DNA of 60,377 bases. Source: an uncultured Pseudomonadales bacterium (lineage in GTDB: Bacteria; Patescibacteriota; Microgenomatia; UBA1400; PJMF01). The stretch is from assembly GCA_964570365.1 (NCBI GenBank), contig CAZMXT010000005.1, positions 1 to 60,377 on the forward strand, in the 5' to 3' direction. A program made the translations under genes and the position numbers. Shown one piece after another: positions 1 through 60,377 of this stretch. The notes under the pieces were generated by a model. That model was not told where the DNA came from, searched no databases, and worked only from the letters and a program-made list of their open reading frames with translations. Every line of letters begins with the position of its first letter. The first letter of the stretch is position 1.

Positions 1-42
1 CCAACTCGACAATTTTAGCATTCTTCGGTATACTGATTACTC

Positions 43-732
43 ATGAAAAAGCTTGTAGTGGTTTTATCATGGTTTATCTTCTCTGCTATGACGATTGTGG
101 CAGGAAGTATAACGTATCAGCTCTTCGGTAATTCTAAGAGTCCGAATTTTTTAGTAGCTGGTCAAACTCTCCAAGCTGGGGTAAATGTTGCTGCAGCTAA
201 TAGTCTCTCTCCTCTTGATCAGGTTAAAGGAGTAGAAACCTTGATTGAAATAGAAGATGCCAGACCACAAATTGTGGCCAATTTCTTAAAACGGCATGAC
301 TCACCCCTAACCCCTCATGAAGAGTTTGGCCACAAAATTGTGGGTATCGCCGATAAATACAACATTGACTTCCGCCTACTACCTGCCATTGCCATGCAAG
401 AAAGCAATCTCTGCAAAAAAATTCCAGCAGGATCTTATAATTGTCTGGGGTTTGGGATTCACGAACGCGGCACACTCGCTTTTGAAAGCTATGAAGCGAA
501 CTTTGATCGAGCAGCGCGTGAGCTTAAGAAGAACTACATTGACCAGGGGAGAAGCACACCTGAACAAATTATGAAAAAATACACTCCATCCAGCAATGGT
601 AGTTGGGCTGAATCAGTCAATCAGTGGATGGCTGAGATGCGTTATGATGATCGCCAGCTCGGGAGAGAGCTCAAAACAACTACTGACATCCTCGAGTTTG
701 TTGAAGTATCTCCCAGCCCTGAATCGCCTTAA
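43..732 (+). CDS. membrane-anchored/secreted lytic transglycosylase-like protein
   Basis: N-terminal hydrophobic segment (VVLSWFIFSAMTIVAG). The motif LLPAIAMQESNLCKK resembles the catalytic Glu-Ser region of SLT-type transglycosylases. TATACT (29-34) lies 8 nt upstream of the ATG. Confidence 0.55.
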   Translation: MKKLVVVLSWFIFSAMTIVAGSITYQLFGNSKSPNFLVAGQTLQAGVNVAAANSLSPLDQVKGVETLIEIEDARPQIVANFLKRHDSPLTPHEEFGHKIVGIADKYNIDFRLLPAIAMQESNLCKKIPAGSYNCLGFGIHERGTLAFESYEANFDRAARELKKNYIDQGRSTPEQIMKKYTPSSNGSWAESVNQWMAEMRYDDRQLGRELKTTTDILEFVEVSPSPESP

Positions 733-806
733 TTTTGCAGCCTCACGTATCTATTACACCTGTTTTTTTGATGGAATAAATCTATAATGATTTGTTCTGA
801 TGTATA

Positions 807-835
807 TTGACAGACTTATAATTAAATGCTATATT
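807..835 (+). promoter_or_regulatory. sigma70-like promoter candidate (TTGACA-N17-TATATT)
   Basis: TTGACA at 807-812, a 17-nt spacer, then TATATT at 830-835. No ORF follows; a short hairpin-rich stretch ends at the terminator 887-911. Confidence 0.35.
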
Positions 836-886
836 TCTTACCAGATCAGAAGGTAATCCTCACCGGACTCTTTCTGATACCAAAGG

Positions 887-911
887 ACCTCCGCTTGACC
901 GGGGGTTTTTT
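887..911 (+). terminator. rho-independent terminator
   Basis: 7-bp GC-rich stem ACCTCCG / CGGGGGT (one G-U pair), a 6-nt loop CTTGAC, then a run of six T (906-911). Confidence 0.6.
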
Positions 912-912
912 G

Positions 913-996
913 TGCCGAGAACAGGAATCGAACCTGCACGCTCTTGCGAGCACTGGATTCTAAGTCCAGTCTGTCTACCAATTTCAGCATCTCGGC
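913..996 (-). tRNA. tRNA-Leu (anticodon TAG)
   Basis: The reverse complement folds as a cloverleaf: acceptor GCCGAGA/TCTCGGC, anticodon stem CTGGA/TCCAG with loop CTTAGAA, a long variable arm, and T-loop TTCGATT. No CCA is encoded. Confidence 0.93.
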
Positions 997-1067
997 TTAT
1001 GCAACGACGCAATTGTACATCATCAGGTTCCTCTTCACAGCAGATCAAAAAATGACTAAGATGATGT

Positions 1068-1976
1068 ATGGTCGATATTGCAACAGGACCAGGAACTTCG
1101 TTGACTCTGCCATCTGCCCTCCAACCAAAGCCCAGCTTACCGACTGCGCAATCTATTGAGGGAGTAGAGACGCATAGCTCAAACCTGCCCGATATTAATC
1201 AACCGGGAGACATTGCCTCGTCTCTGGAGCTTCCGCAAGCAACTACTCCCATTACTTTACCAGGAACTGAGCCTTCGACTTCCGCTACATCCACAGTTCC
1301 TGACATCAACAAAATCCAGCAGACTCTTCAAGAAAGTGGCTCATTATTACCGGAGTTCTCCGTTCAAGAGACCGCTGTCCCAGATAATTCGCCTCTAGCA
1401 GCGCTCCAACCAGAGCGGGTTCGCAATGGAGTGGTTTTTACTCCGCCTCAACCAGCAGCAGCGCCGGTTACTCATTTGCCTGATGTCTACTTAGCCAATA
1501 CTGCCAAACCCTTAACTGCTTCACAGCTCAAAACAGATGAAAAGCCAAACAATATTCCTATTTTCTTTTTCTTGGGCCTTGGTTTGTTTGCGCAAATTTT
1601 GCAAGGAATTTCCCAGCTATTTCACTACATCTTGGTTCAGTACCCACGCTTAGAACAAATGATTGCTTCCGGCACTTTATCGTTAACTGAGATGAATACT
1701 TCAAGTATGAAAGGCCTGGTTTTAGCCGGTTTTATTGCGGTGAGTATATTTTTATTAGTGATTGTCTTCGCCCAAAATGTCTTTCTCCGTCCGCTCATTT
1801 TCTACTTAGCATTAATTGTTTTAACAATGAATGTAGTCATTCAAAATATCTATCTCCAACCTCACTTTGCCAGTGGAAACCCTTTCAACTTCCAGGCTAC
1901 GGTACTAGAAATTATGAACAGTCAAAACCCTTCTTTTTCTGATCCCATTCGAACATTAAATACCTACTCAAAGTAA
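1068..1976 (+). CDS. hypothetical membrane protein (Pro/Ser/Thr-rich N-terminus, several C-terminal TM helices)
   Basis: 302-aa ORF. It has a low-complexity P/S/T-rich half followed by hydrophobic helices (IPIFFFLGLGLFAQIL, LVLAGFIAVSIFLLVIVF, LIFYLALIVLTMNVVI). I recognise no family. Confidence 0.55.
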   Translation: MVDIATGPGTSLTLPSALQPKPSLPTAQSIEGVETHSSNLPDINQPGDIASSLELPQATTPITLPGTEPSTSATSTVPDINKIQQTLQESGSLLPEFSVQETAVPDNSPLAALQPERVRNGVVFTPPQPAAAPVTHLPDVYLANTAKPLTASQLKTDEKPNNIPIFFFLGLGLFAQILQGISQLFHYILVQYPRLEQMIASGTLSLTEMNTSSMKGLVLAGFIAVSIFLLVIVFAQNVFLRPLIFYLALIVLTMNVVIQNIYLQPHFASGNPFNFQATVLEIMNSQNPSFSDPIRTLNTYSK

Positions 1977-2083
1977 GAGTTAGTTAAACTGATCCCTATT
2001 GATACTCTTTCAACTAGTGTACTTCTTCAGTATCAGTGACGTACAATAAATCCATATTTAACCCGAATCTTGCCATTACTTTT

Positions 2084-3385
2084 ATGAATACTATTAAATG
2101 CCCCAACTGCCAAACCCCAATTGAGATTGAACAAGTCTTGGCGCAACAGATCGAGCAAGGCCTGATCCAAAAATTCAGCTTAGAGCGAGAAAAACTGCAG
2201 CAGTCTCAGCTCCTACTCCAGCAACAGCTGGCTCAATTAAAGCAAAAAAATGAAGAGGAGTTAGAGACTTCGCTCAAACAACAAGAACAAAAAATTAAAA
2301 CTGAACTCTGGACGAAGGCGCAACAAGAAGCTGAGCGGAAAATCAGTGAAAGCCATGATAAAGAATTTAGGGACTTACGCCAGCAACTCCAAGAAAAAGA
2401 TTTACGCGCCCAAAAGGCTGAGAAGGAAGAGCTTCAGCTGCGCAAGAAACAGCGTGAACTAGAAGAAGAAAAAAGACAGCTTGCCATCACTGTTGAGCGA
2501 GAGATTGATAAACGTATCCAAGAGGAAAGAGCCAAAACCAGCAAGCTAGAAGCAGATCGGTTTTCTTTGAAAGAAAAAGAGTATCAAAAACAACTTGAAG
2601 ATATGAAGGCCTTAGTCGATGAAGCACGTCGCAAAGGAGATACCGTTTCTCAGCAACTTCAAGGTGAAGTGCTTGAACTAGAACTAGAAAGAATGCTGCG
2701 TGAACAGTTCCCCGCAGATATAATCAGTGAAGTAAAGAAAGGCCAGTTTGGGGCAGATTTGCTGCAAACTGTCAGAAATAGCTTTGGCCGAACTGTAGGC
2801 ATTATAGTCTGGGAATCCAAACAAACAGAGAACTTTTCTGATAAATGGCTCCCTAAACTCCGAGAAGACTGCCGGAACTGTCATGGCTCCGTGGCGGTTT
2901 TAGTGACCAGAACCTTGCCAGCGGGAATTGAGACCTGTGGTGAGCGAGATCGAGTCTGGATTACCGGCATCGACTTCGTAGTTCCCCTAGCTGGCTTACT
3001 CCGCCAGACTCTCTTAAAGGTGGAGCAGGAGAAAACTGCTCAGAGTGGTAAGGATGTCAAAACCGAGATGCTCTACAACTACATTAACAGCCAGGAGTTC
3101 CGTGGCAGAGTAGAGGCCATCGTAGAAAGCTTTAGGGAGATGAAAGATGACTTGGATAAAGAACAACGAGCTCTCCAAAATAGCTGGAGAAAGCGGGAGA
3201 AACAAATCCTGCGCTTAGCCACCAACACTGCGTACATGTACGGCGAAATGCAGGGCTTAGTCGGAACAAGCTTGCCAAATATTCATGGGCTAGAGCTGGA
3301 GTCAGGCACTCAGGCTCGGAGTAAGTCTTTATTAAACTCCGAAAGCCTTCCCTCAGAAACCACCTCGCAAAATGAACTTTTCTAA
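2084..3385 (+). CDS. DUF2130-like protein: Zn-ribbon + long coiled coil + PD-(D/E)xK-like nuclease core
   Basis: The likely start is MNTIKCPNCQTPIE (CxxC ribbon). A long, highly charged E/K/Q-rich coiled coil follows. Then GADLLQ...GIIVWESKQT has the spacing of a D...ExK nuclease motif, as in RmuC-like proteins. The tracked ORF from 2036 uses an upstream GTG. Confidence 0.6.
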   Translation: MNTIKCPNCQTPIEIEQVLAQQIEQGLIQKFSLEREKLQQSQLLLQQQLAQLKQKNEEELETSLKQQEQKIKTELWTKAQQEAERKISESHDKEFRDLRQQLQEKDLRAQKAEKEELQLRKKQRELEEEKRQLAITVEREIDKRIQEERAKTSKLEADRFSLKEKEYQKQLEDMKALVDEARRKGDTVSQQLQGEVLELELERMLREQFPADIISEVKKGQFGADLLQTVRNSFGRTVGIIVWESKQTENFSDKWLPKLREDCRNCHGSVAVLVTRTLPAGIETCGERDRVWITGIDFVVPLAGLLRQTLLKVEQEKTAQSGKDVKTEMLYNYINSQEFRGRVEAIVESFREMKDDLDKEQRALQNSWRKREKQILRLATNTAYMYGEMQGLVGTSLPNIHGLELESGTQARSKSLLNSESLPSETTSQNELF

Positions 3386-3388
3386 TGC

Positions 3389-4063
3389 ATGACCATGACT
3401 TCTTATCAAATTCAGCGAAATAGACGCGCCCACAGCATCAAGATTAAAGTTGATAGCCATGGGGCCGTTACGGTAGTGGCTCCGCCTGATTGTCCAACGC
3501 GTTTTATTGACCAGTTTGTGACTAAGCAGCAGGACTGGATTAAACAAACGATTGTCAAGATTCAGAGTCAACGACCAACACCTCTCCAAGACCCCACCCA
3601 ACTCTCGATTTTTGGCAAGCTCTATTCCAAGGAGCCGATCTTTGATCATCAACATCCGATTGGAGTTCAAGTCAAAGGAAAAAAAATCATGATTAACTCC
3701 GTATCTCCCACTGCCGCATCTGTTGAAAAAGCCATTCAAGAATTTCTGAAAAATACTGCGCAAAAGTACATCGTGCCGCGGACTCACCAACTGGCTGAGT
3801 TAATGAGTATAAAGTTCAACAATATTACCTTACGCCAGCAGAAAACCCGTTGGGGCAGTTGTAGTAGTCAAGGAAATTTAAACTTTAACTGGCGCTTAGT
3901 GCAGTACCCAGCGGCAATTATTGATTACGTCATCATTCATGAGTTGGCGCATCGGCGCGAAATGAACCACTCAGCTCGGTTCTGGGAGATTGTGGCTCGC
4001 TTCGATCCTGAACATCTCAAGCATCGAGGCTGGTTGCGCAGAAATGGCGCCACCGTCGATTAA
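3389..4063 (+). CDS. DUF45/YgjP-type (WLM/SprT-like) zinc metallopeptidase
   Basis: C-terminal motif IIHELAHRREMNHSARFW (HExxH plus a downstream H), typical of the YgjP/DUF45 family. The gene starts 4 nt after the stop of the upstream gene. Confidence 0.75.
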   Translation: MTMTSYQIQRNRRAHSIKIKVDSHGAVTVVAPPDCPTRFIDQFVTKQQDWIKQTIVKIQSQRPTPLQDPTQLSIFGKLYSKEPIFDHQHPIGVQVKGKKIMINSVSPTAASVEKAIQEFLKNTAQKYIVPRTHQLAELMSIKFNNITLRQQKTRWGSCSSQGNLNFNWRLVQYPAAIIDYVIIHELAHRREMNHSARFWEIVARFDPEHLKHRGWLRRNGATVD

Positions 4064-4231
4064 AATCTGCGACTAAACGAGTGAAGAACTTATCACTATA
4101 TGCACAAAACTTTTCTCGGTAAAAAGCGACTCAGCCACACCAAAAGCTCGCAACAAAGTGAGACGCTCTGTGTAAGAATTTAGCTGCGTTTGGAGTTTCG
4201 ATCTCATCTTGAAGCGACTATACTACAGCTG

Positions 4232-4927
4232 ATGTTCATCATCCACGGTGAAAACACTACCCAGTCCCGTCAGGCACTTTTTGAGCTAATTCAGCGCGCA
4301 AAAAGTACTGAACGAGAAGTGGTTCGTTTGGACGCTAAAACCTTAGATTTGCCCAAGCTCGAACAACAGCTGGGAAGTACTAGTCTCTTTGGTACTGAGC
4401 AGTTCGTCGTTATAGAGGAACTACATTCTTTACCCAAGTCCCAACGACAGAGTGCATTACTGAAGTATCTGGCAGAGTCAGCCGCTCAAAACCCCGACCT
4501 GGTCCTCTGGGAAAAACGTCAATTAACTCCCACAATGCTCAAGCCGTTTGCTACCGCAAAAGTGCAACATTTTCCAGTCAATAAAGTCGTTTTTCAGTGG
4601 CTCGACTCCCTCAGTGGAACTCAGGAAACGAACGCGCAACAACGGACGCTCAAGCTGTTTCACCAAGCAGCAACAAGCGATGGAGCCGGGATGTGTTTCG
4701 CGATGCTCTGTCGTCAAGTTCGCCTGCTCCTAGAAGTAACCGAAGGCAAATCCAGCTCACTGCCTGCTTTTATCTTGAACAAAGCGCGCAGCCAAGCTCG
4801 GTCGTTTACATTAGAGCGCTTGTTAAAGTTGCACACTCTGCTTCTGCAGATAGATATCGGACAGAAGACTTCTACCAATCAATTAAATTTTGACCGGGAA
4901 CTTGAACTTTTCCTGCTCAGGATGTAG
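4232..4927 (+). CDS. holA: DNA polymerase III delta subunit-like protein
   Basis: The N-terminus MFIIHGENTTQSRQALFELIQRAK and the overall helical, clamp-loader-like layout resemble short HolA proteins. TATACT (4219-4224) lies 7 nt upstream of this ATG, which favours it over the tracked TTG at 4190. Confidence 0.45.
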   Translation: MFIIHGENTTQSRQALFELIQRAKSTEREVVRLDAKTLDLPKLEQQLGSTSLFGTEQFVVIEELHSLPKSQRQSALLKYLAESAAQNPDLVLWEKRQLTPTMLKPFATAKVQHFPVNKVVFQWLDSLSGTQETNAQQRTLKLFHQAATSDGAGMCFAMLCRQVRLLLEVTEGKSSSLPAFILNKARSQARSFTLERLLKLHTLLLQIDIGQKTSTNQLNFDRELELFLLRM

Positions 4928-4953
4928 ACTATCGAAACGACGAAAGGAATCAA

Positions 4954-6318
4954 ATGCACGTAGATCCATCCATTTTCAAAGCCTATGACATCCGAGGTAT
5001 TTATGGCCAGAATCTTTTTGATCAGACCGCTGAAGCAGTTGGAAAAGCATTTATCAAAGTACTCGGTGCCAGCCAAGTGGTAGTCGGTCGGGATGCGCGA
5101 ATTTCTAGCCCCGCTCTTCACCAAGCAATTATCACTGGCCTTACTTCTGTAGGAACGAATGTGATTGATGTCGGGATGGTCTCCACGGACATGTACTACT
5201 ATGCTTGTGCTGAGAAAAAACTCCCAGGCATCATGGTGACCGCTAGTCACAATCCCAAGGAATATAACGGCTTCAAAATGGTCAAGCAAATTCCGTATCT
5301 GCTCTCCGGAGATGAAGGCATCCAAGATATACGTCAAATTATTGAAAAAGAAGAGTTCCCAGCGCCTGCTAGCACCCCAGGGACCGTGGAAGGCTGGCAG
5401 ATCATGGATGGCTTTGTGGAGAAGATTCTCAGCTTAGTAGATATTCGTGCCCTTAAACCGATGAAAGTTGTTATCGACACGGCCAACGGCATGGTTGGAC
5501 CTTCCCTCAATGCGCTTTTTGCTCAGATCCCCCAGATAGATGTGGTCCCCATGTACTTTGATCCTGACGGAAACTTCCCCAACCATGGTGGTGACCCCCT
5601 CCAAGAAGAAAATCGTCGAGAGCTTCAAGCACGGGTAATCAGTGAACATGCTGAGCTGGGATTTGCTTTTGATCCTGATGGTGACCGCTTCTTCTGCATT
5701 GATCAAAAAGGCAGATTCGTCTCAGGGGACTTTTTAACAGCCATTTTGTCCCAATACTTTTTGAAAAAATACCCCGGCTCCACCATCGTCTACGATATTC
5801 GCGCCTCCCACGCTGTGCCAGATACAATTACCCAAGAAGGTGGGAAAGCGCTCTACAATCGTGTCGGACATGCCTTCATTAAAAAGCGAATGACTGATGA
5901 GAACGCCGTTTTTGGTGGGGAGGTAACTGGTCACTATTACTTCAAGGATTTTTACTACTGCGACTCTGGCGTTGCACCGATGCTGTACATGTTGGAACTT
6001 TTATCACAATCTGCAGAAAGCCTCGATGAAGTCATCGATCGCTTGAGTGAAGTCTACTTTATCTCTGGCGAAATCAATACCAAAGGCGTGGATGCCAAAA
6101 CCGTGTTAGGCAAGATTGAAGCACAGTATGGTCCCACTGCTAAAGAAGTGCTGAAAGTGGACGGTATCAGTTGCATTTTTGACCAATGGCACTTTAACGT
6201 TCGCGGTTCTAATACTGAGCCGCTGGTCCGCCTCAATCTAGAAGCTACTACCGCTGAGTTAATGGCTGAAAAACGGGATGAAGTACTGGCGCTGATTCGC
6301 GAGGGACTAAGCAACTAG
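4954..6318 (+). CDS. phosphomannomutase/phosphoglucomutase
   Basis: Active-site loop TASHNPKEYNGFK, metal-binding FDPDGDR, and GGEVTGHYYF. An AAAGGA Shine-Dalgarno sequence precedes the ATG. Confidence 0.9.
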   Translation: MHVDPSIFKAYDIRGIYGQNLFDQTAEAVGKAFIKVLGASQVVVGRDARISSPALHQAIITGLTSVGTNVIDVGMVSTDMYYYACAEKKLPGIMVTASHNPKEYNGFKMVKQIPYLLSGDEGIQDIRQIIEKEEFPAPASTPGTVEGWQIMDGFVEKILSLVDIRALKPMKVVIDTANGMVGPSLNALFAQIPQIDVVPMYFDPDGNFPNHGGDPLQEENRRELQARVISEHAELGFAFDPDGDRFFCIDQKGRFVSGDFLTAILSQYFLKKYPGSTIVYDIRASHAVPDTITQEGGKALYNRVGHAFIKKRMTDENAVFGGEVTGHYYFKDFYYCDSGVAPMLYMLELLSQSAESLDEVIDRLSEVYFISGEINTKGVDAKTVLGKIEAQYGPTAKEVLKVDGISCIFDQWHFNVRGSNTEPLVRLNLEATTAELMAEKRDEVLALIREGLSN

Positions 6319-6587
6319 CAAGTCAGTACTGAACCGCTTTCTATACGATCACTATCCGATTACTCAGTCAGTCACTAATCGGTCACTTTTTTCTAGTCAA
6401 ATAAATATTAGTTTCCCGGAGGAAGAAAGCCAATGTCACGAGTTTACCGGCGACATCTTCCCAGACATGACAGAAGCAGATCTGCAGAGACGAAATGAGG
6501 GCATTCAGAGCTGTAAAAGTCGGATCATCAAAAAACAAAATGAATTAAAGAATGCGGGTTTTACCCACCAACTACATCTAAATTAAG

Positions 6588-7118
6588 CTAATCAAGCTCA
6601 CTAACTGCGTCGATTTCCCGACTCAAAACTAAGTGATAAACCGATAGTCCGGCAATAATCACAAACGCCATCAAACACAAAAATGGGATGGTAATAAAGC
6701 CGAGGTAATCCACTTGCAGCGCGCTGCAAGGATTGGCCGCGGTACATTGAAAAGGATTAGGGAAATCGAGCTTCTGCAGACCATAGTGGTAAAACTCTAG
6801 CAAAATTCCTGGCAGAGCCAGTGGCAGTACGTAATGGACAAACTTGCGATCTTCTTTCATCATGCCTACCGCGCTAATGAAGACAATGGGATACATTAAA
6901 ATTCGGGCAAACCAGCAGAGCTCGCAGGGCACAAAGCCTTCGCCGATCGGGAAAGGGTTCCCCATACTCAGGTTTTTGACAATATCACCGTAGGTACTGA
7001 AGTAGAGCGAACCCAGCATCGCCACAAATGCTTGCAGGAAAATAAAGTAACTGACCAGTCCCTGGCGCTCTTGTAATTTGGTGAGTTGTGAGGGTGCAGG
7101 AGAAGTTTTTTCGGACAT
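6588..7118 (-). CDS. DsbB/BdbC-family disulfide bond formation protein
   Basis: Four TM helices. A CELCWFARILMYP motif (CxxC at the first periplasmic loop) and a second Cys pair (QCTAANPC) are typical of BdbC/DsbB. Confidence 0.7.
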   Translation of the reverse strand: MSEKTSPAPSQLTKLQERQGLVSYFIFLQAFVAMLGSLYFSTYGDIVKNLSMGNPFPIGEGFVPCELCWFARILMYPIVFISAVGMMKEDRKFVHYVLPLALPGILLEFYHYGLQKLDFPNPFQCTAANPCSALQVDYLGFITIPFLCLMAFVIIAGLSVYHLVLSREIDAVSELD

Positions 7119-7148
7119 ATTTGCCGATTATACTGCTACAATCTTCTC

Positions 7149-8387
7149 ATGTCTAAACCACCTGTCATTGTGATTGCTGGGGGAAGCAACTCCCGTTTTT
7201 TTCCATTTAACAAGACTGGCCACAAAGGTCTTTTAAGTATTGCTGGCAAACCGCTGATGATTCGGATGCTGGAAAACTTACAAAGTCATGAGTACCGTGA
7301 AGTTACGCTGGTTATCACCCCAGAAGACGCTGAGCAACAGATTAGCCAAAAAATTATTGAAGCAGCCCACTTAGAGCTAAAAATTGAGTACGTTGTTCAA
7401 GTGAGTCCCCAGGGAATGGGTGACGCGGTACTTTCTGCTATCCCTCGCCTTCAAGACCAGTTTTCACAAATCATTATTACGTCCACGTATCATACGAACG
7501 CAGGCGAGGTGCTTGATCAAATGTTAACCAAGGGCAATGACTCAGTGCTGTGCACCGCACCGACTGCAACACCTTGGGAGTACGGCATCGCGACATTGAA
7601 CGACCAAGGAGAACTTACTCAAATTGTGGAAAAACCTGAGCGTGGTCACGAACCATCAAATCAAAAGATCCAAGTCCTCTATGTTTTGTCAGAAAACTTC
7701 ATTGAGATTCTGCGCAACTTGCCTGTCACCCAATATAACTTCGAAGAAGCCCTGAGTATCTTGGCGATGCAGCACCCAATCCCTGTCCTTCAGTTAGAAA
7801 AAGCATTGCCGTCTCTCAAGTATCCTTGGGATGCGTTTGAGATGAAAGACCAGCTCCTTTCTCACAACTCATCCGCAACCCATCCTTCTGCCAAGATTTC
7901 TGCCACTGCAGTCATTGATGCCACCAAAGGTCCGGTGATTATTGAAGAGGGTGCCAGTGTAGGTCACTGCACTCGGATTGTAGGACCATGCTTTATTGGC
8001 AAAAACGCCTTTATTGGTGACTTTTGTTTAGTTCGCGACTCAGATCTAGAGACTGGAGTTCAGGTGGGCACGTTTTCAGAAGTTGCTCGTTCTATCTTCT
8101 TGCCAGGGTCTACCATGCACAGTGGCTTTGTGGGCGACTCTATTATCGGGCAAAAGGTCAAAATTGGCGCTGGATTTGTAACGGCAAATAAACGCTTTGA
8201 TCGAGCCTCAGTACACGTGGAAGTCAGAGGTGAGAATGTAGATACTGGCAGACGAGCTCTGGGTGTACTGATCGGCGAAAATGCTGCCATCGGCATCCAC
8301 ACCAGTACGATGCCAGGTAAGTGCATTGCCCCCGGGGCTGTAGTCTATCCTCAAACTGTAGTGAAGAATAATATCCCTGGAACTTGA
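7149..8387 (+). CDS. sugar-1-phosphate nucleotidyltransferase with C-terminal left-handed beta-helix
   Basis: N-terminal VIVIAGGSNSRFFPFN...K...GKPLM nucleotidyltransferase signature. Hexapeptide-like repeats occur in the C-terminal third (IGKNAFIGDF, IGQKVKIGAGF, IGENAAIGI). Confidence 0.75.
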   Translation: MSKPPVIVIAGGSNSRFFPFNKTGHKGLLSIAGKPLMIRMLENLQSHEYREVTLVITPEDAEQQISQKIIEAAHLELKIEYVVQVSPQGMGDAVLSAIPRLQDQFSQIIITSTYHTNAGEVLDQMLTKGNDSVLCTAPTATPWEYGIATLNDQGELTQIVEKPERGHEPSNQKIQVLYVLSENFIEILRNLPVTQYNFEEALSILAMQHPIPVLQLEKALPSLKYPWDAFEMKDQLLSHNSSATHPSAKISATAVIDATKGPVIIEEGASVGHCTRIVGPCFIGKNAFIGDFCLVRDSDLETGVQVGTFSEVARSIFLPGSTMHSGFVGDSIIGQKVKIGAGFVTANKRFDRASVHVEVRGENVDTGRRALGVLIGENAAIGIHTSTMPGKCIAPGAVVYPQTVVKNNIPGT

Positions 8388-8397
8388 AGGCATACTC

Positions 8398-9204
8398 ATG
8401 GCCAAGCTAACAGATTTTCAAGCCCTGCTTTTTGATGTGGATTTAACCCTCTCGAACAGCCAACGTAGCATTAGCAGTCTTACTGAAAGACTGCTAAAAC
8501 AGCTGGCCTCACAAGGCTACCAGCTGGGTGTCTGCACTGGCCGACCCTACGCCAGTCTCAGAAAAGGAGTTGTCCAGATTTTCCCTGAAGATTCACTCCA
8601 TATTACTTGTGGAGGAGCCCAGATCATTACCTCAAGGGGGGAGGTCATCTGGGAAAAAGTAATTGCGGCCGAAACTACCAAATCCATCCTAGCTGAAGCC
8701 CAAAAATATAACTTATCGTTCTACATCCCTGAGGGGGAGTTTGGGTACGGCACAGACCTTTTTATCCAGCAGTATGAGAACCTCCATAAGTTGGTCGCTG
8801 AGCTCAAGCCAATTGCAGAGCTGCAAAATTTTGACGTACCAATTATTGCGTTCTTCAACATTGGACCAGAGTTTCTGGCCTACCTAAAGAGCCGGACAGA
8901 TATTCAAGTGAAGCTCTCGCGCAGTGGTAAAGAGGTCATTAGTGTTGACGTCACTGCACTGGGAGTTACTAAGGCCACGGCTCTGACAGAGTGGTGCCAG
9001 CTGCAAAACTTGAGCTCAACTGATATAATCGGCTTTGGGGATAGCGACAACGACCTAGAGTTCTTAGGCAATGTTGGTTTGGCAGTTGCGATGGGCAATG
9101 CTTCCGAAGCCATTATGAGTATTGCGGACAAGGTCATTGGTCACGCTGACGAAGACGGTGTCGGCATCTACTTAGAAAAAATTACACAAGGAGCTGAGGT
9201 ATGA
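8398..9204 (+). CDS. Cof-type HAD-IIB phosphatase
   Basis: HAD motif I FDVDLTL and motif IV GFGDSDNDLEFL, with a cap domain in between. Confidence 0.8.
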   Translation: MAKLTDFQALLFDVDLTLSNSQRSISSLTERLLKQLASQGYQLGVCTGRPYASLRKGVVQIFPEDSLHITCGGAQIITSRGEVIWEKVIAAETTKSILAEAQKYNLSFYIPEGEFGYGTDLFIQQYENLHKLVAELKPIAELQNFDVPIIAFFNIGPEFLAYLKSRTDIQVKLSRSGKEVISVDVTALGVTKATALTEWCQLQNLSSTDIIGFGDSDNDLEFLGNVGLAVAMGNASEAIMSIADKVIGHADEDGVGIYLEKITQGAEV

Positions 9205-10280
9205 GAACTATTCCAATCCTGAATTCACGCGATGAAATTACGGCTTTGGATACGCTTAATGCCCTGGGCTCGATTGAGATGCTTGGCAGTCAAGTTCAGC
9301 AGATTTGGCAAGAAGCCCAGGCAGTCCACTTTGATGAGTCATATCGGCAGATCAAAAATGTGGTCGTCGCGGGAATGGGCGGTTCGGCTTTGGGCACTCA
9401 TGTCATTCAGACCGTTTTCAAGGAAGAGCTTGCTGTACCTGTACTGGTTGTGCCAGATTATGAACTACCTTCATTTGTAAATCAGGATACGCTAGTTATT
9501 GCCTCGAGCTACTCCGGAACGACTGAGGAAACTTTAGCTGCTGTAGCGGACGCCCAACAAAAAGGCGCCAAGATTGCCGGTATTACTTCAGGTGGGAAGC
9601 TAGCTGATTTTTTACGCGAACATAAGTACCCAGCGATTATTTTTGAGACTGAGTTTAATCCCTGCAAGTCGCCCCGGATGGCCTTAGGCTATTCGATCTT
9701 TGGCCAAATTGCATTATTTGCTCAGGCCGGGTTGCTCAAAGTTACTCAGACTGAGTACCAGGCAGTGCTAGAAACTATTGCTCAAGCACATCTCCGCATG
9801 AGCGTCAACGTCAACCAAGAAGAAAACCCCGCCAAGCTGCTGGCTTTTGAGATGCTTACTCGCATCCCGGTGATTACGGTGGCCGAGCACTTGGAAGGTG
9901 TCGCGCATGTCTTTGCCAATCAGCTCAACGAAAATGCCAAGACTTTTGCTGAATATAGAGTTGTTCCTGAGCTCAACCATCACCTAATGGAAGGACTTCA
10001 GTTCCCAGACACCAATGCGCTGAATTTACTCTTCATTCCTATTTCTTCTCAGCTATACGGAACTGGCAACCAAAAACGGATGAAGCTAACCCAGCAAGTG
10101 CTCGACCAAAATTCCATTGAGTACCGTGAGCATACGTTAGTCAGTACCACCAAACTCGAACAAGCATTTGAGCTGCTCACTTTTGCAAGCTACACGAGCT
10201 TTTACTTAGCCATTCTCAATAATCAGAATCCCACACCCAACCCCTGGGTGGATTGGTTCAAGGCCGAGCTCAAAAAATAG
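9201..10280 (+). CDS. bifunctional phosphoglucose/phosphomannose isomerase (SIS domains)
   Basis: SIS motifs VVAGMGGSALG and ASSYSGTTEETL. Length and layout match the archaeal/CPR-type PGI/PMI. It overlaps the upstream stop by 4 nt. Confidence 0.8.
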   Translation: MRTIPILNSRDEITALDTLNALGSIEMLGSQVQQIWQEAQAVHFDESYRQIKNVVVAGMGGSALGTHVIQTVFKEELAVPVLVVPDYELPSFVNQDTLVIASSYSGTTEETLAAVADAQQKGAKIAGITSGGKLADFLREHKYPAIIFETEFNPCKSPRMALGYSIFGQIALFAQAGLLKVTQTEYQAVLETIAQAHLRMSVNVNQEENPAKLLAFEMLTRIPVITVAEHLEGVAHVFANQLNENAKTFAEYRVVPELNHHLMEGLQFPDTNALNLLFIPISSQLYGTGNQKRMKLTQQVLDQNSIEYREHTLVSTTKLEQAFELLTFASYTSFYLAILNNQNPTPNPWVDWFKAELKK

Positions 10281-10281
10281 C

Positions 10282-11484
10282 ATGCAGTTCTCACCTCGCT
10301 ACATCATCCCACTTTTAGTAGAGCAACCTACTTGGGGAGGGGGGTACATCGCCGAGTTTAAGGGAATTACTGACGACTCCGTGACCGGCACCAGGGTCGG
10401 ACAGGCGTTTGAGTTGTTTAGTGGCTCACAGCTTACCAGCGAAGCGAACCAAAGTTATGCCGTCGCGTCAGCAACACAGCTGGACCAACCTAGATATTCG
10501 CAAAAGCCAACAGACGCTCACTCACTGCAAACCCTGATTGATCAGGACCCAGTTCAAGTGCTAGGTGAAAAGGCAGTGGCTAAAAATGGCACTGCGCTCA
10601 GTGTGCTGATCAAATTCACTCAAGCACAAAATAATTCTTACCAAGTCCATGTCCGACCGGGGAAAGAATTTGGGAAGTGGCAGGCTAAGCCTGAGTCTTG
10701 GTATTTTTTGGAGCCAGGCAAAGCTACACTGGGCCTCAAGGCAGGTTGCTCTGTCTCAGAGTATAAAGAGCGTTGTATAGAAATCAATACTTTTGCACAA
10801 CAACTCAGTAAGACAGTTCAAACGGGGCAGAAATCAGTTGCTCAAGCTCGCGCTGAGCTCCGATCCTATATCGAGCAGGACCACCCCCAGCGCTTTGTAA
10901 ACACGCTGGCGATTCCTAAAAACCAAGTCATCGATCTGAGTGAAGGAGGAGTCCACCACTCTTGGGAAATGGGCCCCGAACTCCCTCAAGGAAATATTGT
11001 CTATGAAGTGCAGTGCGATGTGATGGATGAGTTCTGCACTCTGCGATCCTTTGATCAGGGCAACATGAAAGAGGATGGCAAGGTCCGTCCCCTCACCATT
11101 GAAGATTACTTTACCGCTTTAGACACCAGACCAGAGGTAAACACGGCCGCCAAGCGAAGCCTGGCGGACGGCCAAAGAGCTGAAGACAAGTACCTTCAAA
11201 CACCACAAGCGACCCTAGATGGCTCAGTGACCGTGAAAACTTTATTTGAAAATCAGTACTACACTACGTTGGCAATTGAGCTTGGTAGTTCTTATCAAGG
11301 TGTCTATTCGCAAACCTCGGGCAGTTGGCACCATTTGTTTGTCCAAGCAGGGGAAGTAAGCGTAGTCTGGGATGGAAAGAAGTGGCCAATTGCCAAGGGG
11401 TGGTCGCTGTTTATACCAGCAAGCATCGGATCCTATGCCTTAGAGACACAGCTTCCATCTGTGGTGCTACAGACCTCAGTCTAG
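10282..11484 (+). CDS. type I mannose-6-phosphate isomerase-like cupin protein
   Basis: N-terminal PTWGGGYI, a SYQVHVRP motif (resembles the QVHP zinc-ligand region of class I PMI), and GGVHHSWE further on. The assignment is tentative. Confidence 0.5.
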   Translation: MQFSPRYIIPLLVEQPTWGGGYIAEFKGITDDSVTGTRVGQAFELFSGSQLTSEANQSYAVASATQLDQPRYSQKPTDAHSLQTLIDQDPVQVLGEKAVAKNGTALSVLIKFTQAQNNSYQVHVRPGKEFGKWQAKPESWYFLEPGKATLGLKAGCSVSEYKERCIEINTFAQQLSKTVQTGQKSVAQARAELRSYIEQDHPQRFVNTLAIPKNQVIDLSEGGVHHSWEMGPELPQGNIVYEVQCDVMDEFCTLRSFDQGNMKEDGKVRPLTIEDYFTALDTRPEVNTAAKRSLADGQRAEDKYLQTPQATLDGSVTVKTLFENQYYTTLAIELGSSYQGVYSQTSGSWHHLFVQAGEVSVVWDGKKWPIAKGWSLFIPASIGSYALETQLPSVVLQTSV

Positions 11485-11526
11485 CCTCTCCTTGTCCCGC
11501 GCCCAAATCTTCGATACCATGAGCTT

Positions 11527-13407
11527 GTGTCAAATATTTGCCCATTAATTGCTGCTAAAAATCTTGCGGATGAAGAGGTCGGCCTATGGGTCAGAGACTT
11601 AGCGACATTTGAAAAAGAAGCTGTCCCAATTGCTCCAGCCTGGGTGGTTCCTACCAGCTTTTTGGCCGAAATAGCCGAGCAAACTCACCTTTTTACTGAA
11701 CTGAGCAAAATTTATGCCGTCGTGAACTGGCAAAACTCTACCTCCATTCAGGCGGCTGCCATTAAGATCATCCACATTATCCGGCAGCTGAAGGTCCCTG
11801 AGATTCAATTAAAGGGGTTCAGCGCTGCCTATAAAAAATGGTTTGATGGTCTTTTTCTCTCGGTTCGGCCTAGCTTTATTCGACAAACAAAAAAAACTCA
11901 GCATCTGAGTGAACTGAATGTAAAAGGCGAAGCAAACCTGCTGGAATCATTACTACACGTCTTATCCCATTGTTACCAAGCTGAGTTTCTTCAAGAGCGG
12001 TATCAAGAGTGGCAAGCTGGGATAAAATTGCCTGCCGCGTTACTGCTTCAACAAATGATAGATGCTGAGTCTTCAGGAGTGGGAATGGTCTTGGAGCTGC
12101 ATGGCCAAGCACATCCGGTGGTGATGCTGTATTCTATCTGGGGAATTACCGAGAATTGGCCAGAACTGCAACAACATGGAGATATCTTCGAGGTTGAGAC
12201 AAAAGCCTGGCGCATTATTCGCCGCCAAATGAATGTGAAGTCAAAGCAATGGGTCAGGCAGATTGATAAACTGAGCCACGTCGCCGTCGCTGAGCATCTC
12301 CAGCACTATCCTAGTCTGACAGATGAAGGGGCCATAGCTATTGCGAAGCTTATTCACCAGGCACAAAAACGTCACTTTGGGACTCAGCTAATTGACTGGG
12401 CTGCGGAAAGGACCCAAGCCTTTATTCTAGATATTCGACCAGTGCCAGATATCTTTCACGCGGCGACCTCTTTTTCTCCGTTTGCTTCTCCTAGTCACAC
12501 CCACGCACAAGCCGCTCAACCACTGACTGCTACTAAATTATTTGTTTCGGTAGCAGATCCTCAACAGAGTAAAACCGAAATTGCCCTGGCAGACGGAATC
12601 GGCTTGCTCCGCAGTGAATTTACCTACACTCACTTGCAGACACATCCAAAGCAACTAATGAAAACAGGAAAATCAGAACAGATTAAAGCGTCTTTGGCTC
12701 GGACAGTGGTTTCCTTTCATGCCCAGTTGCCGAACGTACCAATTATCTTTCGCTCCCAAAACTTTACTTCTAATGAGTTAGCTTCTTTAAAAGATGGACC
12801 TGATCACGAACCAAAAGAAGCAAATCCTTACCTTGGTTATCGGGGCGCAGTCAGAATGATCCATGATTACAGCCTTTTTGACATTGAGCTGGATGCCTTG
12901 CGAGATGCACATGAGCAGGGAGTGAATGATTTGGGGATGATGTTGCCGTTTATTCGCAGTACTGGAGAGCTGGCCATTTTGTTGCATCACTTTCAAAAAG
13001 TAGAGTATGGTTCTCACCACTTCCTCAAGCTGTGGATGCAGTGCAATACTCCAGAGAATATCCTCAACTTAGAGCAGTACTGCCAAAAAGGCCTGGCTGG
13101 ATTTTCACTGAATGTGCAAACAATTTCGAGCTTAGCCACTGGGATAGACCCTGACCACCCAGATCTGGGTCATCTCTACCCACTCGACGTGCAGTTGCTA
13201 ACTCCGTTGATTACCCACGCACAGCGGATCACTGCCAAGCACCACCTCCCACTTCATCTTCACCTAGAGAACTTTCATCCTGAACTACTTCGTTTGGCCG
13301 TAGAACTCGGACTAGAAGCAGTTGTGGTCAAACCGCGCGACTTGGTTCAAAGCCGACAGGCTATTGTTGAGGCGGAAGCAGCCAAGATTGTTGGCAAAAA
13401 CTTCTAA
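11527..13407 (+). CDS. PEP-utilizing-enzyme-like protein (PPDK_N-like N-domain + PEP/pyruvate TIM-barrel-like C-domain, no recognisable phosphohistidine swivel domain)
   Basis: The N-terminal region (VPIAPAWVVPTSF, SSGVGMVL) resembles the nucleotide-binding domain of PEP synthase/PPDK. The C-terminal region (GIGLLRSEFTY, NPYLGYRGAVR, GMMLPFIRS) resembles the PEP-utilizers TIM barrel. I find no GG.TSHAAI-type motif between them. The start is GTG. Confidence 0.55.
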   Translation: MSNICPLIAAKNLADEEVGLWVRDLATFEKEAVPIAPAWVVPTSFLAEIAEQTHLFTELSKIYAVVNWQNSTSIQAAAIKIIHIIRQLKVPEIQLKGFSAAYKKWFDGLFLSVRPSFIRQTKKTQHLSELNVKGEANLLESLLHVLSHCYQAEFLQERYQEWQAGIKLPAALLLQQMIDAESSGVGMVLELHGQAHPVVMLYSIWGITENWPELQQHGDIFEVETKAWRIIRRQMNVKSKQWVRQIDKLSHVAVAEHLQHYPSLTDEGAIAIAKLIHQAQKRHFGTQLIDWAAERTQAFILDIRPVPDIFHAATSFSPFASPSHTHAQAAQPLTATKLFVSVADPQQSKTEIALADGIGLLRSEFTYTHLQTHPKQLMKTGKSEQIKASLARTVVSFHAQLPNVPIIFRSQNFTSNELASLKDGPDHEPKEANPYLGYRGAVRMIHDYSLFDIELDALRDAHEQGVNDLGMMLPFIRSTGELAILLHHFQKVEYGSHHFLKLWMQCNTPENILNLEQYCQKGLAGFSLNVQTISSLATGIDPDHPDLGHLYPLDVQLLTPLITHAQRITAKHHLPLHLHLENFHPELLRLAVELGLEAVVVKPRDLVQSRQAIVEAEAAKIVGKNF

Positions 13408-13460
13408 ATCTTCGGGTGTCAAATACTCGAGATTTGTGTATTATTACTACACTTCTTTTT

Positions 13461-14732
13461 ATGCCTATTATCCAATCAATAGCTGCTCGTGAAATTTTAG
13501 ACTGCCGTGGTCTACCAACAGTAGAATGTTCTGTTTGGCTAGATAATGGTATTTATACGGTGTCCAGTGTACCGTCTGGAACCTCGGTGGGAAAGTATGA
13601 AGCGCTCGAGCTACGAGATGGTAAGAACCCTCGGATGCTTGGGATGGGGGTCTTAACCGCCGTCAACCACATCAATACAATTATTGCTCCTGCTGTGATT
13701 GGCAAAGATCCCACTCACCAAACTGAGATTGACCAAATCCTGGTCAATCTGGATGGCACGGAGAACAAAACGAAGCTCGGTGCCAATGCCTTAATTGCGG
13801 TCTCTCAGGCAGTCATGAAAGCGGGTGCTTTCAGTGTGGGAATGCCGTTGTTTTACTATATTCAGCAAAAGTATCAGCTGACTGATACGCTCAGTATACC
13901 CACCTGCATCTTTAATATGATCGACGGCGGAGTCGCTGGCTCAACAAATCTAGACTTTCAAGAGTTCCAGATAGTCCCAGCTAGTAACATGGACTTTGTC
14001 AGCTCGTTAGAAATGGCCACCACCATTTTTCAGAAATTAATGGTGACGTTAGTTGCCAAAGGCGCGGTTCACTCGGTGGGGCTCAACGGTGGATATGCGC
14101 CAAATCTCTACAACAACACGGATGCCTTTGAGATTCTGATTGAAGCGATTAAAACCACTCAATATACCTTTATCCAGGACCTGTTCTTTGGAGTTGACAT
14201 AGCTGCCTCTGAGTTTTATCAAGCGGGCAAGTACGACCTAAAAGATAAGTCCCAACCCTACTCACCAAAAGAGTTGATTGAGTACTACAAAAACATGCGC
14301 AAGCTGTACCATGTCTTCTCGATTGAAGATCCGTTCCAAGATGATGACTGGGAAAGTTGGCAGGAGCTGACCAGTGAGCTAGGGGAGACGAGCACCATTA
14401 TTGGCGACAATTTACTTGCAGGCAATAAAATTAGAACAGAAAAAGCCATCAAAGAAAAAGTCTGCAATGCCATTCTGGTCAAGCCCAATCAGGTAGGTAC
14501 AATCAGCGAGGTAATTGAAGTCATCCAAATTGCCCGCGCAGCCCAGTGGCAAGTGATCCTTTCGCACCGCAGTGGGGAAACCAATGATGACTTTATCGCT
14601 GACTTTGCCGTTGGAGTGGGTGCTAACTACGCCAAGTTTGGACCGCCCAATCGAGGTGAACGTATCTCCAAGTATAACCGTTTACTCCAAATTCAAGCCG
14701 AGATAACGCAGTCAACCACGCCACATGCATAA
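13461..14732 (+). CDS. eno: enolase
   Basis: MPIIQSIAAREILDCRGLPTVE at the N-terminus, SHRSGETNDDFIADFAV, and KPNQVGTISE. The ATG at 13461 fits the canonical N-terminus better than the tracked GTG at 13416. Confidence 0.93.
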   Translation: MPIIQSIAAREILDCRGLPTVECSVWLDNGIYTVSSVPSGTSVGKYEALELRDGKNPRMLGMGVLTAVNHINTIIAPAVIGKDPTHQTEIDQILVNLDGTENKTKLGANALIAVSQAVMKAGAFSVGMPLFYYIQQKYQLTDTLSIPTCIFNMIDGGVAGSTNLDFQEFQIVPASNMDFVSSLEMATTIFQKLMVTLVAKGAVHSVGLNGGYAPNLYNNTDAFEILIEAIKTTQYTFIQDLFFGVDIAASEFYQAGKYDLKDKSQPYSPKELIEYYKNMRKLYHVFSIEDPFQDDDWESWQELTSELGETSTIIGDNLLAGNKIRTEKAIKEKVCNAILVKPNQVGTISEVIEVIQIARAAQWQVILSHRSGETNDDFIADFAVGVGANYAKFGPPNRGERISKYNRLLQIQAEITQSTTPHA

Positions 14733-14744
14733 ATAAAAGTTACT

Positions 14745-16442
14745 ATGGACTTCAAAAATCTAAACCTTACCCCTGCGATTTCTGGAGCTCCCTTTGACAG
14801 TAATACGCCAATGAAGAAATATACTGGGCCCAAACCAGCAGTATTGCTGATCTTAGATGGCTGGGGTCTTGGACCCAACAATGCAGGAAATGCAATTGCC
14901 CGAGCAAATGTTCCGAATATGAAGAAGTACTGGGTTTCTTTCCCGCACACTCAACTATCTGCCAGCGGTCAAGCAGTAGGTCTGCCTCAAAATGAGGATG
15001 GCAACACAGAGACAGGCCACTTGAATATTGGTGCTGGTAGTATTGTCTATCAAGACCTGCCCAGAATAAATATGTCCATTGCTGATGGCTCATTTTCTAT
15101 CAACAAGGCTTTTCTGGAAGCAATTGAGCACGTCAAAAAGCATAACTCTGCCCTTCATCTGATGGGTCTGATTGGTGCAGGTGGGGTTCACTCCAATATT
15201 GAGCACCTTTACGCTTTACTCAACATTTGCCATAAAGAAAAAGTTGCGAAAGTATATATTCATGGCTTTACTGATGGTCGCGACTCACCACCCACTTCGG
15301 GCGTTAACTACATTAAACAAATTCAGGAAATGTGCAAAAAACTCGGAGTGGGGCAGTTCGCCACGATCATGGGCCGGTACTTTGCTATGGATAGGGATAA
15401 GCGTTGGGATCGAATCGAAAAAGCCTACAATGCGATGATTATGGGTGCTGGTGAACAAGTTTCTGATCCGGTTGCCGCCATCAAAGCCCAATATGACAAG
15501 GGTATAACTGACGAGTTTATCGAGCCATTGAGCCTATGCGACGAAGGTGGAAAGCCGCGTATTGTTCAAGATAACGATGCCGCAATTTTCTTTAATTATC
15601 GGATTGATCGACCACGCGAACTAACCCGAGCCTTCGTCCAACCTGATTTTGAGTCAAATACCCAAGACGAAGAGTTTGATCCATATGCCATAAAGTATGA
15701 AAAGTCACACCTGAAAAAAACAATTGGTACTCATATGTTTCGCCGACAAAAAATTATCAAGAACTTGCACTTTGTGACCATGACCATGTACGAAGAGAAG
15801 CTGCCAGTCCACATTGCCTACCCACCTCAGTTTGTGAAGAACCCAATCTGTAAAGTCTTTGCTGAACATGGGCTACGTCAGCTCAGAATGTCAGAAACCG
15901 AGAAAGAGCGCTTTGTCACCTACTATATGAATGGACAAAAAGAAACCATTTATCCAGGTGAGGATCGGATTATTCTCCCTTCAAAAGGGGCGAAATCATA
16001 TGATGAAGTGCCGGAAATGAGCGCCCGAGAAATTACGAACCACATGATTCAACAAATTCGTCAAGATAAGTACGATGTGATTATTTGCAACTTTGCTAAT
16101 GCTGACATGGTGGCACACACTGGCAACCTGGCAGCGACTATCAAAGCTTGTGAAGTCCTAGATACTTGCGTTGATCAGATTGTGCGCGAAGTGGGGAATA
16201 AAGGTGGGGTAGTGTTTATCACCGCAGATCATGGCAATGCTGAAGAGTTAATTAATAACGGCACGGGCGAGGTTGATACAGAGCACTCCACATACCCAGT
16301 TCCATTTATGATCATTGGCAAACAATTCCTGAACCATAGCACAATGCTGCCTTCTGGCATTCTGGCGGATGTCGCCCCTACCATACTCTCCGTGATGGGA
16401 ATACCCAAACCAGACACCATGACAGGCCGAGCCTTACTGTAA
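14745..16442 (+). CDS. gpmI: 2,3-bisphosphoglycerate-independent phosphoglycerate mutase
   Basis: LLILDGWG, TETGHLNIGAG, NFANADMVAHTG and ITADHGNAE motifs. Confidence 0.93.
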   Translation: MDFKNLNLTPAISGAPFDSNTPMKKYTGPKPAVLLILDGWGLGPNNAGNAIARANVPNMKKYWVSFPHTQLSASGQAVGLPQNEDGNTETGHLNIGAGSIVYQDLPRINMSIADGSFSINKAFLEAIEHVKKHNSALHLMGLIGAGGVHSNIEHLYALLNICHKEKVAKVYIHGFTDGRDSPPTSGVNYIKQIQEMCKKLGVGQFATIMGRYFAMDRDKRWDRIEKAYNAMIMGAGEQVSDPVAAIKAQYDKGITDEFIEPLSLCDEGGKPRIVQDNDAAIFFNYRIDRPRELTRAFVQPDFESNTQDEEFDPYAIKYEKSHLKKTIGTHMFRRQKIIKNLHFVTMTMYEEKLPVHIAYPPQFVKNPICKVFAEHGLRQLRMSETEKERFVTYYMNGQKETIYPGEDRIILPSKGAKSYDEVPEMSAREITNHMIQQIRQDKYDVIICNFANADMVAHTGNLAATIKACEVLDTCVDQIVREVGNKGGVVFITADHGNAEELINNGTGEVDTEHSTYPVPFMIIGKQFLNHSTMLPSGILADVAPTILSVMGIPKPDTMTGRALL

Positions 16443-17180
16443 AGACGGTTTCAAGAGCTCTTTCATCTTGGATAATCGGAAAAAGAGGTGAAAATCATTT
16501 ATGGCTCTTTCTCTAAATAACTGGAAATCATTGTAATTTGAGGCACCGTAGTTTCGTTTTCGATGTGTGACTGGTGACTCTGCAAAACAGGCCCCTGTCC
16601 ACTGCAATTTTTTGATTAACTCGATCACCACTGAGCCATTTTGACCTTCGAGTGAGAAATTTTTTAAGCAGGCGGTCCGAATTAGACGGAAATCACAGTG
16701 ACCATCCTGAATTGGCAATCCAAAGAAAAATCTGCTAATCGGTCGGTACATCGCACTGGCGATTCGGCGAGTGCATTGGTCCTCTTGAACTTGACGATAG
16801 CCATTTACCACATCCGCTTGAGTAGATTTTTGCACAGAGATCAACGCTTGAAGGTCACGTAAGTCATACTGCAGATCTCCATCGGTGTAGAACACCCAAT
16901 TTTTTGAAGCAGCGGCAAACCCTTTTTTGATCACTGCATAGCCTTCTGTATTTGTCGTACAATCCATTACCTTAAGTTCTGGATGACGCTCTTTCATCAA
17001 TGTAATTTGGTTTGAGGTGTCATCTTTAGAAACTCCGCCATCAATCGCAATTACTTCCAAGTCTTCAGCCAACTGCTTCCCAATCTCAAACGCCATATCA
17101 ACGGCAGCTGGAACAGTCCCCCCATCATTAAAAAAGGGGAAAAAAATAGTCAAGCTCGATACGCGTTCTTGTTCTCTCAT
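16434..17180 (-). CDS. family 2 glycosyltransferase
   Basis: SLTIFFPFFNDGGT, IAIDGGVSKDDT and YTDGDLQYD (DxD) motifs. The MREQ start at 17180 is preferred over the extended ORF. It overlaps the convergent gpmI end by 9 nt. Confidence 0.75.
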   Translation of the reverse strand: MREQERVSSLTIFFPFFNDGGTVPAAVDMAFEIGKQLAEDLEVIAIDGGVSKDDTSNQITLMKERHPELKVMDCTTNTEGYAVIKKGFAAASKNWVFYTDGDLQYDLRDLQALISVQKSTQADVVNGYRQVQEDQCTRRIASAMYRPISRFFFGLPIQDGHCDFRLIRTACLKNFSLEGQNGSVVIELIKKLQWTGACFAESPVTHRKRNYGASNYNDFQLFRERAINDFHLFFRLSKMKELLKPSLQ

Positions 17181-17288
17181 TGGCCTTAAGCTTAATACAC
17201 TTTGCTTACACTTACAAATGAGTAAGAGAGGTGCAAAGAAATAGCCTAGCAATTTTACTCTGGACTCTTTCCCTGCTACAGTAGAGAG

Positions 17289-19331
17289 ATGCTTCGTCTT
17301 CGCTCATTTTTTTCTGCTTCATCCATTGCAGTTATTGGCGCCTCAAATAACCGGGTCAAAGTTGGGCATCAAATTTTGCGCAACTTACTTCGTGAGAACA
17401 TGAATCACCACGAACCAAAAAAATTATTCCCGGTTAATCCAAGTTCCAGCTCCATTCTTGGTTTACCAGCCTTCCCTAGTATTACGGCTATCACTACGCC
17501 TGTTGAGCTAGTGATTATTGTGACCCCGATGCCAACTGTGAAATCATTGGTAGATGAGATCACTGAGCGGAATACGCGTTTTTCTGTGCGTGATCGAGTG
17601 AAGTCAGTCATTATTATTTCGGCTGGATTTGCAGAGACAAGTGAAGCAGGGGGACAACTTCAAACTGAAATCTCCCTCAAGCTGCAAGCTGCGGGAATTC
17701 ACCTCCTCGGTCCGAATACACTAGGTATCATTCATCCCAGTAGTCACTTAAATGCTAGCTTTGCGCAGAGTGATATTCCTGAAGGAAACTTAGGAATTAT
17801 TTCTCAATCTGGAGCCATGTTAACTGCCATTTTCCATGCCTTAAAGGACCGACAAGCAGGCGTCTCGTTTGCCATTTCATTAGGGAATAAGGCAGGAGTT
17901 AATGAGAATGATTGCTTAGAGTATGCGCTCCATGACCACCAAACACGAGCTGTCATCATGTACCTAGAGTCATTTTCAGACTTGCCCCAGTTCTTTGAGC
18001 TTTGCAGTCAGTTACGTTTACAAAAACCAGTTCTCTTGCTAAAGGGTGGTACATCGTCTCGGGGCCAAACCGCTTCTGCTTCTCACACCGCTGCGCTGGC
18101 TACCAACCAAGTACTCTTGGAAGCTGCCTCTCAACAAATGGGCTTTACCTTAGTGAAAACCATAGAAGAGCTAATGAATGTCTCCTTTTTTCTCGCTCAA
18201 CATCGACAGCTCCCGGAGAACGTCATGGTGATTACCAATGCTGGAGGACCAGCAGTGACGACCATTGATGCTCTTTCTGCAGTTCAAGTTCCTTTGGCCA
18301 GCTGGAGCAAAGCCAGCCATGCTGAGTTTGATGACTTGTTACCTGGCTTTAAACCAAGTAACCCCCTCGACTTACTGGGTGATGCTAGTCCAGAACGATT
18401 CCGCGCCGCTATCCAAATTGCCCGAACAGATGCGCAGGTAGACAGTATGTTGGTGATCGTGACTCCTCAAGCAGTGACTGATTTAGAAGGTACAGTGCAG
18501 ACATTAATTGATCAACGTGGCCGGAAACCTTTATTCGTGGCACTGATGGGGGGAGACCACTTAGAGAAACTACGTCATAAGTTACGCGAGAACCAGATTG
18601 TGTGCTCAGCTTTTCCCAATGACTTAGTCGAAAGTCTACACGTTTTACACCAGCTCTCTCGCCAAAAATATGGGAATGAAACATTCATGGGCAGTGCCAT
18701 ACATGCCAAATCTGTCTCTCAACTCAAACCCCCAAACTTACGCGAAGCATTTCAGTTATTGGCGAGCCATGGATTCCAGTTGCCAAAATATAGCATTATT
18801 AACCAAGCTGATTTCGCTCGCTGGCCCCAACTGACCTACCCACTCTTTGCCAAAACAGCCAACCTGTCATTGCTTCATAAAAAAGAATTGGGTGCCGTAT
18901 ACGGTGTGGTCAATACTCCTGAAGAAGCTCAGCTGGCGTACCAAACTCTGCAAAAATTTGGCAACGATGTACTGTTTCAAGAAGTCATTACTGCCCAGCA
19001 TGAACTACTATTAGGTATAGAAAATGACCCCCAGTTCGGACTGTACCTCAGCATCGGACTTGGAGGTAGTTACACCAATATCTTGGCTGATCGGGTGTAT
19101 ATTTTTCTGCCGGCAACCAAAAAGAAATTGATTAGCCTTTGGCAGATGACCAAAGCTTATCAGGCACTGAAGAATGATCGAGCAATTTGTGATTTGGTCG
19201 TAGATCAAATGGTGAATTTACAAAAATTAATTATGAAAAATCCCTGGATTCGCAGTGTAGAAATTAACCCTTTAGCAATCGGAAATGGGCAGGTTTTGGC
19301 GGCAGATGTAAAGCTAGGAATTAAGGTATAA
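17289..19331 (+). CDS. ADP-forming acetyl-CoA synthetase (fused alpha/beta; acetate--CoA ligase family)
   Basis: CoA-binding N-domain (IAVIGASNN), a succinyl-CoA-synthetase-like ligase domain (GPNTLGII, ISQSGA, histidine loop GQTASASHTAALA), and a C-terminal ATP-grasp. TACAGT lies 6 nt upstream of the ATG. Confidence 0.8.
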   Translation: MLRLRSFFSASSIAVIGASNNRVKVGHQILRNLLRENMNHHEPKKLFPVNPSSSSILGLPAFPSITAITTPVELVIIVTPMPTVKSLVDEITERNTRFSVRDRVKSVIIISAGFAETSEAGGQLQTEISLKLQAAGIHLLGPNTLGIIHPSSHLNASFAQSDIPEGNLGIISQSGAMLTAIFHALKDRQAGVSFAISLGNKAGVNENDCLEYALHDHQTRAVIMYLESFSDLPQFFELCSQLRLQKPVLLLKGGTSSRGQTASASHTAALATNQVLLEAASQQMGFTLVKTIEELMNVSFFLAQHRQLPENVMVITNAGGPAVTTIDALSAVQVPLASWSKASHAEFDDLLPGFKPSNPLDLLGDASPERFRAAIQIARTDAQVDSMLVIVTPQAVTDLEGTVQTLIDQRGRKPLFVALMGGDHLEKLRHKLRENQIVCSAFPNDLVESLHVLHQLSRQKYGNETFMGSAIHAKSVSQLKPPNLREAFQLLASHGFQLPKYSIINQADFARWPQLTYPLFAKTANLSLLHKKELGAVYGVVNTPEEAQLAYQTLQKFGNDVLFQEVITAQHELLLGIENDPQFGLYLSIGLGGSYTNILADRVYIFLPATKKKLISLWQMTKAYQALKNDRAICDLVVDQMVNLQKLIMKNPWIRSVEINPLAIGNGQVLAADVKLGIKV

Positions 19332-19338
19332 TCTTGTT

Positions 19339-21063
19339 ATGAATGCTGATTCTCTTCATTGGAAAGTAGCAGGTCGAGCAGGCGAAGGAATTGACGTGAC
19401 TGGCTCGATGTTCGGCAAACTTTGTCTCCGTCAAGGCATGAATGTCTTTGCCTATAGAGAGTATCCTTCTCTGATTCGGGGCGGTCACAACACTCACCAA
19501 GTTCATGCATCTTTTCATCCCCTCACTTGCCAGCAACGCCAGATTGATTTAATGGTAGCTCTCAACGAAGAAGGTATTTCGTTACACGTAGATGAGTTAG
19601 GTGAAGGTTCAGTTGTTTTTTGTGAAGCGACGCAGGACAAAATCGATCTGAGTAAATATGCTGCGACTGGCGCCATTTTTTATGACGTACCAATGACCCA
19701 GATATCCCGTGAAGAAACCGGGCATTTCCTGGCTCAAAATGTAGTGTCATTAGGAGCCAGTGCTTGGGTACTTGGCTTAGATATCGAGACTTTGAAGAAC
19801 GTGGTCACTGATCAGTTTCAAGAAAAAGGTGACAAAGTCGTGGAAATGAATCACCGAGCCTTATTCCGTGGCTATGACTTTGCCAAAGCAAACTGCCAAC
19901 CAATTAAACCTACGTTTGAAAAGCGACCAAATACCCAGATCCTCTTAACCGGCAACCAGGCTGTCGCAATTGGCGCAGTCTCAGCTGGCCTCCAATATTT
20001 TAGTGCGTATCCTATGACCCCAACTTCAGAGGTGCTCCATACTGTAGCAGCTCTCCAAGATAAATTTCCATTGGTGGTCAAACACGCTGAAGACGAGATC
20101 TCAGCTGTCAATCAGGCCATTGGCGCTTCGTACGCTGGAGTGCGCGCCATGACTGCTTCTGCGACTGGCGGCTATGCCTTAATGGTAGAGGCGACTTCGC
20201 TGGCTGCAATTATGGAAACTCCATTGGTCATCTGCGTTGGCCAACGACCCGGTCCAGCGACTGGTCTTCCAACATGGACATGTCAATCAGATCTGCAGTT
20301 TATTCTGCACGCTGGCCACGGAGAGATTCCTAAGATTGTCTTCACCCCAGCCTCTGTGCAAGAACACTTTGAACTGACTCGCTTGGCTTTTGAACTTGCC
20401 GAAAAATATCACTTGATTGTCTTTGTCTTGTCAGACAAATTTGCACTGGAATCTTATGCCAGCATGCCTACACCAGCAGAGATGTATCAAAACGAACGTT
20501 ACAGTTTTGTGACTGAGCCATTGCCAGCCGATGACTCATATCGCCGATTTGAGGTGACCGAAGCTGGCTATTCTCCTCGCTCTATCCCCGGACAAGCACA
20601 CGGCTTAAGCGTTACCAATAGTTATGAGCACGACGAGTTTGGGTATGCCACTGAAAGCGCTGAGTTGACCAAAACCATGAACGCGAAGCGCCAGCGAAAA
20701 CTGATTGCCGTGGCTGCTGACTTACCTGAACCGGTTGTGGTTGGTCCGGCCGAAGCCAAAGTAACACTAGTAAGTTGGGGCTCAACTCGCTTAGTTTTAG
20801 AAGAGGTGATTCGCCGGATGCCAGCTGGAGAAGTGAATGCCATTCACATCCCTTGCGCTTGGCCATTTCCTCAGGCTCGTTTTGCTGAGCTTGCAGGCGT
20901 TGCTCAGAAGCTGATCATGGTTGAAGCCAACGTTACCGGTCAAATGGCCCAACTTATTCGTCAAGAAACTGGCATCCAGATGGATCACCATATCCGCCGT
21001 TTTGACGGCCGACCTTTTTACGCTGAGGAAATACTAGCAGAGCTTGAGCGCATGAACGGATAA
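19339..21063 (+). CDS. 2-oxoacid:ferredoxin oxidoreductase, alpha (gamma-alpha fused) subunit
   Basis: N-terminal gamma-like domain (WKVAGRAGEGID) followed by the pyrimidine-binding alpha domain (GNQAVAIGAVSAGLQYFSAYPMTPTSE). Confidence 0.85.
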   Translation: MNADSLHWKVAGRAGEGIDVTGSMFGKLCLRQGMNVFAYREYPSLIRGGHNTHQVHASFHPLTCQQRQIDLMVALNEEGISLHVDELGEGSVVFCEATQDKIDLSKYAATGAIFYDVPMTQISREETGHFLAQNVVSLGASAWVLGLDIETLKNVVTDQFQEKGDKVVEMNHRALFRGYDFAKANCQPIKPTFEKRPNTQILLTGNQAVAIGAVSAGLQYFSAYPMTPTSEVLHTVAALQDKFPLVVKHAEDEISAVNQAIGASYAGVRAMTASATGGYALMVEATSLAAIMETPLVICVGQRPGPATGLPTWTCQSDLQFILHAGHGEIPKIVFTPASVQEHFELTRLAFELAEKYHLIVFVLSDKFALESYASMPTPAEMYQNERYSFVTEPLPADDSYRRFEVTEAGYSPRSIPGQAHGLSVTNSYEHDEFGYATESAELTKTMNAKRQRKLIAVAADLPEPVVVGPAEAKVTLVSWGSTRLVLEEVIRRMPAGEVNAIHIPCAWPFPQARFAELAGVAQKLIMVEANVTGQMAQLIRQETGIQMDHHIRRFDGRPFYAEEILAELERMNG

Positions 21064-21066
21064 CTT

Positions 21067-22014
21067 ATGGAACCAAATTACACACCGCAATCACCAAATC
21101 CAGATCCTAGCCGCCAAGCGCAGCCTGGTGGAGGGTTGGAGAGCTCCCGTCATGCGACAATGAGCAAAGAGTCCCTAGAATCACCCTACTTTCCAACCTG
21201 GTGTCCTGGTTGTGGCAACTTTGGTGTCTGGACGGCTTTTAAAAATGCTCTCATTGAACTTGCTATCCCCGAAGAAGAAGTGGTGATTGTGTACGGAGTG
21301 GGGTGTAGTGGCAACATGGCTGACTTCAATCGGGTCTACGGCTTCCATGCGTTGCACGGCCGAGCAATTCCTAGTGCTGTTGCGATGAAGATGGCAAACC
21401 ACAGATTAAAAGTGATCGTGGTCGCTGGCGATGGTGATACATACGGTGAAGGTCTGAATCACTTTATTTCTGCCATGCGCGGGAATCACGATATTACATT
21501 GCTGATTCATGATAACCAAGTCTACGGCTTAACTACAGGTCAGACTGCTCCTACTACTGAAAAGGGAACCAAGACCAAATCTACCCCCGCTGGCGCACCG
21601 GAGATGCCTATTAATCCATTAGGCCTCGCACTGACCGCAGATGCCAGTTTTATTGCTCGGGGCTTTGCCGGAAACATTGGTCACCTGACTTACATGATTA
21701 AGCAAGCGATTCTGCATGAAGGTATTTCCTTAGTAGACATGTTCCAACCGTGCTTCACCTTCAATAAACATAATACGTATCACTACTTTAAAGAGCGTGT
21801 CTATGACCTTCAGCAAGCCGGCCACGACATGCAAAATAAAGAAGAGGCTTGGCGAAAAAGTAGAGAGCACGACAAGTTGCCCATTGGTATTTTTTACCAA
21901 GACCCTCACTCTATACCGTTTCACGCCAGCCTTTCCCAACTACAGCCTGGCCCTCTCGTCCATCAGTCTATTGCCAACGTCGAGCTAGGAAAAGTGCTTC
22001 CTAGCTTCAGATAG
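21067..22014 (+). CDS. 2-oxoacid:ferredoxin oxidoreductase, beta (TPP-binding) subunit
   Basis: WCPGCGNFG and the TPP motif VVAGDGDTYGEGLNH...DNQVYGLTTGQ. Confidence 0.85.
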   Translation: MEPNYTPQSPNPDPSRQAQPGGGLESSRHATMSKESLESPYFPTWCPGCGNFGVWTAFKNALIELAIPEEEVVIVYGVGCSGNMADFNRVYGFHALHGRAIPSAVAMKMANHRLKVIVVAGDGDTYGEGLNHFISAMRGNHDITLLIHDNQVYGLTTGQTAPTTEKGTKTKSTPAGAPEMPINPLGLALTADASFIARGFAGNIGHLTYMIKQAILHEGISLVDMFQPCFTFNKHNTYHYFKERVYDLQQAGHDMQNKEEAWRKSREHDKLPIGIFYQDPHSIPFHASLSQLQPGPLVHQSIANVELGKVLPSFR

Positions 22015-22103
22015 GAAGTTCCTCAACACAGTGAATTTTTGATCTATTTTGATAACTAAAGATCTAATTGAAACTTCGCCTTCCCTTCGGTTAAAGTGAG
22101 ATC

Positions 22104-22128
22104 TATTCGGAATATATTCGCCCGAATA
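22104..22128. promoter_or_regulatory. dyad symmetry element upstream of lexA (candidate operator)
   Basis: TATTCGG (22104-22110) and CCGAATA (22122-22128) form a 7-bp inverted repeat separated by 11 nt. It overlaps a perfect 10-bp palindrome GAATATATTC (22110-22119). It sits between a CTTCGG-TTAAAGT -10-like element and the AAAAGGA Shine-Dalgarno sequence. Confidence 0.3.
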
Positions 22129-22138
22129 AAAGGATCTT

Positions 22139-22759
22139 ATGCCTATCACCCTTTACAAACGCCAGCGCCAAATTGTCGATTTTATTGCTCAATATATTCA
22201 GAAGAACGGCTACTCTCCAACGCTACAAGAAATCGCAAACTCCATTGGTGTTTCTTCACTGGCTACGGTTCACGAACACCTTCAAGCTCTGCAGCGCAAA
22301 AAAGTAATCAAGAAGTTTGAAGGCGCAGTCCGTGGTATTGAGTTGCTCGACCGAACTCAACTCCGAATTACTGACAGTATAGACCTACCTATGCTGGGCT
22401 TTATCGCCGCTGGCTCACCCATCGAACCTCACTCGGATCCAAATGCCACCTTTAAGGTTTCACCAGAAATGATCAGTGGCAAGAAAAGATCGTACGTCCT
22501 TCAAGTTAAAGGAGAGTCGATGATCGAAGATCACATTGCCAGTGGCGACTTTGTGGTGATTGAAGAAACCAAAGAAGTAAATAACGGTGACATTGTGGTT
22601 GCCTTATTAGATAACGGTTTGGCCACTCTGAAGCGATTTTATAAAGAAGCAACACGCGTTCGCCTTGAACCTGCTAACTCTAGCATGAGTCCAATTTACG
22701 CCACCAATGTTCAGATTCAGGGTAAAGTAGTGGGGCTGATTCGCAAGTTTGCGGTGTAG
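22139..22759 (+). CDS. lexA: LexA repressor
   Basis: N-terminal winged-helix (RQRQIVDFIAQYIQKNGYSPTLQEIA), an AAG cleavage-site context (FIAAGSP), and the S24 peptidase GESMIED ... KRF. Confidence 0.9.
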   Translation: MPITLYKRQRQIVDFIAQYIQKNGYSPTLQEIANSIGVSSLATVHEHLQALQRKKVIKKFEGAVRGIELLDRTQLRITDSIDLPMLGFIAAGSPIEPHSDPNATFKVSPEMISGKKRSYVLQVKGESMIEDHIASGDFVVIEETKEVNNGDIVVALLDNGLATLKRFYKEATRVRLEPANSSMSPIYATNVQIQGKVVGLIRKFAV

Positions 22760-22781
22760 CTGTGAGCTCGCATTTAGTAGT

Positions 22782-23420
22782 ATGAAAAAACTCTTTTTAG
22801 CATCATATGCGCTTGAAACTCTGGAGCTAATTCGCCCCCTTTTGTCCAAGTCACCTACCGAACTGAAAGCAGTCTTTATAGCGAATGCTGCTGATCCTTA
22901 CGAAGACAAAGGTTTTGTTTTTGTAGAAAAAGACAAATTACTTGAAATGGGCTTTGAAGTAATCGAGATAGATCTTCGAAAAACTCAGGGGGAAAAACTA
23001 GTTACTGCACTAACAGGTATTGACGTAGTCCTAGTAGCAGGAGGAAACACCTTCTATTTGCTGGACCAAGTTAGAAAGAGCGGATTCGATGTACTAGTAA
23101 AGAAATTGGTAGAAAAAGGAGTGTTATACATTGGTTCAAGTGCGGGATCAATTATATGTTGCCCCACTATTGAAGGTGCGAAACGATTTGATAATCCAGA
23201 TGAAGCACCTGATCTAAAGGACTACATTGGGTTGAATCTGATTGACAAAATTCTTATTCCCCACTCCCAAGCAGAAAAATATGTTCTGAGAACACACCAG
23301 ACTACTAAAGACATGAACAACATGGGATATGATGTCATTGCATTAACCGATCACCAAGCAATTATTGTGGAGGGGAAGGAAATTCGAGTCACTGAGCTTC
23401 GTGGAGCACTCTCTCAGTAG
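22782..23420 (+). CDS. S51 family peptidase (dipeptidase E-like)
   Basis: GGNTFYLLDQVRKSGF and GSSAGSIICCP (nucleophile Ser) are typical of peptidase E. The ATG at 22782 is preferred over the extended ORF. Confidence 0.75.
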   Translation: MKKLFLASYALETLELIRPLLSKSPTELKAVFIANAADPYEDKGFVFVEKDKLLEMGFEVIEIDLRKTQGEKLVTALTGIDVVLVAGGNTFYLLDQVRKSGFDVLVKKLVEKGVLYIGSSAGSIICCPTIEGAKRFDNPDEAPDLKDYIGLNLIDKILIPHSQAEKYVLRTHQTTKDMNNMGYDVIALTDHQAIIVEGKEIRVTELRGALSQ

Positions 23421-23430
23421 TCCAGCGCCA

Positions 23431-23970
23431 TTACGGCTGAAACTTCTTTTCCTGGTACTTTTCTTCGTGATTTACGAAGCAACGAAGTACAAATAAGTAG
23501 TCCGACAACCTATTGACGTACTGGAAAATGACTGAAGATACTTCGGTAGTTCGAGAGTAGCGAACCACCAAACGCTCTAGACGTCGACTAACCGTCCTTG
23601 CTACATCTACAACTGCAGCGGCTTCATTCCCTCCAGGAAAGATAAACTTGGTAGTCCAGTCTTTGTCCATCTTACTCTGGAGTTCATTTGAGTGGGTTTC
23701 TAACAACTTCAAGGTTGTTTCTTCTATCTTTACTTTGGGGGAATGAGCCAGCTCTGCCCCAATATAAAATAAAGATTCCTGGATCTGCAAAAGAAAGTCT
23801 TTTTGCTCTTCAAAATGACCTGAAAGTTTAGCAACACAAAGACCCAGCCAAGAATTCAGCTCATCTTGAGTTCCCAGAACATCAAAGATTAACTCATCTT
23901 TACCCAGTCTCTCTCCATTCGCCAAGCCTGATTGGCCTTTGTCTCCGGTTTTGGTACTGACTGAGAGCAT
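23431..23970 (-). CDS. PduO-type ATP:cob(I)alamin adenosyltransferase
   Basis: N-terminus TKTGDKGQSGLANGERLGKD and the helical bundle motif FIFPGG are typical of the PduO/MMAB family. Confidence 0.8.
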   Translation of the reverse strand: MLSVSTKTGDKGQSGLANGERLGKDELIFDVLGTQDELNSWLGLCVAKLSGHFEEQKDFLLQIQESLFYIGAELAHSPKVKIEETTLKLLETHSNELQSKMDKDWTTKFIFPGGNEAAAVVDVARTVSRRLERLVVRYSRTTEVSSVIFQYVNRLSDYLFVLRCFVNHEEKYQEKKFQP

Positions 23971-23991
23971 ATGAGGTGTCCTTTTAGTTAT

Positions 23992-25059
23992 TTAATCTGA
24001 TATTAACAGAGTATTTGGGGGATCGCCTAAATCAATCAATGGACTTGGAAGAGTAGTATCCTGCGTGTTGAAAGGCATCACTTCTTCAGCCGTAGACAAT
24101 GCAGTCATTAAATCAATGTAAAATTCACTAAAACTCTGATATGCTTCGTTTAATTCATATTCACCTTCAGCAACTTTTCTAAAAACTCGATCGAGTCCCG
24201 GCAGGTAAGGTCTCAGGGAGTCATCTATGGTAGATTGTCCTTCTAATGGGAGGTAGGTTAAGGACCCTGCAATAAATTGACGTAAAAAGTCTACGTGAGA
24301 GATTTCTTTAAATTTCAGCTGCGCGTGAGGTATGCCAAAAGGAAGGTTGTGCAGAGTCAGTATCTGATAAAGCACGACCATAAATGAGTAGATATCATTT
24401 CTGTATGTTATTTCTCCAAGAGTGAGTGAAGGGATGTAGTGATAGACAGGAGTTGCAAAAATTTCATCTCTTACTTGATTAGATGACCCCCAATCTGCTA
24501 AAACTGGCTCGTCAAGCGTGTTGGTTTCTAGAAGGATATTTGAAGGTTTGATATCTACATGATATATGGGTGGGTTCTGAGTATGTGCCGTTATCAGAGC
24601 TTCTCCAATTCTTCTTGCAAGTGTAGTGAGTTCTTGAAGGTTCACGCCTATTTCTCTTGCCACAAATTGTTCAGATAAAGTCCCACCGAGACAGTTTTTC
24701 ATTACTAATTGCAGCTCACCATCTGCAAAACTGTAGCCAACTACTTTAACAAAACCACTTTTTCCTGAAAAAAGAAGGGCTACTGCAATTTCTCGACGGG
24801 CAGCTTTTTCCCAGTTTGGATCCTCACTTTTAATAAATCTTTTAATTTTTACCCACTCACCACTGCGTAATTGAGCATTTTCCAAGACCACACCTTTGTG
24901 CTGCTTTTTAACAGTAACATCTTCGGAGGGGGGGTTAAAAAAATCGGGAATATTCCTGTCTCGTCGATCTTCTGATTGCGCAAACTCATCGGGATCTGTC
25001 TCAGTTTCAGAAGTTGCTCCTAAGTCCCTGGGCATGTGCTCTGAGGAAGAATCTGTCAT
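23992..25059 (-). CDS. Hanks-type serine/threonine protein kinase
   Basis: Catalytic loop HVDIKPSNILL, LADWGSS (DFG-like), and an acidic N-terminal extension. No TM segment. Confidence 0.85.
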   Translation of the reverse strand: MTDSSSEHMPRDLGATSETETDPDEFAQSEDRRDRNIPDFFNPPSEDVTVKKQHKGVVLENAQLRSGEWVKIKRFIKSEDPNWEKAARREIAVALLFSGKSGFVKVVGYSFADGELQLVMKNCLGGTLSEQFVAREIGVNLQELTTLARRIGEALITAHTQNPPIYHVDIKPSNILLETNTLDEPVLADWGSSNQVRDEIFATPVYHYIPSLTLGEITYRNDIYSFMVVLYQILTLHNLPFGIPHAQLKFKEISHVDFLRQFIAGSLTYLPLEGQSTIDDSLRPYLPGLDRVFRKVAEGEYELNEAYQSFSEFYIDLMTALSTAEEVMPFNTQDTTLPSPLIDLGDPPNTLLISD

Positions 25060-25060
25060 A

Positions 25061-25399
25061 CTAGGAATTATCTCCCAATAGCTGAGAGAACTTTACACTT
25101 GGTGGCTCTGTTGCAAGCGCGACAGCGCGGGCTATAAGTCTAAGTACTCGATGAGAAATAACACTGCTTGAGTCTTCAAGGAAGCCAGCAGTTTGCTCAT
25201 AATTACTCAATCTATTCATAAGTGTGCGAGGAAAAGCAAATGTATTTATTTCATCTTTAAGCTCACCAAAAATCTCTATCACCGCGAGAACAAATTTTTG
25301 TTCGCATTCTGTGTAAGGTATAGGAGTTCCCTCTGTACCTAAGCAATTCGGTTGCATATACTCAGCAAGTTGAGCAAGATGTTGTAGGTTTATTGGCAT
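25061..25399 (-). CDS. hypothetical protein upstream of the kinase
   Basis: The ORF ends 1 nt before the kinase start. The MPINLQHL start at 25399 is preferred over the tracked TTG at 25438. No family recognised. Confidence 0.4.
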   Translation of the reverse strand: MPINLQHLAQLAEYMQPNCLGTEGTPIPYTECEQKFVLAVIEIFGELKDEINTFAFPRTLMNRLSNYEQTAGFLEDSSSVISHRVLRLIARAVALATEPPSVKFSQLLGDNS

Positions 25400-25426
25400 A
25401 TTCCTTTGAGTATACTCTAAGTATTT

Positions 25427-26434
25427 ATGAGAAAACAATTATATGCCAATGAGCACGTTTTTTTGGAGTTATCTCCTAAGTGGCGTAATCTCCTCATGGG
25501 CGCGGCGTCAAGCTACATTTTTCTAACACCACAATTTCTTTCAGTCTGGTGGAAATATTTTGGGGCAGGGGAGCTGATCATACTAGGAATAGATAACGAA
25601 GATAAAAAGCTAAGTGCTATTTTTCCATTGCATTCTATAAAACTAGCAGATAACAGAACTCAGCTTTCATTTCTGGGCGATCTTTCCGTTTCTGATTACT
25701 TGGATGTAATTATTCCCGAGGAAAATTTAGAAACCAGCTGGGATGTATTTGAACAATTTCTGAGTGAAAATCAGGAATGGAACTTACTAGATTTAATCAG
25801 TATCCCAGAGGCATCATCGACCAGAAAATTTCTTGAAAAGATTGCCCTAAGACAGAACTGGAAATACCAAGCATCTCAGCAAACCGTTTGTCCAATAATT
25901 ACCCTTCCATCCAGCTGGGATCAGTACTTAATTCAAGTCGGGAAGAAGCAGCGTCATGAAATTCGGCGCAAGTGGAAAAATTTAAGCGAGGCAGTAAAGC
26001 TCAGCTTTTCCGTGATTGAAAATGGTCCAGAAGTATCACAAGCCGCTGAGGACTTCATCCGCCTTCACCAGCTTTCAAGCGCAGAGAAAGCCAGCTTCTG
26101 GCATTCAAAGCTGGTGAGTTACTTTACAGATTTAATAAAAATCGCAGCTGAAGAAGGCTGGCTAAAGTTATATTTTTTGGAGGTAGAAGGCGTCCGAGCT
26201 GCTACTATGCTCTGCTTTAGTTACAATAATCAAACATATGTCTATAACTCTGGATTTGATGCAGCTAAATTTGGCCACCTAGGAGTTGGGCAAGTTCTCA
26301 TTTCTTACACCATCCAGCAAGCAATTGAATTAGGTCATAGCCGTTATGATTTCTTACGGGGGGATGAAGACTACAAGTTCCGCTTTGGCGCAAAACCAGA
26401 AGCGGTATTTGATATTCACATTCAGCGCACTTAA
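25427..26434 (+). CDS. FemAB-like/BioF2-like GNAT-fold protein
   Basis: The C-terminal half (YVYNSGFDAAKFGHLGVGQVLISYTIQQAIELGHSRYDFLRGDEDYKFRFGA) matches the pattern of the Acetyltransf_6/FemAB-like family. Confidence 0.6.
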   Translation: MRKQLYANEHVFLELSPKWRNLLMGAASSYIFLTPQFLSVWWKYFGAGELIILGIDNEDKKLSAIFPLHSIKLADNRTQLSFLGDLSVSDYLDVIIPEENLETSWDVFEQFLSENQEWNLLDLISIPEASSTRKFLEKIALRQNWKYQASQQTVCPIITLPSSWDQYLIQVGKKQRHEIRRKWKNLSEAVKLSFSVIENGPEVSQAAEDFIRLHQLSSAEKASFWHSKLVSYFTDLIKIAAEEGWLKLYFLEVEGVRAATMLCFSYNNQTYVYNSGFDAAKFGHLGVGQVLISYTIQQAIELGHSRYDFLRGDEDYKFRFGAKPEAVFDIHIQRT

Positions 26435-27144
26435 TCGCTTTTTATTGCTTTAAATAAAAAATGACTTGCCAATAACTGTTGGCCTTTTTCAGAAGCAAGA
26501 GCGAGTTGATACAGCTCTTTTTGTCCCTGGATACTCTGCAGCTGTCTTTTCGGTTCAGCAAGATTCTGCGAGGCATGGAAAGAGAATGCTTGCTCTTTTA
26601 TATCGGTGTACTGAGAAATATCTACAGTGTGAGTAATTGGCATTGGCTCGTAATAAATATACTTCCATTTAGATCCATCAACATGGAAGTGGGATAACAA
26701 AAAAATATCCGGCGAAGATTTTGCCTGCTGGACAGCTAAGGTCGCTGCGATAGAAACTCCAACATGATCCAAGTGAAAATACCAACCTGAGTGATCAAAA
26801 GTAATCACTACGTCTGGCTTATGAAGATCAATCAACTTGATAAAAGTAGTAGTAAGTTTTCCCCAAACCAGTTGATTAGTGATCTGCCCATCCTCAAAAT
26901 CGAGAATTTCGAGAGTTGTTATACCTAGTAAGGATTTTACTTGTTGAAGTTCGTGGCGACGCAAATTTCCTACAAAACCTAATTCTTTAAACTTTTGCTG
27001 TGCAGCTTCACTGACTTCGCCTGCCGACCCATCAGTGGCCAAGACAATATGGACTTCATCTCCATGCTCTACAAGCTGTTTAATTGTTCCAGCACAGGCA
27101 ACTGTTTCATCGTCTGGATGGGCAAAAAGAAAGAGGTACTTCAT
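26431..27144 (-). CDS. PIG-L/LmbE family deacetylase
   Basis: MKYLFLFAHPDDE at the N-terminus and HLDHV further on. The start at 27144 is preferred over the extended ORF. Confidence 0.8.
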   Translation of the reverse strand: MKYLFLFAHPDDETVACAGTIKQLVEHGDEVHIVLATDGSAGEVSEAAQQKFKELGFVGNLRRHELQQVKSLLGITTLEILDFEDGQITNQLVWGKLTTTFIKLIDLHKPDVVITFDHSGWYFHLDHVGVSIAATLAVQQAKSSPDIFLLSHFHVDGSKWKYIYYEPMPITHTVDISQYTDIKEQAFSFHASQNLAEPKRQLQSIQGQKELYQLALASEKGQQLLASHFLFKAIKSD

Positions 27145-27190
27145 AAATGACCTAAGGTAACTGCTGGCAGTTTGTGGGTAAGAAGTAATC

Positions 27191-27967
27191 TCACCTCTTC
27201 CGCACATTTCCTTCCTTCTTCACTTTTCCTTTTTTCCAGTCTGCTTTGATCAGCATTGGTGCATAAGCATCATCTTCCAACTCTATCTTCAAAGCGGCCA
27301 ACTCTTCTTCGGTCGGCGCGTGGTCTTGGAAAACCACAGCTTTCACATCTCTGACCACCGCGAGTGGCGTAGACTCAGCTCCTTCGCCCATTTCCAGTAC
27401 GGCTGCGATGGTGACACTCTGCATAATGTTCACTTGTTCCATCTTCATCAGTCGTCCAAATAGGTCTGGCTTATCAATATAACTTTTGAGAGGAGAAAAA
27501 CCACAGTGCGCAATAGCATGACCAATAACCCCCCAGTTCAGTGGGATACTTGTACTGTCAGACATCGTCACACCTACTTCCTTGACGCCATAATGCTCAC
27601 GCAGAAAGTGCCAAATTTTATTGACTGATTTTTGCGGATCCTTTGGCCACAGAATATATTGGTTATCAGCATTTGATTCATCGATACCTGCATTCACAAA
27701 TATCCAGTTCCGGTGAACAGTTAACATTAAGTTGTACCTGGAAGAATGTGGCTCAATATACAGCTCTGCTTCTTGGCGAACTAGCTCATGTTTTTCTTCT
27801 TTTTCTCCAGTTTCTTTGGGGACAAAGCGATTTTCGCAAGTACTCACGATCTTTGAAGCAATCACTAAAAAGCTCCGCTCGGGGAGAAATGGTATGGCAT
27901 TGGCGATCACATTTTGAAGCGTGTCTTTTTTAGTGACCAGTGGTGTAGGATAGGCGGAAACTTTCAT
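27191..27967 (-). CDS. CofE/FbiB-like gamma-glutamyl ligase family protein
   Basis: The N-terminal third (VIASKIVSTCENRF) and NAGIDESN are typical of F420-0:gamma-glutamyl ligase-like proteins. TATACT lies 7 nt upstream of the ATG. Confidence 0.65.
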   Translation of the reverse strand: MKVSAYPTPLVTKKDTLQNVIANAIPFLPERSFLVIASKIVSTCENRFVPKETGEKEEKHELVRQEAELYIEPHSSRYNLMLTVHRNWIFVNAGIDESNADNQYILWPKDPQKSVNKIWHFLREHYGVKEVGVTMSDSTSIPLNWGVIGHAIAHCGFSPLKSYIDKPDLFGRLMKMEQVNIMQSVTIAAVLEMGEGAESTPLAVVRDVKAVVFQDHAPTEEELAALKIELEDDAYAPMLIKADWKKGKVKKEGNVRKR

Positions 27968-28026
27968 AGTTCTGAGTATATCGCAGCTTTATCCCAATAG
28001 GAGGTGGGCCTTAGGAAAAACTTCGG

Positions 28027-28032
28027 TATAAT
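28027..28032 (+). promoter_or_regulatory. -10 element (CTTCGG-TATAAT), 6 nt upstream of the uvrB ATG
   Basis: TATAAT at 28027-28032, a GAGTAG spacer, ATG at 28039, and no Shine-Dalgarno sequence. Confidence 0.55.
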
Positions 28033-28038
28033 GAGTAG

Positions 28039-30432
28039 ATGAATTTTCAACTTACTTCTTCATTTAAGCCAACTGGCGATCAGCCGAAAGCAATCGAAAA
28101 AATTGTAGAAGGTTTTAACGGCAACAAGAAACAACAGACTCTACTTGGGGTCACCGGATCTGGAAAAACCTTTACCATGGCGAACGTGATTGCCAAAACT
28201 GGCCTTCCTACCCTTGTTATTGCCCACAACAAAACACTAGCCGCACAGCTCTATCAGGAATTTCGCGACTTTTTCCCGAATAATGCAGTCAGTTACTTTG
28301 TCTCGTATTACGATTACTACCAACCAGAAGCCTACATTGCCAGCACTGACACCTATATTGAAAAAGAATCGACCATCAATGACGAGATCGACAAGCTCCG
28401 CTTAGCTTCAACCACCAATTTGTTAACTCGTCCTGACTGCATTGTGATTGCTTCAGTTTCTTGTATTTATAACTTGGGTTCACCGATTGAGTTTGGACGC
28501 TATATTCTGGAAATTATTGAAGGAGAGATCATTGCTCGCGAAACTCTATTACTTCAATTAAGTAACTTGCAGTATCAGCGTTCAGATGCTCATCTGGTGC
28601 GAGGGAGTTACCGGATGCGAGGCGACACCATTCAAGTCTGGCCTGCCTATGAAGATACCGCACTTAGAATAGAAACTCTGGAAAATAAAATTATCTCAAT
28701 TGTCAGAATTGACCCCATTACCGGCAGCGAGTTAGCCAGTGAAAGAATAAAACCTGAACAGACTATTTTGGCTGGACCGCAGATCAATATTCCGCGCGAA
28801 AATCGCCCAAAGCGATATGTAATTTACCCAGCCAAACATTATATGACTGATCCGAAAAGTCAGGATCAGGCCTTGAAGGAGATTGAGCATGATCTGCAGC
28901 TTCGTTTAGCTGAGTACCGCGCAGACGGCAGAATCATCGAAGCCTATCGACTGGAACAAAAAGTTAAGTTCGATATAGACATGATCAGGGAAGTGGGGTT
29001 CGTCAACGGTATTGAAAATTACTCTCGTTACTTCGATGGCCGCAAACCTGGTGACGCGCCATATTCTTTAATTGAGTACTTCCATGAGAATATTCGTTTG
29101 TTTGGTCAGAAGAAATTCTTAACTATTGTGGACGAAAGTCACATGACCATTCCGCAAGTTCGGGCGATGTATGCTGGGGATCAGGCGCGGAAACAGACGT
29201 TAATTCAGTATGGCTTTCGATTGCCATCAGCATTAGATAACCGTCCACTTCAGTTTACTGAGTTCATGTCTAAAATGGACCAACTTTTATTTGTCTCAGC
29301 TACACCAAATGATTGGGAGATCTCTCTATCCGGGAATGAAGTGGTCGAGCAATTAATTCGTCCGACTGGTTTGCTCGATCCAAAAGTAGAGCTGCGTCCC
29401 ACCAAAGGCCAAATTGAAGACTTAATTATCGAAATTATTGTTCGTAAACAATTGGGCCAACGTACATTAGTCACTACACTTACCAAGAAAATGGCTGAGG
29501 CGCTGACTGAGTATCTGAACGATAGTGAAAAAGTAATGAACCTTATTCAGCGGCGTAAAGAAGATGATCTCAATCGCTCTCAGGCTGATCTGTCAGAAGA
29601 AATTTTCTATCAAGGTGATGAGTTACCAGTGGATGACATGGAAATTGAGCCGATTGATAAAAAGTTCTACAGCCGTTCTGATATTAAAAAGTTGTCGGCT
29701 GAACTTGGTGTGCAAAGTAAGCAGGGAAACTTCAGTTTATTCCCCAAAGTTGCGTACCTCCACTCAGACGTCGAGACCTTAGAGCGCTCTGATATCTTGG
29801 CAGACTTACGTCGCGGCGAGTATGACGTGGTCGTAGGAATCAATTTACTCAGAGAAGGTTTAGATTTACCGGAAGTTACATTAGTCGCGATCTTGGATGC
29901 TGACAAAGAGGGCTTTTTGCGATCTGAAAAGAGTTTAATCCAAACCATCGGCCGCGCTGCCCGTCATGAGTCTGGTCAAGTAATTATGTACGCTGACCGA
30001 ATGACCAACTCAATGAAAAAAGCGATCAGTGAAACTCAGCGTCGGCGGCAGGTACAGTTTCAGTTCAATAAGGATCATGGCATTACTGCCACAACTATCT
30101 ACAAGCCAATTCGTGAGCGAATGATCGCGATAGTGGAAGAAGAAGCACCTGAATATGACGGCATCACTCGTAACCGCCCACAGTCAAGTCTCCACCGCAA
30201 TCCCCGCCCAGCACCTGCGCCACGAAAAAAGGGTATGTTCATAGATCTTTCCAAAAAAGAACAAATTGATCTCACTACGGTAAACCCAGAAGCATTAACA
30301 CCTGACGATCAGAAAAAGCTGGCCACTAAACTCAGAAAGCGCATGAAGCAAGCCGCCAATGAAATGGACTTTGAGCTGGCTGCAGAGATTAGAGATGTCG
30401 TGCGGAGGGTAGAAGCAGCAATCCAGCACTAA
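28039..30432 (+). CDS. uvrB: excinuclease ABC subunit B
   Basis: GVTGSGKTFT Walker A, DESH box (VDESHMTIPQ), GINLLREGLDLPEV, QTIGRAARH, and a C-terminal UVR domain (MDFELAAEIRD). It is about 130 aa longer than typical UvrB proteins. Confidence 0.95.
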   Translation: MNFQLTSSFKPTGDQPKAIEKIVEGFNGNKKQQTLLGVTGSGKTFTMANVIAKTGLPTLVIAHNKTLAAQLYQEFRDFFPNNAVSYFVSYYDYYQPEAYIASTDTYIEKESTINDEIDKLRLASTTNLLTRPDCIVIASVSCIYNLGSPIEFGRYILEIIEGEIIARETLLLQLSNLQYQRSDAHLVRGSYRMRGDTIQVWPAYEDTALRIETLENKIISIVRIDPITGSELASERIKPEQTILAGPQINIPRENRPKRYVIYPAKHYMTDPKSQDQALKEIEHDLQLRLAEYRADGRIIEAYRLEQKVKFDIDMIREVGFVNGIENYSRYFDGRKPGDAPYSLIEYFHENIRLFGQKKFLTIVDESHMTIPQVRAMYAGDQARKQTLIQYGFRLPSALDNRPLQFTEFMSKMDQLLFVSATPNDWEISLSGNEVVEQLIRPTGLLDPKVELRPTKGQIEDLIIEIIVRKQLGQRTLVTTLTKKMAEALTEYLNDSEKVMNLIQRRKEDDLNRSQADLSEEIFYQGDELPVDDMEIEPIDKKFYSRSDIKKLSAELGVQSKQGNFSLFPKVAYLHSDVETLERSDILADLRRGEYDVVVGINLLREGLDLPEVTLVAILDADKEGFLRSEKSLIQTIGRAARHESGQVIMYADRMTNSMKKAISETQRRRQVQFQFNKDHGITATTIYKPIRERMIAIVEEEAPEYDGITRNRPQSSLHRNPRPAPAPRKKGMFIDLSKKEQIDLTTVNPEALTPDDQKKLATKLRKRMKQAANEMDFELAAEIRDVVRRVEAAIQH

Positions 30433-30483
30433 GCTGAAGTATTGCTCACATTCTTCTTACAATTTTTTTGTTAAAATGCTCAA

Positions 30484-31734
30484 ATGCTTAAAAAATTTTC
30501 TCGCCCCCTTATTATTCTGGGAATAAGCTTAGTATGCATCCTACTTGTCTTAAGTTTTGTTATTTTTCCATACGCAAAAAGTAAAGTTGGTGACCTTCGG
30601 CCTGCTTTATTTTCTTCCGAAAAATATCAGGAACGTTCAGAGAATACTGCTTCCGGTCTGGAAAGCAATATCGTTCGAAAATTAGCTGATGCTCGCCTGA
30701 CAGTTCCAGAGGAATTTCTGATTTCTGAGTTTGCTACTGGCACTCCCGGAGCTCGGGATCTGCAATTTTCTCCAAATGGAACCCTTTTAGTTTCTCTGCG
30801 CGCAGAGGGAAAAATTGTGGCTTTACCTGATACAAATAATGATGGACAAGCTGACAAAGTTGTCGAAGTTCTAACTGGACTGCGAAACCCCCATGGTCTG
30901 GCATTTCGTAACGGCAAACTGTTTGTCGCAGAAGAACAACAGGTAAATCGCTATCTTTGGGATGAAAACCAATTGACTGCAAACTTAGAAAAAAAACTCT
31001 TTGATACCCCTGAGGGTGTAACACTACCTGGAGGTGGGGGAGGTCATCAAACTCGCAGCCTGACTTTTGATCAGAAAGGCAACTTATATATTTCGATAGG
31101 TTCCACCTGCAACGTTTGTTTAGAAAAAAATCAGTTTAACGCCACGGTCATGATTACTGATGAAGCAGGAAGTAATCCTCGAATTTACTCAAAGGGTTTA
31201 AGAAATGCCGTTTTTCTTGCCACCAACCCGCAAACAGATCAAGTTTGGGTAACAGAAATGGGTCGGGATTTACTGGGTGACAACATTCCGCCAGATGAAA
31301 TAAACATTCTGCAAGATAATAGTGATTTTGGCTGGCCATACTGCTACGGACGGCAAATTTACGACCAGAACTTTGGCAAAGAATCTGCCGCTTACTGTCA
31401 GTACACACTTCCACCTATCTTCGAGCTGCCAGCTCATTCTGCACCCCTAGGACTAGCATTTATAGAATCAGCTGATTTCCCCAAGGATTGGCAAGGAGAT
31501 CTCTTAGTTGCGTACCATGGTTCGTGGAATCGTTCAGAGCCGACAGGCTACAAAATCGTTCGTTTAGACGTTGAAGGAAACACAATTAAAAGTGAGAGCG
31601 ATTTTATGACCGGCTTTTTACAAGGGTCATCAGCAATCGGCAGGCCTGTGGACATGGCTTTTAATGGGTCAGGGAGTTTGTTTGTTTCGGATGATAAGTC
31701 TGGGAGAATTTATAGAATTACTGCGCGAAAGTAA
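30484..31734 (+). CDS. PQQ-dependent sugar (glucose/sorbosone) dehydrogenase-like beta-propeller
   Basis: N-terminal TM anchor, then PHGLAF, GGGGHQTRSL, GLRN, DEIN and FGWPYCYG motifs. TAAAAT lies 6 nt upstream of the ATG. Confidence 0.8.
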   Translation: MLKKFSRPLIILGISLVCILLVLSFVIFPYAKSKVGDLRPALFSSEKYQERSENTASGLESNIVRKLADARLTVPEEFLISEFATGTPGARDLQFSPNGTLLVSLRAEGKIVALPDTNNDGQADKVVEVLTGLRNPHGLAFRNGKLFVAEEQQVNRYLWDENQLTANLEKKLFDTPEGVTLPGGGGGHQTRSLTFDQKGNLYISIGSTCNVCLEKNQFNATVMITDEAGSNPRIYSKGLRNAVFLATNPQTDQVWVTEMGRDLLGDNIPPDEINILQDNSDFGWPYCYGRQIYDQNFGKESAAYCQYTLPPIFELPAHSAPLGLAFIESADFPKDWQGDLLVAYHGSWNRSEPTGYKIVRLDVEGNTIKSESDFMTGFLQGSSAIGRPVDMAFNGSGSLFVSDDKSGRIYRITARK

Positions 31735-32709
31735 TCATTGGTCATGATCAAACTCTGCCTTCATTAAAGACTTTGCCTGGAGGTATGGAATACCAAAGGC
31801 AGATTCCACCAATCGAACCTGATCTTCTGCTGGCAGAAAGGAGTCATTCTGCAAGTCAGGAAAGATTTGGGCCGCCTGTGATTCCGTCATTTTTCCTACG
31901 GCTTGGAAGGTAACACCTCTATCTGACTCGTCAGGTCGATTTAAAATTCTTCCAATTGAGAGCAAGCTTTCTACTTGACCCATATCTGGTAAATAAATCG
32001 TAGTGAAATCACGATTATAGGTAGCATCTGAGGAGCTAGAAATTGCGTTTATAGAATTTAAAGCTACTTTTCCCTGAAAAATTTTCGGCATCGTACCAAA
32101 TAAGGCCGGAATTTTCTCCAACAGAACACGTCTTTTTTGGGTACTAGCATCATGTGGTAAAGTTAAATCAGATGTAACCATTTCATCTAACTCTTTTTCC
32201 CTCAGTCGGGTAGCTTGAATAAGTATATCGGCAAAATACACTCGCAATGCAAGCAGGTTTCTTATATCAAAAAGACTTCGTTGGGTGGTCCGAAATGTTA
32301 ACTCTTGGGAGGCATAGCTAAAAGCCTGAAGAATAGATGGAAATCCAATTGCTGCTGCCTCCATTATTAAATACTCCATAAAGCTCAGATAGCTATCCGT
32401 TACTCGCCAAGGTTGGGAGTTCATTCCTTTCAGCAACATGGGAATAGTCGACATTTGATCTGCGTAAAAGTCTAATGTAAGCTGACGACAAAACTGAACG
32501 GCTCTGTGACTCATTTCAGGACTAAAGTACTGCGCTACTAAATCCTTAATTGTTTCTTCCGGTTCTATTGTTGTGCCTCTTTCTGTGTGTGGGGCAAAGA
32601 TTTTAATGGGCAACTGGGTTGCAGGATCTATACTGTCTACTTGCCTGGGTCGCCCTTCAGCTAAGAGTTCACCCAATAAATCTGAAGCTGACTTTTCTTC
32701 ATTTCTCAT
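31735..32709 (-). CDS. hypothetical protein
   Basis: 324-aa uninterrupted ORF filling the gap between two confident genes. No family recognised. Confidence 0.45.
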   Translation of the reverse strand: MRNEEKSASDLLGELLAEGRPRQVDSIDPATQLPIKIFAPHTERGTTIEPEETIKDLVAQYFSPEMSHRAVQFCRQLTLDFYADQMSTIPMLLKGMNSQPWRVTDSYLSFMEYLIMEAAAIGFPSILQAFSYASQELTFRTTQRSLFDIRNLLALRVYFADILIQATRLREKELDEMVTSDLTLPHDASTQKRRVLLEKIPALFGTMPKIFQGKVALNSINAISSSSDATYNRDFTTIYLPDMGQVESLLSIGRILNRPDESDRGVTFQAVGKMTESQAAQIFPDLQNDSFLPAEDQVRLVESAFGIPYLQAKSLMKAEFDHDQ

Positions 32710-32819
32710 TCAATGAGTATACTGCATAACATTTTTCACCCCTCCCCGGGACTAGACCTTTCTCCTTTTCTTCGCTATACTGAAGCTTCGATTTTTTGGT
32801 TTGAGAACTATGAAAAACT

Positions 32820-35800
32820 ATGTCAAAGCAAGCTAATTCACTTCCTAGCACTCCTACACTTCACTCCAATGACATGATTAGAATCACCGGAGCCAAGCAG
32901 CATAACTTAAAGAACATTTCGATGGAGATTCCCAAAAATAAGTTAGTGGTGCTGACTGGAATGTCGGGAAGTGGGAAGAGTTCACTTGCTTTTGATACGT
33001 TATATGCTGAAGGACAGCGTCGCTATGTTGAAAGCTTGAGTTCGTACGCACGTCAATTCTTGGGCGTAATGGCTAAGCCTGAAGTCGATCATATCGAAGG
33101 TCTCTCTCCAGCAATCTCGATTGACCAAAAGACGACCTCACATAACCCTCGCTCTACTGTGGGAACCATCACGGAGATTTATGACTACCTCCGTCTGCTT
33201 TTTGCTCGAGTTGGGCATCAGCACTGTCCAAACTGTGGGCGGGAAATTGCACCTCAGAGCGTAGACCAAATGGTCAATCATGTTCTGACTGAACTGGATC
33301 AACGAGCTAATGGCGCTCCTACCCGGTTGATGATCTTGGCCCCAGTGGTGCGTGATCGCAAAGGAGAGTTCTCAGCACTTTTTGAGAACTTACAAAAAAA
33401 AGGATATCAGCGCGCCCGTATTGACGGTAAAATGTACGACCTCAATCAGGATTTTTCTCTAATTAAAACCAATAAGCACACGATTGAAGCGGTGATCGAC
33501 CGACTCGCTACCTTTAAAAAAGAGCTGGATGAAGAAGAATCTCGAAAGACATTCCGCAGCAGACTTTCTCAGTCTGTAGAAGAAGCATTAAAGCTAGCTG
33601 AAGGCTTTGTGATGGTCTCTTTTATTGAAGATGCTTCACTTGACTTTCCTAGTAGCCCAAAGAACTTTGTAGATCGTTTATTCAGTGAAAAATATGCGTG
33701 TAGTATCTGTGGAATTTCTTTATCAGAGCTTGAACCTCGGCTCTTTTCTTTCAACTCACCACATGGGGCTTGTGAAAAGTGCGATGGTTTGGGTTCTCTC
33801 CTGAAAATTGATACTGAAAAAATGATTGCGCAAAGCCTGACTTTAAGCGAAGGGGCGATTATTCCTTTTGCCCGAATGATGTCCAATGATACTTGGTGGG
33901 CCCGCCTCATTCAGACCGTTGTCGAAGAAGAAGGCTATGATTTTCGGACCACGGCTTTTCAAGATATGAAGCAGGAAACTCAGGAGAAGTTACTCTATGG
34001 TGCGGAGAAAATCTACCAAGTAGAAGGTGAGAACCGTTTTGGCCGTAAGACGATGATTGAAGAAAAGTTTGAAGGATTTGTGAATAATCTAGAGCGACGG
34101 TACAGCGAAACAGATTCTGATTTTATACGCAAGGAAATTGAGCAATTTATGGAGCGCCGCATCTGTGAAGGCTGTGGTGGGAGTCGCCTCAAACCAGAAG
34201 CGCTCGCCGTGAGTATTGATAAGAGAAATATTGCAGAAGTCACTGCTTTGCCAATTGTCAAAGCTGCAGACTGGATTCAAAGAATTAATATTCGTCCAAT
34301 AAAAGATGAGGCATCCTTAGACAAAAGTACTAACACAAACCTAAGCATTCTTTCAGTCAAAGAGTTCACCATCGGTGAGTCAATTTTGAAAGAAATTGCC
34401 AGTCGTTTACAGTTCCTGGTGGCCGTTGGGCTTGACTACTTAACGCTGAATAGAGAAGCGGCTACTTTGGCTGGTGGAGAGGCCCAGCGCATTCGTTTAG
34501 CTTCGCAGATTGGGACTGGATTAACAGGGGTACTGTACGTGCTGGACGAACCAACTATTGGACTTCACCAGCGTGACAATCGACAGCTCATTGAGACACT
34601 TAAAAATTTGCGTGACAAAGGTAACTCTGTGGTGGTGGTCGAACATGATCGCGACTTAATGTTGGCCGCAGATTACTTATTTGACTTTGGACCACTAGCG
34701 GGAAAACATGGCGGTGAAATTGTGGCGCACGGCATTCCTAGTGAAGTGATGAAGAATCCTAAATCAATTACTGGAAAGTACTTGGCCCGCAAGAAAAATG
34801 TCGAGCGAAAGCTCAAGAATGCTACTGCGCAAGGTATGACCAACTCTGCTCATTATTTAGATCCTGATGCCACAGCTGTAAGCATTGAGAATCAACCAAA
34901 AGTAATCATTCGCGGTGCCAATCATCACAACCTAAAGAGCGTTGATGTAGAGTTTCCATTACGAACTCTAACCTGTATTACGGGTATTTCTGGCTCTGGT
35001 AAATCTACTTTACTCCACGACACTTTTTATGCAAATGTCGCCAAAATTTTAGGTAAGGCAAGTGATGAGCAACCCGGAAAAGTCAGCTCAATTGTGGTGC
35101 CAGAAGAAGTGCGCAGAGTCACCTTAATTGATCAAAGTCCAATTGGTAAAACACCTCGTTCCAACCCTGGTACCTATACTAAAATCTTCGATTACATTCG
35201 AACTGTTTTTTCCACCACCAAGGATGCGCGCACCCGTGGATATAGTACCGGTAGATTCAGTTTCAACGTGAAGGGTGGTCGCTGCGAAACCTGCCAGGGC
35301 GATGGCCAACTGAAGATCGAAATGCAGTTCTTGCCAGATATTTACGTTACTTGTGAAGTCTGTCATGGCTCCCGCTACAATGAAGAAACCTTGGCCGTAA
35401 AGTATAAAGAAAAAAGCATTGCTGATGTACTGCACATGACTGTTGATGAGGCCATGGAGTTCTTTAATGGACACAGCACTTTACGCAATAAATTAAAAAC
35501 CCTGCAGGATGTGGGATTGGGTTATATCGAAATTGGCCAGCCTGCTCCCACGTTAAGTGGAGGAGAGGCCCAGCGGGTGAAGCTCGCTCGTGAGCTCTCA
35601 GTGCGGACTAGTGAGCACTGCATTTACTTGCTCGATGAGCCCACCACTGGCTTGCACTTTGAGGACATTCAAAAGTTGTTGGAAGTATTAGAGCAGCTTG
35701 TAGCTCAAAACAACACCGTCATCCTGATTGAGCACAACTTAGATGTCATTAAAAATGCAGACTGGCTCGTTGACCTCGGGCCAGAAGGGGGAGATCGAGG

Positions 35801-35903
35801 TGGAGAAATTATCGCTGTGGGAACTCCAAAAGAACTCGCAGAGATTAAGAAATCGTATACCGGGCAATTTTTGAAAGAGGAGTTTGAGTTGGCTAGGAAG
35901 TAG
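32820..35903 (+). CDS. uvrA: excinuclease ABC subunit A
   Basis: Two ABC modules (GMSGSGKSSLAFDT, GISGSGKSTL; LSGGEAQR twice) and zinc-finger Cys clusters (CPNCG, CSICG...CEKCDG, CETCQGDG...CEVCHG). Confidence 0.95.
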   Translation: MSKQANSLPSTPTLHSNDMIRITGAKQHNLKNISMEIPKNKLVVLTGMSGSGKSSLAFDTLYAEGQRRYVESLSSYARQFLGVMAKPEVDHIEGLSPAISIDQKTTSHNPRSTVGTITEIYDYLRLLFARVGHQHCPNCGREIAPQSVDQMVNHVLTELDQRANGAPTRLMILAPVVRDRKGEFSALFENLQKKGYQRARIDGKMYDLNQDFSLIKTNKHTIEAVIDRLATFKKELDEEESRKTFRSRLSQSVEEALKLAEGFVMVSFIEDASLDFPSSPKNFVDRLFSEKYACSICGISLSELEPRLFSFNSPHGACEKCDGLGSLLKIDTEKMIAQSLTLSEGAIIPFARMMSNDTWWARLIQTVVEEEGYDFRTTAFQDMKQETQEKLLYGAEKIYQVEGENRFGRKTMIEEKFEGFVNNLERRYSETDSDFIRKEIEQFMERRICEGCGGSRLKPEALAVSIDKRNIAEVTALPIVKAADWIQRINIRPIKDEASLDKSTNTNLSILSVKEFTIGESILKEIASRLQFLVAVGLDYLTLNREAATLAGGEAQRIRLASQIGTGLTGVLYVLDEPTIGLHQRDNRQLIETLKNLRDKGNSVVVVEHDRDLMLAADYLFDFGPLAGKHGGEIVAHGIPSEVMKNPKSITGKYLARKKNVERKLKNATAQGMTNSAHYLDPDATAVSIENQPKVIIRGANHHNLKSVDVEFPLRTLTCITGISGSGKSTLLHDTFYANVAKILGKASDEQPGKVSSIVVPEEVRRVTLIDQSPIGKTPRSNPGTYTKIFDYIRTVFSTTKDARTRGYSTGRFSFNVKGGRCETCQGDGQLKIEMQFLPDIYVTCEVCHGSRYNEETLAVKYKEKSIADVLHMTVDEAMEFFNGHSTLRNKLKTLQDVGLGYIEIGQPAPTLSGGEAQRVKLARELSVRTSEHCIYLLDEPTTGLHFEDIQKLLEVLEQLVAQNNTVILIEHNLDVIKNADWLVDLGPEGGDRGGEIIAVGTPKELAEIKKSYTGQFLKEEFELARK

Positions 35904-36492
35904 CGATTGGCTTTACAGTAGAAGCAGTCTCCAATGCGGCAGCGCGATCAGCCTCTTTAACTTCAGAAAATGCTGCGTTAGCAGAATTTCTAATTTCAAC
36001 GTGAGGAGACTCTAGGAGTTTTGTTACTTCTTCAACTGTAAATTCATTCCAGTTTCGATTTCTAATTATTGCTTTAGCCAGTGCTCTGTCTAGATCATGT
36101 GCAAGGTTTTTCCTCCTAGTCAATATCAGCAACCGCTCTTTATTGGTAATTCCGCTGTCACTAGCAAATAGTAGATTGCTAGACATTATGAAGATAGCCT
36201 GAAGCAATACCGCCTTATCACGGCGTGCAATTCGGAGTACTTCTTTCATATACGGTAAAAAATGCTCTGGTCGTTGATGTATCGCAGCTAAGGCAGCATT
36301 TCTTTCTGTTGCATCTAAACTCTGAACAAGGTTAAGTAACTCTAAGGGAGATAATTCCGGACTAATCGATACTTCTTTTAAATTCACTTGCAAGCATTCC
36401 AACAATGACGCTACTACTACTCGCAAAAGGAACGGTCTACTTAAAAAAAACTCTGTATTGTAGTTCTGATGCTCAGCTTGGGTCATACTCAC
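35893..36492 (-). CDS. hypothetical alpha-helical (HEAT-repeat-like) protein
   Basis: 199-aa ORF starting 1 nt after the stop of the HNH gene. Segments such as LESPHVEIRNSANAAFSEV and LDATERNAALAAIHQ resemble HEAT/armadillo repeats. This is weak. Confidence 0.4.
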   Translation of the reverse strand: MSMTQAEHQNYNTEFFLSRPFLLRVVVASLLECLQVNLKEVSISPELSPLELLNLVQSLDATERNAALAAIHQRPEHFLPYMKEVLRIARRDKAVLLQAIFIMSSNLLFASDSGITNKERLLILTRRKNLAHDLDRALAKAIIRNRNWNEFTVEEVTKLLESPHVEIRNSANAAFSEVKEADRAAALETASTVKPIATS

Positions 36493-36493
36493 C

Positions 36494-36916
36494 TCAGCTT
36501 CTTACTGCAGGCTCTCTTAGAACTGAGTAATTTGGTAGCCCTTCTCTTTCTTCAGAACTTAACCGCTTCCATAGCGCAGCAAGGGCTTTAATATTATTTT
36601 CTTTAGATAACCCCAAGGTTCCATTTCCATGTCCATTAAAGTGTTGAAGGTAGTGACACTTTACGCAAAGAGTCATTCCATTATCTGTTTTGTCATAGAT
36701 CCTACTCTTTTTAAAATGGTTTCTGTGCGCAGCTTCCAATCTCTTGCTATTCTTACCCCCGCATTCTGTACATTTCCACTTATCTCTTTTTTTGATTTCC
36801 AAAGCTATGCTCCGAGAAAATGACCCTGTGGACAACCACAACGCCAAGACTATTGGTAAAGCAATTTCGCCCAAGTGAAGTAAAGCATCTCTGGAATTTT
36901 CCCATCGTTCGCGCAT
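36494..36916 (-). CDS. HNH endonuclease with N-terminal hydrophobic segment
   Basis: CTECGG...LEAAHRNH...NGMTLCVKCHYLQH (the HNH/CxxC...CxxH arrangement). Confidence 0.7.
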   Translation of the reverse strand: MRERWENSRDALLHLGEIALPIVLALWLSTGSFSRSIALEIKKRDKWKCTECGGKNSKRLEAAHRNHFKKSRIYDKTDNGMTLCVKCHYLQHFNGHGNGTLGLSKENNIKALAALWKRLSSEEREGLPNYSVLREPAVRS

Positions 36917-37018
36917 GAACGCTCATTATTAGCCGTTCTCAACTGATTTGAAAAGATCCAATACGAGTATTTTTGTTCTGCGCTGGCTTTATTCAGTATT
37001 ATTGCCTAAAATCCTGCT

Positions 37019-38896
37019 ATGTTTCTTTTACGTAAAGTTTTTGCGCTCTTCATTTTTGCTCTCAGCTTTTGTTTTCTTTTTTCTCAGTCAGTACGCGCAG
37101 ATGAGAACTTTGATTTATCTCTAACTTCAACCTTCACGGTCCAGAACAATGGCGTCACGACTGTAGCTCAAAAATTTACTCTTACTAATAAGACTCCAAC
37201 TCTCTTTGCCAAACAGTATGCTCTAGAGTTTGGCTCGACTCGCCTGAGAAATGTGCGGGTTTCTGATGAAAATGGAACTGTCCCTGCCAATATTACTGCC
37301 ACTGATAGTAAAACCAGTGTTGGCATTACGTTTAATGACATTATTGTTGGAGAAGGGAAGAACCGCACTTTTACTGTCCAGTTTGAAAGTGATGACATTG
37401 CGCTGATCAGCGGAAATGTGCTTGAGGTGTATATTTCCAAAGTCTCTGATATTGATAAGTACACCGATTACCAAGCCATACTACGGGTCCCCTCCCAGTT
37501 TGGCCAACCTGCTCGCGTATCTCCAGCGAACTATGCCATTTCTCAGGAGGGTGGGGCGACAGTTCTCAACTTTAATAACTTAAGAGGTCAAAGCATTTCA
37601 GCATTATTTGGTCAAAAGCAGGTCTTTGACTATAACTTGCGGTATCACTTACAAAACACTACCGGGAACGTCGGAATTGCTCAGGTAGCTTTGCCTCCAG
37701 ATACTAAAAGGCAAAAAGTAGAGTACTTAACTCTTGATCCACGACCACGCGAAATGAGTACTGATGCTGATGGAAACTGGATTGCAACCTACGAGATTGC
37801 GGCTGAAAAGGATCTGACTGTCAATCTGACTGGGAAGGTATCTATTTTTCTTGAGGACCAAGCCGATATATTCATCCCAGCCGCCACAAATGAGCATCTG
37901 AAGCCTCAGAAACACTGGGAAAGTAATAACTCAAAAATTCAAGAACTAGCCAGTACCCACCAAGGTCCTCGAGCTGTTTATGATTACGTGGTTGGACAAT
38001 TAAAGTATAACTATGAAAAAGCAAATGGGGCAGTCGAGAGACTCGGCGCATTGGGCGCACTGGACGATCCTGAAAACTCTGCTTGTCAAGAATTTACTGA
38101 TCTTTTCATTGCTGTAGCCCGAGCTCAAGGCATCCCCGCTCGGCGAGCCACTGGCTTTGCTTATACTGAGAACAGTCGGCTACGACCTCTTGGACTAGTG
38201 GAAGACGTATTGCACTCATGGCCGGAGTATTACGATCGTGAAAACCAGGCTTGGATTCCGATCGATCCCACCTGGGGAAATACCACAGGAGGAATTAATT
38301 ATTTTGACCAGTTTGACTTTAATCACATTGTTTTTGCTACGAATGGCGTCTCTTCGCAGCTTCCATACCCTGCGGGGACATATAAAAAAGCTGCGGAATC
38401 AACGAAAGATGTAGAGATTAGCTTTGGCAAAAGTATCGGAGAATCTCCGCTCGCAGTCACGATGAAAGTAAAACGCCAACCTTTCTGGTCAGCTCCCTTC
38501 CAAAATACGTATTTTCTGGTCGTTACAAATGAAGGAGGGCGCGCTTGGTATAATGTACCTCTTACTTTAAGTGATCCTGCCAGTCTGGGGAGTATTACCT
38601 ATCCAACTAAGATTGATTATCTCTTGCCATTTCAAACCCGAGAGATTCCCTTTGCAGTAGGTGGTAGTTCGAGGTGGCAAAAACAACGCCTTACCTTGAC
38701 AGCATCTCTAGGCAGCTTATTATCTTCTCATGAGCTCACAACCGGTTTCCAAACCATCGAAGTCCTCCGCTCTGCACCCCTCAATCCAGTTGCCTTGGGC
38801 ACAGGTATGGTCATCTTTGCCCTTACTGCCGGGAGTCTATTGGTTTTTAGACGACCAAGACAACGTCCTGTACGTCGGCAAGGCCAAAAACCTTAA
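37019..38896 (+). CDS. secreted, C-terminally anchored transglutaminase-like cysteine protease domain protein
   Basis: Signal-like N-terminus. The transglutaminase core has an intact Cys-His-Asp pattern (ACQEFTDLFIAVARAQGIPARRATGF; HSWPEYY; IPIDPTWG). A C-terminal TM helix is followed by an Arg-rich tail. TAAAAT lies 6 nt upstream of the ATG. Confidence 0.8.
   Translation: MFLLRKVFALFIFALSFCFLFSQSVRADENFDLSLTSTFTVQNNGVTTVAQKFTLTNKTPTLFAKQYALEFGSTRLRNVRVSDENGTVPANITATDSKTSVGITFNDIIVGEGKNRTFTVQFESDDIALISGNVLEVYISKVSDIDKYTDYQAILRVPSQFGQPARVSPANYAISQEGGATVLNFNNLRGQSISALFGQKQVFDYNLRYHLQNTTGNVGIAQVALPPDTKRQKVEYLTLDPRPREMSTDADGNWIATYEIAAEKDLTVNLTGKVSIFLEDQADIFIPAATNEHLKPQKHWESNNSKIQELASTHQGPRAVYDYVVGQLKYNYEKANGAVERLGALGALDDPENSACQEFTDLFIAVARAQGIPARRATGFAYTENSRLRPLGLVEDVLHSWPEYYDRENQAWIPIDPTWGNTTGGINYFDQFDFNHIVFATNGVSSQLPYPAGTYKKAAESTKDVEISFGKSIGESPLAVTMKVKRQPFWSAPFQNTYFLVVTNEGGRAWYNVPLTLSDPASLGSITYPTKIDYLLPFQTREIPFAVGGSSRWQKQRLTLTASLGSLLSSHELTTGFQTIEVLRSAPLNPVALGTGMVIFALTAGSLLVFRRPRQRPVRRQGQKP
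38718..38723 (+). promoter_or_regulatory. -10-like element (TATTAT), 6 nt upstream of the uvrC ATG and embedded in the upstream coding region
   Basis: TATTAT at 38718-38723, a CTTCTC spacer, ATG at 38730. This is the same geometry as the other operon-first genes in the window. Confidence 0.4.
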
Positions 38897-40124
38897 GAAC
38901 CGAATTGCTTCTTATAAACAGTGGAATTCTACCTTTGGCAAAACTCGCCGGATGGTTTTTCAAGCGAAAGTGCTCAAACATGAAGTTCTAGAGAGCGAGT
39001 TGGAAGCATTGTTGGTCGAGGCTGAGCTGATCCGAACTCATCAGCCTCCTTTTAATATTCTCCTCAAAGATGATAAAAGTGATTTATACGTCAACATTAC
39101 TGATGAAAAATTTCCTCGGGTCATAACTATCCGCAAAAAAGAAGCTGAGAAGCTGCGCGTGCAGGGAACCACCTTAGGTCCTTTTCCGAGTGCCTATACG
39201 CTCAAAGAAGTGTTGGGAATTGCGCGACGAATTTTCCCCTTTTGCACCGGACCCCGCACTCCTAACTATGGCACTTCCGCCAACTCTCCTTGCTTCCACT
39301 ACCATCTGGACCAATGTCCTGGGGCGTGTATTGGACTCATCTCAGTGGAGCGATACCGAGAAACCATCTCAGAGCTAGTCCTGTTTCTGAAAGGCAAGAA
39401 ACGAAGCGTGGTCAAGCAAATTGAAGCAGAGATGACCAGCGTCTCAGAAAAGGAAGAGTTCGAGTATGCTGCCAAACTCCGAGACCGAGTTGAGTCAATC
39501 AGGTCTGTAACCGAAAAAAAAGTTCGTCTCAAACCTGATCTCCAAATGCCACGCTTAAAAGAATCTATTCGGGCTGAAGGTATCATTCAGCTCCGCCGAA
39601 TTCTCTGCAAACACATGCAGTTACCGAAAACCTACCCACTGACCCGCATCGAAGGCTACGACGTGAGTAACATTCAAGGTACCAATGCAACCGTCGCTCA
39701 AGTCACCTTTATTAATGGCTCACCAGCCAAGGAACACTATCGGCTCTACAACATTCGGACAGTACAGACCCCTAATGACTACGCCATGCTCCAAGAAGCA
39801 ATTGTGAGGCGCCAGAACCACCTAGAGTGGGGCATTCCTAACCTGCTGGTTATTGATGGGGGGAAGGGACAGCTACGAGCTGCACTGAAAGTCTGGAATT
39901 GGAGCGTTCCAGTAATTTCGTTGGCCAAAAAACCAGATCGCGTAATTATTCCTCTTTTAAAAGTGGAGAAGGACAAAGACCCCCTCGTTGGTCTAGAGTA
40001 TCAGGAAATAAGCTTGCCCGAACAACATCCTGCACTGACACTCTTACAACAAATTCGCGATGAGTCCCATCGTTTCTCGAAAAAACAACATACACGCTTG
40101 CGAACTAAAGCAATGATGGAATAA
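38730..40124 (+). CDS. uvrC: excinuclease ABC subunit C (short form, no C-terminal helix-hairpin-helix domain)
   Basis: GIY-YIG (PGVYWFLDDQDNVLYVGKAKNLKNR), a Cys cluster (CFHYHLDQCPGAC), a UVR domain (FEYAAKLRDRVESI), and the endonuclease domain (EGYDVSNIQG, IDGGKGQL, IRDESHRF). The protein ends shortly after this last motif. A TTG at 38790 is an alternative start. Confidence 0.85.
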   Translation: MSSQPVSKPSKSSALHPSIQLPWAQVWSSLPLLPGVYWFLDDQDNVLYVGKAKNLKNRIASYKQWNSTFGKTRRMVFQAKVLKHEVLESELEALLVEAELIRTHQPPFNILLKDDKSDLYVNITDEKFPRVITIRKKEAEKLRVQGTTLGPFPSAYTLKEVLGIARRIFPFCTGPRTPNYGTSANSPCFHYHLDQCPGACIGLISVERYRETISELVLFLKGKKRSVVKQIEAEMTSVSEKEEFEYAAKLRDRVESIRSVTEKKVRLKPDLQMPRLKESIRAEGIIQLRRILCKHMQLPKTYPLTRIEGYDVSNIQGTNATVAQVTFINGSPAKEHYRLYNIRTVQTPNDYAMLQEAIVRRQNHLEWGIPNLLVIDGGKGQLRAALKVWNWSVPVISLAKKPDRVIIPLLKVEKDKDPLVGLEYQEISLPEQHPALTLLQQIRDESHRFSKKQHTRLRTKAMME

Positions 40125-40131
40125 TGATGAG

Positions 40132-40494
40132 ATGGGAATTATTAAGTCCTTTATAATCACTGGCATTGCTATCTTTGTTCTGGCCCGGTTACTGCCTTCA
40201 GTCAGTTATCTGAACTTGACTACGTTGATTGTGGCAAGTATTGTCCTGACTCTCTTGCAGAAAATTGTCCGCCCAATTCTCAAAGTACTATTACTGCCAA
40301 TCAACATTATCACTTTGGGTCTTTTTTCCTGGATCATTAATGTGATCATTCTCTGGCTGCTGATTGCTCTTGTACCAGGCTTCCACATTGACCCAGTTAA
40401 TTTTTTGGGACTCCAGTTAGGACCCTTTATGAGCTTAGTTTTTGTTTCTCTTGTCCTAGGCTTCATTCAGTCTGCTGTAGATATTGTTATCTAG
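40132..40494 (+). CDS. DUF360 / phage-holin-4_2-like small membrane protein
   Basis: 120 aa with four predicted TM helices. The N-terminus MGIIKSFIITGIAIFVLARLLPSV is typical of the YvlD/DUF360 family. Confidence 0.6.
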   Translation: MGIIKSFIITGIAIFVLARLLPSVSYLNLTTLIVASIVLTLLQKIVRPILKVLLLPINIITLGLFSWIINVIILWLLIALVPGFHIDPVNFLGLQLGPFMSLVFVSLVLGFIQSAVDIVI

Positions 40495-40525
40495 GATCAC
40501 TTCACCGTCTTTGCGTAGACCGAGG

Positions 40526-40531
40526 TATAAT
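40526..40531 (+). promoter_or_regulatory. -10 element (TATAAT), 6 nt upstream of the ATG of the 7TM gene
   Basis: CCGAGG-TATAAT-ATAGTT-ATG (ATG at 40538). No Shine-Dalgarno sequence. Confidence 0.5.
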
Positions 40532-40537
40532 ATAGTT

Positions 40538-41518
40538 ATGAAAAAACTGGTGATTAGCAGCATTTTTTTACTCATCTTCGGCCTTGGTTTGAGCCACACT
40601 TTGTCAATCCAAGCTCAAACCCCCCGCAGGTCTCCTCTGGTCGCTACAGACACTGCTTCCTTGATCGCCTCACCTTCTGCTGATGCTTCGCAGAGCGCTA
40701 CCGCTACCGAGACTGCTGGACTAGCCACGCCTTCTGCTGAGACTCAACAAAGAATTCAGGAACGCACTGATAAAGACATTACTGAAACTACCGGTAAAAG
40801 CCGAGATAAGCTCGTTCAAATTCTCGATGAGAACCCAATCGGTTCCTTTTCTTGGTATAACTTTCTACAGCATGGTATACGTCGAGCGATTGAGCGCGGT
40901 CTACCCGCTAATATCGTGGTCTTAATCCTGCTTTTTCCAGTTATTACCTCAGTCATTTCTTTTTCTCGGCATATCATTGGCTTGAAAGGCTTTGGTGTCT
41001 ATACCCCTGCAGTCTTGTCTGTCGCCTTTGTCTCGACTGGGATTATTAACGGCCTGGCACTCTTTCTGATTATCTTGATCTCAGCCATTGTCACTAAGGC
41101 CGCTATTAAACATCTCAACCTTCAGTATCTACCACGCACTGCCTTGCTTCTCTGGGGAGTTTCGATCTTTGTCCTGGCTATCTTGATTGGAATGGCGTTG
41201 CTCCCTCCAAATATTTTGCCTTCTTTCAGTCTTTTAACAATTAATATTTTTCCACTATTAATTATCATGTTGTTGACTGAGAACTTTATGGAATCTCAGT
41301 TATCTGGAAGTCAGTCAGAGGCGCAGCAATTAACCTTAGAAACCTTAATTATTGCAACCTTGTGCTCGCTGATTATTGGCTCAGCTATTTTCCAACGATA
41401 CGTTATCTTGCAACCTGAGTTAACGCTGATCGCAGTAGCGATTTTAAACATTGCCGTAGGTCGCTATTCCGGCTTACGGTTTATGGAGTGGTTGCGCTTC
41501 CGGTCAGTGATCGAGTAA
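40538..41518 (+). CDS. 7TM membrane protein of the '7TM usually fused to inactive transglutaminase' type
   Basis: Signal peptide, then an Ala/Ser/Thr-rich extracytoplasmic linker, then seven hydrophobic helices. FSRHIIGLKGFGVYTPAVLSVAF and the C-terminal VGRYSGLRFMEWLRF match my recollection of the 7TM_transglut family signature. Confidence 0.6.
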   Translation: MKKLVISSIFLLIFGLGLSHTLSIQAQTPRRSPLVATDTASLIASPSADASQSATATETAGLATPSAETQQRIQERTDKDITETTGKSRDKLVQILDENPIGSFSWYNFLQHGIRRAIERGLPANIVVLILLFPVITSVISFSRHIIGLKGFGVYTPAVLSVAFVSTGIINGLALFLIILISAIVTKAAIKHLNLQYLPRTALLLWGVSIFVLAILIGMALLPPNILPSFSLLTINIFPLLIIMLLTENFMESQLSGSQSEAQQLTLETLIIATLCSLIIGSAIFQRYVILQPELTLIAVAILNIAVGRYSGLRFMEWLRFRSVIE

Positions 41519-41525
41519 ATCACCT

Positions 41526-42812
41526 ATGCCAAAAGCTAGAGATATTTTGGGCATGAATGCTCGCAACCAGTTATATACCTCGCTGAACTCAACCTCAGCC
41601 AAGCGTTTTGGTACCTCCAAGTACGCCACTAAAGTCCTCCTCGAAAATAAACATATTCCCACTGCGAAAGTATTTGGTATTTTTGGCACGCTGGAAGACG
41701 TCAATGATTTTCCTTGGACTGACATGGAAAAGGACTTTGTGGTCAAGCCATCGAATGGCAATGCAGGCAAGGGTATCTTGATTTTCCGCCGTCAGGAGCC
41801 AGATAAGAATCATTGGTTAGATGCGATTGGACGACGAGTCAGTTTGGACGAGATTAAGCTGCATTGCGCTGATATTTTAGATGGGCAGTACAGCACCTAC
41901 GGCTCACTACCCAACGTCATTGTCGAGGAACGGGTCCCAATTCACACCAAGTTTCTCAAGTATGCCCACAAAGGCACACCAGATGTACGGGTGATTGTTT
42001 ATAACCACGTACCGGTGATGGCGATGCTTCGCTTACCCACCCCTCAATCTGAAGGACGAGCCAATTTACATCAAGGAGCAATTGCGGTGGGAATTGATAT
42101 GTTCTCAGGAGTTACTACTTTTGCAATTACTGGTAACGGCAAAACCATCACTACCTTGCCAGAGAGCAAACGGAAACTGAATGGTCTGAAAATTCCTCAC
42201 TGGAAACAGGCCTTAATTATTGCCATTCAGGCGGCTGACGCTGCTGGACTAGTCTTCTGCGGCGTAGATCTTTTTATCCACGAAGAAAAAGGCCCACTCA
42301 TAGTAGAACTCAATGCCAACCCTGGCTTATCTATTCAGTTAGCGAATCAGTCTGGACTACGTCGACGGCTGGAGCGCGTTACTGATTTGAATGTGCTGAA
42401 TCCTGAGCATGGAGTCAAAATTGGTCAAGCTTTATTTGCTGAGACTTTTTCCGACAAGATCAAAGCTGAAGATGGATTACTCATTATTTCTCCTTTTGAA
42501 GAGATCACCTTGTATGGAGAAAATAAACAAAAAAGTACTGATCTGGCACTAATCAATACTGGTCGCTTTCGGAGTGCAATTTCCAGTGACTTAGCGAAAA
42601 AGATTGGCCTGATTGAGCTGAACGATTTTCTGTGGTTCCAGCAAGAAAAAGAAGAAGGTAGAGTCCCGGTCGTGCAGGTTGCGTTTCGCCTACATGACCG
42701 CCGCTGTACCACAGCCATGATCGTAACCAAAAAATTAAATAAAACCAAACATCAAATTGAAATCGGCAGACATGATCTAACTGGCTTTTTGGTTGGAGAA
42801 GAAACAGCATGA
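41526..42812 (+). CDS. alpha-L-glutamate ligase-like ATP-grasp fused to a C-terminal retropepsin-like (RimB/'ATP-dependent zinc protease') domain
   Basis: ATP-grasp motifs: VVKPSNGNAGKGILIF, VIVEERV, DVRVIVYN, NLHQGAIAVGID, CGVDLFIHEEKGPLIVELNANPGLSI. The C-terminal ~115 aa (ISPFEEITLYGENKQKSTDLALINTGRFRSAISSDLAKKIGL...VAFRLHDRR) resembles the RimK-associated aspartic-protease-like domain. Confidence 0.7.
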   Translation: MPKARDILGMNARNQLYTSLNSTSAKRFGTSKYATKVLLENKHIPTAKVFGIFGTLEDVNDFPWTDMEKDFVVKPSNGNAGKGILIFRRQEPDKNHWLDAIGRRVSLDEIKLHCADILDGQYSTYGSLPNVIVEERVPIHTKFLKYAHKGTPDVRVIVYNHVPVMAMLRLPTPQSEGRANLHQGAIAVGIDMFSGVTTFAITGNGKTITTLPESKRKLNGLKIPHWKQALIIAIQAADAAGLVFCGVDLFIHEEKGPLIVELNANPGLSIQLANQSGLRRRLERVTDLNVLNPEHGVKIGQALFAETFSDKIKAEDGLLIISPFEEITLYGENKQKSTDLALINTGRFRSAISSDLAKKIGLIELNDFLWFQQEKEEGRVPVVQVAFRLHDRRCTTAMIVTKKLNKTKHQIEIGRHDLTGFLVGEETA

Positions 42813-43756
42813 GCGTCATCCAAAAACTCACTCCACTAAATCTCAATGACGAGAAGGAAAAGTTTTTTGCTGACTTCACCTATAATCCCCAATTTAGTTA
42901 TGCAGAAGTAGTTACTTCAGCTGAACTGATTCGTTGGGGCGCACCAAAGTCTAAGTTAATCGAATTTTCTCGAGCAGCACTACAGCAACGACCTAGTCTC
43001 AAAATTGTTCGTCACCCTGTAGAAAATAGTTTTATTACTGACCATTGCCGACAAGTCATTGCTGAAATTGGTATCACTGAAGAAATTGAAGTCGTTTTTG
43101 AGAAACAAAAAGTTACCCGCTGCAGTGTCAGTGGTCAAAAAATTTCCTTTAAAGACCCAGCTGAGTTTACAGATCTTCAAGAACTGGAAGGCACCCTAAA
43201 TCACGAACTGCAAACCCATCTTCTGCGAAATCTTAATCAGCAAAAACAAGACTGGAAACTAGATAGAGCTACGTATGATGCGCAGATTTTACGAACAGAG
43301 GAAGGCTTAGCCGTTTTGCACTCCTTACTCCCTTTAAAAGACCAAACTATTTGGCGACCATGTGCCTATTATTTAGCTGTTGCTTTAGCTCAGGAAAATG
43401 GTCTGGCAGACATGTTTGCAGAGCTGGTGCAGTTTGGCTTTGATCATCAGTTTGCGTGGAAGCTGTGCACTCGCACCAAGCGAGGCCAATCAGACACCTC
43501 TCAGCCTGGTGGAAACACCAAAGATTTATGTTACCTAGAAGGGGTAATTCAAATGTGTCGCTGGATTAAAGACCCCGAAAATGATCCTCGACAGCTCTAC
43601 TTCGGCAAGATCTTCATTGAAGAATTAGCGCAGCGATTGAGTACGGTAAAAACTAGCAATGTCTACTTACCTACATTCTTAGAAGATCTAGAATCGTACC
43701 GAAATATCGTGACAAAGATTGGCAACATTAACCACTTGGAGAACGCTTATGAATGA
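42809..43756 (+). CDS. DUF1704 / MATCAP-like zinc carboxypeptidase ('QEGLA motif' family)
   Basis: HExxH in LNHELQTHLLRN, followed by LRTEEGLAVLHSLL (the EEGLA/QEGLA signature). An ATGA start/stop overlap joins it to the upstream ATP-grasp gene. Confidence 0.7.
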   Translation: MSVIQKLTPLNLNDEKEKFFADFTYNPQFSYAEVVTSAELIRWGAPKSKLIEFSRAALQQRPSLKIVRHPVENSFITDHCRQVIAEIGITEEIEVVFEKQKVTRCSVSGQKISFKDPAEFTDLQELEGTLNHELQTHLLRNLNQQKQDWKLDRATYDAQILRTEEGLAVLHSLLPLKDQTIWRPCAYYLAVALAQENGLADMFAELVQFGFDHQFAWKLCTRTKRGQSDTSQPGGNTKDLCYLEGVIQMCRWIKDPENDPRQLYFGKIFIEELAQRLSTVKTSNVYLPTFLEDLESYRNIVTKIGNINHLENAYE

Positions 43757-44723
43757 TGCAAGTATTAGTTCAAAAATTATGATGGAAGAAGCCACCAAGC
43801 GAGGAATTGAGTGTCATATCTTTGATGATAAAAAAACAGTGCTGATGAAAAAAGATGGAGTGAGTTGGTTCACCCGCGGAGCAAGAACTTCACTTCAATC
43901 TTCAATTGGCAAAACTATCGCAGACAAAAAGCAGCTAACCAAAAAGATTCTGTTGTACTACAACTTACCAACTGCAAAGTATGTTCAGGTAAATAAAGTT
44001 GACCAGCTAGATACTGTTGCTGAGCTCAGTTTCCCAGTCGTAATGAAGCCATTGGATGGGAACGGTGGCAGAGGAGTAGTCGTCGGAATTCCAGATTTAG
44101 AATCAGCCAAACAAGCCTACCTAAAAAGTAACGAACCCATGTTGTTTGAAGAGTTACTCACTGGAACTGAGTACCGAATTACCTGTGTGAATTACCGATT
44201 TGTCGCTGCAACATATCGGAAAGCCGCCTTTGTGACTGGCGACGGGACTTCGACTGTCCAGCAATTAATCGATCAGAAAAACTCCCATCCATGGCGAGGT
44301 GAAGGACACGAATCATTTTTGACGAAAATCAAAGTCGATGAACTTGTAATAAGTTACATGCAAGAACAAGGCTTTACGATTGACAGTGTTCCATCAAAAG
44401 ATCTTGAAGTTCATCTCCGCAAAACAGTCAACCTTTCTACTGGCGGCGAGGCTTGGGACATGACAGATGAAGTCTGCGAAGAAAATAAACAACTCTTCAC
44501 TCAAATCGCCAAAGTTTGTGATCTCAACCTGATCGGCATTGATATGATGTGTGAGTCACTCAGTACACCAATAGTTAATCAACCTACTGCTGGCGTGGTA
44601 GAAGTGAATGCTGCCCCAGGACTTCGGATGCACCACTACCCAATTCAAGGGGAGCCACGCAATGTGGCATCAGCAGTACTAGATATGGTTGAAGCTCATT
44701 ACTTTCCAAAGCAAGTTGCTTAA
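43749..44723 (+). CDS. cyanophycin-synthetase G-domain-like ATP-grasp ligase, paralogue 1
   Basis: VVMKPLDGNGGRGVVVG, VTGDGTSTVQQLIDQKNSHPWRG, NLSTGGEAWDMTDEV, VVEVNAAPGLRMHHYP. It overlaps the upstream stop by 8 nt. Confidence 0.8.
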   Translation: MNDASISSKIMMEEATKRGIECHIFDDKKTVLMKKDGVSWFTRGARTSLQSSIGKTIADKKQLTKKILLYYNLPTAKYVQVNKVDQLDTVAELSFPVVMKPLDGNGGRGVVVGIPDLESAKQAYLKSNEPMLFEELLTGTEYRITCVNYRFVAATYRKAAFVTGDGTSTVQQLIDQKNSHPWRGEGHESFLTKIKVDELVISYMQEQGFTIDSVPSKDLEVHLRKTVNLSTGGEAWDMTDEVCEENKQLFTQIAKVCDLNLIGIDMMCESLSTPIVNQPTAGVVEVNAAPGLRMHHYPIQGEPRNVASAVLDMVEAHYFPKQVA

Positions 44724-44728
44724 TAATA

Positions 44729-45616
44729 ATGCTTTATCAACAATTTGAACTAACTGTTGCTCACTATCCCACACTAGACTCGGTAATAAAAGCTGAGCTA
44801 TCAAATGCTGATATTGTACAGATTGACCAGCATATTTTTGAGGGGATTTATCACTCAGATCAGCTGAACTGGAAAGGTGATCTGACTTTTTTTGAGAAGC
44901 CAGAAGATTTTGTACGTTCAGAAAAAGAACGTAAAAAACTCAGCCAATCTCGTGATTTTTTCTTAGCCCAAGGGTACACGTTGGAGGTAAAAGAAGTTGA
45001 TGAAGCTGCCAGCCAAGCCTTTGCTCAGCTTTATAACCGGACTACCTTGAAAAAAAATCGAGCTATTGATTATGATGCTGAGTTATTAGTGAAACGGAAT
45101 GTTCGCAGCGGCACTCCAGTCTATCTTTTTGGCTTATATAAAGGACCTGAGTTGCTTTCTGGATTACTCGTCACAAAAGTGAAAGAGGATATGCGAGTCA
45201 TGTTTGGCGCTAAACTCAAATTTGATGAAGTTCGTGGTGGTATTGGAGGAGTTTTAGAAATGGAGCTACTGCGTTTTTGTTTTGAGCGCGGACTGAAAAG
45301 AATTAGTCACGGTATCTCCACCAATCCAGCAGGGTTTGTGGACAATGCTGGAATTTTTGAGTTTAAGAGCAGATATGGCTTCACCGCATTTCCGTATGGG
45401 GAGTGGCGCACTACTTTTGTCTTAAATCCCAAAGTTGCAATCAGCGACCTGGTCTTTCTCACTATTGTTGATAACGGGCTCTGCTATCAGGTACTCAGTT
45501 TGGAGCCTAAAAGTGATATAGCAAAGTATCGGACCCGCTTAGTCACAAATGTCCAACAACAAACTTTAGCTCACCATATCGAGCACTCACGAAGCTTCTT
45601 TCGACTACCATCATGA
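44729..45616 (+). CDS. Fem/GNAT-fold-like protein, copy 1
   Basis: FAQLYNRTTLKKNRAIDYD and GGIGGVLEMELLRFCFERGLKRISHG...GIFEFKSRYGF resemble FemAB/Acetyltransf_6-type proteins. It is clearly paralogous to the next gene. The assignment is tentative. Confidence 0.45.
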   Translation: MLYQQFELTVAHYPTLDSVIKAELSNADIVQIDQHIFEGIYHSDQLNWKGDLTFFEKPEDFVRSEKERKKLSQSRDFFLAQGYTLEVKEVDEAASQAFAQLYNRTTLKKNRAIDYDAELLVKRNVRSGTPVYLFGLYKGPELLSGLLVTKVKEDMRVMFGAKLKFDEVRGGIGGVLEMELLRFCFERGLKRISHGISTNPAGFVDNAGIFEFKSRYGFTAFPYGEWRTTFVLNPKVAISDLVFLTIVDNGLCYQVLSLEPKSDIAKYRTRLVTNVQQQTLAHHIEHSRSFFRLPS

Positions 45617-46380
45617 ACTTAGACTTACAACAGTGGCAACTTCGTCGTCCAGAGAAAATTCGCTGGCTCTACAACAGATCTGCACCAAATCTTTATGCCG
45701 CAATTAAAAGTCCTTCACTCAGGGCATTTCTACGACACACAGATGAGTACTTAGCTGCATATGAAATTACCTATGATGAGAAAGAGCTTACACAAGCTTC
45801 GTATAAAAATTGGTTAAAACACTATGCGAAAGTAATGATCGAAAAAAATTACGATGTGATTGCAAAACCTGAGTGGCTCAGCAAGAAGTGGGCGGAAGGA
45901 AAGGAAGTGAGGGGCTACTTCTATTACTATCAGGGAGAGTTACAGGGCTCACTTATCTATGCTAAAAAGGGGAATGAGCGAGTATATGCAGCTTACAAAA
46001 CCAGCCTCAAGATTCCAGAAATAAGCACCAAAAAACATGGCTCATTAGGAGCAATGATTGACCTTATCTTTCTAAGGGAGATGCTAGATCAACAGTTTCC
46101 CTGGATCTCTCACGGAAGTATGAGAAATGCTTTTGGGGTACTTAATACCTATGGAAATTTACGCTATAAACTAGATATGGGCTTTCAAGTTATTGCGGAA
46201 GCAGATACACCCTGGCTAAATTCGGTCCCACTTTCTCAAGAAAAAACTGTAGCTTTTTTTGGAGGCTCCCAGGAAAGTGATTCCCTAACTCTTTACGGTT
46301 ATTCTAAATCAGGAACTGGGCAACCAAACTGGGGAAGTGATACAATGGAAGTTACGCTCTTAGAGCAACCCAATGAGTGA
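45613..46380 (+). CDS. Fem/GNAT-fold-like protein, copy 2
   Basis: WLKHYAKVMIEKNYDVI and GSLGAMIDLIFLREMLDQQFPWISHG...GNLRYKLDMGF parallel copy 1. ATGA overlap with the upstream gene. Confidence 0.4.
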   Translation: MNLDLQQWQLRRPEKIRWLYNRSAPNLYAAIKSPSLRAFLRHTDEYLAAYEITYDEKELTQASYKNWLKHYAKVMIEKNYDVIAKPEWLSKKWAEGKEVRGYFYYYQGELQGSLIYAKKGNERVYAAYKTSLKIPEISTKKHGSLGAMIDLIFLREMLDQQFPWISHGSMRNAFGVLNTYGNLRYKLDMGFQVIAEADTPWLNSVPLSQEKTVAFFGGSQESDSLTLYGYSKSGTGQPNWGSDTMEVTLLEQPNE

Positions 46381-47575
46381 CGCTGATCCCTTTTATAGAC
46401 CTTCCGAAGAAATACTCCACAGCTATGCGGAGGTATTGGTGAAGTTTGCTTTAAACTCTGGAAAAGGCGTCCAGCCTGGGGAGGTAGTAGAGTGCATTTT
46501 TCCGGAAGTTGCTCAACCCCTGGCGCGAGAAGTTCACCGAATAATTCTGGAAGTTGGCGCTCATCCAATGATGCAGATGCAGTCACAATATTTTGAACAT
46601 GACTTCTATCAACTTAGTTCAGCAAAACAACTTGAATTTTTTCCTAAAGATTATTTGAAAGCAAAAGCTCAACTTATCTCACACGTTATTTACCTGATAG
46701 ATCCAGCCCATCGAGAACTACCCGCTGAAGTTCAGAATAATCTTTTAACCTTCCGTAAAAATAACCACCCCTACAAAGAATGGCTTTCAGTCAAAGAACT
46801 GGAAGAAAAATTTTCTTGGACAGTTGGAATTTGGGGAACAGAGGAAGCAGCTGAGCAGGCGCACATCTCATTGCAAAAGTACTGGGAAGAACTGATCATT
46901 GGGTGTTGCTTAGATACACCAGATCCGGTTGGAGTCTGGAGAGAAACTTTTCAGCAGCTTCACCAAACCTGTAAAGCTTTAGACGACCTAAAAATTGAGA
47001 GGTTGCATTTTTCTGGTGCGGACGTCAATCTAGTAGTCGAGTTAGGGAGTCACCGTCGATGGCTTGGTGGACGAGGCCGAAATATTCCTAGTTACGAAGT
47101 TTTTACTTCACCTGACTGGCGAAGTACTTCTGGCTGGGTACGTTCTAACCAAGATTTATATTATTACGGAGCAACGATCAAAGGCGCTGAATTTTACTTT
47201 ACAGATGGAGTCGTACAAGAAGCTTCCGCTGAAGTTGGGGGACATACTTTAGAAGTTCTGATTCAGAATCCTGGGATGAATAAGATTGGAGAGATTTCCA
47301 TGACAGATAAAAGAATTTCTCGCGTCCAACATGCTCTGGGGGTTACGCTATTTGATGAAAATATTGGAGGAGATTTTGGCAACTTTCACTTTGCATTAGG
47401 GAAAAGCTTTCCAGCCGCATACACAGGAAAATCTTTAGATGAACTGAGTGAGCTAGGCTTCAACCAAAGCGCACTCCACATGGATTTTGTCTCCACTTCT
47501 GATCGCGTCGTGACAGCCACATTACGAGATCAAACCAAAAAAATTATTTATCAGAATGGGATGTTTACTGTATGA
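46373..47575 (+). CDS. M29 (AmpS/PepS-type) aminopeptidase
   Basis: The N-terminus (LHSYAEVLVKFALNSGKGVQPGEVV) and the C-terminal GEISMTD...LFDENIGGDFGNFHFALG are typical of thermophilic-metalloprotease M29 aminopeptidases. Confidence 0.8.
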   Translation: MSDADPFYRPSEEILHSYAEVLVKFALNSGKGVQPGEVVECIFPEVAQPLAREVHRIILEVGAHPMMQMQSQYFEHDFYQLSSAKQLEFFPKDYLKAKAQLISHVIYLIDPAHRELPAEVQNNLLTFRKNNHPYKEWLSVKELEEKFSWTVGIWGTEEAAEQAHISLQKYWEELIIGCCLDTPDPVGVWRETFQQLHQTCKALDDLKIERLHFSGADVNLVVELGSHRRWLGGRGRNIPSYEVFTSPDWRSTSGWVRSNQDLYYYGATIKGAEFYFTDGVVQEASAEVGGHTLEVLIQNPGMNKIGEISMTDKRISRVQHALGVTLFDENIGGDFGNFHFALGKSFPAAYTGKSLDELSELGFNQSALHMDFVSTSDRVVTATLRDQTKKIIYQNGMFTV

Positions 47576-48675
47576 CAAATACTGATGCTTTGGACCTTCA
47601 CTACACAAAATTGAGCCCAAGGGGTGAAGTTGAAGGTTCATATATTACTCCCAGCACTCAACTTATTTTAAAGGCAGCTGAAGCATTGGGAGTCCGGTGG
47701 CGAGAGATTCCTGGAACGAGAATTTTTGAGTTGCAGTACAACGGTACGAACAAACTTTTTCGCTACCAGATATCGATTAACACAACAGATATAGGCTTCT
47801 ATACTTGCTTAGATAAAAGCGTCACTAATACTATATTAAAAGCAAATGAGATCTCGGTTCCCAATGGTTTTCACCTAGAAAAAACTGACACTGAAGAGTA
47901 CTGGCTAGAAGCGTTTCATAGTCTTACTAAGCCAACTGTGATTAAGCCAACTCATGGGAATAAAGGAATTGGCATCAGTGTTGGCGTCACAGAAGAGGCA
48001 GATTTTTTAGAGCGTGTTCGGGCAGCTTTTGCACTTTTTGAAAACGATTCGGAAGCAGGCGTAATCATAGAAGAACAATGCCAAGGGGAAGAGTTTCGCG
48101 TCATCGCTACTAAAGGAAAAGTGCTCGGAGTGCTTCAAAGAATTCCTGCGAATGTTGTAGGCGACGGAATTCATACAATTCAAGAATTGATTGCTGAAAA
48201 AAATACTCATCCATATCGAAATATTTTCGAGTCAAAGTTGTACCCTAAAATTAAAGCAGATGCCTTAACAGAAGAAATGCTACGTGAGCAGGGACTGAGT
48301 TTAATGAGCATTCTTGAGAAGAATTATCAAGTATTTCTACGGAAAGTTTCCAACATTTCGCAAGGTGGAGACTCAGTTGACTTGACTTCGCAAATTCACC
48401 CTACATTCGCTGAAGTGGCCAATAAAGTAGCAAATAGTCTTCCTGGTATTGACTTCATGGGTATTGATATTATGACCGCAGACATTCGCCAATCTGTTGA
48501 GCGATCTCCCTATCATGTGATAGAAGTAAATTCCTCACCAGGCTTTGATATCCACGAATTTCCAATGACTGGCAAACGGCAATTTATTGCGTTAGAATTT
48601 GTGCTACTAGCCTTTCCTGAGCTTCGACCGCGCTTAGCTACTATGACTACTGAACAACTAGAAAATCTCTATTAA
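47572..48675 (+). CDS. cyanophycin-synthetase G-domain-like ATP-grasp ligase, paralogue 2
   Basis: VIKPTHGNKGIGISVG, VVGDGIHTIQELIAEKNTHPYRN, NISQGGDSVDLTSQI, VIEVNSSPGFDIHEFP. ATGA overlap with the M29 gene. Confidence 0.8.
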   Translation: MTNTDALDLHYTKLSPRGEVEGSYITPSTQLILKAAEALGVRWREIPGTRIFELQYNGTNKLFRYQISINTTDIGFYTCLDKSVTNTILKANEISVPNGFHLEKTDTEEYWLEAFHSLTKPTVIKPTHGNKGIGISVGVTEEADFLERVRAAFALFENDSEAGVIIEEQCQGEEFRVIATKGKVLGVLQRIPANVVGDGIHTIQELIAEKNTHPYRNIFESKLYPKIKADALTEEMLREQGLSLMSILEKNYQVFLRKVSNISQGGDSVDLTSQIHPTFAEVANKVANSLPGIDFMGIDIMTADIRQSVERSPYHVIEVNSSPGFDIHEFPMTGKRQFIALEFVLLAFPELRPRLATMTTEQLENLY

Positions 48676-48699
48676 ATAAGTACCCTAAAAAAAATATCT

Positions 48700-49764
48700 G
48701 TGCAAAGAAAATACTACACACGTCAAACCGTTCGCGGGCCTCAATCAGATGAAGTTATGGGTGGAAGTGCCATCCTGACTTTACATGAAGCAGAGAAGTA
48801 CGGGATGACCACCGAAGAGATCCCAGATACCAAAATTTTTAAGATTACCTACAAAGATCAAGCTCAGTATTTTCGCGCCCAAAACCCTGCACAGACAACT
48901 GGCATTGCGTTTCAAGCATCAACCGATAAAAACATGGGGAGAAGCTTGCTAAAAAGAGCCGGCATCTCCATTTCTGAAGGATTCACGATTAAGAAAAGCG
49001 ATCCCGTGGAGTATTGGCTAGAAGTCTTTGCTGCTTTACAGAAGCCACTCGTAGTCAAACCTACGAATGGCACCCAAGGGCAGTCTGTTTTTATGAACGT
49101 GGCGGAAGAAGGTGCGTTTCGCACCGCGGTCAGAGTCTGTCTTCAGCATACGCTCCACATTTCAGCAGGAGCTGTCGTGGAAGAGATGTTTCAAGGCCAA
49201 GAATATCGTATCCTAGCGTCAGCAGCGAAAATTATTGGCGTCATTAATAGACGCCCAGCAAATGTGGTCGGAGATGGAACTTCAACCATCACCCAACTTA
49301 TTGAACAAAAAAACAGTGATCCTCGCCGTGGTGATGACCCCAACGACGTTTTAGTAAAAATTAAAGTTGATAATCACGTCACTTCACATATTGAAAGTCA
49401 AGGTTTGACACTGGAGTCTATCCCAGAAAAAGATCTGCGGGTCTTTTTGCGGCTCAACTCCAATATCTCAACAGGAGGAGACAGCCTGGATGTTACCGAT
49501 CAAGTTCATCCGACTGTAATTGAAGTTGCGCAGCGAGCAATGGCAGCTTTTCCAGGGCTAGCATTTGCCGGCATCGACTTCATGACCAAAGATATCACTG
49601 CGCCCCAAACCCCCGACTCATATGTGATCGTAGAAGTGAATGACTCACCTGGCTACTCAATTCATGATCAACCATACGAAGGCAAGAACAGACATGGCGC
49701 CTATGAGTTTTTATGCGTAATCTTTCCACAGCTGAGAAATGATTTCCCCCAACCATTGGAGTAG
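48700..49764 (+). CDS. cyanophycin-synthetase G-domain-like ATP-grasp ligase, paralogue 3
   Basis: VVKPTNGTQGQSVFMN, VVGDGTSTITQLIEQKNSDPRRG, NISTGGDSLDVTDQV, IVEVNDSPGYSIHDQP. The GTG start is inferred from colinearity with paralogue 2, so the start is uncertain. Confidence 0.78.
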   Translation: MQRKYYTRQTVRGPQSDEVMGGSAILTLHEAEKYGMTTEEIPDTKIFKITYKDQAQYFRAQNPAQTTGIAFQASTDKNMGRSLLKRAGISISEGFTIKKSDPVEYWLEVFAALQKPLVVKPTNGTQGQSVFMNVAEEGAFRTAVRVCLQHTLHISAGAVVEEMFQGQEYRILASAAKIIGVINRRPANVVGDGTSTITQLIEQKNSDPRRGDDPNDVLVKIKVDNHVTSHIESQGLTLESIPEKDLRVFLRLNSNISTGGDSLDVTDQVHPTVIEVAQRAMAAFPGLAFAGIDFMTKDITAPQTPDSYVIVEVNDSPGYSIHDQPYEGKNRHGAYEFLCVIFPQLRNDFPQPLE

Positions 49765-49790
49765 TTTGTCCCTCAAGGTACAATACAAGA

Positions 49791-50954
49791 ATGTTACTTC
49801 AAGGTAAAAGGGTTTCCGTCTCAGGCAAGCGCGTCGCGCTTGGCATGTCTGGTGGAGTAGACTCTTCTGTTTCTGCGCATTTATTGGTAGAAGATGGCTA
49901 CGAAGTGACAGGCGTTTACCTCGAGTGTTGGCGAGCTCCAGGATGCCGGACTGAGGAAGATCGCAAGGATGCACTAGATATCTGCCTCCAACTTGGCATT
50001 CCTTTTACCGTGCTCGATTTTAAGCAAAAGTACAAAGAGACAGTCGTCGAGTATTTTTTTCGCGAGTACGAGCAAGGCAAAACTCCAAACCCCGATGTGC
50101 TGTGCAATAAAGAGATTAAGTTTGGACTCTTCTATGATTGGGCAATGGAGAATAATTTTGAGCATGTCGCTACCGGGCATTATGCCCAAGTTCTAGAGAG
50201 CAGAGAAGCACCTGGCCAAAAAGTCCTTCTTACCAGCCAGGACGAGCATAAAGATCAAACGTACTTCTTATATCGGTTACGCCGAGAACAACTTGAGCAT
50301 ATTTTATTTCCAATTGGACACTTAGAAAAAAGCCGGGTTCGCCAGATGGCGGTGGAGCGAAATCTAGCGGTGGCTTCAAAAAAGGATTCTGTCGGCATCT
50401 GCTTTATTGGAGACATTAACGTTCATAATTTCCTCAAAGAGCGACTGGGCGAAAAACCTGGTCCTGTCATAGATACCAAAGGAACGGTAATTGGGGAACA
50501 TAATGGCCTTTGGTTCTTTACCGTCGGTCAACGTCACGGATTCAGTATTTTCCCCAAGAGCATGGTCAAAAAGGCCGATGGGAGTGAGATCGATCGCCAG
50601 AATATTCCACCATTTTATGTGATTCGTAAAAATGCCTCGAAAAATGAGCTGGTGGTGGGGTTTGGGAAAGAAACGTTCCAGACTGAGTTTGATCTTAGCG
50701 ATATTCACTGGATCTATGAGGCACCAAAAGAGGGAGAAAGTGTACTGGTGCGGATTCGACATACTGGAAAACTGCTTGGGTGCCAGCGTAGTTCTGAAGG
50801 AGTGCCAAACGGCAAGACAGTTGTGAAGCTTATCGAGCCCACACAAGGTATTGCAGAAGGCCAATCCGCTGTTTTTTATCGAGAGTACTCTCACTCAGGG
50901 GCTATCCCACTGTACGAGTGCTTAGGTGGGGGAGTAATTGGTTTTGATTCTTAG
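49791..50954 (+). CDS. mnmA: tRNA 2-thiouridine(34) synthase
   Basis: PP-loop ALGMSGGVDSSVSA, CNKEIKFG, ATGHYA, KDQTYFL. TACAAT lies 6 nt upstream of the ATG. Confidence 0.92.
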   Translation: MLLQGKRVSVSGKRVALGMSGGVDSSVSAHLLVEDGYEVTGVYLECWRAPGCRTEEDRKDALDICLQLGIPFTVLDFKQKYKETVVEYFFREYEQGKTPNPDVLCNKEIKFGLFYDWAMENNFEHVATGHYAQVLESREAPGQKVLLTSQDEHKDQTYFLYRLRREQLEHILFPIGHLEKSRVRQMAVERNLAVASKKDSVGICFIGDINVHNFLKERLGEKPGPVIDTKGTVIGEHNGLWFFTVGQRHGFSIFPKSMVKKADGSEIDRQNIPPFYVIRKNASKNELVVGFGKETFQTEFDLSDIHWIYEAPKEGESVLVRIRHTGKLLGCQRSSEGVPNGKTVVKLIEPTQGIAEGQSAVFYREYSHSGAIPLYECLGGGVIGFDS

Positions 50955-50995
50955 AGTGAACTCCTTGTATCATCAGAAAACTGAGAGGGCAGTCT

Positions 50996-51704
<709 letters not shown>

Positions 51705-51739
51705 ATTTTTTTCAATAACTAAAACTAATATTCTCGAGT

Positions 51740-51809
51740 GTGGAGGTGACGAGAATCGAACTCCCGCTCCAAACTTCGCGGATTTAGAGCTGAGCACCAG
51801 CAGCACCCC
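51740..51809 (-). tRNA. non-canonical tRNA-like gene (possible tRNA-Arg GCG or tRNA pseudogene)
   Basis: The reverse complement is GGGGGTGCTGCTGGTGCTCAGCTCTAAATCCGCGAAGTTTGGAGCGGGAGTTCGATTCTCGTCACCTCCA. The acceptor stem pairs (GGGGGTG/CACCTCC with one G-U) and the T-loop is TTCGATT. However, the T-stem has a mismatch, the D-arm is short, the anticodon stem is over-long, and the 7-nt loop CCGCGAA has C at position 33. It is only 70 nt long. Confidence 0.45.
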
Positions 51810-51921
51810 CACACTACGTCAAGGGTACGTCATAGTCATTACAAAGAGAGTACATTTCGAATCACCTCCTCCTCTTGCTAAATCCCATAATTATTCATAT
51901 AATTTCTATTGCTTAATAGTA

Positions 51922-53184
51922 ATGAAGGTATCAATTATGATAAAACTGCGCAGTACCTTGCTTTCATCAGCTTTCTTCCTCTTTCTGCTTTCTTTAACTG
52001 TAAGTCACGTCACATCTGACTTAACTTTAGTCCCTCAGGCTCACGCCCAATCCAGCTCCACCTGCCAGTCTCAACAGCCAGTAAACACGCAGTTCCGCTT
52101 TAGCGGCAATGGCCCTTGGGTCAGTGGTAACGACCTGACTAATCAGCGTCCAACCGTGGGTCAGCAGATTGATGTTAATTGTTTTGCCAAGAATGGCACT
52201 GCTCTTTTAGAAGGTGGTTATATTGATGTCATTTTTAATGGTGGTACATATCGAGTGTCCAATACCGCTGAACTGCGCAATGCAACGCTCCAAAATCCAG
52301 GCTCATATCACTTTACCTGTCGCTCTGCGAGTATTACTTCCTGCGAGGATAGTGACGCAATTACTGTCTACTCTGCCGTCACTTTGCCAACTCCAACCCC
52401 TCGGCCAACTCCTACGCCAATCCCAACCCCGTTGCCAACTCCGCAGCCAACAGTGATTTCTACGCCAACACCCACCCCAACACCCCAAAACCCTCACTAC
52501 AGTACTTGCGACAGTCTCCAGGTCATCAGTGGCAACGACAGCTTAGTCCCCGCTAAAGTGACCTTCCGCGCTCGCGGCTCAGATAATAAGGGCGGCATTC
52601 AACGTTACCGCTACTACTTTGGTGACGGCGAGCAGCAAGATACTGACCAAGCTGAAGTAACTCATGAGTACAAGAGCTCTGGAACTTTTATTGCTCGTGC
52701 TGATATTAAAGATAGCCAAGGTAACTACAAAACCAGCTCAGCGTGTGAAGCTACCGTCCGGGTCAAGCCATCGAGTATTGAGTCGTTCCGGTCCGCCTGT
52801 TCCGACATTTTTATTTCCGCTGACAACAATGGCAAAGCCCCTTCAACCGTCAAGTATGATGTGACTGGATTTGACAACAAGGGCAGTATTCAGGGCTATC
52901 GAATGGATTTCGGCAATGGGGTGGTCAAAGACGGAGCCGGTCGAAGTTTTGAGCAGCGCTACGATACCTCTGGTACCTATGAAGTGCGTGCCTATATCAA
53001 GAACAGTAACGGTGAGTATGTAGGTGGAACTGACAGCTGCAAACGCCTGGTAACAATTGGCTCTAGTGAGCCTCTGCGCAGCCAACCATCTACTGGAACT
53101 CCTACCTTGTTGCCGTTACTTGGTCTGGGAAGTGGAGTAGTGGGTTCGGTGCTCCGCTTCATCAAAAAAGACCGCCTGGTGTAG
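51922..53184 (+). CDS. secreted surface protein with two PKD-like domains, a Pro/Thr linker and a C-terminal sortase-type sorting signal
   Basis: Signal peptide and a PTPTPRPTPTPIPTPLPTPQP linker. There are two homologous modules (RYRYYFGDGEQQD...HEYKSSGTFIARADIKDSQGN and GYRMDFGNGVVKD...QRYDTSGTYEVRAYIKNSNGE). The C-terminus is QPSTG, then a hydrophobic helix, then KKDR. An alternative ATG lies at 51937. Confidence 0.7.
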   Translation: MKVSIMIKLRSTLLSSAFFLFLLSLTVSHVTSDLTLVPQAHAQSSSTCQSQQPVNTQFRFSGNGPWVSGNDLTNQRPTVGQQIDVNCFAKNGTALLEGGYIDVIFNGGTYRVSNTAELRNATLQNPGSYHFTCRSASITSCEDSDAITVYSAVTLPTPTPRPTPTPIPTPLPTPQPTVISTPTPTPTPQNPHYSTCDSLQVISGNDSLVPAKVTFRARGSDNKGGIQRYRYYFGDGEQQDTDQAEVTHEYKSSGTFIARADIKDSQGNYKTSSACEATVRVKPSSIESFRSACSDIFISADNNGKAPSTVKYDVTGFDNKGSIQGYRMDFGNGVVKDGAGRSFEQRYDTSGTYEVRAYIKNSNGEYVGGTDSCKRLVTIGSSEPLRSQPSTGTPTLLPLLGLGSGVVGSVLRFIKKDRLV

Positions 53185-53193
53185 ACTGATATC

Positions 53194-53880
53194 ATGGAAC
53201 TTTTCTCAACAGTGCCTGAAGTAAAGAAACAGCTCAAGCACGCTGACCAATTCCTGCGTAACCCCATAGTCCTTTCTGGTCTCTCAATATTTTTTCTGTT
53301 ATTTTTTGTGATTTCGATGATCTTGACCTACGGCCCAGTCGTGCGCGTGGAAGCCCAGTATCGCTACAATAAAGTCCTTCGAGAGGTCTTTCATGTCACC
53401 GATCTGCGCTCACTGATTCTGCCCAACATTAACTTCGAGATTATTACGGCCAAGAACCGCGGCTTTGGCATGGAGATTCCAGCTCTGTATCTGGACGAGC
53501 CAATTATCTTCAATGTCGACCCTCATGATAAAAATGTCTATCAAGCTGCCCTCAAAAAGGGGATTGCCCACGCGGCTGGGACCGAGCTGCCAGGATATAG
53601 CGGCTTGGGGTATTATTTTGCCCACTCGTCAGAACCAGATCTGCGGAACCAATACAATGCAGTTTTTTACTTACTAGGAAAGCTACAGCCAGGGAATGAG
53701 ATTTTTATCTGGCGAGATCAGCTGAAGTACAACTACGTGGTCACTGAGACGCAGATTACTGCTCCTACAGACCTTAGCTTCCTCGAGAGAGAATACGAGC
53801 GACCTACGATCGTGTTGCAAACATGCTGGCCACCTGGGACGACACAGAAGCGGATGTTGGTGTTTGCGGAGCAACGATAA
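53194..53880 (+). CDS. sortase family transpeptidase
   Basis: N-terminal TM anchor, a His in YYFAHSS, the catalytic Cys in TIVLQTCWPPG, and a downstream Arg (KRMLVFA). Confidence 0.8.
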   Translation: MELFSTVPEVKKQLKHADQFLRNPIVLSGLSIFFLLFFVISMILTYGPVVRVEAQYRYNKVLREVFHVTDLRSLILPNINFEIITAKNRGFGMEIPALYLDEPIIFNVDPHDKNVYQAALKKGIAHAAGTELPGYSGLGYYFAHSSEPDLRNQYNAVFYLLGKLQPGNEIFIWRDQLKYNYVVTETQITAPTDLSFLEREYERPTIVLQTCWPPGTTQKRMLVFAEQR

Positions 53881-53937
53881 AAAGTTTCAAGTTTAAGACA
53901 ACCAAAGTTTTACTTCCAAACGAAAAATTTTTCATAA

Positions 53938-54354
53938 TCAAAGATCCTTGTAGTAATTTTTAACATAGGTCATTTCTTGAAATCCTAGTTTTTCATAAAA
54001 AGGAACTACTTCTGTGTTGGAGATATGAATTTGGGCTGAAAGTTTTTTAATTCCTCTCTTGCGCAGGGCTGTTTCTAACTCATTAACTAGAAAGCTTCCC
54101 TGGCCTTGTTTTTGCAAAGTCGGATGAATAACTAACCGATGAATAGACGCTGTTCTTCCATCAAACCCTCCTAGGATGCTGCCAATAATTTCCTTTTTAT
54201 CATTGATAAGTGCGAAACAGAGGTCTGGATTTAAATTGAGCATTGAGTCAAATCTTTTGCGCTCATCACCACTAGGATAGAGCTGAAGTCCTGCCTCTAC
54301 CCACAGCTGATATAGATCATCAAAATCTGTTTCAGTAATTTGTCTGATTTTCAT
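53938..54354 (-). CDS. GNAT family N-acetyltransferase
   Basis: 138 aa with the acetyl-CoA binding motif RLVIHPTLQKQGQGSFLV. Confidence 0.8.
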   Translation of the reverse strand: MKIRQITETDFDDLYQLWVEAGLQLYPSGDERKRFDSMLNLNPDLCFALINDKKEIIGSILGGFDGRTASIHRLVIHPTLQKQGQGSFLVNELETALRKRGIKKLSAQIHISNTEVVPFYEKLGFQEMTYVKNYYKDL

Positions 54355-54645
54355 CTCAAAGTCCTTTCTTCTAAGAATCGGAACGATGGTTCCAATTTTC
54401 TAATTATAGACTGATTGAAAAAACTAATCACTTCTTCAGCAGCTTCTGGTAGAAAAGGCAAGCGGTGGCAACTAATTAGTTTGATTCTTCTCGTATACCT
54501 AGCTAGTAATCCCATTTACTCACCCTTTGACAAATATCTAAAATCTGGTAATATAACTACTCTTCATGGAAACAAGTCCTGTCATAGGGAAACTGTTTTT
54601 CCACTTAGCCGCAAACATCTGTTTGCATCGCAGTGAATCTAGATT

Positions 54646-54674
54646 AATCAAAACCAACTCGGTTTTGATTTTTT
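54646..54674 (+). terminator. rho-independent terminator
   Basis: Perfect 10-bp stem AATCAAAACC / GGTTTTGATT, a 5-nt loop AACTC, and a T-run through 54674. Confidence 0.55.
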
Positions 54675-54860
54675 CGTGCCTTGAGGGCCCTTTAACAAGT
54701 AAATATATTTTTTGAACATCTGAAATAAACATGGCGGTAGCGATCGACAATTACGGATCGGCTATCGCCATTAAGATCAATCAAGATGGTAATAGTACAA
54801 TCCGTTTAATTTCTTTTTCAATTTTTTTTATAGTAAATTGAGCTATTTCAAACTTTTTTT

Positions 54861-54896
<36 letters not shown>

Positions 54897-55849
54897 TGTG
54901 CCTTAAGCATGCAAGTCGAGCGGGACCAGCAATGGTTCAGCGGCAGACGGGTGAGTAACGCGTAGGAATCTACTTCGAAGTGGGGAATAGCTCGCCGAAA
55001 GGCGAGGTAATACCGCATGTGATCGCAAGATCAAAGCCGCAAGGCGCTTCGAAAGGAGCCTGCGTCCTATCAGCTTGTTGGTGGGGTAATGGCCTACCAA
55101 GGCGATGACGGGTAGCCGGTGTGAGAGCATGACCGGCCACAAGGTTACTGAGATACGGAACCTACACCTACGGGTGGCAGCAACTGGGAATCTTGCGCAA
55201 TGGGCGAAAGCCTGACGCAGCGACACCGCGTGCGGGATGAAGCTCTTAGGAGTGTAAACCGCTGTGGCGAGGGATGAATTTTTGACCGTACCTCGCTAGA
55301 AAGCACCTGCTAACCACGTGCCAGAAGCCTCGGTAATACGTGGGGTGCAAGCGTTATCCGGATTTACTGGGCGTAAAGCGTCCGTCGGCGTTTTGATAAG
55401 TCTTCTGTCTAAGCCTAGGGCCTAACTCTAGATCGGCAGCAGAAACTATCAGAATTGAGTCTGTTTGGGGAAGCTGGAATTCTCGGTGGAGGGGTGAAAT
55501 CCGTAGATATCGAGAGGAACGCCAAGCGCGAAGGCAGGGTTCTAGGACACGACTGACGCTCAGGGACGAAAGCTCGGGGAGCAAAAGGGATTAGAGACCC
55601 CTGTAGTCCGAGCCGTAAATATTGAATGCTAGTTGCCTCGATTCGTTGGGGTGACGTAAGTTAACACGTTAAGCATTCCGCCTGGGGAGTACGACCGCAA
55701 GGTTAAAACTCAAAGGAATTGACGGGGGAGCGCACAACCGGTGGAGCATGTTGTTTAATTCGATACGAAGCGAAAAACCTTACCCAGATTTGAAATGTGT
55801 CTGCACGTCCTATGAAAGTAGGATTTCTTCGAGAGTGACACACAGGTGA

Positions 55850-55880
<31 letters not shown>

Positions 55881-56285
55881 CGTCCGCTTAAGTGCGGTAA
55901 CGAGCGCAACCCTTATTCTGTGTTGTATTTCACAGAAGACTGCTCTTGCTTTGCAAGGGAGGAAGGAGAGGACGACGTCAAGTCAGCACGTCCCTTACAT
56001 CTGGGGCCACAAACATCCTACAATGGAGCCGACAACAGGTCGCGACGGGGTAACCCTGAGCCAATCCTCCAAACGGCTCCTCAGTTCAGATTGAGGGCTG
56101 CAATTCGCCCTCATGAAGTCGGAATCGGTAGTAATCGCAAATCAGCAGGTTGCGGTGAATACGTTCTCGCTCCTTGTACACACTGCCCGTCAAGCCAGCA
56201 AAGTTGGCAGCGCCCGAAGCGGCTGACTCCAACCCGTAAGGGAGGAGCGCTGCTACGGCGAGGTCAGCGATGAGGACTAAGTCGT

Positions 56286-56994
56286 ATACTTATACTAATT
56301 GTTGCGACTCTAGAGAGTAATTTCTAGAACAAATTTGGCTGTATCGGTGAACCCTACATCCTACTACGGTGGGACAAGGCAATACCGAGGGAAGTCGATC
56401 TAAGAGATTAGATTTGACCCCGTAGAGACTACACGCCAACGCCTTAAAATGACAAAACCATACCTTTTAGGTGCATTACATGATGCAACCCTACATAGAA
56501 TAACGTATAGGCTTTCACAAAAGTCTAAACTTTATGTAGAACTCGTTGCAAAATCAATACACTTATTAGGTGGAAATGCTTGGACTTATAGAGAAGGCAA
56601 AAATCGACAAGTCTACATAGTTGAATTTTCAAGTTCTTTTCTAAAAGGAATTCGGATTCTCAATCTAAAAGATAAGATTGATTATATTCGTGGGTATTTC
56701 GATACCGACGGAGGAATTGCCAAATCCACCCAAGTTCGTTATTACATTTACTTCTGTCAGAAAGATTATCAAGATCTTCTACAAGTTAAATCGTTTTTAA
56801 CCGAGCTTGGCATAAAAAGTGGGAAACTTCATAATCCAAGTCATACAGTAGACCCCCATTATTGGAGGTTCTACATCTCAGCACAATCATATTTTGATTT
56901 TGCTCTGAAAATTGGATCATCGCATCCAGAAAAAAAGTCATATTTAAGGATGAAGATATAGTCCATGCCTCTCGAAAGACGAGGAATTTACATG
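56286..56994 (+). mobile_element. intron (group I-like by boundary nucleotides) inserted in the 3' minor domain of 16S rRNA
   Basis: The conserved string AAGTCGTAACAAGGTA is split as AAGTCGT | intron | AACAAGGTA. The upstream exon ends in T(U) and the insert ends in G, as expected for group I splice sites. The insert carries a homing-endonuclease ORF. The boundary is ambiguous by 1 nt. Confidence 0.75.
56449..56961 (+). CDS. LAGLIDADG homing endonuclease (intron-encoded)
   Basis: Two dodecapeptide-like motifs, YLLGALHDATL and YIRGYFDTDGGI, about 80 aa apart. The ORF lies entirely within the 16S insertion. Confidence 0.85.
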   Translation: MTKPYLLGALHDATLHRITYRLSQKSKLYVELVAKSIHLLGGNAWTYREGKNRQVYIVEFSSSFLKGIRILNLKDKIDYIRGYFDTDGGIAKSTQVRYYIYFCQKDYQDLLQVKSFLTELGIKSGKLHNPSHTVDPHYWRFYISAQSYFDFALKIGSSHPEKKSYLRMKI

Positions 56995-57218
56995 AACAAG
57001 GTATCCCTACTGGAAGGTGGGGATGGATCACCTCCTTTCTAAGGAGATGGGTAGGAGTATCACGACCTCCTGTTTCCCGCGCCGAGCAATTGGCGCGAAA
57101 CAAATTTTTTCCAAAGTCCAGTGGCCATCATACCCTGGCCGACACTACCGCCATGTTTGCATCAGATTCAAAAAATCAAAGAGCCGCCAAGTAAAAATTA
57201 GCGGACGTCCGAAACACT

Positions 57219-57242
57219 GCCGCCCAGTTAGGGCGGTTTTTT
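57219..57242 (+). terminator. rho-independent terminator about 180 nt downstream of the 16S 3' end
   Basis: Stem CCGCCC / GGGCGG, loop AGTTA, T-run 57237-57242. Confidence 0.65.
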
Positions 57243-57347
57243 GTGGGATTTTCACGATTTACTATTTTTTTAATCAACTCTCTGCTGATCCAAGTTGATC
57301 CTGATTGTCCTATTTCCAAATAAAACACGAAGGTAGATACTCTGGGC

Positions 57348-57596
57348 ATGTACCAAACAATTCACGAAGCCATTGCTGTGATTGGGGTTTACGCGAACTC
57401 CAAGTTCAAGCCAATAAAGTTTCGGTGGCAGGGTCGGGAGTTTATCGTTCAGCAGACATGCTCCGTTCACGACTTTAAAGATGGCAGCGTCCGGAAACGG
57501 CGTTTTTCAGTGATAGCCAATCACAATACGTATTTACTGGAGTTCAATCGCGATCTAGAAAGCTGGTACGTAGAACAAGTCTGGTTAGAAGGATAA
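57348..57596 (+). CDS. small hypothetical protein upstream of dinB
   Basis: 82-aa ORF. GATACT lies 6 nt upstream of the ATG (the leaderless geometry). It contains KPIKFRWQGREFIVQQ. It ends 39 nt before the dinB start. Confidence 0.5.
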   Translation: MYQTIHEAIAVIGVYANSKFKPIKFRWQGREFIVQQTCSVHDFKDGSVRKRRFSVIANHNTYLLEFNRDLESWYVEQVWLEG

Positions 57597-57635
57597 CGCA
57601 GAGCGCAGGATGACTTACTACAAGGGCGACCAATT

Positions 57636-59018
57636 ATGATCAGCTTTTACACTCAGCAAAACTCCCCATCTCTTGTCGATGCCAATAAACATGAGCGCTC
57701 AACATATCCTCATCATCTCAGCGATGCGGGCAAACCTGAGAGTGCCGGTAACACACCAGCGAGCTCTTCTTCCGCCGCCCACCTCCAACCTTGGCTTGCA
57801 CTCGTGGATATGAACTCATACTTTGCGATCCTTGAGCAACAAGCCAATCCTGCATTACGAGGAAAACCAGTAGTAATTGTCAAAGACGTGGGTCGCAGTT
57901 GTGTGATTGCGGCTTCGCCAGAGGCAAAACAGCTTGGCATTAAAACGGGGGAGCGAATCTACGAGGCTCGGCAAAAAGCTCCCGATTTAATTCCAGTCCC
58001 CGCTGACTTTGATAAGTACCTTCATAACACCAAACAACTGAAAAAAATCTTTGAGCAACTCTCCCCAAATACCGATATTTTCTCTCTCGATGAAGCCTTT
58101 ATTGATTTAACCGCTTGCCGGAAGCTCTACAAAAATTCTGCAGATTTTTATGACATCACCCGCAAAGCTGTAAAACACGAGCTCGGAGATTGGGTCAGTT
58201 TTGCACTCGGCTTTGGTCAGAATCGTTTACAAGCCAAACTCGCCTCAGACCTGGCCGGCAGAGATAACTGGTTTGAGATTACTCCTGAGAATTTAGACAG
58301 TTGCTTAGCTGAAGCGAAAGTTGAAGATATCTGCGGGATTGGGTTTCGCCTCACTGCTCGGCTAAACGCCCTGGGCATTACTCACCCGTATCAAATTAAC
58401 TTCTACGACGACGCCTTCCTTCAAGAGTACTTTGGCATTTTTTGGGGACCAGAACTGCGGCGAATAGGGCGGGGAGAGAATAGTCACTTGCTTGATTTAA
58501 TAGACAAACCCGTCTCCCACATGAAAAGCGTCGGCCGTTCAAAAACATTCTACATCGCCAACTCCAACCCCATCTACCTGCGCCAAATGATTTGTAACCT
58601 CGCCGAAGACATGTGCTTTAAAGCCAGGCGGATGGAACTAGCTGGTCGGCACATTTACTTATCTCTGCGCGACACTGACGACAACTGGTTTGGCGATGAA
58701 GTTCGTTCAAAGTCATACTTTCGCCACACCACAGAAGTCTGTGAGATTCTCAATCGCATCTTTGACAGCTTCACACTCAAATCTGCACCAATCATCAAGA
58801 TCAGTGTCCGACTAGGTGATCTTAAGCCACTCAGCGAGATCTCCCTTTGCTGGCTACCTGAGTGGGAGAAACAAGAAAAAATCTTTCGCGCCATTGATAA
58901 AGTCAATGAAAAATATGGACTCTACACAGTCAAATCCGCTCAATTGCAAAACTTCAAAATTATCTTTCCAGAGGTGACGGGCTTCTTAGGTGATAAGACG
59001 TACCAACTGGCCTTTTAA
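57636..59018 (+). CDS. dinB: Y-family DNA polymerase IV
   Basis: LVDMNSYFAILEQ, GKPVVIV, FSLDEAFIDLT, and CGIGFRLTARLNALGI (the HhH of the thumb). It has an N-terminal extension of about 50 aa, so the true start could be internal. Confidence 0.9.
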   Translation: MISFYTQQNSPSLVDANKHERSTYPHHLSDAGKPESAGNTPASSSSAAHLQPWLALVDMNSYFAILEQQANPALRGKPVVIVKDVGRSCVIAASPEAKQLGIKTGERIYEARQKAPDLIPVPADFDKYLHNTKQLKKIFEQLSPNTDIFSLDEAFIDLTACRKLYKNSADFYDITRKAVKHELGDWVSFALGFGQNRLQAKLASDLAGRDNWFEITPENLDSCLAEAKVEDICGIGFRLTARLNALGITHPYQINFYDDAFLQEYFGIFWGPELRRIGRGENSHLLDLIDKPVSHMKSVGRSKTFYIANSNPIYLRQMICNLAEDMCFKARRMELAGRHIYLSLRDTDDNWFGDEVRSKSYFRHTTEVCEILNRIFDSFTLKSAPIIKISVRLGDLKPLSEISLCWLPEWEKQEKIFRAIDKVNEKYGLYTVKSAQLQNFKIIFPEVTGFLGDKTYQLAF

Positions 59019-59080
59019 TGTACTGTGTGATCGGGAAAGACAAAGTAGCAGAATTTTTCTCAAAATAGTAGAGTGCAGGT

Positions 59081-59302
59081 ATGCAATACACCATTTTTCA
59101 GAACACCCTTTCCTTTTTAAAGAGTTCCACTCCTTGTGACACCATTGAACGCTGGGAGAGATTCAAAGAATGTTTAAGACAGGATGCCAGAGAAGCAAGT
59201 GAGCAAACTTCAAAAGGTAAAGAAGAAATAAAACAGAAGAGAAAAATATTCATGAAAAGAATTGCACAACTAGATAAATCTTCTACAGTAGATGTAAGCT
59301 AA
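59081..59302 (+). CDS. hypothetical small charged protein
   Basis: ORF only. Lys/Glu-rich C-terminal half. No clear translation or transcription signals. Confidence 0.25.
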   Translation: MQYTIFQNTLSFLKSSTPCDTIERWERFKECLRQDAREASEQTSKGKEEIKQKRKIFMKRIAQLDKSSTVDVS

Positions 59303-59321
59303 GTGATGGATACTCTAATGA

Positions 59322-59507
59322 ATGAAGTTTCCTAAAGATGAGTTGCAATACCGTATAAGCCTCGAAATAACGGATGCGTTTACACCGATGGCAAATTCTG
59401 TTTCAGAGCGTGACACTAAGCTCCACGAGAGAATGAGTTTCCTTGAACTTCAAGTTGACAACCTGTTACGACAACTGGAGGGGCTAGAAGGCAGGCTCAA
59501 AAAATAA
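59322..59507 (+). CDS. hypothetical small coiled-coil protein
   Basis: 61-aa ORF. GATACT (59309-59314) lies 7 nt upstream of the ATG, matching the leaderless geometry. The C-terminus LELQVDNLLRQLEGLEGRLKK is heptad-like. Confidence 0.35.
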   Translation: MKFPKDELQYRISLEITDAFTPMANSVSERDTKLHERMSFLELQVDNLLRQLEGLEGRLKK

Positions 59508-59510
59508 CCC

Positions 59511-59792
59511 TTAAGGCAAACCTTCTATATCAATCATCAGATAAACTTCAATCAACTGAGTAGTCTCGGTTAGATTTTTGGAAGCTGTTCTTTCTATTCT
59601 TGGAACATGATAGTCACTTGAAATGAAGGTCAAATGAGCAGCTTGATTGTATCTAGTGTCACCATTAAGAGCTGCAAACTGAGTCTGGGTATTTCCGCTC
59701 TCCCCACAACTTACCAACTCAATTTTTTTGTGGAGGAAAACCGAGTTCCACAGTAAAGTTTTAAAATAAGGCAAGCTCACTTGGGCGGGCAT
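59511..59792 (-). CDS. hypothetical protein
   Basis: ORF only. No recognisable motifs or signals. Confidence 0.25.
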   Translation of the reverse strand: MPAQVSLPYFKTLLWNSVFLHKKIELVSCGESGNTQTQFAALNGDTRYNQAAHLTFISSDYHVPRIERTASKNLTETTQLIEVYLMIDIEGLP

Positions 59793-60060
59793 TTAATACT
59801 AAAGCGGGAGCGTGCAGTAATATCGTGGGTAGAAAGCTCAGAGATGTCTTTATGAGACTTCACTGCTGCAATTTTCACTCACGGTTCTTATACCAAGTTC
59901 AATCCTCACCCGATCTTCGGCGCTAACCTCCCCCTCTTGACTACTTCCAGCCACTCCTAAACTACTTTCAGCTATTGGCACTCAATTTACCAGACTGCTA
60001 ATTGCCACTCGACGGGTTGTCTTTTTTCGTTACAATTTACTGTACAGGTATACTACAGCC

Positions 60061-60288
60061 ATGTCAGCAGACGCATTTTCAGAGTACCCACCAATTCCGG
60101 TAGAGTTTTTGCTCGAACGAGGCTCGTGCTGCGGCTCCTGGTGCCAGAACTGTCCGTATGTAAACGAACACGGCGAACGGTTTGAGCCGGGGGAGGAGCA
60201 CTTCGACCAAAAGTGGCTGCAGTTCTTGAATGAGCATCCTCATGGCACTTGGGCAGAGTATCAGGCGCAGTTCCCGCCGACCGAGTAG
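60061..60288 (+). CDS. small Cys-rich protein (DUF5522-like CCGxxCxxCPY motif)
   Basis: RGSCCGSWCQNCPY motif. TATACT (60049-60054) lies 6 nt upstream of the ATG. By eye it is more GC-rich than its surroundings. Confidence 0.5.
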   Translation: MSADAFSEYPPIPVEFLLERGSCCGSWCQNCPYVNEHGERFEPGEEHFDQKWLQFLNEHPHGTWAEYQAQFPPTE

Positions 60289-60318
60289 CCACAATGTGTT
60301 AAAATATATCTTCTTTAC

Positions 60319-60377
60319 GGGTGTATAGCTCAGTTGGTTAGAGCGCTGTCCTGATAAGACAGAGGTCCTACGTTCGA
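60319..60377 (+). tRNA. tRNA-Ile (anticodon GAT), 3' end beyond the window
   Basis: Acceptor GGGTGTA, D-arm GCTCAGTTGGTTAGAGC, anticodon stem CTGTC/GACAG with loop CTGATAA, and the T-arm start CTACGTTCGA. The gene is truncated by the window edge. Confidence 0.9.

Follow-up and report, generated by a model that had tools for sequence, protein, structure and literature searches.

The MATCAP-like protein encoded in the window (the 60,377-nucleotide stretch of DNA analysed here) may well be the hydrolase of a Patescibacterial Rim/Rlo module, which comprises an ATP-grasp ligase, a peptidase and a seven-transmembrane (7TM) protein. We put the probability of this reading at about 0.55, and its tie to the cell envelope is speculative. 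The ligase encoded just upstream ends in a retropepsin domain that appears dead, and across related loci the state of this domain complements the presence of MATCAP; the MATCAP-like protein therefore looks like a replacement hydrolase of a Rim/Rlo-type module. A literature search returned no assigned biochemical function for any bacterial MATCAP/DUF1704 protein.

The 315-aa protein is a predicted MATCAP-family zinc carboxypeptidase

42809..43756, + strand: predicted MATCAP/DUF1704 zinc carboxypeptidase, 315 aa, cytoplasmic (Pfam, NCBIfam, PDB matches, alignment)
43202-43219, + strand: HELQTH, the HExxH motif of this protein (aa 132-137)
43295-43315, + strand: TEEGLAV, its (Q/E)EGLA motif with the third zinc ligand Glu (aa 163-169)

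The first-pass annotation had assigned the protein to the DUF1704 'QEGLA' family from the motif pair HELQTH and TEEGLAV. Both motifs were located, and the Pfam profile PF08014 (MATCAP) matched significantly, at 66.0 bits (gathering cut-off 27; E = 3.8e-18). A phmmer search of the PDB returned human MATCAP/KIAA0895L (7Z5G, E = 1.9e-33), in which HELQTH aligned with HEIGTH and TEEGLAV with TEEGLA; the match also took in an N-terminal NPQF-x-Y motif. H132, E133, H137, E164, E165, G166 and A168 were invariant in an alignment of 29 sequences, and the zinc site is intact. No signal peptide was found in the protein. Its sequence thus marks it as a true member of the MATCAP family of zinc carboxypeptidases, with the catalytic motifs preserved.

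The family assignment stood. Animal MATCAP is nearer to the protein than the proteobacterial QEGLA family is. A starfish homologue scored 139.6 bits over aa 3-312 and human MATCAP 119 bits, against 74.9 bits for the curated family model (below its cut-off of 338.65) and 41-65 bits pairwise for proteobacterial members. The name 'QEGLA protein' derives from a reporter screen. A crude tree placed the animal MATCAPs within this bacterial clade.

A predicted degenerate retropepsin domain in the upstream ligase

41526..42812, + strand: RloC-like, alpha-L-glutamate-ligase-like ATP-grasp ligase, 428 aa (PF14397, TIGR02291)
42468..42809, + strand: retropepsin-fold domain at the C-terminus of this ligase, predicted pseudo-protease (AlphaFold2, Foldseek)
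42555-42557, + strand: Asn344, replacing the catalytic Asp of the retropepsin domain

The upstream ligase scored 200.8 bits against PF14397 (cut-off 31.4), a Pfam family named sugar-transfer associated ATP-grasp. Its best NCBIfam match was TIGR02291 (229.9 bits over aa 4-291, below the equivalog cut-off of 314.2), and the RimK family TIGR00768 gave 57.8 bits, below the cut-off of 143.4. Because these scores lie under the NCBIfam equivalog cut-offs, glutamate specificity is an extrapolation. RimK was the best solved relative, by a weak profile match in the PDB (24.8 bits), and tubulin tyrosine ligase (TTL) was merely a remote match for the partner ligases. The ligases of this group mostly end in VGE-x-E/Q.

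The C-terminal domain was modelled with AlphaFold2 at medium confidence (mean pLDDT 79). Its top Foldseek matches were all retropepsins, including RloA (9G58) and Lpg0085 (2PMA), at E about 2e-4; a sequence-profile search of the PDB with the domain gave no match. The motifs ALINTGRFRSAIS and IEIGRHDL are conserved in the domain, and Asn occupies the catalytic-Asp site in 106 of 118 homologues. From the model, the fused domain is predicted to be a RimB/RloA-type retropepsin that has lost its catalytic Asp and become a pseudo-protease. The D48N mutant of RloA is inactive (PMC12239564).

Ligase and peptidase are linked across loci

43749..44723, + strand: stand-alone ATP-grasp ligase of the cyanophycin-synthetase G-domain type, 324 aa (TIGR02068)

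The earlier annotation had described the peptidase gene as sandwiched between two ATP-grasp genes, its start overlapping the upstream stop and its stop overlapping the downstream start by 8 nt. Both overlaps are present (ATGA at 42809-42812; ATG at 43749 and TGA at 43754-43756); in the mechanical ORF list, the downstream gene may also begin at a TTG at position 43719. Both flanking genes do encode ATP-grasp ligases, but the conserved partner is the upstream one only. The RloC-like ligase lay directly 5' of MATCAP in 60 of 63 species-representative loci, whereas a cyanophycin-synthetase-like ligase lay directly 3' in just 4 of 59. When the search was begun at the ligase, MATCAP followed directly in 52 of 66 metagenome loci, and in one more a ligase gene intervened. 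Variable genes were inserted after MATCAP and not between it and the ligase, with locus L103 as the sole exception, and neighbouring genes of the cassette overlap or abut at their starts and stops. The proposed pairing of ligase and carboxypeptidase is thus well backed by comparative genomics, although ATP-grasp linkage is not universal in the family: no ligase neighboured the MATCAP homologues of Woesearchaeota (DPANN-type archaea), of one gut bacterium or of a classic QEGLA locus.

Adjacency could also be no more than inherited gene order in a compact genome, with MATCAP serving as a general cytoplasmic peptidase free of any functional coupling to the ligase. Solitary homologues exist, and uvrC, inside the block, and mnmA, after it, are as syntenic with the cassette as MATCAP is; since such unrelated genes also keep their order in small genomes, adjacency alone is weak evidence. 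We nevertheless consider this reading very unlikely. The coding regions overlap, which suggests translational coupling. A distant clade of long DUF1704 proteins shows an independent linkage to a different ATP-grasp family: in the loci sampled from Beta-, Gamma- and Alphaproteobacteria and Planctomycetes, a GshB-like ATP-grasp gene flanked DUF1704 in 6/6 with enough flank, and a formylglutamate-amidohydrolase-like gene in 4/4 with upstream sequence. Two further counter-arguments, that a retropepsin can take the MATCAP slot and that the presence of a separate peptidase complements the state of the fused active site, follow from the next comparison.

The state of the retropepsin site complements the separate peptidase

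A canonical DTGA motif in the fused retropepsin domain and the lack of a separate peptidase went together in all nine ligases concerned (9/9). Among 94 non-redundant ligases followed by MATCAP, the site read Asn in 79, Lys in 7, DTK in 6, and His and DTGR in 1 each. Ligases with a degenerate site were accompanied by MATCAP or, rarely, by a stand-alone DTGA retropepsin; a stand-alone retropepsin of 125 aa fills the MATCAP slot in L082, L098, L099 and L133, and that of L082 has the DTGA active-site motif. The DTGA-keeping ligases are placed behind the 7TM gene, and in L153 they are followed by HlyD and a MacB-type ABC exporter. This complementarity maps onto few clades and may represent two or three evolutionary events only.

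The pair sits in a larger module with membrane proteins

37019..38896, + strand: transglutaminase-core protein, 625 aa, with hydrophobic segments at both termini (Pfam Transglut_core, 56.9 bits)
40132..40494, + strand: small 4-TM membrane protein of the Phage_holin_4_2 family, 120 aa (PF04020, 74.7 bits)
40484..41518, + strand: RloB-like 7TM membrane protein (Pfam 7TM_transglut)

Besides ligase and peptidase, the module holds the 7TM and 4-TM proteins, the dead retropepsin domain, two Fem-like transferases, an M29 aminopeptidase and two more ligases. The cassette is among the most conserved non-housekeeping ones in the sampled genomes, and its predicted product is probably a peptide. The 7TM gene lay directly 5' of the ligase in 56 of 59 species loci, and the 4-TM gene was found upstream in 45 of 56. 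The 7TM protein matched 7TM_transglut (PF14402) at 81.2 bits over aa 145-342 (cut-off 25), and RloB NF052267 at 67.7 bits over model positions 315-506 alone (cut-off 900). The inactive transglutaminase domain of RloB is absent from it, and its N-terminal 149 aa gave no family match.

The transglutaminase-core gene, which uvrC separates from the cassette, lay 5' in 39 of 51 species loci. The translated protein holds the Cys/His/Asp motifs SACQEF, HSWPEYY and IPIDPTW. It is presumably at the cell surface and is a possible extracellular component of the system, although its membership is uncertain. The neighbourhood conserves this transglutaminase-like exoprotein along with a PKD-domain protein and a sortase.

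Accessory genes vary between lineages

44729..45616, + strand: Fem-like tandem-GNAT protein, 295 aa, predicted aminoacyl-tRNA-dependent transferase, accessory (AlphaFold2, Foldseek)
45613..46380, + strand: Fem-like paralogue, 255 aa, accessory (BLASTP to the 295-aa protein, E = 8e-11, 25% identity)
46373..47575, + strand: M29 aminopeptidase, 400 aa, accessory (Pfam Peptidase_M29, 262.7 bits)
47572..48675, + strand: second ATP-grasp ligase of the cyanophycin-synthetase G-domain type, 367 aa, accessory (TIGR02068, 259.8 bits)
48700..49764, + strand: third ATP-grasp ligase of the cyanophycin-synthetase G-domain type, 354 aa, accessory (TIGR02068, 274.1 bits)

The ligase downstream of MATCAP belongs to a variable accessory set, together with the Fem-like transferases and the M29 aminopeptidase. 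It scored 310.9 bits against TIGR02068 (cut-off 850), over model positions 159-470, which are the ATP-grasp G domain only; its PDB matches were CphA1 (7LG5, E = 1.5e-58), CphA2 (8FXH) and GshAB (3LN7). An extra ATP-grasp gene of any family lay between MATCAP and mnmA in 23 of 47 loci, and ligases that are genuinely RimK-like (86 bits to the E. coli protein) lay just 3' of MATCAP in 14 of 47. The AlphaFold2 model of the 295-aa protein (mean pLDDT 88) matched FemX in Foldseek (E = 7.8e-9), then Sbb17/Sba18, MprF and L/F-transferase, down to 1e-4; Acetyltransf_6 gave 14.3 bits, under the Pfam cut-off of 22, and just 14 homologues were found. The M29 aminopeptidase was in none of the related loci sampled, where it was never the best match.

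In another reading, the cassette would make or modify a peptide of the cell envelope, for example a stem or cross-bridge of peptidoglycan or a surface polymer carrying aminoacyl groups, with MATCAP as a cytoplasmic carboxypeptidase trimming precursors. The sugar-transfer name of the ligase's Pfam family, the Fem-like aminoacyl-tRNA transferases, the weak similarity of the accessory ligases to D-Ala-D-Ala ligase and pseudomurein ligases, and the conserved transglutaminase-like exoprotein, PKD-domain protein and sortase all point that way, as do the cell-shape and beta-lactam phenotypes of rlo operon mutants (PMC12239564). However, Mur ligase, glycosyltransferase and lipid-carrier genes are all absent from the cassette, Fem-like genes occur in a minority of loci (7/47), and polyglutamate, not stem peptides, is the substrate of the retropepsin homologues. 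We regard this reading as quite unlikely.

A proposed cycle of chain extension and trimming

In the Rim/Rlo reading that we prefer, the upstream RloC-like ligase would consume ATP to attach amino acids to the C-terminal carboxylate of an acceptor, either a peptide or a protein. Glutamate is the most likely residue, which would give an alpha-linked acidic chain. The fused retropepsin domain, a homologue of the polyglutamate endopeptidases RimB and RloA, would probably serve only to bind the chain or regulate the ligase; the latter is suggested by analogy, as RimB stimulates RimK. MATCAP would supply the missing hydrolysis by taking residues off the C-terminus, so that the chain is limited, reset or recycled. 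Its candidate substrate is probably Glu-rich chains. The RloB-like 7TM and small 4-TM proteins would, speculatively, tie the cycle to the membrane, and they might carry its product to the envelope for the transglutaminase-like protein to act on. The three G-domain-type ligases, two Fem-like transferases and M29 aminopeptidase would form a lineage-variable layer that adds or trims other residues.

The first-pass annotation had favoured reversible addition of a C-terminal residue and had offered control of polymer length as its alternative. The latter suits the evidence no less well, since poly-alpha-glutamate is both made and cut by the Rim/Rlo relatives and the MATCAP family includes deglutamylases. 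Polyglutamate is made by RimK and cut by RimB and RloA (PMC11957791, PMC12239564), and MATCAP1 and MATCAP2 both remove Tyr and shorten polyglutamate chains (PMC10499314). A reversible regulatory mark, in which a specific protein gains and loses one residue in the way that alpha-tubulin gains and loses Tyr through TTL and MATCAP, would agree with the protein's place in the subfamily of animal detyrosinases and with flanking ligases that all come from classes extending C-terminal alpha-carboxylates (RimK, cyanophycin-synthetase G domain, GshB); the VGE-x-E/Q ends of the ligases might, speculatively, be the acceptor. Yet no gene of the cluster, whose intergenic gaps are under 30 nt, is a candidate for the target protein or for a precursor. 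An exported or envelope product is suggested by the constant 7TM partner and by ABC exporters in related loci, the characterised relatives are processive polyglutamate enzymes, and many accessory ligases plus aminoacyl-tRNA transferases suit stepwise peptide assembly better. A single-residue cycle is therefore unlikely in our view.

Comparison with known systems

The closest parallel is RloABC of Pseudomonas aeruginosa (mBio 2025, PMC12239564), which likewise has a PF14402 7TM gene directly before a TIGR02291-type ATP-grasp ligase (here 229.9 bits, below the 314.2 cut-off), a peptidase in the same operon and a retropepsin-fold module. RloA, however, is a secreted, active endopeptidase with DTG, whereas the retropepsin here is cytoplasmic, fused to the ligase C-terminus and carries Asn344, and the predicted active peptidase is the MATCAP metallocarboxypeptidase, an exopeptidase. 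The 7TM protein here is without the inactive transglutaminase domain; two genes upstream lies the gene for a separate transglutaminase-core protein, whose triad looks intact. The module here also includes extra ligases, Fem-like transferases and an aminopeptidase, and the host is a Patescibacterium (candidate phyla radiation, CPR).

RimK/RimB and the RimBK fusions of Pseudomonas and Desulfotalea (PMC11957791) also oppose an ATP-grasp alpha-L-glutamate ligase with a residue-removing peptidase; ligase-retropepsin fusions occur there, and RimB stimulates the ligase too. In RimBK, by contrast, the retropepsin is active and N-terminal; RimK/RimB have neither a membrane partner nor MATCAP, and their target is ribosomal protein S6. 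The eukaryotic tubulin tail cycle (TTL/TTLL, MATCAP1/2 (TMCP1/2), VASH and CCP; PMC10499314) shares the peptidase subfamily and the logic of an ATP-grasp ligase extending acidic C-termini that a carboxypeptidase trims. Here there is no tubulin, the bacterial protein lacks the eukaryotic N-terminal extension, and its partner ligases belong to the RloC, RimK and cyanophycin-synthetase types; the genes form an operon and are associated with a membrane protein.

The three-gene set of Proteobacteria and Planctomycetes (formylglutamate-amidohydrolase-like, long DUF1704 and GshB-like ATP-grasp) also places DUF1704 beside an ATP-grasp ligase. Its DUF1704 proteins form a distant clade, score 41-65 bits against the Patescibacterial ones and, at 629-720 aa, carry an N-terminal extension, and the set differs in its ligase family, its added amidohydrolase gene and its lack of a 7TM protein. 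The downstream ligase is homologous to the G domain of CphA1/CphA2 that extends the peptide C-terminus (E = 1.5e-58), but stands alone at 324 aa without the N-terminal and Mur-like M domains.

Implications for the MATCAP family

The genomic context provides a concrete hypothesis for bacterial MATCAP/DUF1704 proteins, namely C-terminal trimming of the product of an RloC/RimK-type ligase. The Rlo system has strong osmotic, antibiotic and biofilm phenotypes, and the loci described here amount to a natural experiment in which the peptidase was apparently swapped and the original inactivated. Among the prokaryotic proteins found here, those nearest to animal MATCAP already adjoin peptide ligases, and the Patescibacterial pairing suggests what the MATCAP family did before its use on eukaryotic microtubules. 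We tentatively raise the possibility that eukaryotic MATCAP, a tubulin detyrosinase and deglutamylase, came from a Patescibacteria-type gene whose product ancestrally trimmed the C-terminus of a non-ribosomal Glu-rich chain made by an operon-encoded ATP-grasp ligase at the membrane; in these bacteria MATCAP would have displaced the original retropepsin hydrolase, leaving the pseudo-protease domain on the ligase, and the product of the module would be an envelope or osmotic-stress peptide as yet undescribed in candidate-phyla bacteria. If this is true, the add/remove logic of the tubulin code would be older than tubulin.

A MATCAP-family carboxypeptidase in a close-packed gene series

Plus-strand genes follow one another in a close-packed series over 37019-50954 (window ORFs). 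The cassette around the MATCAP gene and the genes behind it are as follows.

Features of the cassette and its downstream flank
40132-40494, +, small 4-TM protein, Phage_holin_4_2 (Pfam)
40484-41518, +, 7TM protein, PF14402; top NCBIfam match, the C-terminal half of RloB
41526-42812, +, RloC-like ATP-grasp ligase, 428 aa; PF14397; TIGR02291, alpha-L-glutamate ligase-like
42809-43756, +, MATCAP/DUF1704 zinc carboxypeptidase, 315 aa; PF08014, 66 bits against a cut-off of 27 (Pfam)
43749-44723, +, stand-alone ATP-grasp ligase 1, homologous to the cyanophycin synthetase G domain (NCBIfam, PDB search)
44729-45616, +, Fem-like protein, 295 aa, without a Pfam family match (fold comparison)
45613-46380, +, paralogue of the 295-aa Fem-like protein, without a family match (BLASTP)
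46373-47575, +, M29 aminopeptidase (Pfam)
47572-48675, +, stand-alone ATP-grasp ligase 2, homologous to the cyanophycin synthetase G domain
48700-49764, +, stand-alone ATP-grasp ligase 3, homologous to the cyanophycin synthetase G domain
49791-50954, +, mnmA

The first-pass annotation had assigned the 315-aa protein to the MATCAP family, and this was borne out both by the PF08014 score and by a PDB sequence search that matched human MATCAP/KIAA0895L (E=1.9e-33). The two proteins share both zinc motifs (HELQTH, aa 132-137, and TEEGLAV, aa 163-169, in the 315-aa protein), a KRGQ-x-DTS-x-PG block and an N-terminal NPQF-x-Y motif. H132, E133, H137, E164, E165 and G166 were invariant in a 29-sequence alignment, and the enzyme looks catalytically competent. 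No signal peptide was found in it. The overlaps earlier noted with both flanking ATP-grasp genes were also confirmed: an ATGA is shared by the MATCAP start and the upstream ligase stop, and the next gene, starting with an ATG at 43749, overlaps the MATCAP TGA stop.

The upstream ligase is the conserved partner

We scanned one genome per species with a 10-sequence alignment as query, which gave 73 loci whose ORFs were searched with the window proteins. Homologues of the MATCAP-like protein were nearly all about 315 aa long and from Patescibacteria. The RloC-like ligase lay directly upstream of MATCAP in 60/63 species loci, the 7TM protein upstream in 56/59 and the small 4-TM protein in 45/56, whereas a cyanophycin-synthetase-like ligase followed MATCAP directly in 4/59. 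In a reverse scan from the ligase through metagenomes, MATCAP was the next gene in 52 of the 66 loci with enough downstream sequence, and another ligase intervened in 1 more. These counts indicate that the conserved pair is the upstream ligase and MATCAP. Thus, of the ligase/MATCAP/ligase sandwich first proposed, the upstream pairing stood, but the downstream ligase proved to be one lineage's elaboration.

The interval between MATCAP and mnmA was variable. Among 47 loci it held an ATP-grasp gene of some kind (RimK-like, cyanophycin-synthetase-like or ATP-grasp_4) in 23, Fem-like genes in 7 and truB in 13, and it was empty in about a dozen. A reading of the 4/59 count as rarity of extra downstream ligases was too narrow and was dropped, since genes of other ATP-grasp families occupy it in roughly one locus out of two.

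In 42/56 loci, uvrC (region 38730-40124) lies inside the cassette, between the transglutaminase-core and membrane-protein genes, a position without obvious functional reason, and uvrA lies just upstream of the cassette. Because uvrC and mnmA are equally part of the synteny in these genomes, adjacency alone proves little: the uvrC position is a caution that, in this phylum, unrelated genes keep their order as well.

A degenerate retropepsin-like domain is fused to the ligase

Compared with proteobacterial RloC, the Patescibacterial ligases have about 110 additional residues. This added domain carries the conserved motifs ALINTGRFRSAIS and IEIGRHDL, which resemble the retropepsin DTGA and GR(D/N) signatures. 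By sequence it matched nothing in Pfam (E up to 10) or in a PDB profile search. An AlphaFold2 model built with database homologues as input (pLDDT 79) matched only retropepsins in the PDB, including Ddi1, Pseudomonas fluorescens RloA (9G58) and Lpg0085 (E ~2e-4); the predicted retropepsin identity is drawn from this fold comparison and the motifs only. Where a retropepsin has its catalytic Asp, the window's ligase has Asn344; of 118 homologues, 106 have Asn there and the others His (7), Asp (4) or Ser (1). RloA loses its catalytic activity with the D48N mutation (PMC12239564). RimB and RloA, which cleave polyglutamate as endopeptidases, partner the ligases RimK and RloC; RimK is also stimulated by RimB, and active RimB-RimK fusions exist (PMC11957791, PMC12239564). 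Toxicity has been seen upon loss of rloA.

The C-terminus of the ligases is almost always VGE plus 1-3 residues, frequently E or Q (LVGENE, LVGENQ, LVGETE; homologues P0087-P0206), and the tail in the window (42795-42809) is VGEETA. Such an acidic tail recalls the acceptors of RimK and TTL, by which analogy self-modification is conceivable.

MATCAP and a stand-alone retropepsin occupy the same slot

In four loci (L082, L098, L099 and L133) the slot right after the ligase was occupied by a 125-aa stand-alone retropepsin in place of MATCAP. The L082 retropepsin, the only copy translated, has an intact DTGA. The remaining cassette was unchanged in L082, L098 and L099, with L133 too short to tell. 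Nine more divergent ligase loci had no separate peptidase, and there the fused domain kept the canonical DTGA in 9/9. By comparison, where MATCAP follows the ligase, the fused-domain site was degenerate in 94/94 non-redundant sequences (79 with Asn, 7 with Lys, 1 with His, 6 with DTK and 1 with DTGR). Across the loci surveyed, a dead built-in protease went with an adjoining separate peptidase, usually MATCAP. This complementarity is the strongest evidence that MATCAP would serve as the hydrolase of the module. Since the pattern follows clades, the number of evolutionary events behind it may be small.

One of the nine DTGA-keeping loci, L153, has genes for HlyD and a MacB-type ABC exporter downstream, which suggests that the ligase product is exported in that case. 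At 7281-10225 of this locus, the 7TM-ligase pair with intact DTGA overlaps by 4 nt with the genes behind it, which encode an HlyD-type adaptor, an ABC ATPase and a MacB-type permease. L152 and L154-L156 belong to the same divergent 7TM-ligase branch, in which the retropepsin domain keeps its intact DTGA.

Other genes around the cassette

A high-confidence model of the 295-aa Fem-like protein (pLDDT 88) matched FemX, Sbb17, Sba18, MprF and L/F-transferase in a structure comparison; Sbb17 and Sba18 are aminoacyl-tRNA-dependent peptide synthases. From these fold matches, the products of both paralogues (44729-45616 and 45613-46380) are predicted to be aminoacyl-tRNA-dependent transferases. In total, the locus holds 4 ATP-grasp ligases, 2 Fem-like transferases, 1 carboxypeptidase and 1 aminopeptidase behind 2 membrane proteins. 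No precursor-peptide gene was found in the cluster, whose intergenic gaps are too short, and a promoter/terminator scan was uninformative, with counts near the shuffled expectation.

Upstream of the cassette, 37019-38896 encodes a transglutaminase-core protein with Cys, His and Asp motifs. Between it and uvrA (32820-35903) lie genes for a 140-aa HNH endonuclease and a 199-aa protein without a family match (35893-36916, -). This pair looks like a small insertion, because uvrA adjoins the transglutaminase gene in the closest relative, L001. Downstream, a decayed GDP-fucose-synthase-like (NAD-dependent epimerase) gene occupies 50995-51700, between mnmA and a PKD-domain gene. Its N-terminal Rossmann part is in one frame and the remainder in another (ORF 51120-51674), which closes at a premature stop beyond which the sequence goes on in frame; relatives have no gene at this position. 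The PKD-domain surface protein and then a sortase follow (51922-53880), in an order kept in four related loci (L001, L003, L078 and L079). This pair may belong to a surface-protein neighbourhood or have nothing to do with the cassette.

DUF1704 genes in other clades

A distant DUF1704 clade comprises proteins of 629-720 aa that scored 270-304 bits on the Pfam model and 41-65 bits against the Patescibacterial proteins, and that carry about 280 uncharacterised residues as an N-terminal extension. Their loci came from Nitrosomonas, Gammaproteobacteria, Sinorhizobium meliloti pSymB and a planctomycete. A GshB-like ATP-grasp gene lay downstream in 6/6 loci and a formylglutamate-amidohydrolase-like gene upstream in 4/4 loci with upstream sequence. 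The three-gene set, present in L073-L077 and L080 (Sinorhizobium meliloti pSymB 1096994-1108763), is spread over Proteobacteria and Planctomycetes. Of all 129 matching records in a plasmid search, 112 spanned 80% or more of the long protein, and most of the 129 (79) were from Sinorhizobium. Given this separate GshB-like linkage, pairing of the DUF1704 family with ATP-grasp ligases has come about at least twice. Not every member shows it: Woesearchaeota copies and a gut-bacterium copy have unrelated neighbours, and a Pseudoalteromonas plasmid carries a solitary classic QEGLA gene.

That Pseudoalteromonas gene (L081) adjoins the betIBA osmoprotectant genes. A QEGLA-motif (DUF1704) gene of Photobacterium damselae was induced 27-fold at low salinity (PMC10308900), a response that resembles the rlo operon's hypo-osmotic phenotype; the salinity and betIBA links may both be coincidence.

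Relation to animal MATCAPs

A HMMER search of 1.84 billion representatives found 1386 relatives, the best 82 of which were Patescibacterial-type proteins. The next best were animal MATCAP1 and MATCAP2, led by starfish (139.6 bits) and followed by marsupial, shark, coelacanth and others. Pairwise scores were 105-161 bits for Patescibacteria vs animals, 41-65 bits for Patescibacteria vs Proteobacteria and 35-54 bits for animals vs Proteobacteria. In a crude neighbour-joining tree (100 bootstraps), animals were monophyletic in 100/100 replicates, and animals, Patescibacteria and the gut-bacterium protein grouped in 99/100. Patescibacteria alone formed a clade in 0/100, so the animal genes appear to branch from inside this bacterial group. 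The tree suggests such nesting as a lead rather than a result, since it was made without alveolates or proper models. These similarities (P0287 and P0299-P0307 against the Patescibacterial clade) hint at a bacterial origin of animal MATCAP by gene transfer. A derivation of the TTL/TTLL ligases from the same cassette found no support, TTL and TTLL7 being remote matches only.

Discussion

Rim/Rlo-type ligase-peptidase modules and the MATCAP family are already known. In the literature we found no published account of DUF1704/MATCAP paired with an ATP-grasp ligase, of MATCAP as the peptidase of a Rim/Rlo-type module, of a pseudo-retropepsin fused to the ligase, of the complementarity between active site and peptidase, or of animal MATCAPs nested in a bacterial clade. 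PF14397 and PF14402 were reportedly defined by Iyer et al. 2009 (Mol Biosyst 5:1636), a paper in which DUF1704/ATP-grasp neighbourhoods may already appear and which may anticipate part of these findings.

The data establish that the 315-aa protein belongs to the MATCAP family and has its active site intact, that its gene neighbourhood is conserved, that the retropepsin site on the ligase is degenerate, and that MATCAP and a stand-alone retropepsin exchange in one slot. Besides removing Tyr, MATCAP1 and MATCAP2 shorten chains of polyglutamate (PMC10499314). By analogy with characterised relatives, the ligase would add amino acids, of which glutamate is the most plausible, to a C-terminal carboxylate on an acceptor that could be either a protein or a free peptide; MATCAP would take residues off the C-terminus so extended, and the dead retropepsin domain would bind or regulate. 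More speculatively, the 7TM and 4-TM proteins may hand the product to the envelope, where the transglutaminase-core protein may act on it.

Follow-up and report, generated by a model that had tools for sequence, protein, structure and literature searches.

The window, a stretch of 60,377 nucleotides from a Patescibacteria (CPR) genome of 1.06 Mb (97% complete), carries a block of closely packed forward-strand genes from position 40132 to 49791, in which neighbors overlap by 4 to 8 nt or are separated by gaps of at most 26 nt. A search for terminators and promoters gave nothing beyond chance that would mark the ends of the operon. The first gene of the block encodes a small 4-TM membrane protein (Phage_holin_4_2/DUF360-like; 40132-40494; PF04020, E 1e-20) and occupies the same position in four close relatives (L013, L074, L075, and L076). 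It is followed, in order, by genes for a RloB-like 7TM protein, a RloC-like ATP-grasp ligase, a MATCAP-like peptidase, the ligase G1, the proteins U1 and U2, an M29 aminopeptidase, and the ligases G2 and G3. The 7TM protein (40484-41518) matches PF14402 (7TM_transglut; E 1e-22) over residues 145-342 and the RloB model NF052267 (67.7 bits) solely over positions 315-506 of 508, the C-terminal 7TM half; a profile search found no N-terminal inactive-transglutaminase domain in it. The RloC-like protein (41526-42812; PF14397, E 3e-59), a RimK-related enzyme and the fourth ATP-grasp protein of the operon, scores 229.9 bits against TIGR02291, under the cut-off of 314. Its C-terminal tail of ~130 aa aligns with a retropepsin-like domain of its relatives, which have a KIDTGA motif and a PF05618 match; the catalytic DTG is replaced by NTG here (INTG or MNTG in the window and L013).

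The next gene (42809-43756; PF08014, E 4e-18) encodes a protein resembling MATCAP/DUF1704/QEGLA-type zinc carboxypeptidases. It aligns with human MATCAP (7z5g) at E 2e-33 with the metal and catalytic motifs intact, HELQTH against HEIGTH and TEEGLA against TEEGLA. U1 (44729-45616) has no Pfam match over threshold (PF13480, E 0.047). Its AF2 model (pLDDT 84) is that of a tandem-GNAT, Fem/MprF-like protein, with FemX, aminoacyl-PG synthases, and the aminoacyl-tRNA-dependent peptide synthase Sbb17 as the top Foldseek PDB matches (E 1e-8 to 1e-6, TM 0.41-0.46), making U1 a probable aminoacyl-tRNA-dependent transferase. U2 (45613-46380) is a distant paralogue of U1 (BLASTP, 25% identity over 163 aa, E 8e-11) and lies beside it in L074, L075, and L076 as well. 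The M29-family aminopeptidase (46373-47575; PF02073 over its full length, E 7e-78) is found in the window's version of the operon and is absent from all four relatives.

G1 (43749-44723, 324 aa), G2 (47572-48675, 367 aa), and G3 (48700-49764, 354 aa) are stand-alone ATP-grasp ligases, with the coordinates and lengths given in an earlier note on this DNA. For G1, a TTG at 43719 offers an alternative upstream start, and we preferred the ATG at 43749, which matches the lengths of its orthologues (320-325 aa; 53-78% identity). The three motifs quoted in the earlier note are colinear across all three proteins, which are real paralogues with similarity far beyond chance: G2 and its tandem paralogue G3 are 43% identical (BLASTP, E 6e-96), G1 and G3 32% (E 1e-47), and G1 and G2 27% (E 7e-40).

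All three match the G domains of cyanophycin synthetase (CphA1) structures 7lg5 and 7wac (E 1e-47 to 1e-58; 31-41% identity), including the Gcore, Glid, and Gomega regions, with G1 the most CphA1-like (37-41%). Matches to the cyanophycin synthetase model TIGR02068 are confined to positions ~150-474 (G1, 311 bits, 159-470; G2, 260 bits, 154-473; G3, 274 bits, 152-474), the G domain alone, so that the CphA N domain is missing from each. Neither this absence nor the fourth, RloC-like ATP-grasp protein figures in the earlier note. As the earlier note had stated, no Mur-ligase-like M domain occurs in these proteins, nor did a domain search find one in any other protein of the cluster. The same is true of the whole genome, where Mur-type matches are limited to a MurC-MurB fusion and a housekeeping MurE adjoining a PBP. 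The genome likewise has no cyanophycinase above cut-off (best 19.8 bits versus 126.6) and no GshA, not even as a GshA half. One gene related to cyanophycinase, encoding a PepE-like S51 peptidase, lies ~20 kb away.

CphA and GshAB give the best HMM and PDB matches to G1-G3, and some sources label homologues "cyanophycin synthetase" or "glutamate--cysteine ligase," which would fit standard cyanophycin or glutathione metabolism if other loci of the genome supplied the missing parts. This account is effectively refuted by the absence of those partners from a 97%-complete genome, by scores far under the curated cut-offs (260-311 bits against 850, a third of the family cut-off for CphA1, and 198-212 against 425), and by the position of G1-G3 in the tree, outside both the CphA1 clade (92/100) and the GshAB clade (100/100). 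The earlier suggestion that the product is not cyanophycin thus holds up: cyanophycin is unlikely because there is no M domain, N domain, or cyanophycinase above cut-off, and because residue E215 (below) is absent.

In the tree, G2 and G3 belong to a clade made up solely of Patescibacteria proteins, whose sister group is the GshAB ligase module (98/96); G1 has no supported deep placement, and support for a grouping with Ngg (TIGR03103) is lacking for all three. The view that G1-G3 are CphA G-domain-like therefore stands as regards homology, whereas their membership is better assigned, from sequence comparison, to a wider clade comprising the CphA G domain and the C-terminal modules of GshAB and Ngg, with G2 and G3 joining the GshAB-sister branch rather than CphA1. 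The C-terminal module of GshAB (GshF; 3ln6, 3ln7) lengthens a small peptide by one amino acid at its C-terminal carboxylate. Unlike GshAB, G2 and G3 are not fused to GshA, and they differ from it at positions 215, 267, 456, and 458 (TeCphA1 numbering, used throughout).

The catalytic residues of the ATP-grasp fold are intact. K261, R309, D431, E450, and N452, the ATP/Mg and acyl-phosphate residues, are conserved in G1-G3 together with G398 (for their roles in CphA1, see PMC9427784 and PMC10273328). In contrast to CphA1, all three lack E215, which binds the arginine branch of cyanophycin, and H267, which is present in the L013 orthologue of G1. G1 has T in place of E215 and retains G456 and R458; the discriminating positions are Y215, K267, and D458 in G2 and Q215, Q267, and S458 in G3, with S458 kept in G3 orthologues. 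R323 and N394, which contact the Asp beta-carboxylate in CphA1, say nothing about an acidic product, such as the alpha-linked backbone that the earlier note put forward as a possibility, since they are conserved family-wide, GshAB and Ngg included. Because orthologues conserve the paralogue-specific residues at positions 215, 267, 397, and 458, we favor different substrates or steps for G1-G3 over redundancy, in line with the earlier note. G1, G2, and G3 are thus predicted to be catalytically competent, functionally differentiated, free-standing carboxylate-amine ligases.

These features bear on whether the enzymes make a poly(amino acid), which could be a mixed polymer or resemble the cyanophycin backbone minus its arginine branches (e.g., poly-Asp), and which could be stored or be exported via the 7TM protein as surface material. 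CphA2 can polymerize with a G domain alone, R458 and G456 persist in G1, and H267 persists in the L013 orthologue of G1. Some other Patescibacteria (L056 and L065) also have full-length, CphA-like N+G+M proteins adjoining the RloC/7TM pair, so a polymer is possible in the wider family. For the window, we consider a polymer unlikely: the polymer-tethering N domain of CphA1 and E215, which binds the arginine branch of the primer, are both absent, no cyanophycinase-type depolymerase accompanies the genes (the PepE-like peptidase being the sole relative), G2 and G3 group with a single-addition module, and three specificities with two exopeptidases better fit a short, defined product.

The earlier note took the three genes alone; the genes themselves are confirmed, and they prove to be accessory parts of a conserved operon of the Rlo-like 7TM/ATP-grasp/peptidase type. 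The order 7TM-RloC-MATCAP-G1 is found in the same genomic slot in the four close relatives, while the set downstream of G1 varies among these genomes and the window (G2+G3, U1+U2 with one G, or U1+U2 with two G), the window adding M29. Phylum-wide, a G-like gene is present in 98 and a RloC-like gene in 127 of 401 genomes, and the two co-occur in 65 (31 expected). The G-like gene and RloC are no more than 10 kb apart in 40 of the 97 other Patescibacteria genomes with a G-like gene, and there the genes mostly share a strand and run 7TM>RloC>G(>G). The G-like ligases can also act outside the RloC/7TM system, as 57 of 97 do not adjoin a RloC-like gene. Natural fusions occur as well: some proteins consist of two or three tandem G-like modules, and one of 800 aa joins RloC-like, retropepsin, and MATCAP domains.

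The operon resembles RloABC of Pseudomonas aeruginosa (PMC11957051) and RimK/RimB in placing the 7TM half of RloB beside a RloC-like, RimK-related ATP-grasp protein and in having a retropepsin-like element. It differs in that its 7TM protein lacks the inactive-transglutaminase domain, its retropepsin-like part is ligase-fused, cytoplasmic, and without the catalytic Asp, and it also comprises a MATCAP-like peptidase and between one and three additional CphA/GshAB-like ligases, none of which is reported for Rlo. No product, substrate, or acceptor has been reported for any member, Pseudomonas RloABC included (PMC11957051).

As in the eukaryotic tubulin tyrosine ligase (TTL)/MATCAP cycle, ATP-grasp ligases are paired here with a metallocarboxypeptidase of the MATCAP family, and the HExxxH...E motifs are shared. 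RimK adds residues to the C-terminus of S6, and TTL does likewise on tubulin. By extension, the four ligases might write a "tail code" on the C-terminus of a specific protein made by the ribosome, with the MATCAP-like enzyme removing residues. The intact MATCAP motifs, the RloC-retropepsin-MATCAP fusion, the RimK relationship of the RloC-like ligase, and the extension of a C-terminal alpha-carboxylate by all characterized relatives of G1-G3 make this a possibility, if a doubtful one. However, the ligases here are not of the TTL family, the context is bacterial, and no protein acceptor is reported. The operon has no candidate acceptor gene, its intergenic gaps are too small for a precursor peptide, and the obvious candidate, the 7TM C-terminus, varies among proteins: of 40, 19 end in K, and an acidic end is not a conserved feature. 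Moreover, GshAB and Ngg, the nearest characterized relatives of G2/G3, use small-molecule substrates, and M29 aminopeptidases and Fem-like transferases point to a small peptide whose amine is free.

Ngg, which makes a small nonribosomal peptide, has a ligase module in the same clade as G1-G3, and a dedicated peptidase is found at its locus too (M42, adjacent to ngg in Azospirillum). By this precedent, each ligase could make one dipeptide-type compatible solute in parallel, comparable to the N-acetylglutaminylglutamine amide (NAGGN) made by Ngg; many G2/G3-clade genes are solitary, and the Rlo system is genetically linked to osmotic tolerance (PMC11957051). We regard this as improbable, since the operon has neither the fused GNAT N-acetyltransferase nor the AsnO-type amidotransferase partner of Ngg, no supported grouping with Ngg exists for any of the three, and the two- and three-module fusions and fixed gene order suggest cooperation.

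We therefore favor, at a probability of about one half, a model in which G1-G3 work one after another or as alternatives in a pathway that, independently of the ribosome, makes and trims a putative short peptide other than cyanophycin or glutathione. Sequential action, rather than three parallel reactions, is suggested by the fusions and the gene order. By analogy with every characterized clade member (the CphA G domain and the GshAB and Ngg C-terminal modules), each of G1-G3 would use ATP to phosphorylate the C-terminal alpha-carboxylate of its acceptor, a small peptide or an N-blocked amino acid, and one specific amino acid would then come in and attack the acyl-phosphate through its amino group. 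The sequence in which the enzymes act, what the product is, how large it is, and where it ends up are inferred as well. The RloC-like, RimK-type ligase would take part in the pathway, as would, in the window's strain, the two Fem-like, probably aminoacyl-tRNA-dependent transferases U1 and U2. The MATCAP-like carboxypeptidase may trim the C-terminus of the product and the M29 aminopeptidase its N-terminus, and the RloB-like 7TM protein would handle the product at the membrane.

Three proteins encoded on the forward strand, G1 (43749-44723, 324 aa), G2 (47572-48675, 367 aa) and G3 (48700-49764, 354 aa), had been described in an earlier note as ligases resembling the ATP-grasp (G) domain of cyanophycin synthetase CphA1, with no Mur-ligase-like (M) domain, and our analysis bore this out. 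The three colinear motifs reported for these open reading frames were all present, in the same order, in each protein. Pairwise identities were 43% (G2-G3), 32% (G1-G3) and 27% (G1-G2), with E values from 6e-96 to 7e-40. The NCBIfam cyanophycin synthetase model TIGR02068 covered G1, G2 and G3 at model positions ~150-474 only, scoring 311, 260 and 274 bits, all below its cut-off of 850, and Pfam and NCBIfam searches found no Mur-ligase domain in any protein of the cluster. All three matched the G domains of the CphA1 structures 7lg5 and 7wac (E 1e-47 to 1e-58). As the G domain of TeCphA1 spans residues 162-487 (PMC9427784), the extent of these matches identifies G1-G3 as G domains lacking both the N and the M domain. 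The N+G+M architecture of CphA1 is thus absent from all three, as is that of CphA2 (N, G and a truncated M; ~630 aa), since G1-G3 comprise 324-367 aa of G domain only. The GshAB model NF002688 matched them at positions ~430-755 only (198-212 bits; cut-off, 425), and the N-acetylglutaminylglutamine synthetase (Ngg) model TIGR03103 matched only in its ligase part (143-154 bits; cut-off, 569), the fused N-terminal GNAT domain of Ngg being absent from G1-G3. Such proteins have no family of their own in Pfam or NCBIfam; public annotations call them "hypothetical," "cyanophycin synthetase" or "glutamate--cysteine ligase," and the latter two automatic labels are wrong for these proteins.

For phylogeny, CphA, GshAB and Ngg references were taken from PDB alignments and annotated plasmid genes. 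A quick tree had 73 rows and a careful tree 50 (IQ-TREE, LG+C20, with UFBoot and SH-aLRT support); CphA2 sequences were not part of the tree. CphA1 references were monophyletic (92/100) with none of G1-G3 inside, and Ngg, also monophyletic (100/100), showed no supported grouping with G1-G3. The GshAB clade (100/100) included one genuine patescibacterial GshAB (L064; 851 aa, 683 bits against NF002688). G2 and G3 fell within a clade made up of Patescibacteria alone (100/99), placed as sister to GshAB (98/96) and not inside it, while G1 and its orthologue formed a clade of their own (100/100) with no supported deep placement in the careful tree. Because none of the three was placed inside a clade of known function in the 50-row tree, the description "CphA G-domain-like" holds as a statement of family resemblance, but it is too narrow for G2 and G3, given their sister relationship to GshAB. 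Legionella plasmids also encode a stand-alone protein of this ATP-grasp clade, a very divergent 441-aa hypothetical protein (L015 5650-6975) whose gene lies beside those for an ankyrin-repeat protein and a response regulator.

To compare active sites, G1-G3 were aligned with four solved CphA1 G domains, with residues (TeCphA1 numbering) mapped from PMC9427784; a wider alignment held 73 sequences. K261, R309, D431, E450 and N452, which serve to bind ATP/Mg and stabilise the acyl-phosphate, are, together with the N-x-S-x-G-G of the Gomega large loop, kept in G1-G3 and in the CphA1, GshAB and Ngg references. Conservation of the ATP-grasp residues (K261, R309, D431, E450 and G456) in all three suggests that G1, G2 and G3 are catalytically competent. 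At positions 215/267/456/458, G1 has T/G/G/R, G2 has Y/K/G/D and G3 has Q/Q/G/S, and all six CphA1 references have E(D)/H/G/R; none of G1-G3 carries the full CphA1-specific set of E215, H267, G456 and R458. In CphA1, E215 binds the arginine branch of the last cyanophycin unit, R458 contacts the alpha-carboxylate of the incoming Asp, and H267 lies in the P-loop (PMC9427784). R458 is kept in G1 alone of the three and is replaced by D in G2 and S in G3. R323 and N394, the CphA1 contacts to the Asp beta-carboxylate, were rejected as a sign of an acidic substrate: both are also conserved in GshAB and Ngg in the 73-sequence alignment and, being family-wide, carry no information on this point. In four close relatives, G1 orthologues keep T215/G456/R458 and G3 orthologues keep S458; in the middle ligase, position 458 can be D, C or N. 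Patterns kept by orthologues in this way argue for subfunctionalisation and not redundancy. The proposal that the three copies serve different substrates or steps thus gained support from pocket residues that are paralogue specific and, at 215 and 458, conserved among orthologues.

The earlier note had named a separate M-domain protein and a cyanophycinase as signs of ordinary cyanophycin metabolism, and neither was found when the rest of the genome was searched. A six-frame search of the whole genome with TIGR02068 returned G1-G3, weak matches to other ATP-grasps, Mur-type matches on contig C1, and nothing else. The Mur-type matches were considered as a separate CphA-type M-domain ligase and proved to be MurE (336 bits, above its cut-off, encoded beside a PBP) and MurC-MurB. 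The latter is an 815-aa fusion (G000:C1; L007 199-2646, reverse strand) scoring 331 bits with TIGR01082 and 200-248 bits with murB. For cyanophycinase (TIGR02069), the best match in the genome was a PepE-like S51 peptidase at 19.8 bits (cut-off, 126.6). This Peptidase_S51 protein is encoded at 22749-23420 on the forward strand (PF03575, E 3e-35), directly 3' of lexA and ~20 kb from the ligase operon; its PepE score of 61 bits is below the cut-off, and it may be an Asp-X dipeptidase. No full CphA was found in the genome, nor did anything in it match NF002688 positions 1-428, the gamma-glutamylcysteine ligase (GshA) half, the matches being to ligase halves only. These results effectively refute the alternative that G1-G3 belong to ordinary cyanophycin or glutathione metabolism, and synthesis of either product is excluded, subject to the missing 3% of the genome. 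Elsewhere in the genome, a fifth, short ATP-grasp protein (245 aa; G000:C2:2499-3197; L006 1222-1959, reverse strand) gave weak scores both with the RimK family (61 bits) and with the CphA G domain (66 bits).

The ligase genes lie in an array (40132-49791) whose members overlap or are at most 26 nt apart, in the order holin_4_2-like 4-TM protein, 7TM protein (40484-41518), RloC-like ATP-grasp (41526-42812), MATCAP/QEGLA protein (42809-43756), G1, U1 (44729-45616), U2 (45613-46380), M29 aminopeptidase (46373-47575), G2, G3 and mnmA. No promoters or terminators above shuffled expectation were detected in 36800-52000. The M29 aminopeptidase was assigned with an E value of 7e-78. The MATCAP-like protein scored 66 bits with PF08014 (cut-off, 27) and matched human MATCAP (7z5g) at E 2e-33; its HELQTH and TEEGLA are aligned to their counterparts in 7z5g, an HExxxH plus downstream Glu that we take, from the MATCAP structure, to be the metal ligands. 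U1 and U2 have no Pfam match. Only 13 of 5.8 billion sequences were homologous to U1 (52-59% identity), and the AF2 model of U1 (pLDDT 84) most resembles FemX, aminoacyl-phosphatidylglycerol synthases and an aminoacyl-tRNA-dependent peptide synthase (E 1e-8 to 1e-6, probability 1.0, with modest TM-scores of 0.41-0.46). U2 is a distant paralogue of U1 (E 8e-11). On the 3' side of mnmA, a 184-aa open reading frame (51120-51674, forward strand) resembles a fragment of an NAD-dependent epimerase/GDP-fucose synthase-type gene; the close relatives lack a gene in this position.

The 7TM and RloC-like proteins recall the RloABC system of Pseudomonas, which affects osmotic tolerance, antibiotic susceptibility and biofilm formation; the genetics of that system give envelope-related phenotypes and no chemistry, and RloB matches are 96% proteobacterial (PMC11957051). 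The 344-aa 7TM protein matches only the 7TM half of RloB (NF052267 positions 315-506, 67.7 bits; cut-off, 900) and, unlike RloB, has no N-terminal inactive transglutaminase domain. A transglutaminase-core protein, secreted or membrane anchored, is encoded immediately 5' of the operon, both in the window and in the four close relatives, with SACQEF, HSWPE and IDPTW as its Cys, His and Asp motifs; in the window two forward-strand frames, 37019-38896 and 38730-40124, cover this gene and uvrC, and the transglutaminase frame overlaps the longest uvrC frame by 167 nt. This protein could take the place of the domain that the 7TM protein lacks. The RloC-like ligase matched PF14397 above its cut-off (E 3e-59) and TIGR02291 at 229.9 bits (cut-off, 314). 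Its C-terminal tail (42420-42812), which alone has no Pfam match, can be aligned with a retropepsin-like domain; other Patescibacteria have the motif KIDTGA there. In contrast to RloA, which is secreted and active, the retropepsin-like region here is fused to the ligase, and DTG is replaced by NTG (INTG in the window, MNTG in the closest relative, L013), so that the catalytic Asp appears, from these motifs, to have been lost in this lineage. Literature searches turned up no account of G-domain ligases that stand alone, or of a link between such ligases and Rlo-like modules, though a 2009 amidoligase survey may contain related predictions.

The source genome (1.06 Mb, 97% complete, in 28 contigs of which the window is C5) has "Patescibacteria group bacterium" metagenome-assembled genomes as its nearest named relatives, and a search of genome contigs with G1 returned a sole named relative, Patescibacteria bacterium BROCD046, at 78% identity. 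The operon occupies the same genomic slot in four close relatives, between UvrA, the transglutaminase-like protein and UvrC on one side and mnmA, a PKD protein and a sortase on the other. The 7TM-RloC-MATCAP-G1 core is kept in all four, while the genes downstream of G1 differ: G2 and G3 in L013; U1, U2 and one G-like ligase in L074 and L076; U1, U2 and two G-like ligases in L075; and U1, U2, M29, G2 and G3 in the window. Among 401 sampled Patescibacteria genomes, the window's own included, 98 had a G-like gene and 127 an RloC-like gene. The two occurred together in 65 genomes, against 31 expected (odds ratio 7.7, Fisher's P 3e-16, with kinship ignored). We then surveyed the surroundings of the best G-like match in each of the 97 other genomes. 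An RloC-like gene lay within ~10 kb in 40, with a 7TM gene too in 39, and the linked genes usually shared a strand in the order 7TM>RloC>G(>G). At 18 loci there was a separate MATCAP-like gene, and 66 loci had one G copy, 27 had two and 4 had three. One relative encodes RloC-like, retropepsin and MATCAP domains fused in a single 800-aa protein. At two loci (L056 960-3635 and L065 8481-11039), full-length CphA-like N+G+M proteins adjoin the RloC-like/7TM pair; their scores, 772 and 722 bits, do not reach the cut-off of 850, and their residues are non-canonical at 215 (R), 267 (F or V) and 458 (D or N). G1-G3 are real and well defined, new within a known enzyme clade, and part of an operon variant that is new and recurrent.

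When 1.84 billion representatives were searched exhaustively with G1 (phmmer), 994 proteins reached E <= 1e-30. The nearest were stand-alone proteins of 322-335 aa. Behind them came natural tandem proteins, built of two or three G-like modules and in two cases including an acylphosphatase domain as well, and then full-length CphA1 (36-40% identity). In the metagenomic proteins P0146 and P0149, three tandem CphA/GshAB-like ATP-grasp modules precede the acylphosphatase domain, an odd partner for enzymes with acyl-phosphate intermediates.

Of the related enzymes, GshAB adds Gly to gamma-Glu-Cys, and Ngg joins N-acetyl-Gln to Gln. To our knowledge, all characterised members of the clade convert the C-terminal alpha-carboxylate of a peptide-like acceptor to an acyl-phosphate and add one amine nucleophile. 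For CphA1 and CphA2, the end acted on is the C-terminus of cyanophycin (CphA1, PMC9427784; PMC10273328). Given the chemistry of the clade, the most economical reading is that G1, G2 and G3 would each attach an amino acid of one specific kind to a C-terminal carboxylate. The distinct, orthologue-conserved pocket residues suggest different substrates for the three ligases, the multi-module fusions and fixed gene order point to their cooperation, and modular gain and loss between strains is consistent with a product of varying composition. We considered a poly(amino acid) product as well as parallel synthesis of osmolyte-type dipeptides; the lack of a polymer-tethering N domain, the affinity of G2 and G3 to GshAB, and the presence of both an amino- and a carboxypeptidase make a short peptide whose ends are free likelier than a long polymer. 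That a 7TM protein is encoded alongside suggests synthesis or use of the product at the membrane. An attractive alternative is a C-terminal tagging cycle on a protein, in keeping with the MATCAP-like protein and the relationship to RimK, but the operon offers no acceptor and the C-terminus of the 7TM protein is not conserved. That C-terminus (...VIE in the window) found no support as an acceptor, its last residue varying and being K in 19 of 40 homologues.

The stepwise-ligation mechanism as a whole is inferred. In its fullest form, to which we give roughly a one-in-five chance, the operon would be a modular, template-independent assembly line in which interchangeable ligases (G1, a variable middle slot and G3), a RimK-type ligase and tRNA-dependent Fem-like transferases write a defined hetero-oligopeptide, free or on the C-terminus of a membrane-associated acceptor, and the MATCAP-type carboxypeptidase and the aminopeptidase edit the product.

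Collectively, these data indicate that the cyanophycin/glutathione ligase module exists free-standing, duplicated and even tandem-fused, and that MATCAP-type carboxypeptidases are linked to ATP-grasp ligases in bacteria. RloBC-type 7TM/ATP-grasp systems are widespread, and the Patescibacteria versions add one to three ligases and exopeptidases for both chain ends. As the characterised relatives of these extra ligases all add one residue at a C-terminal carboxylate, the combination narrows the chemistry to a short, stepwise-built peptide, and the function of G1-G3 now appears, judging from sequence and context, tightly framed. The operon also provides enzymes that are compact and soluble and lend themselves to individual assays. 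If the assembly-line reading were true, defined peptides would have a third origin besides ribosomes and NRPS, the tubulin ligase/MATCAP cycle would have a prokaryotic forerunner, and the product of Rlo systems would be revealed.
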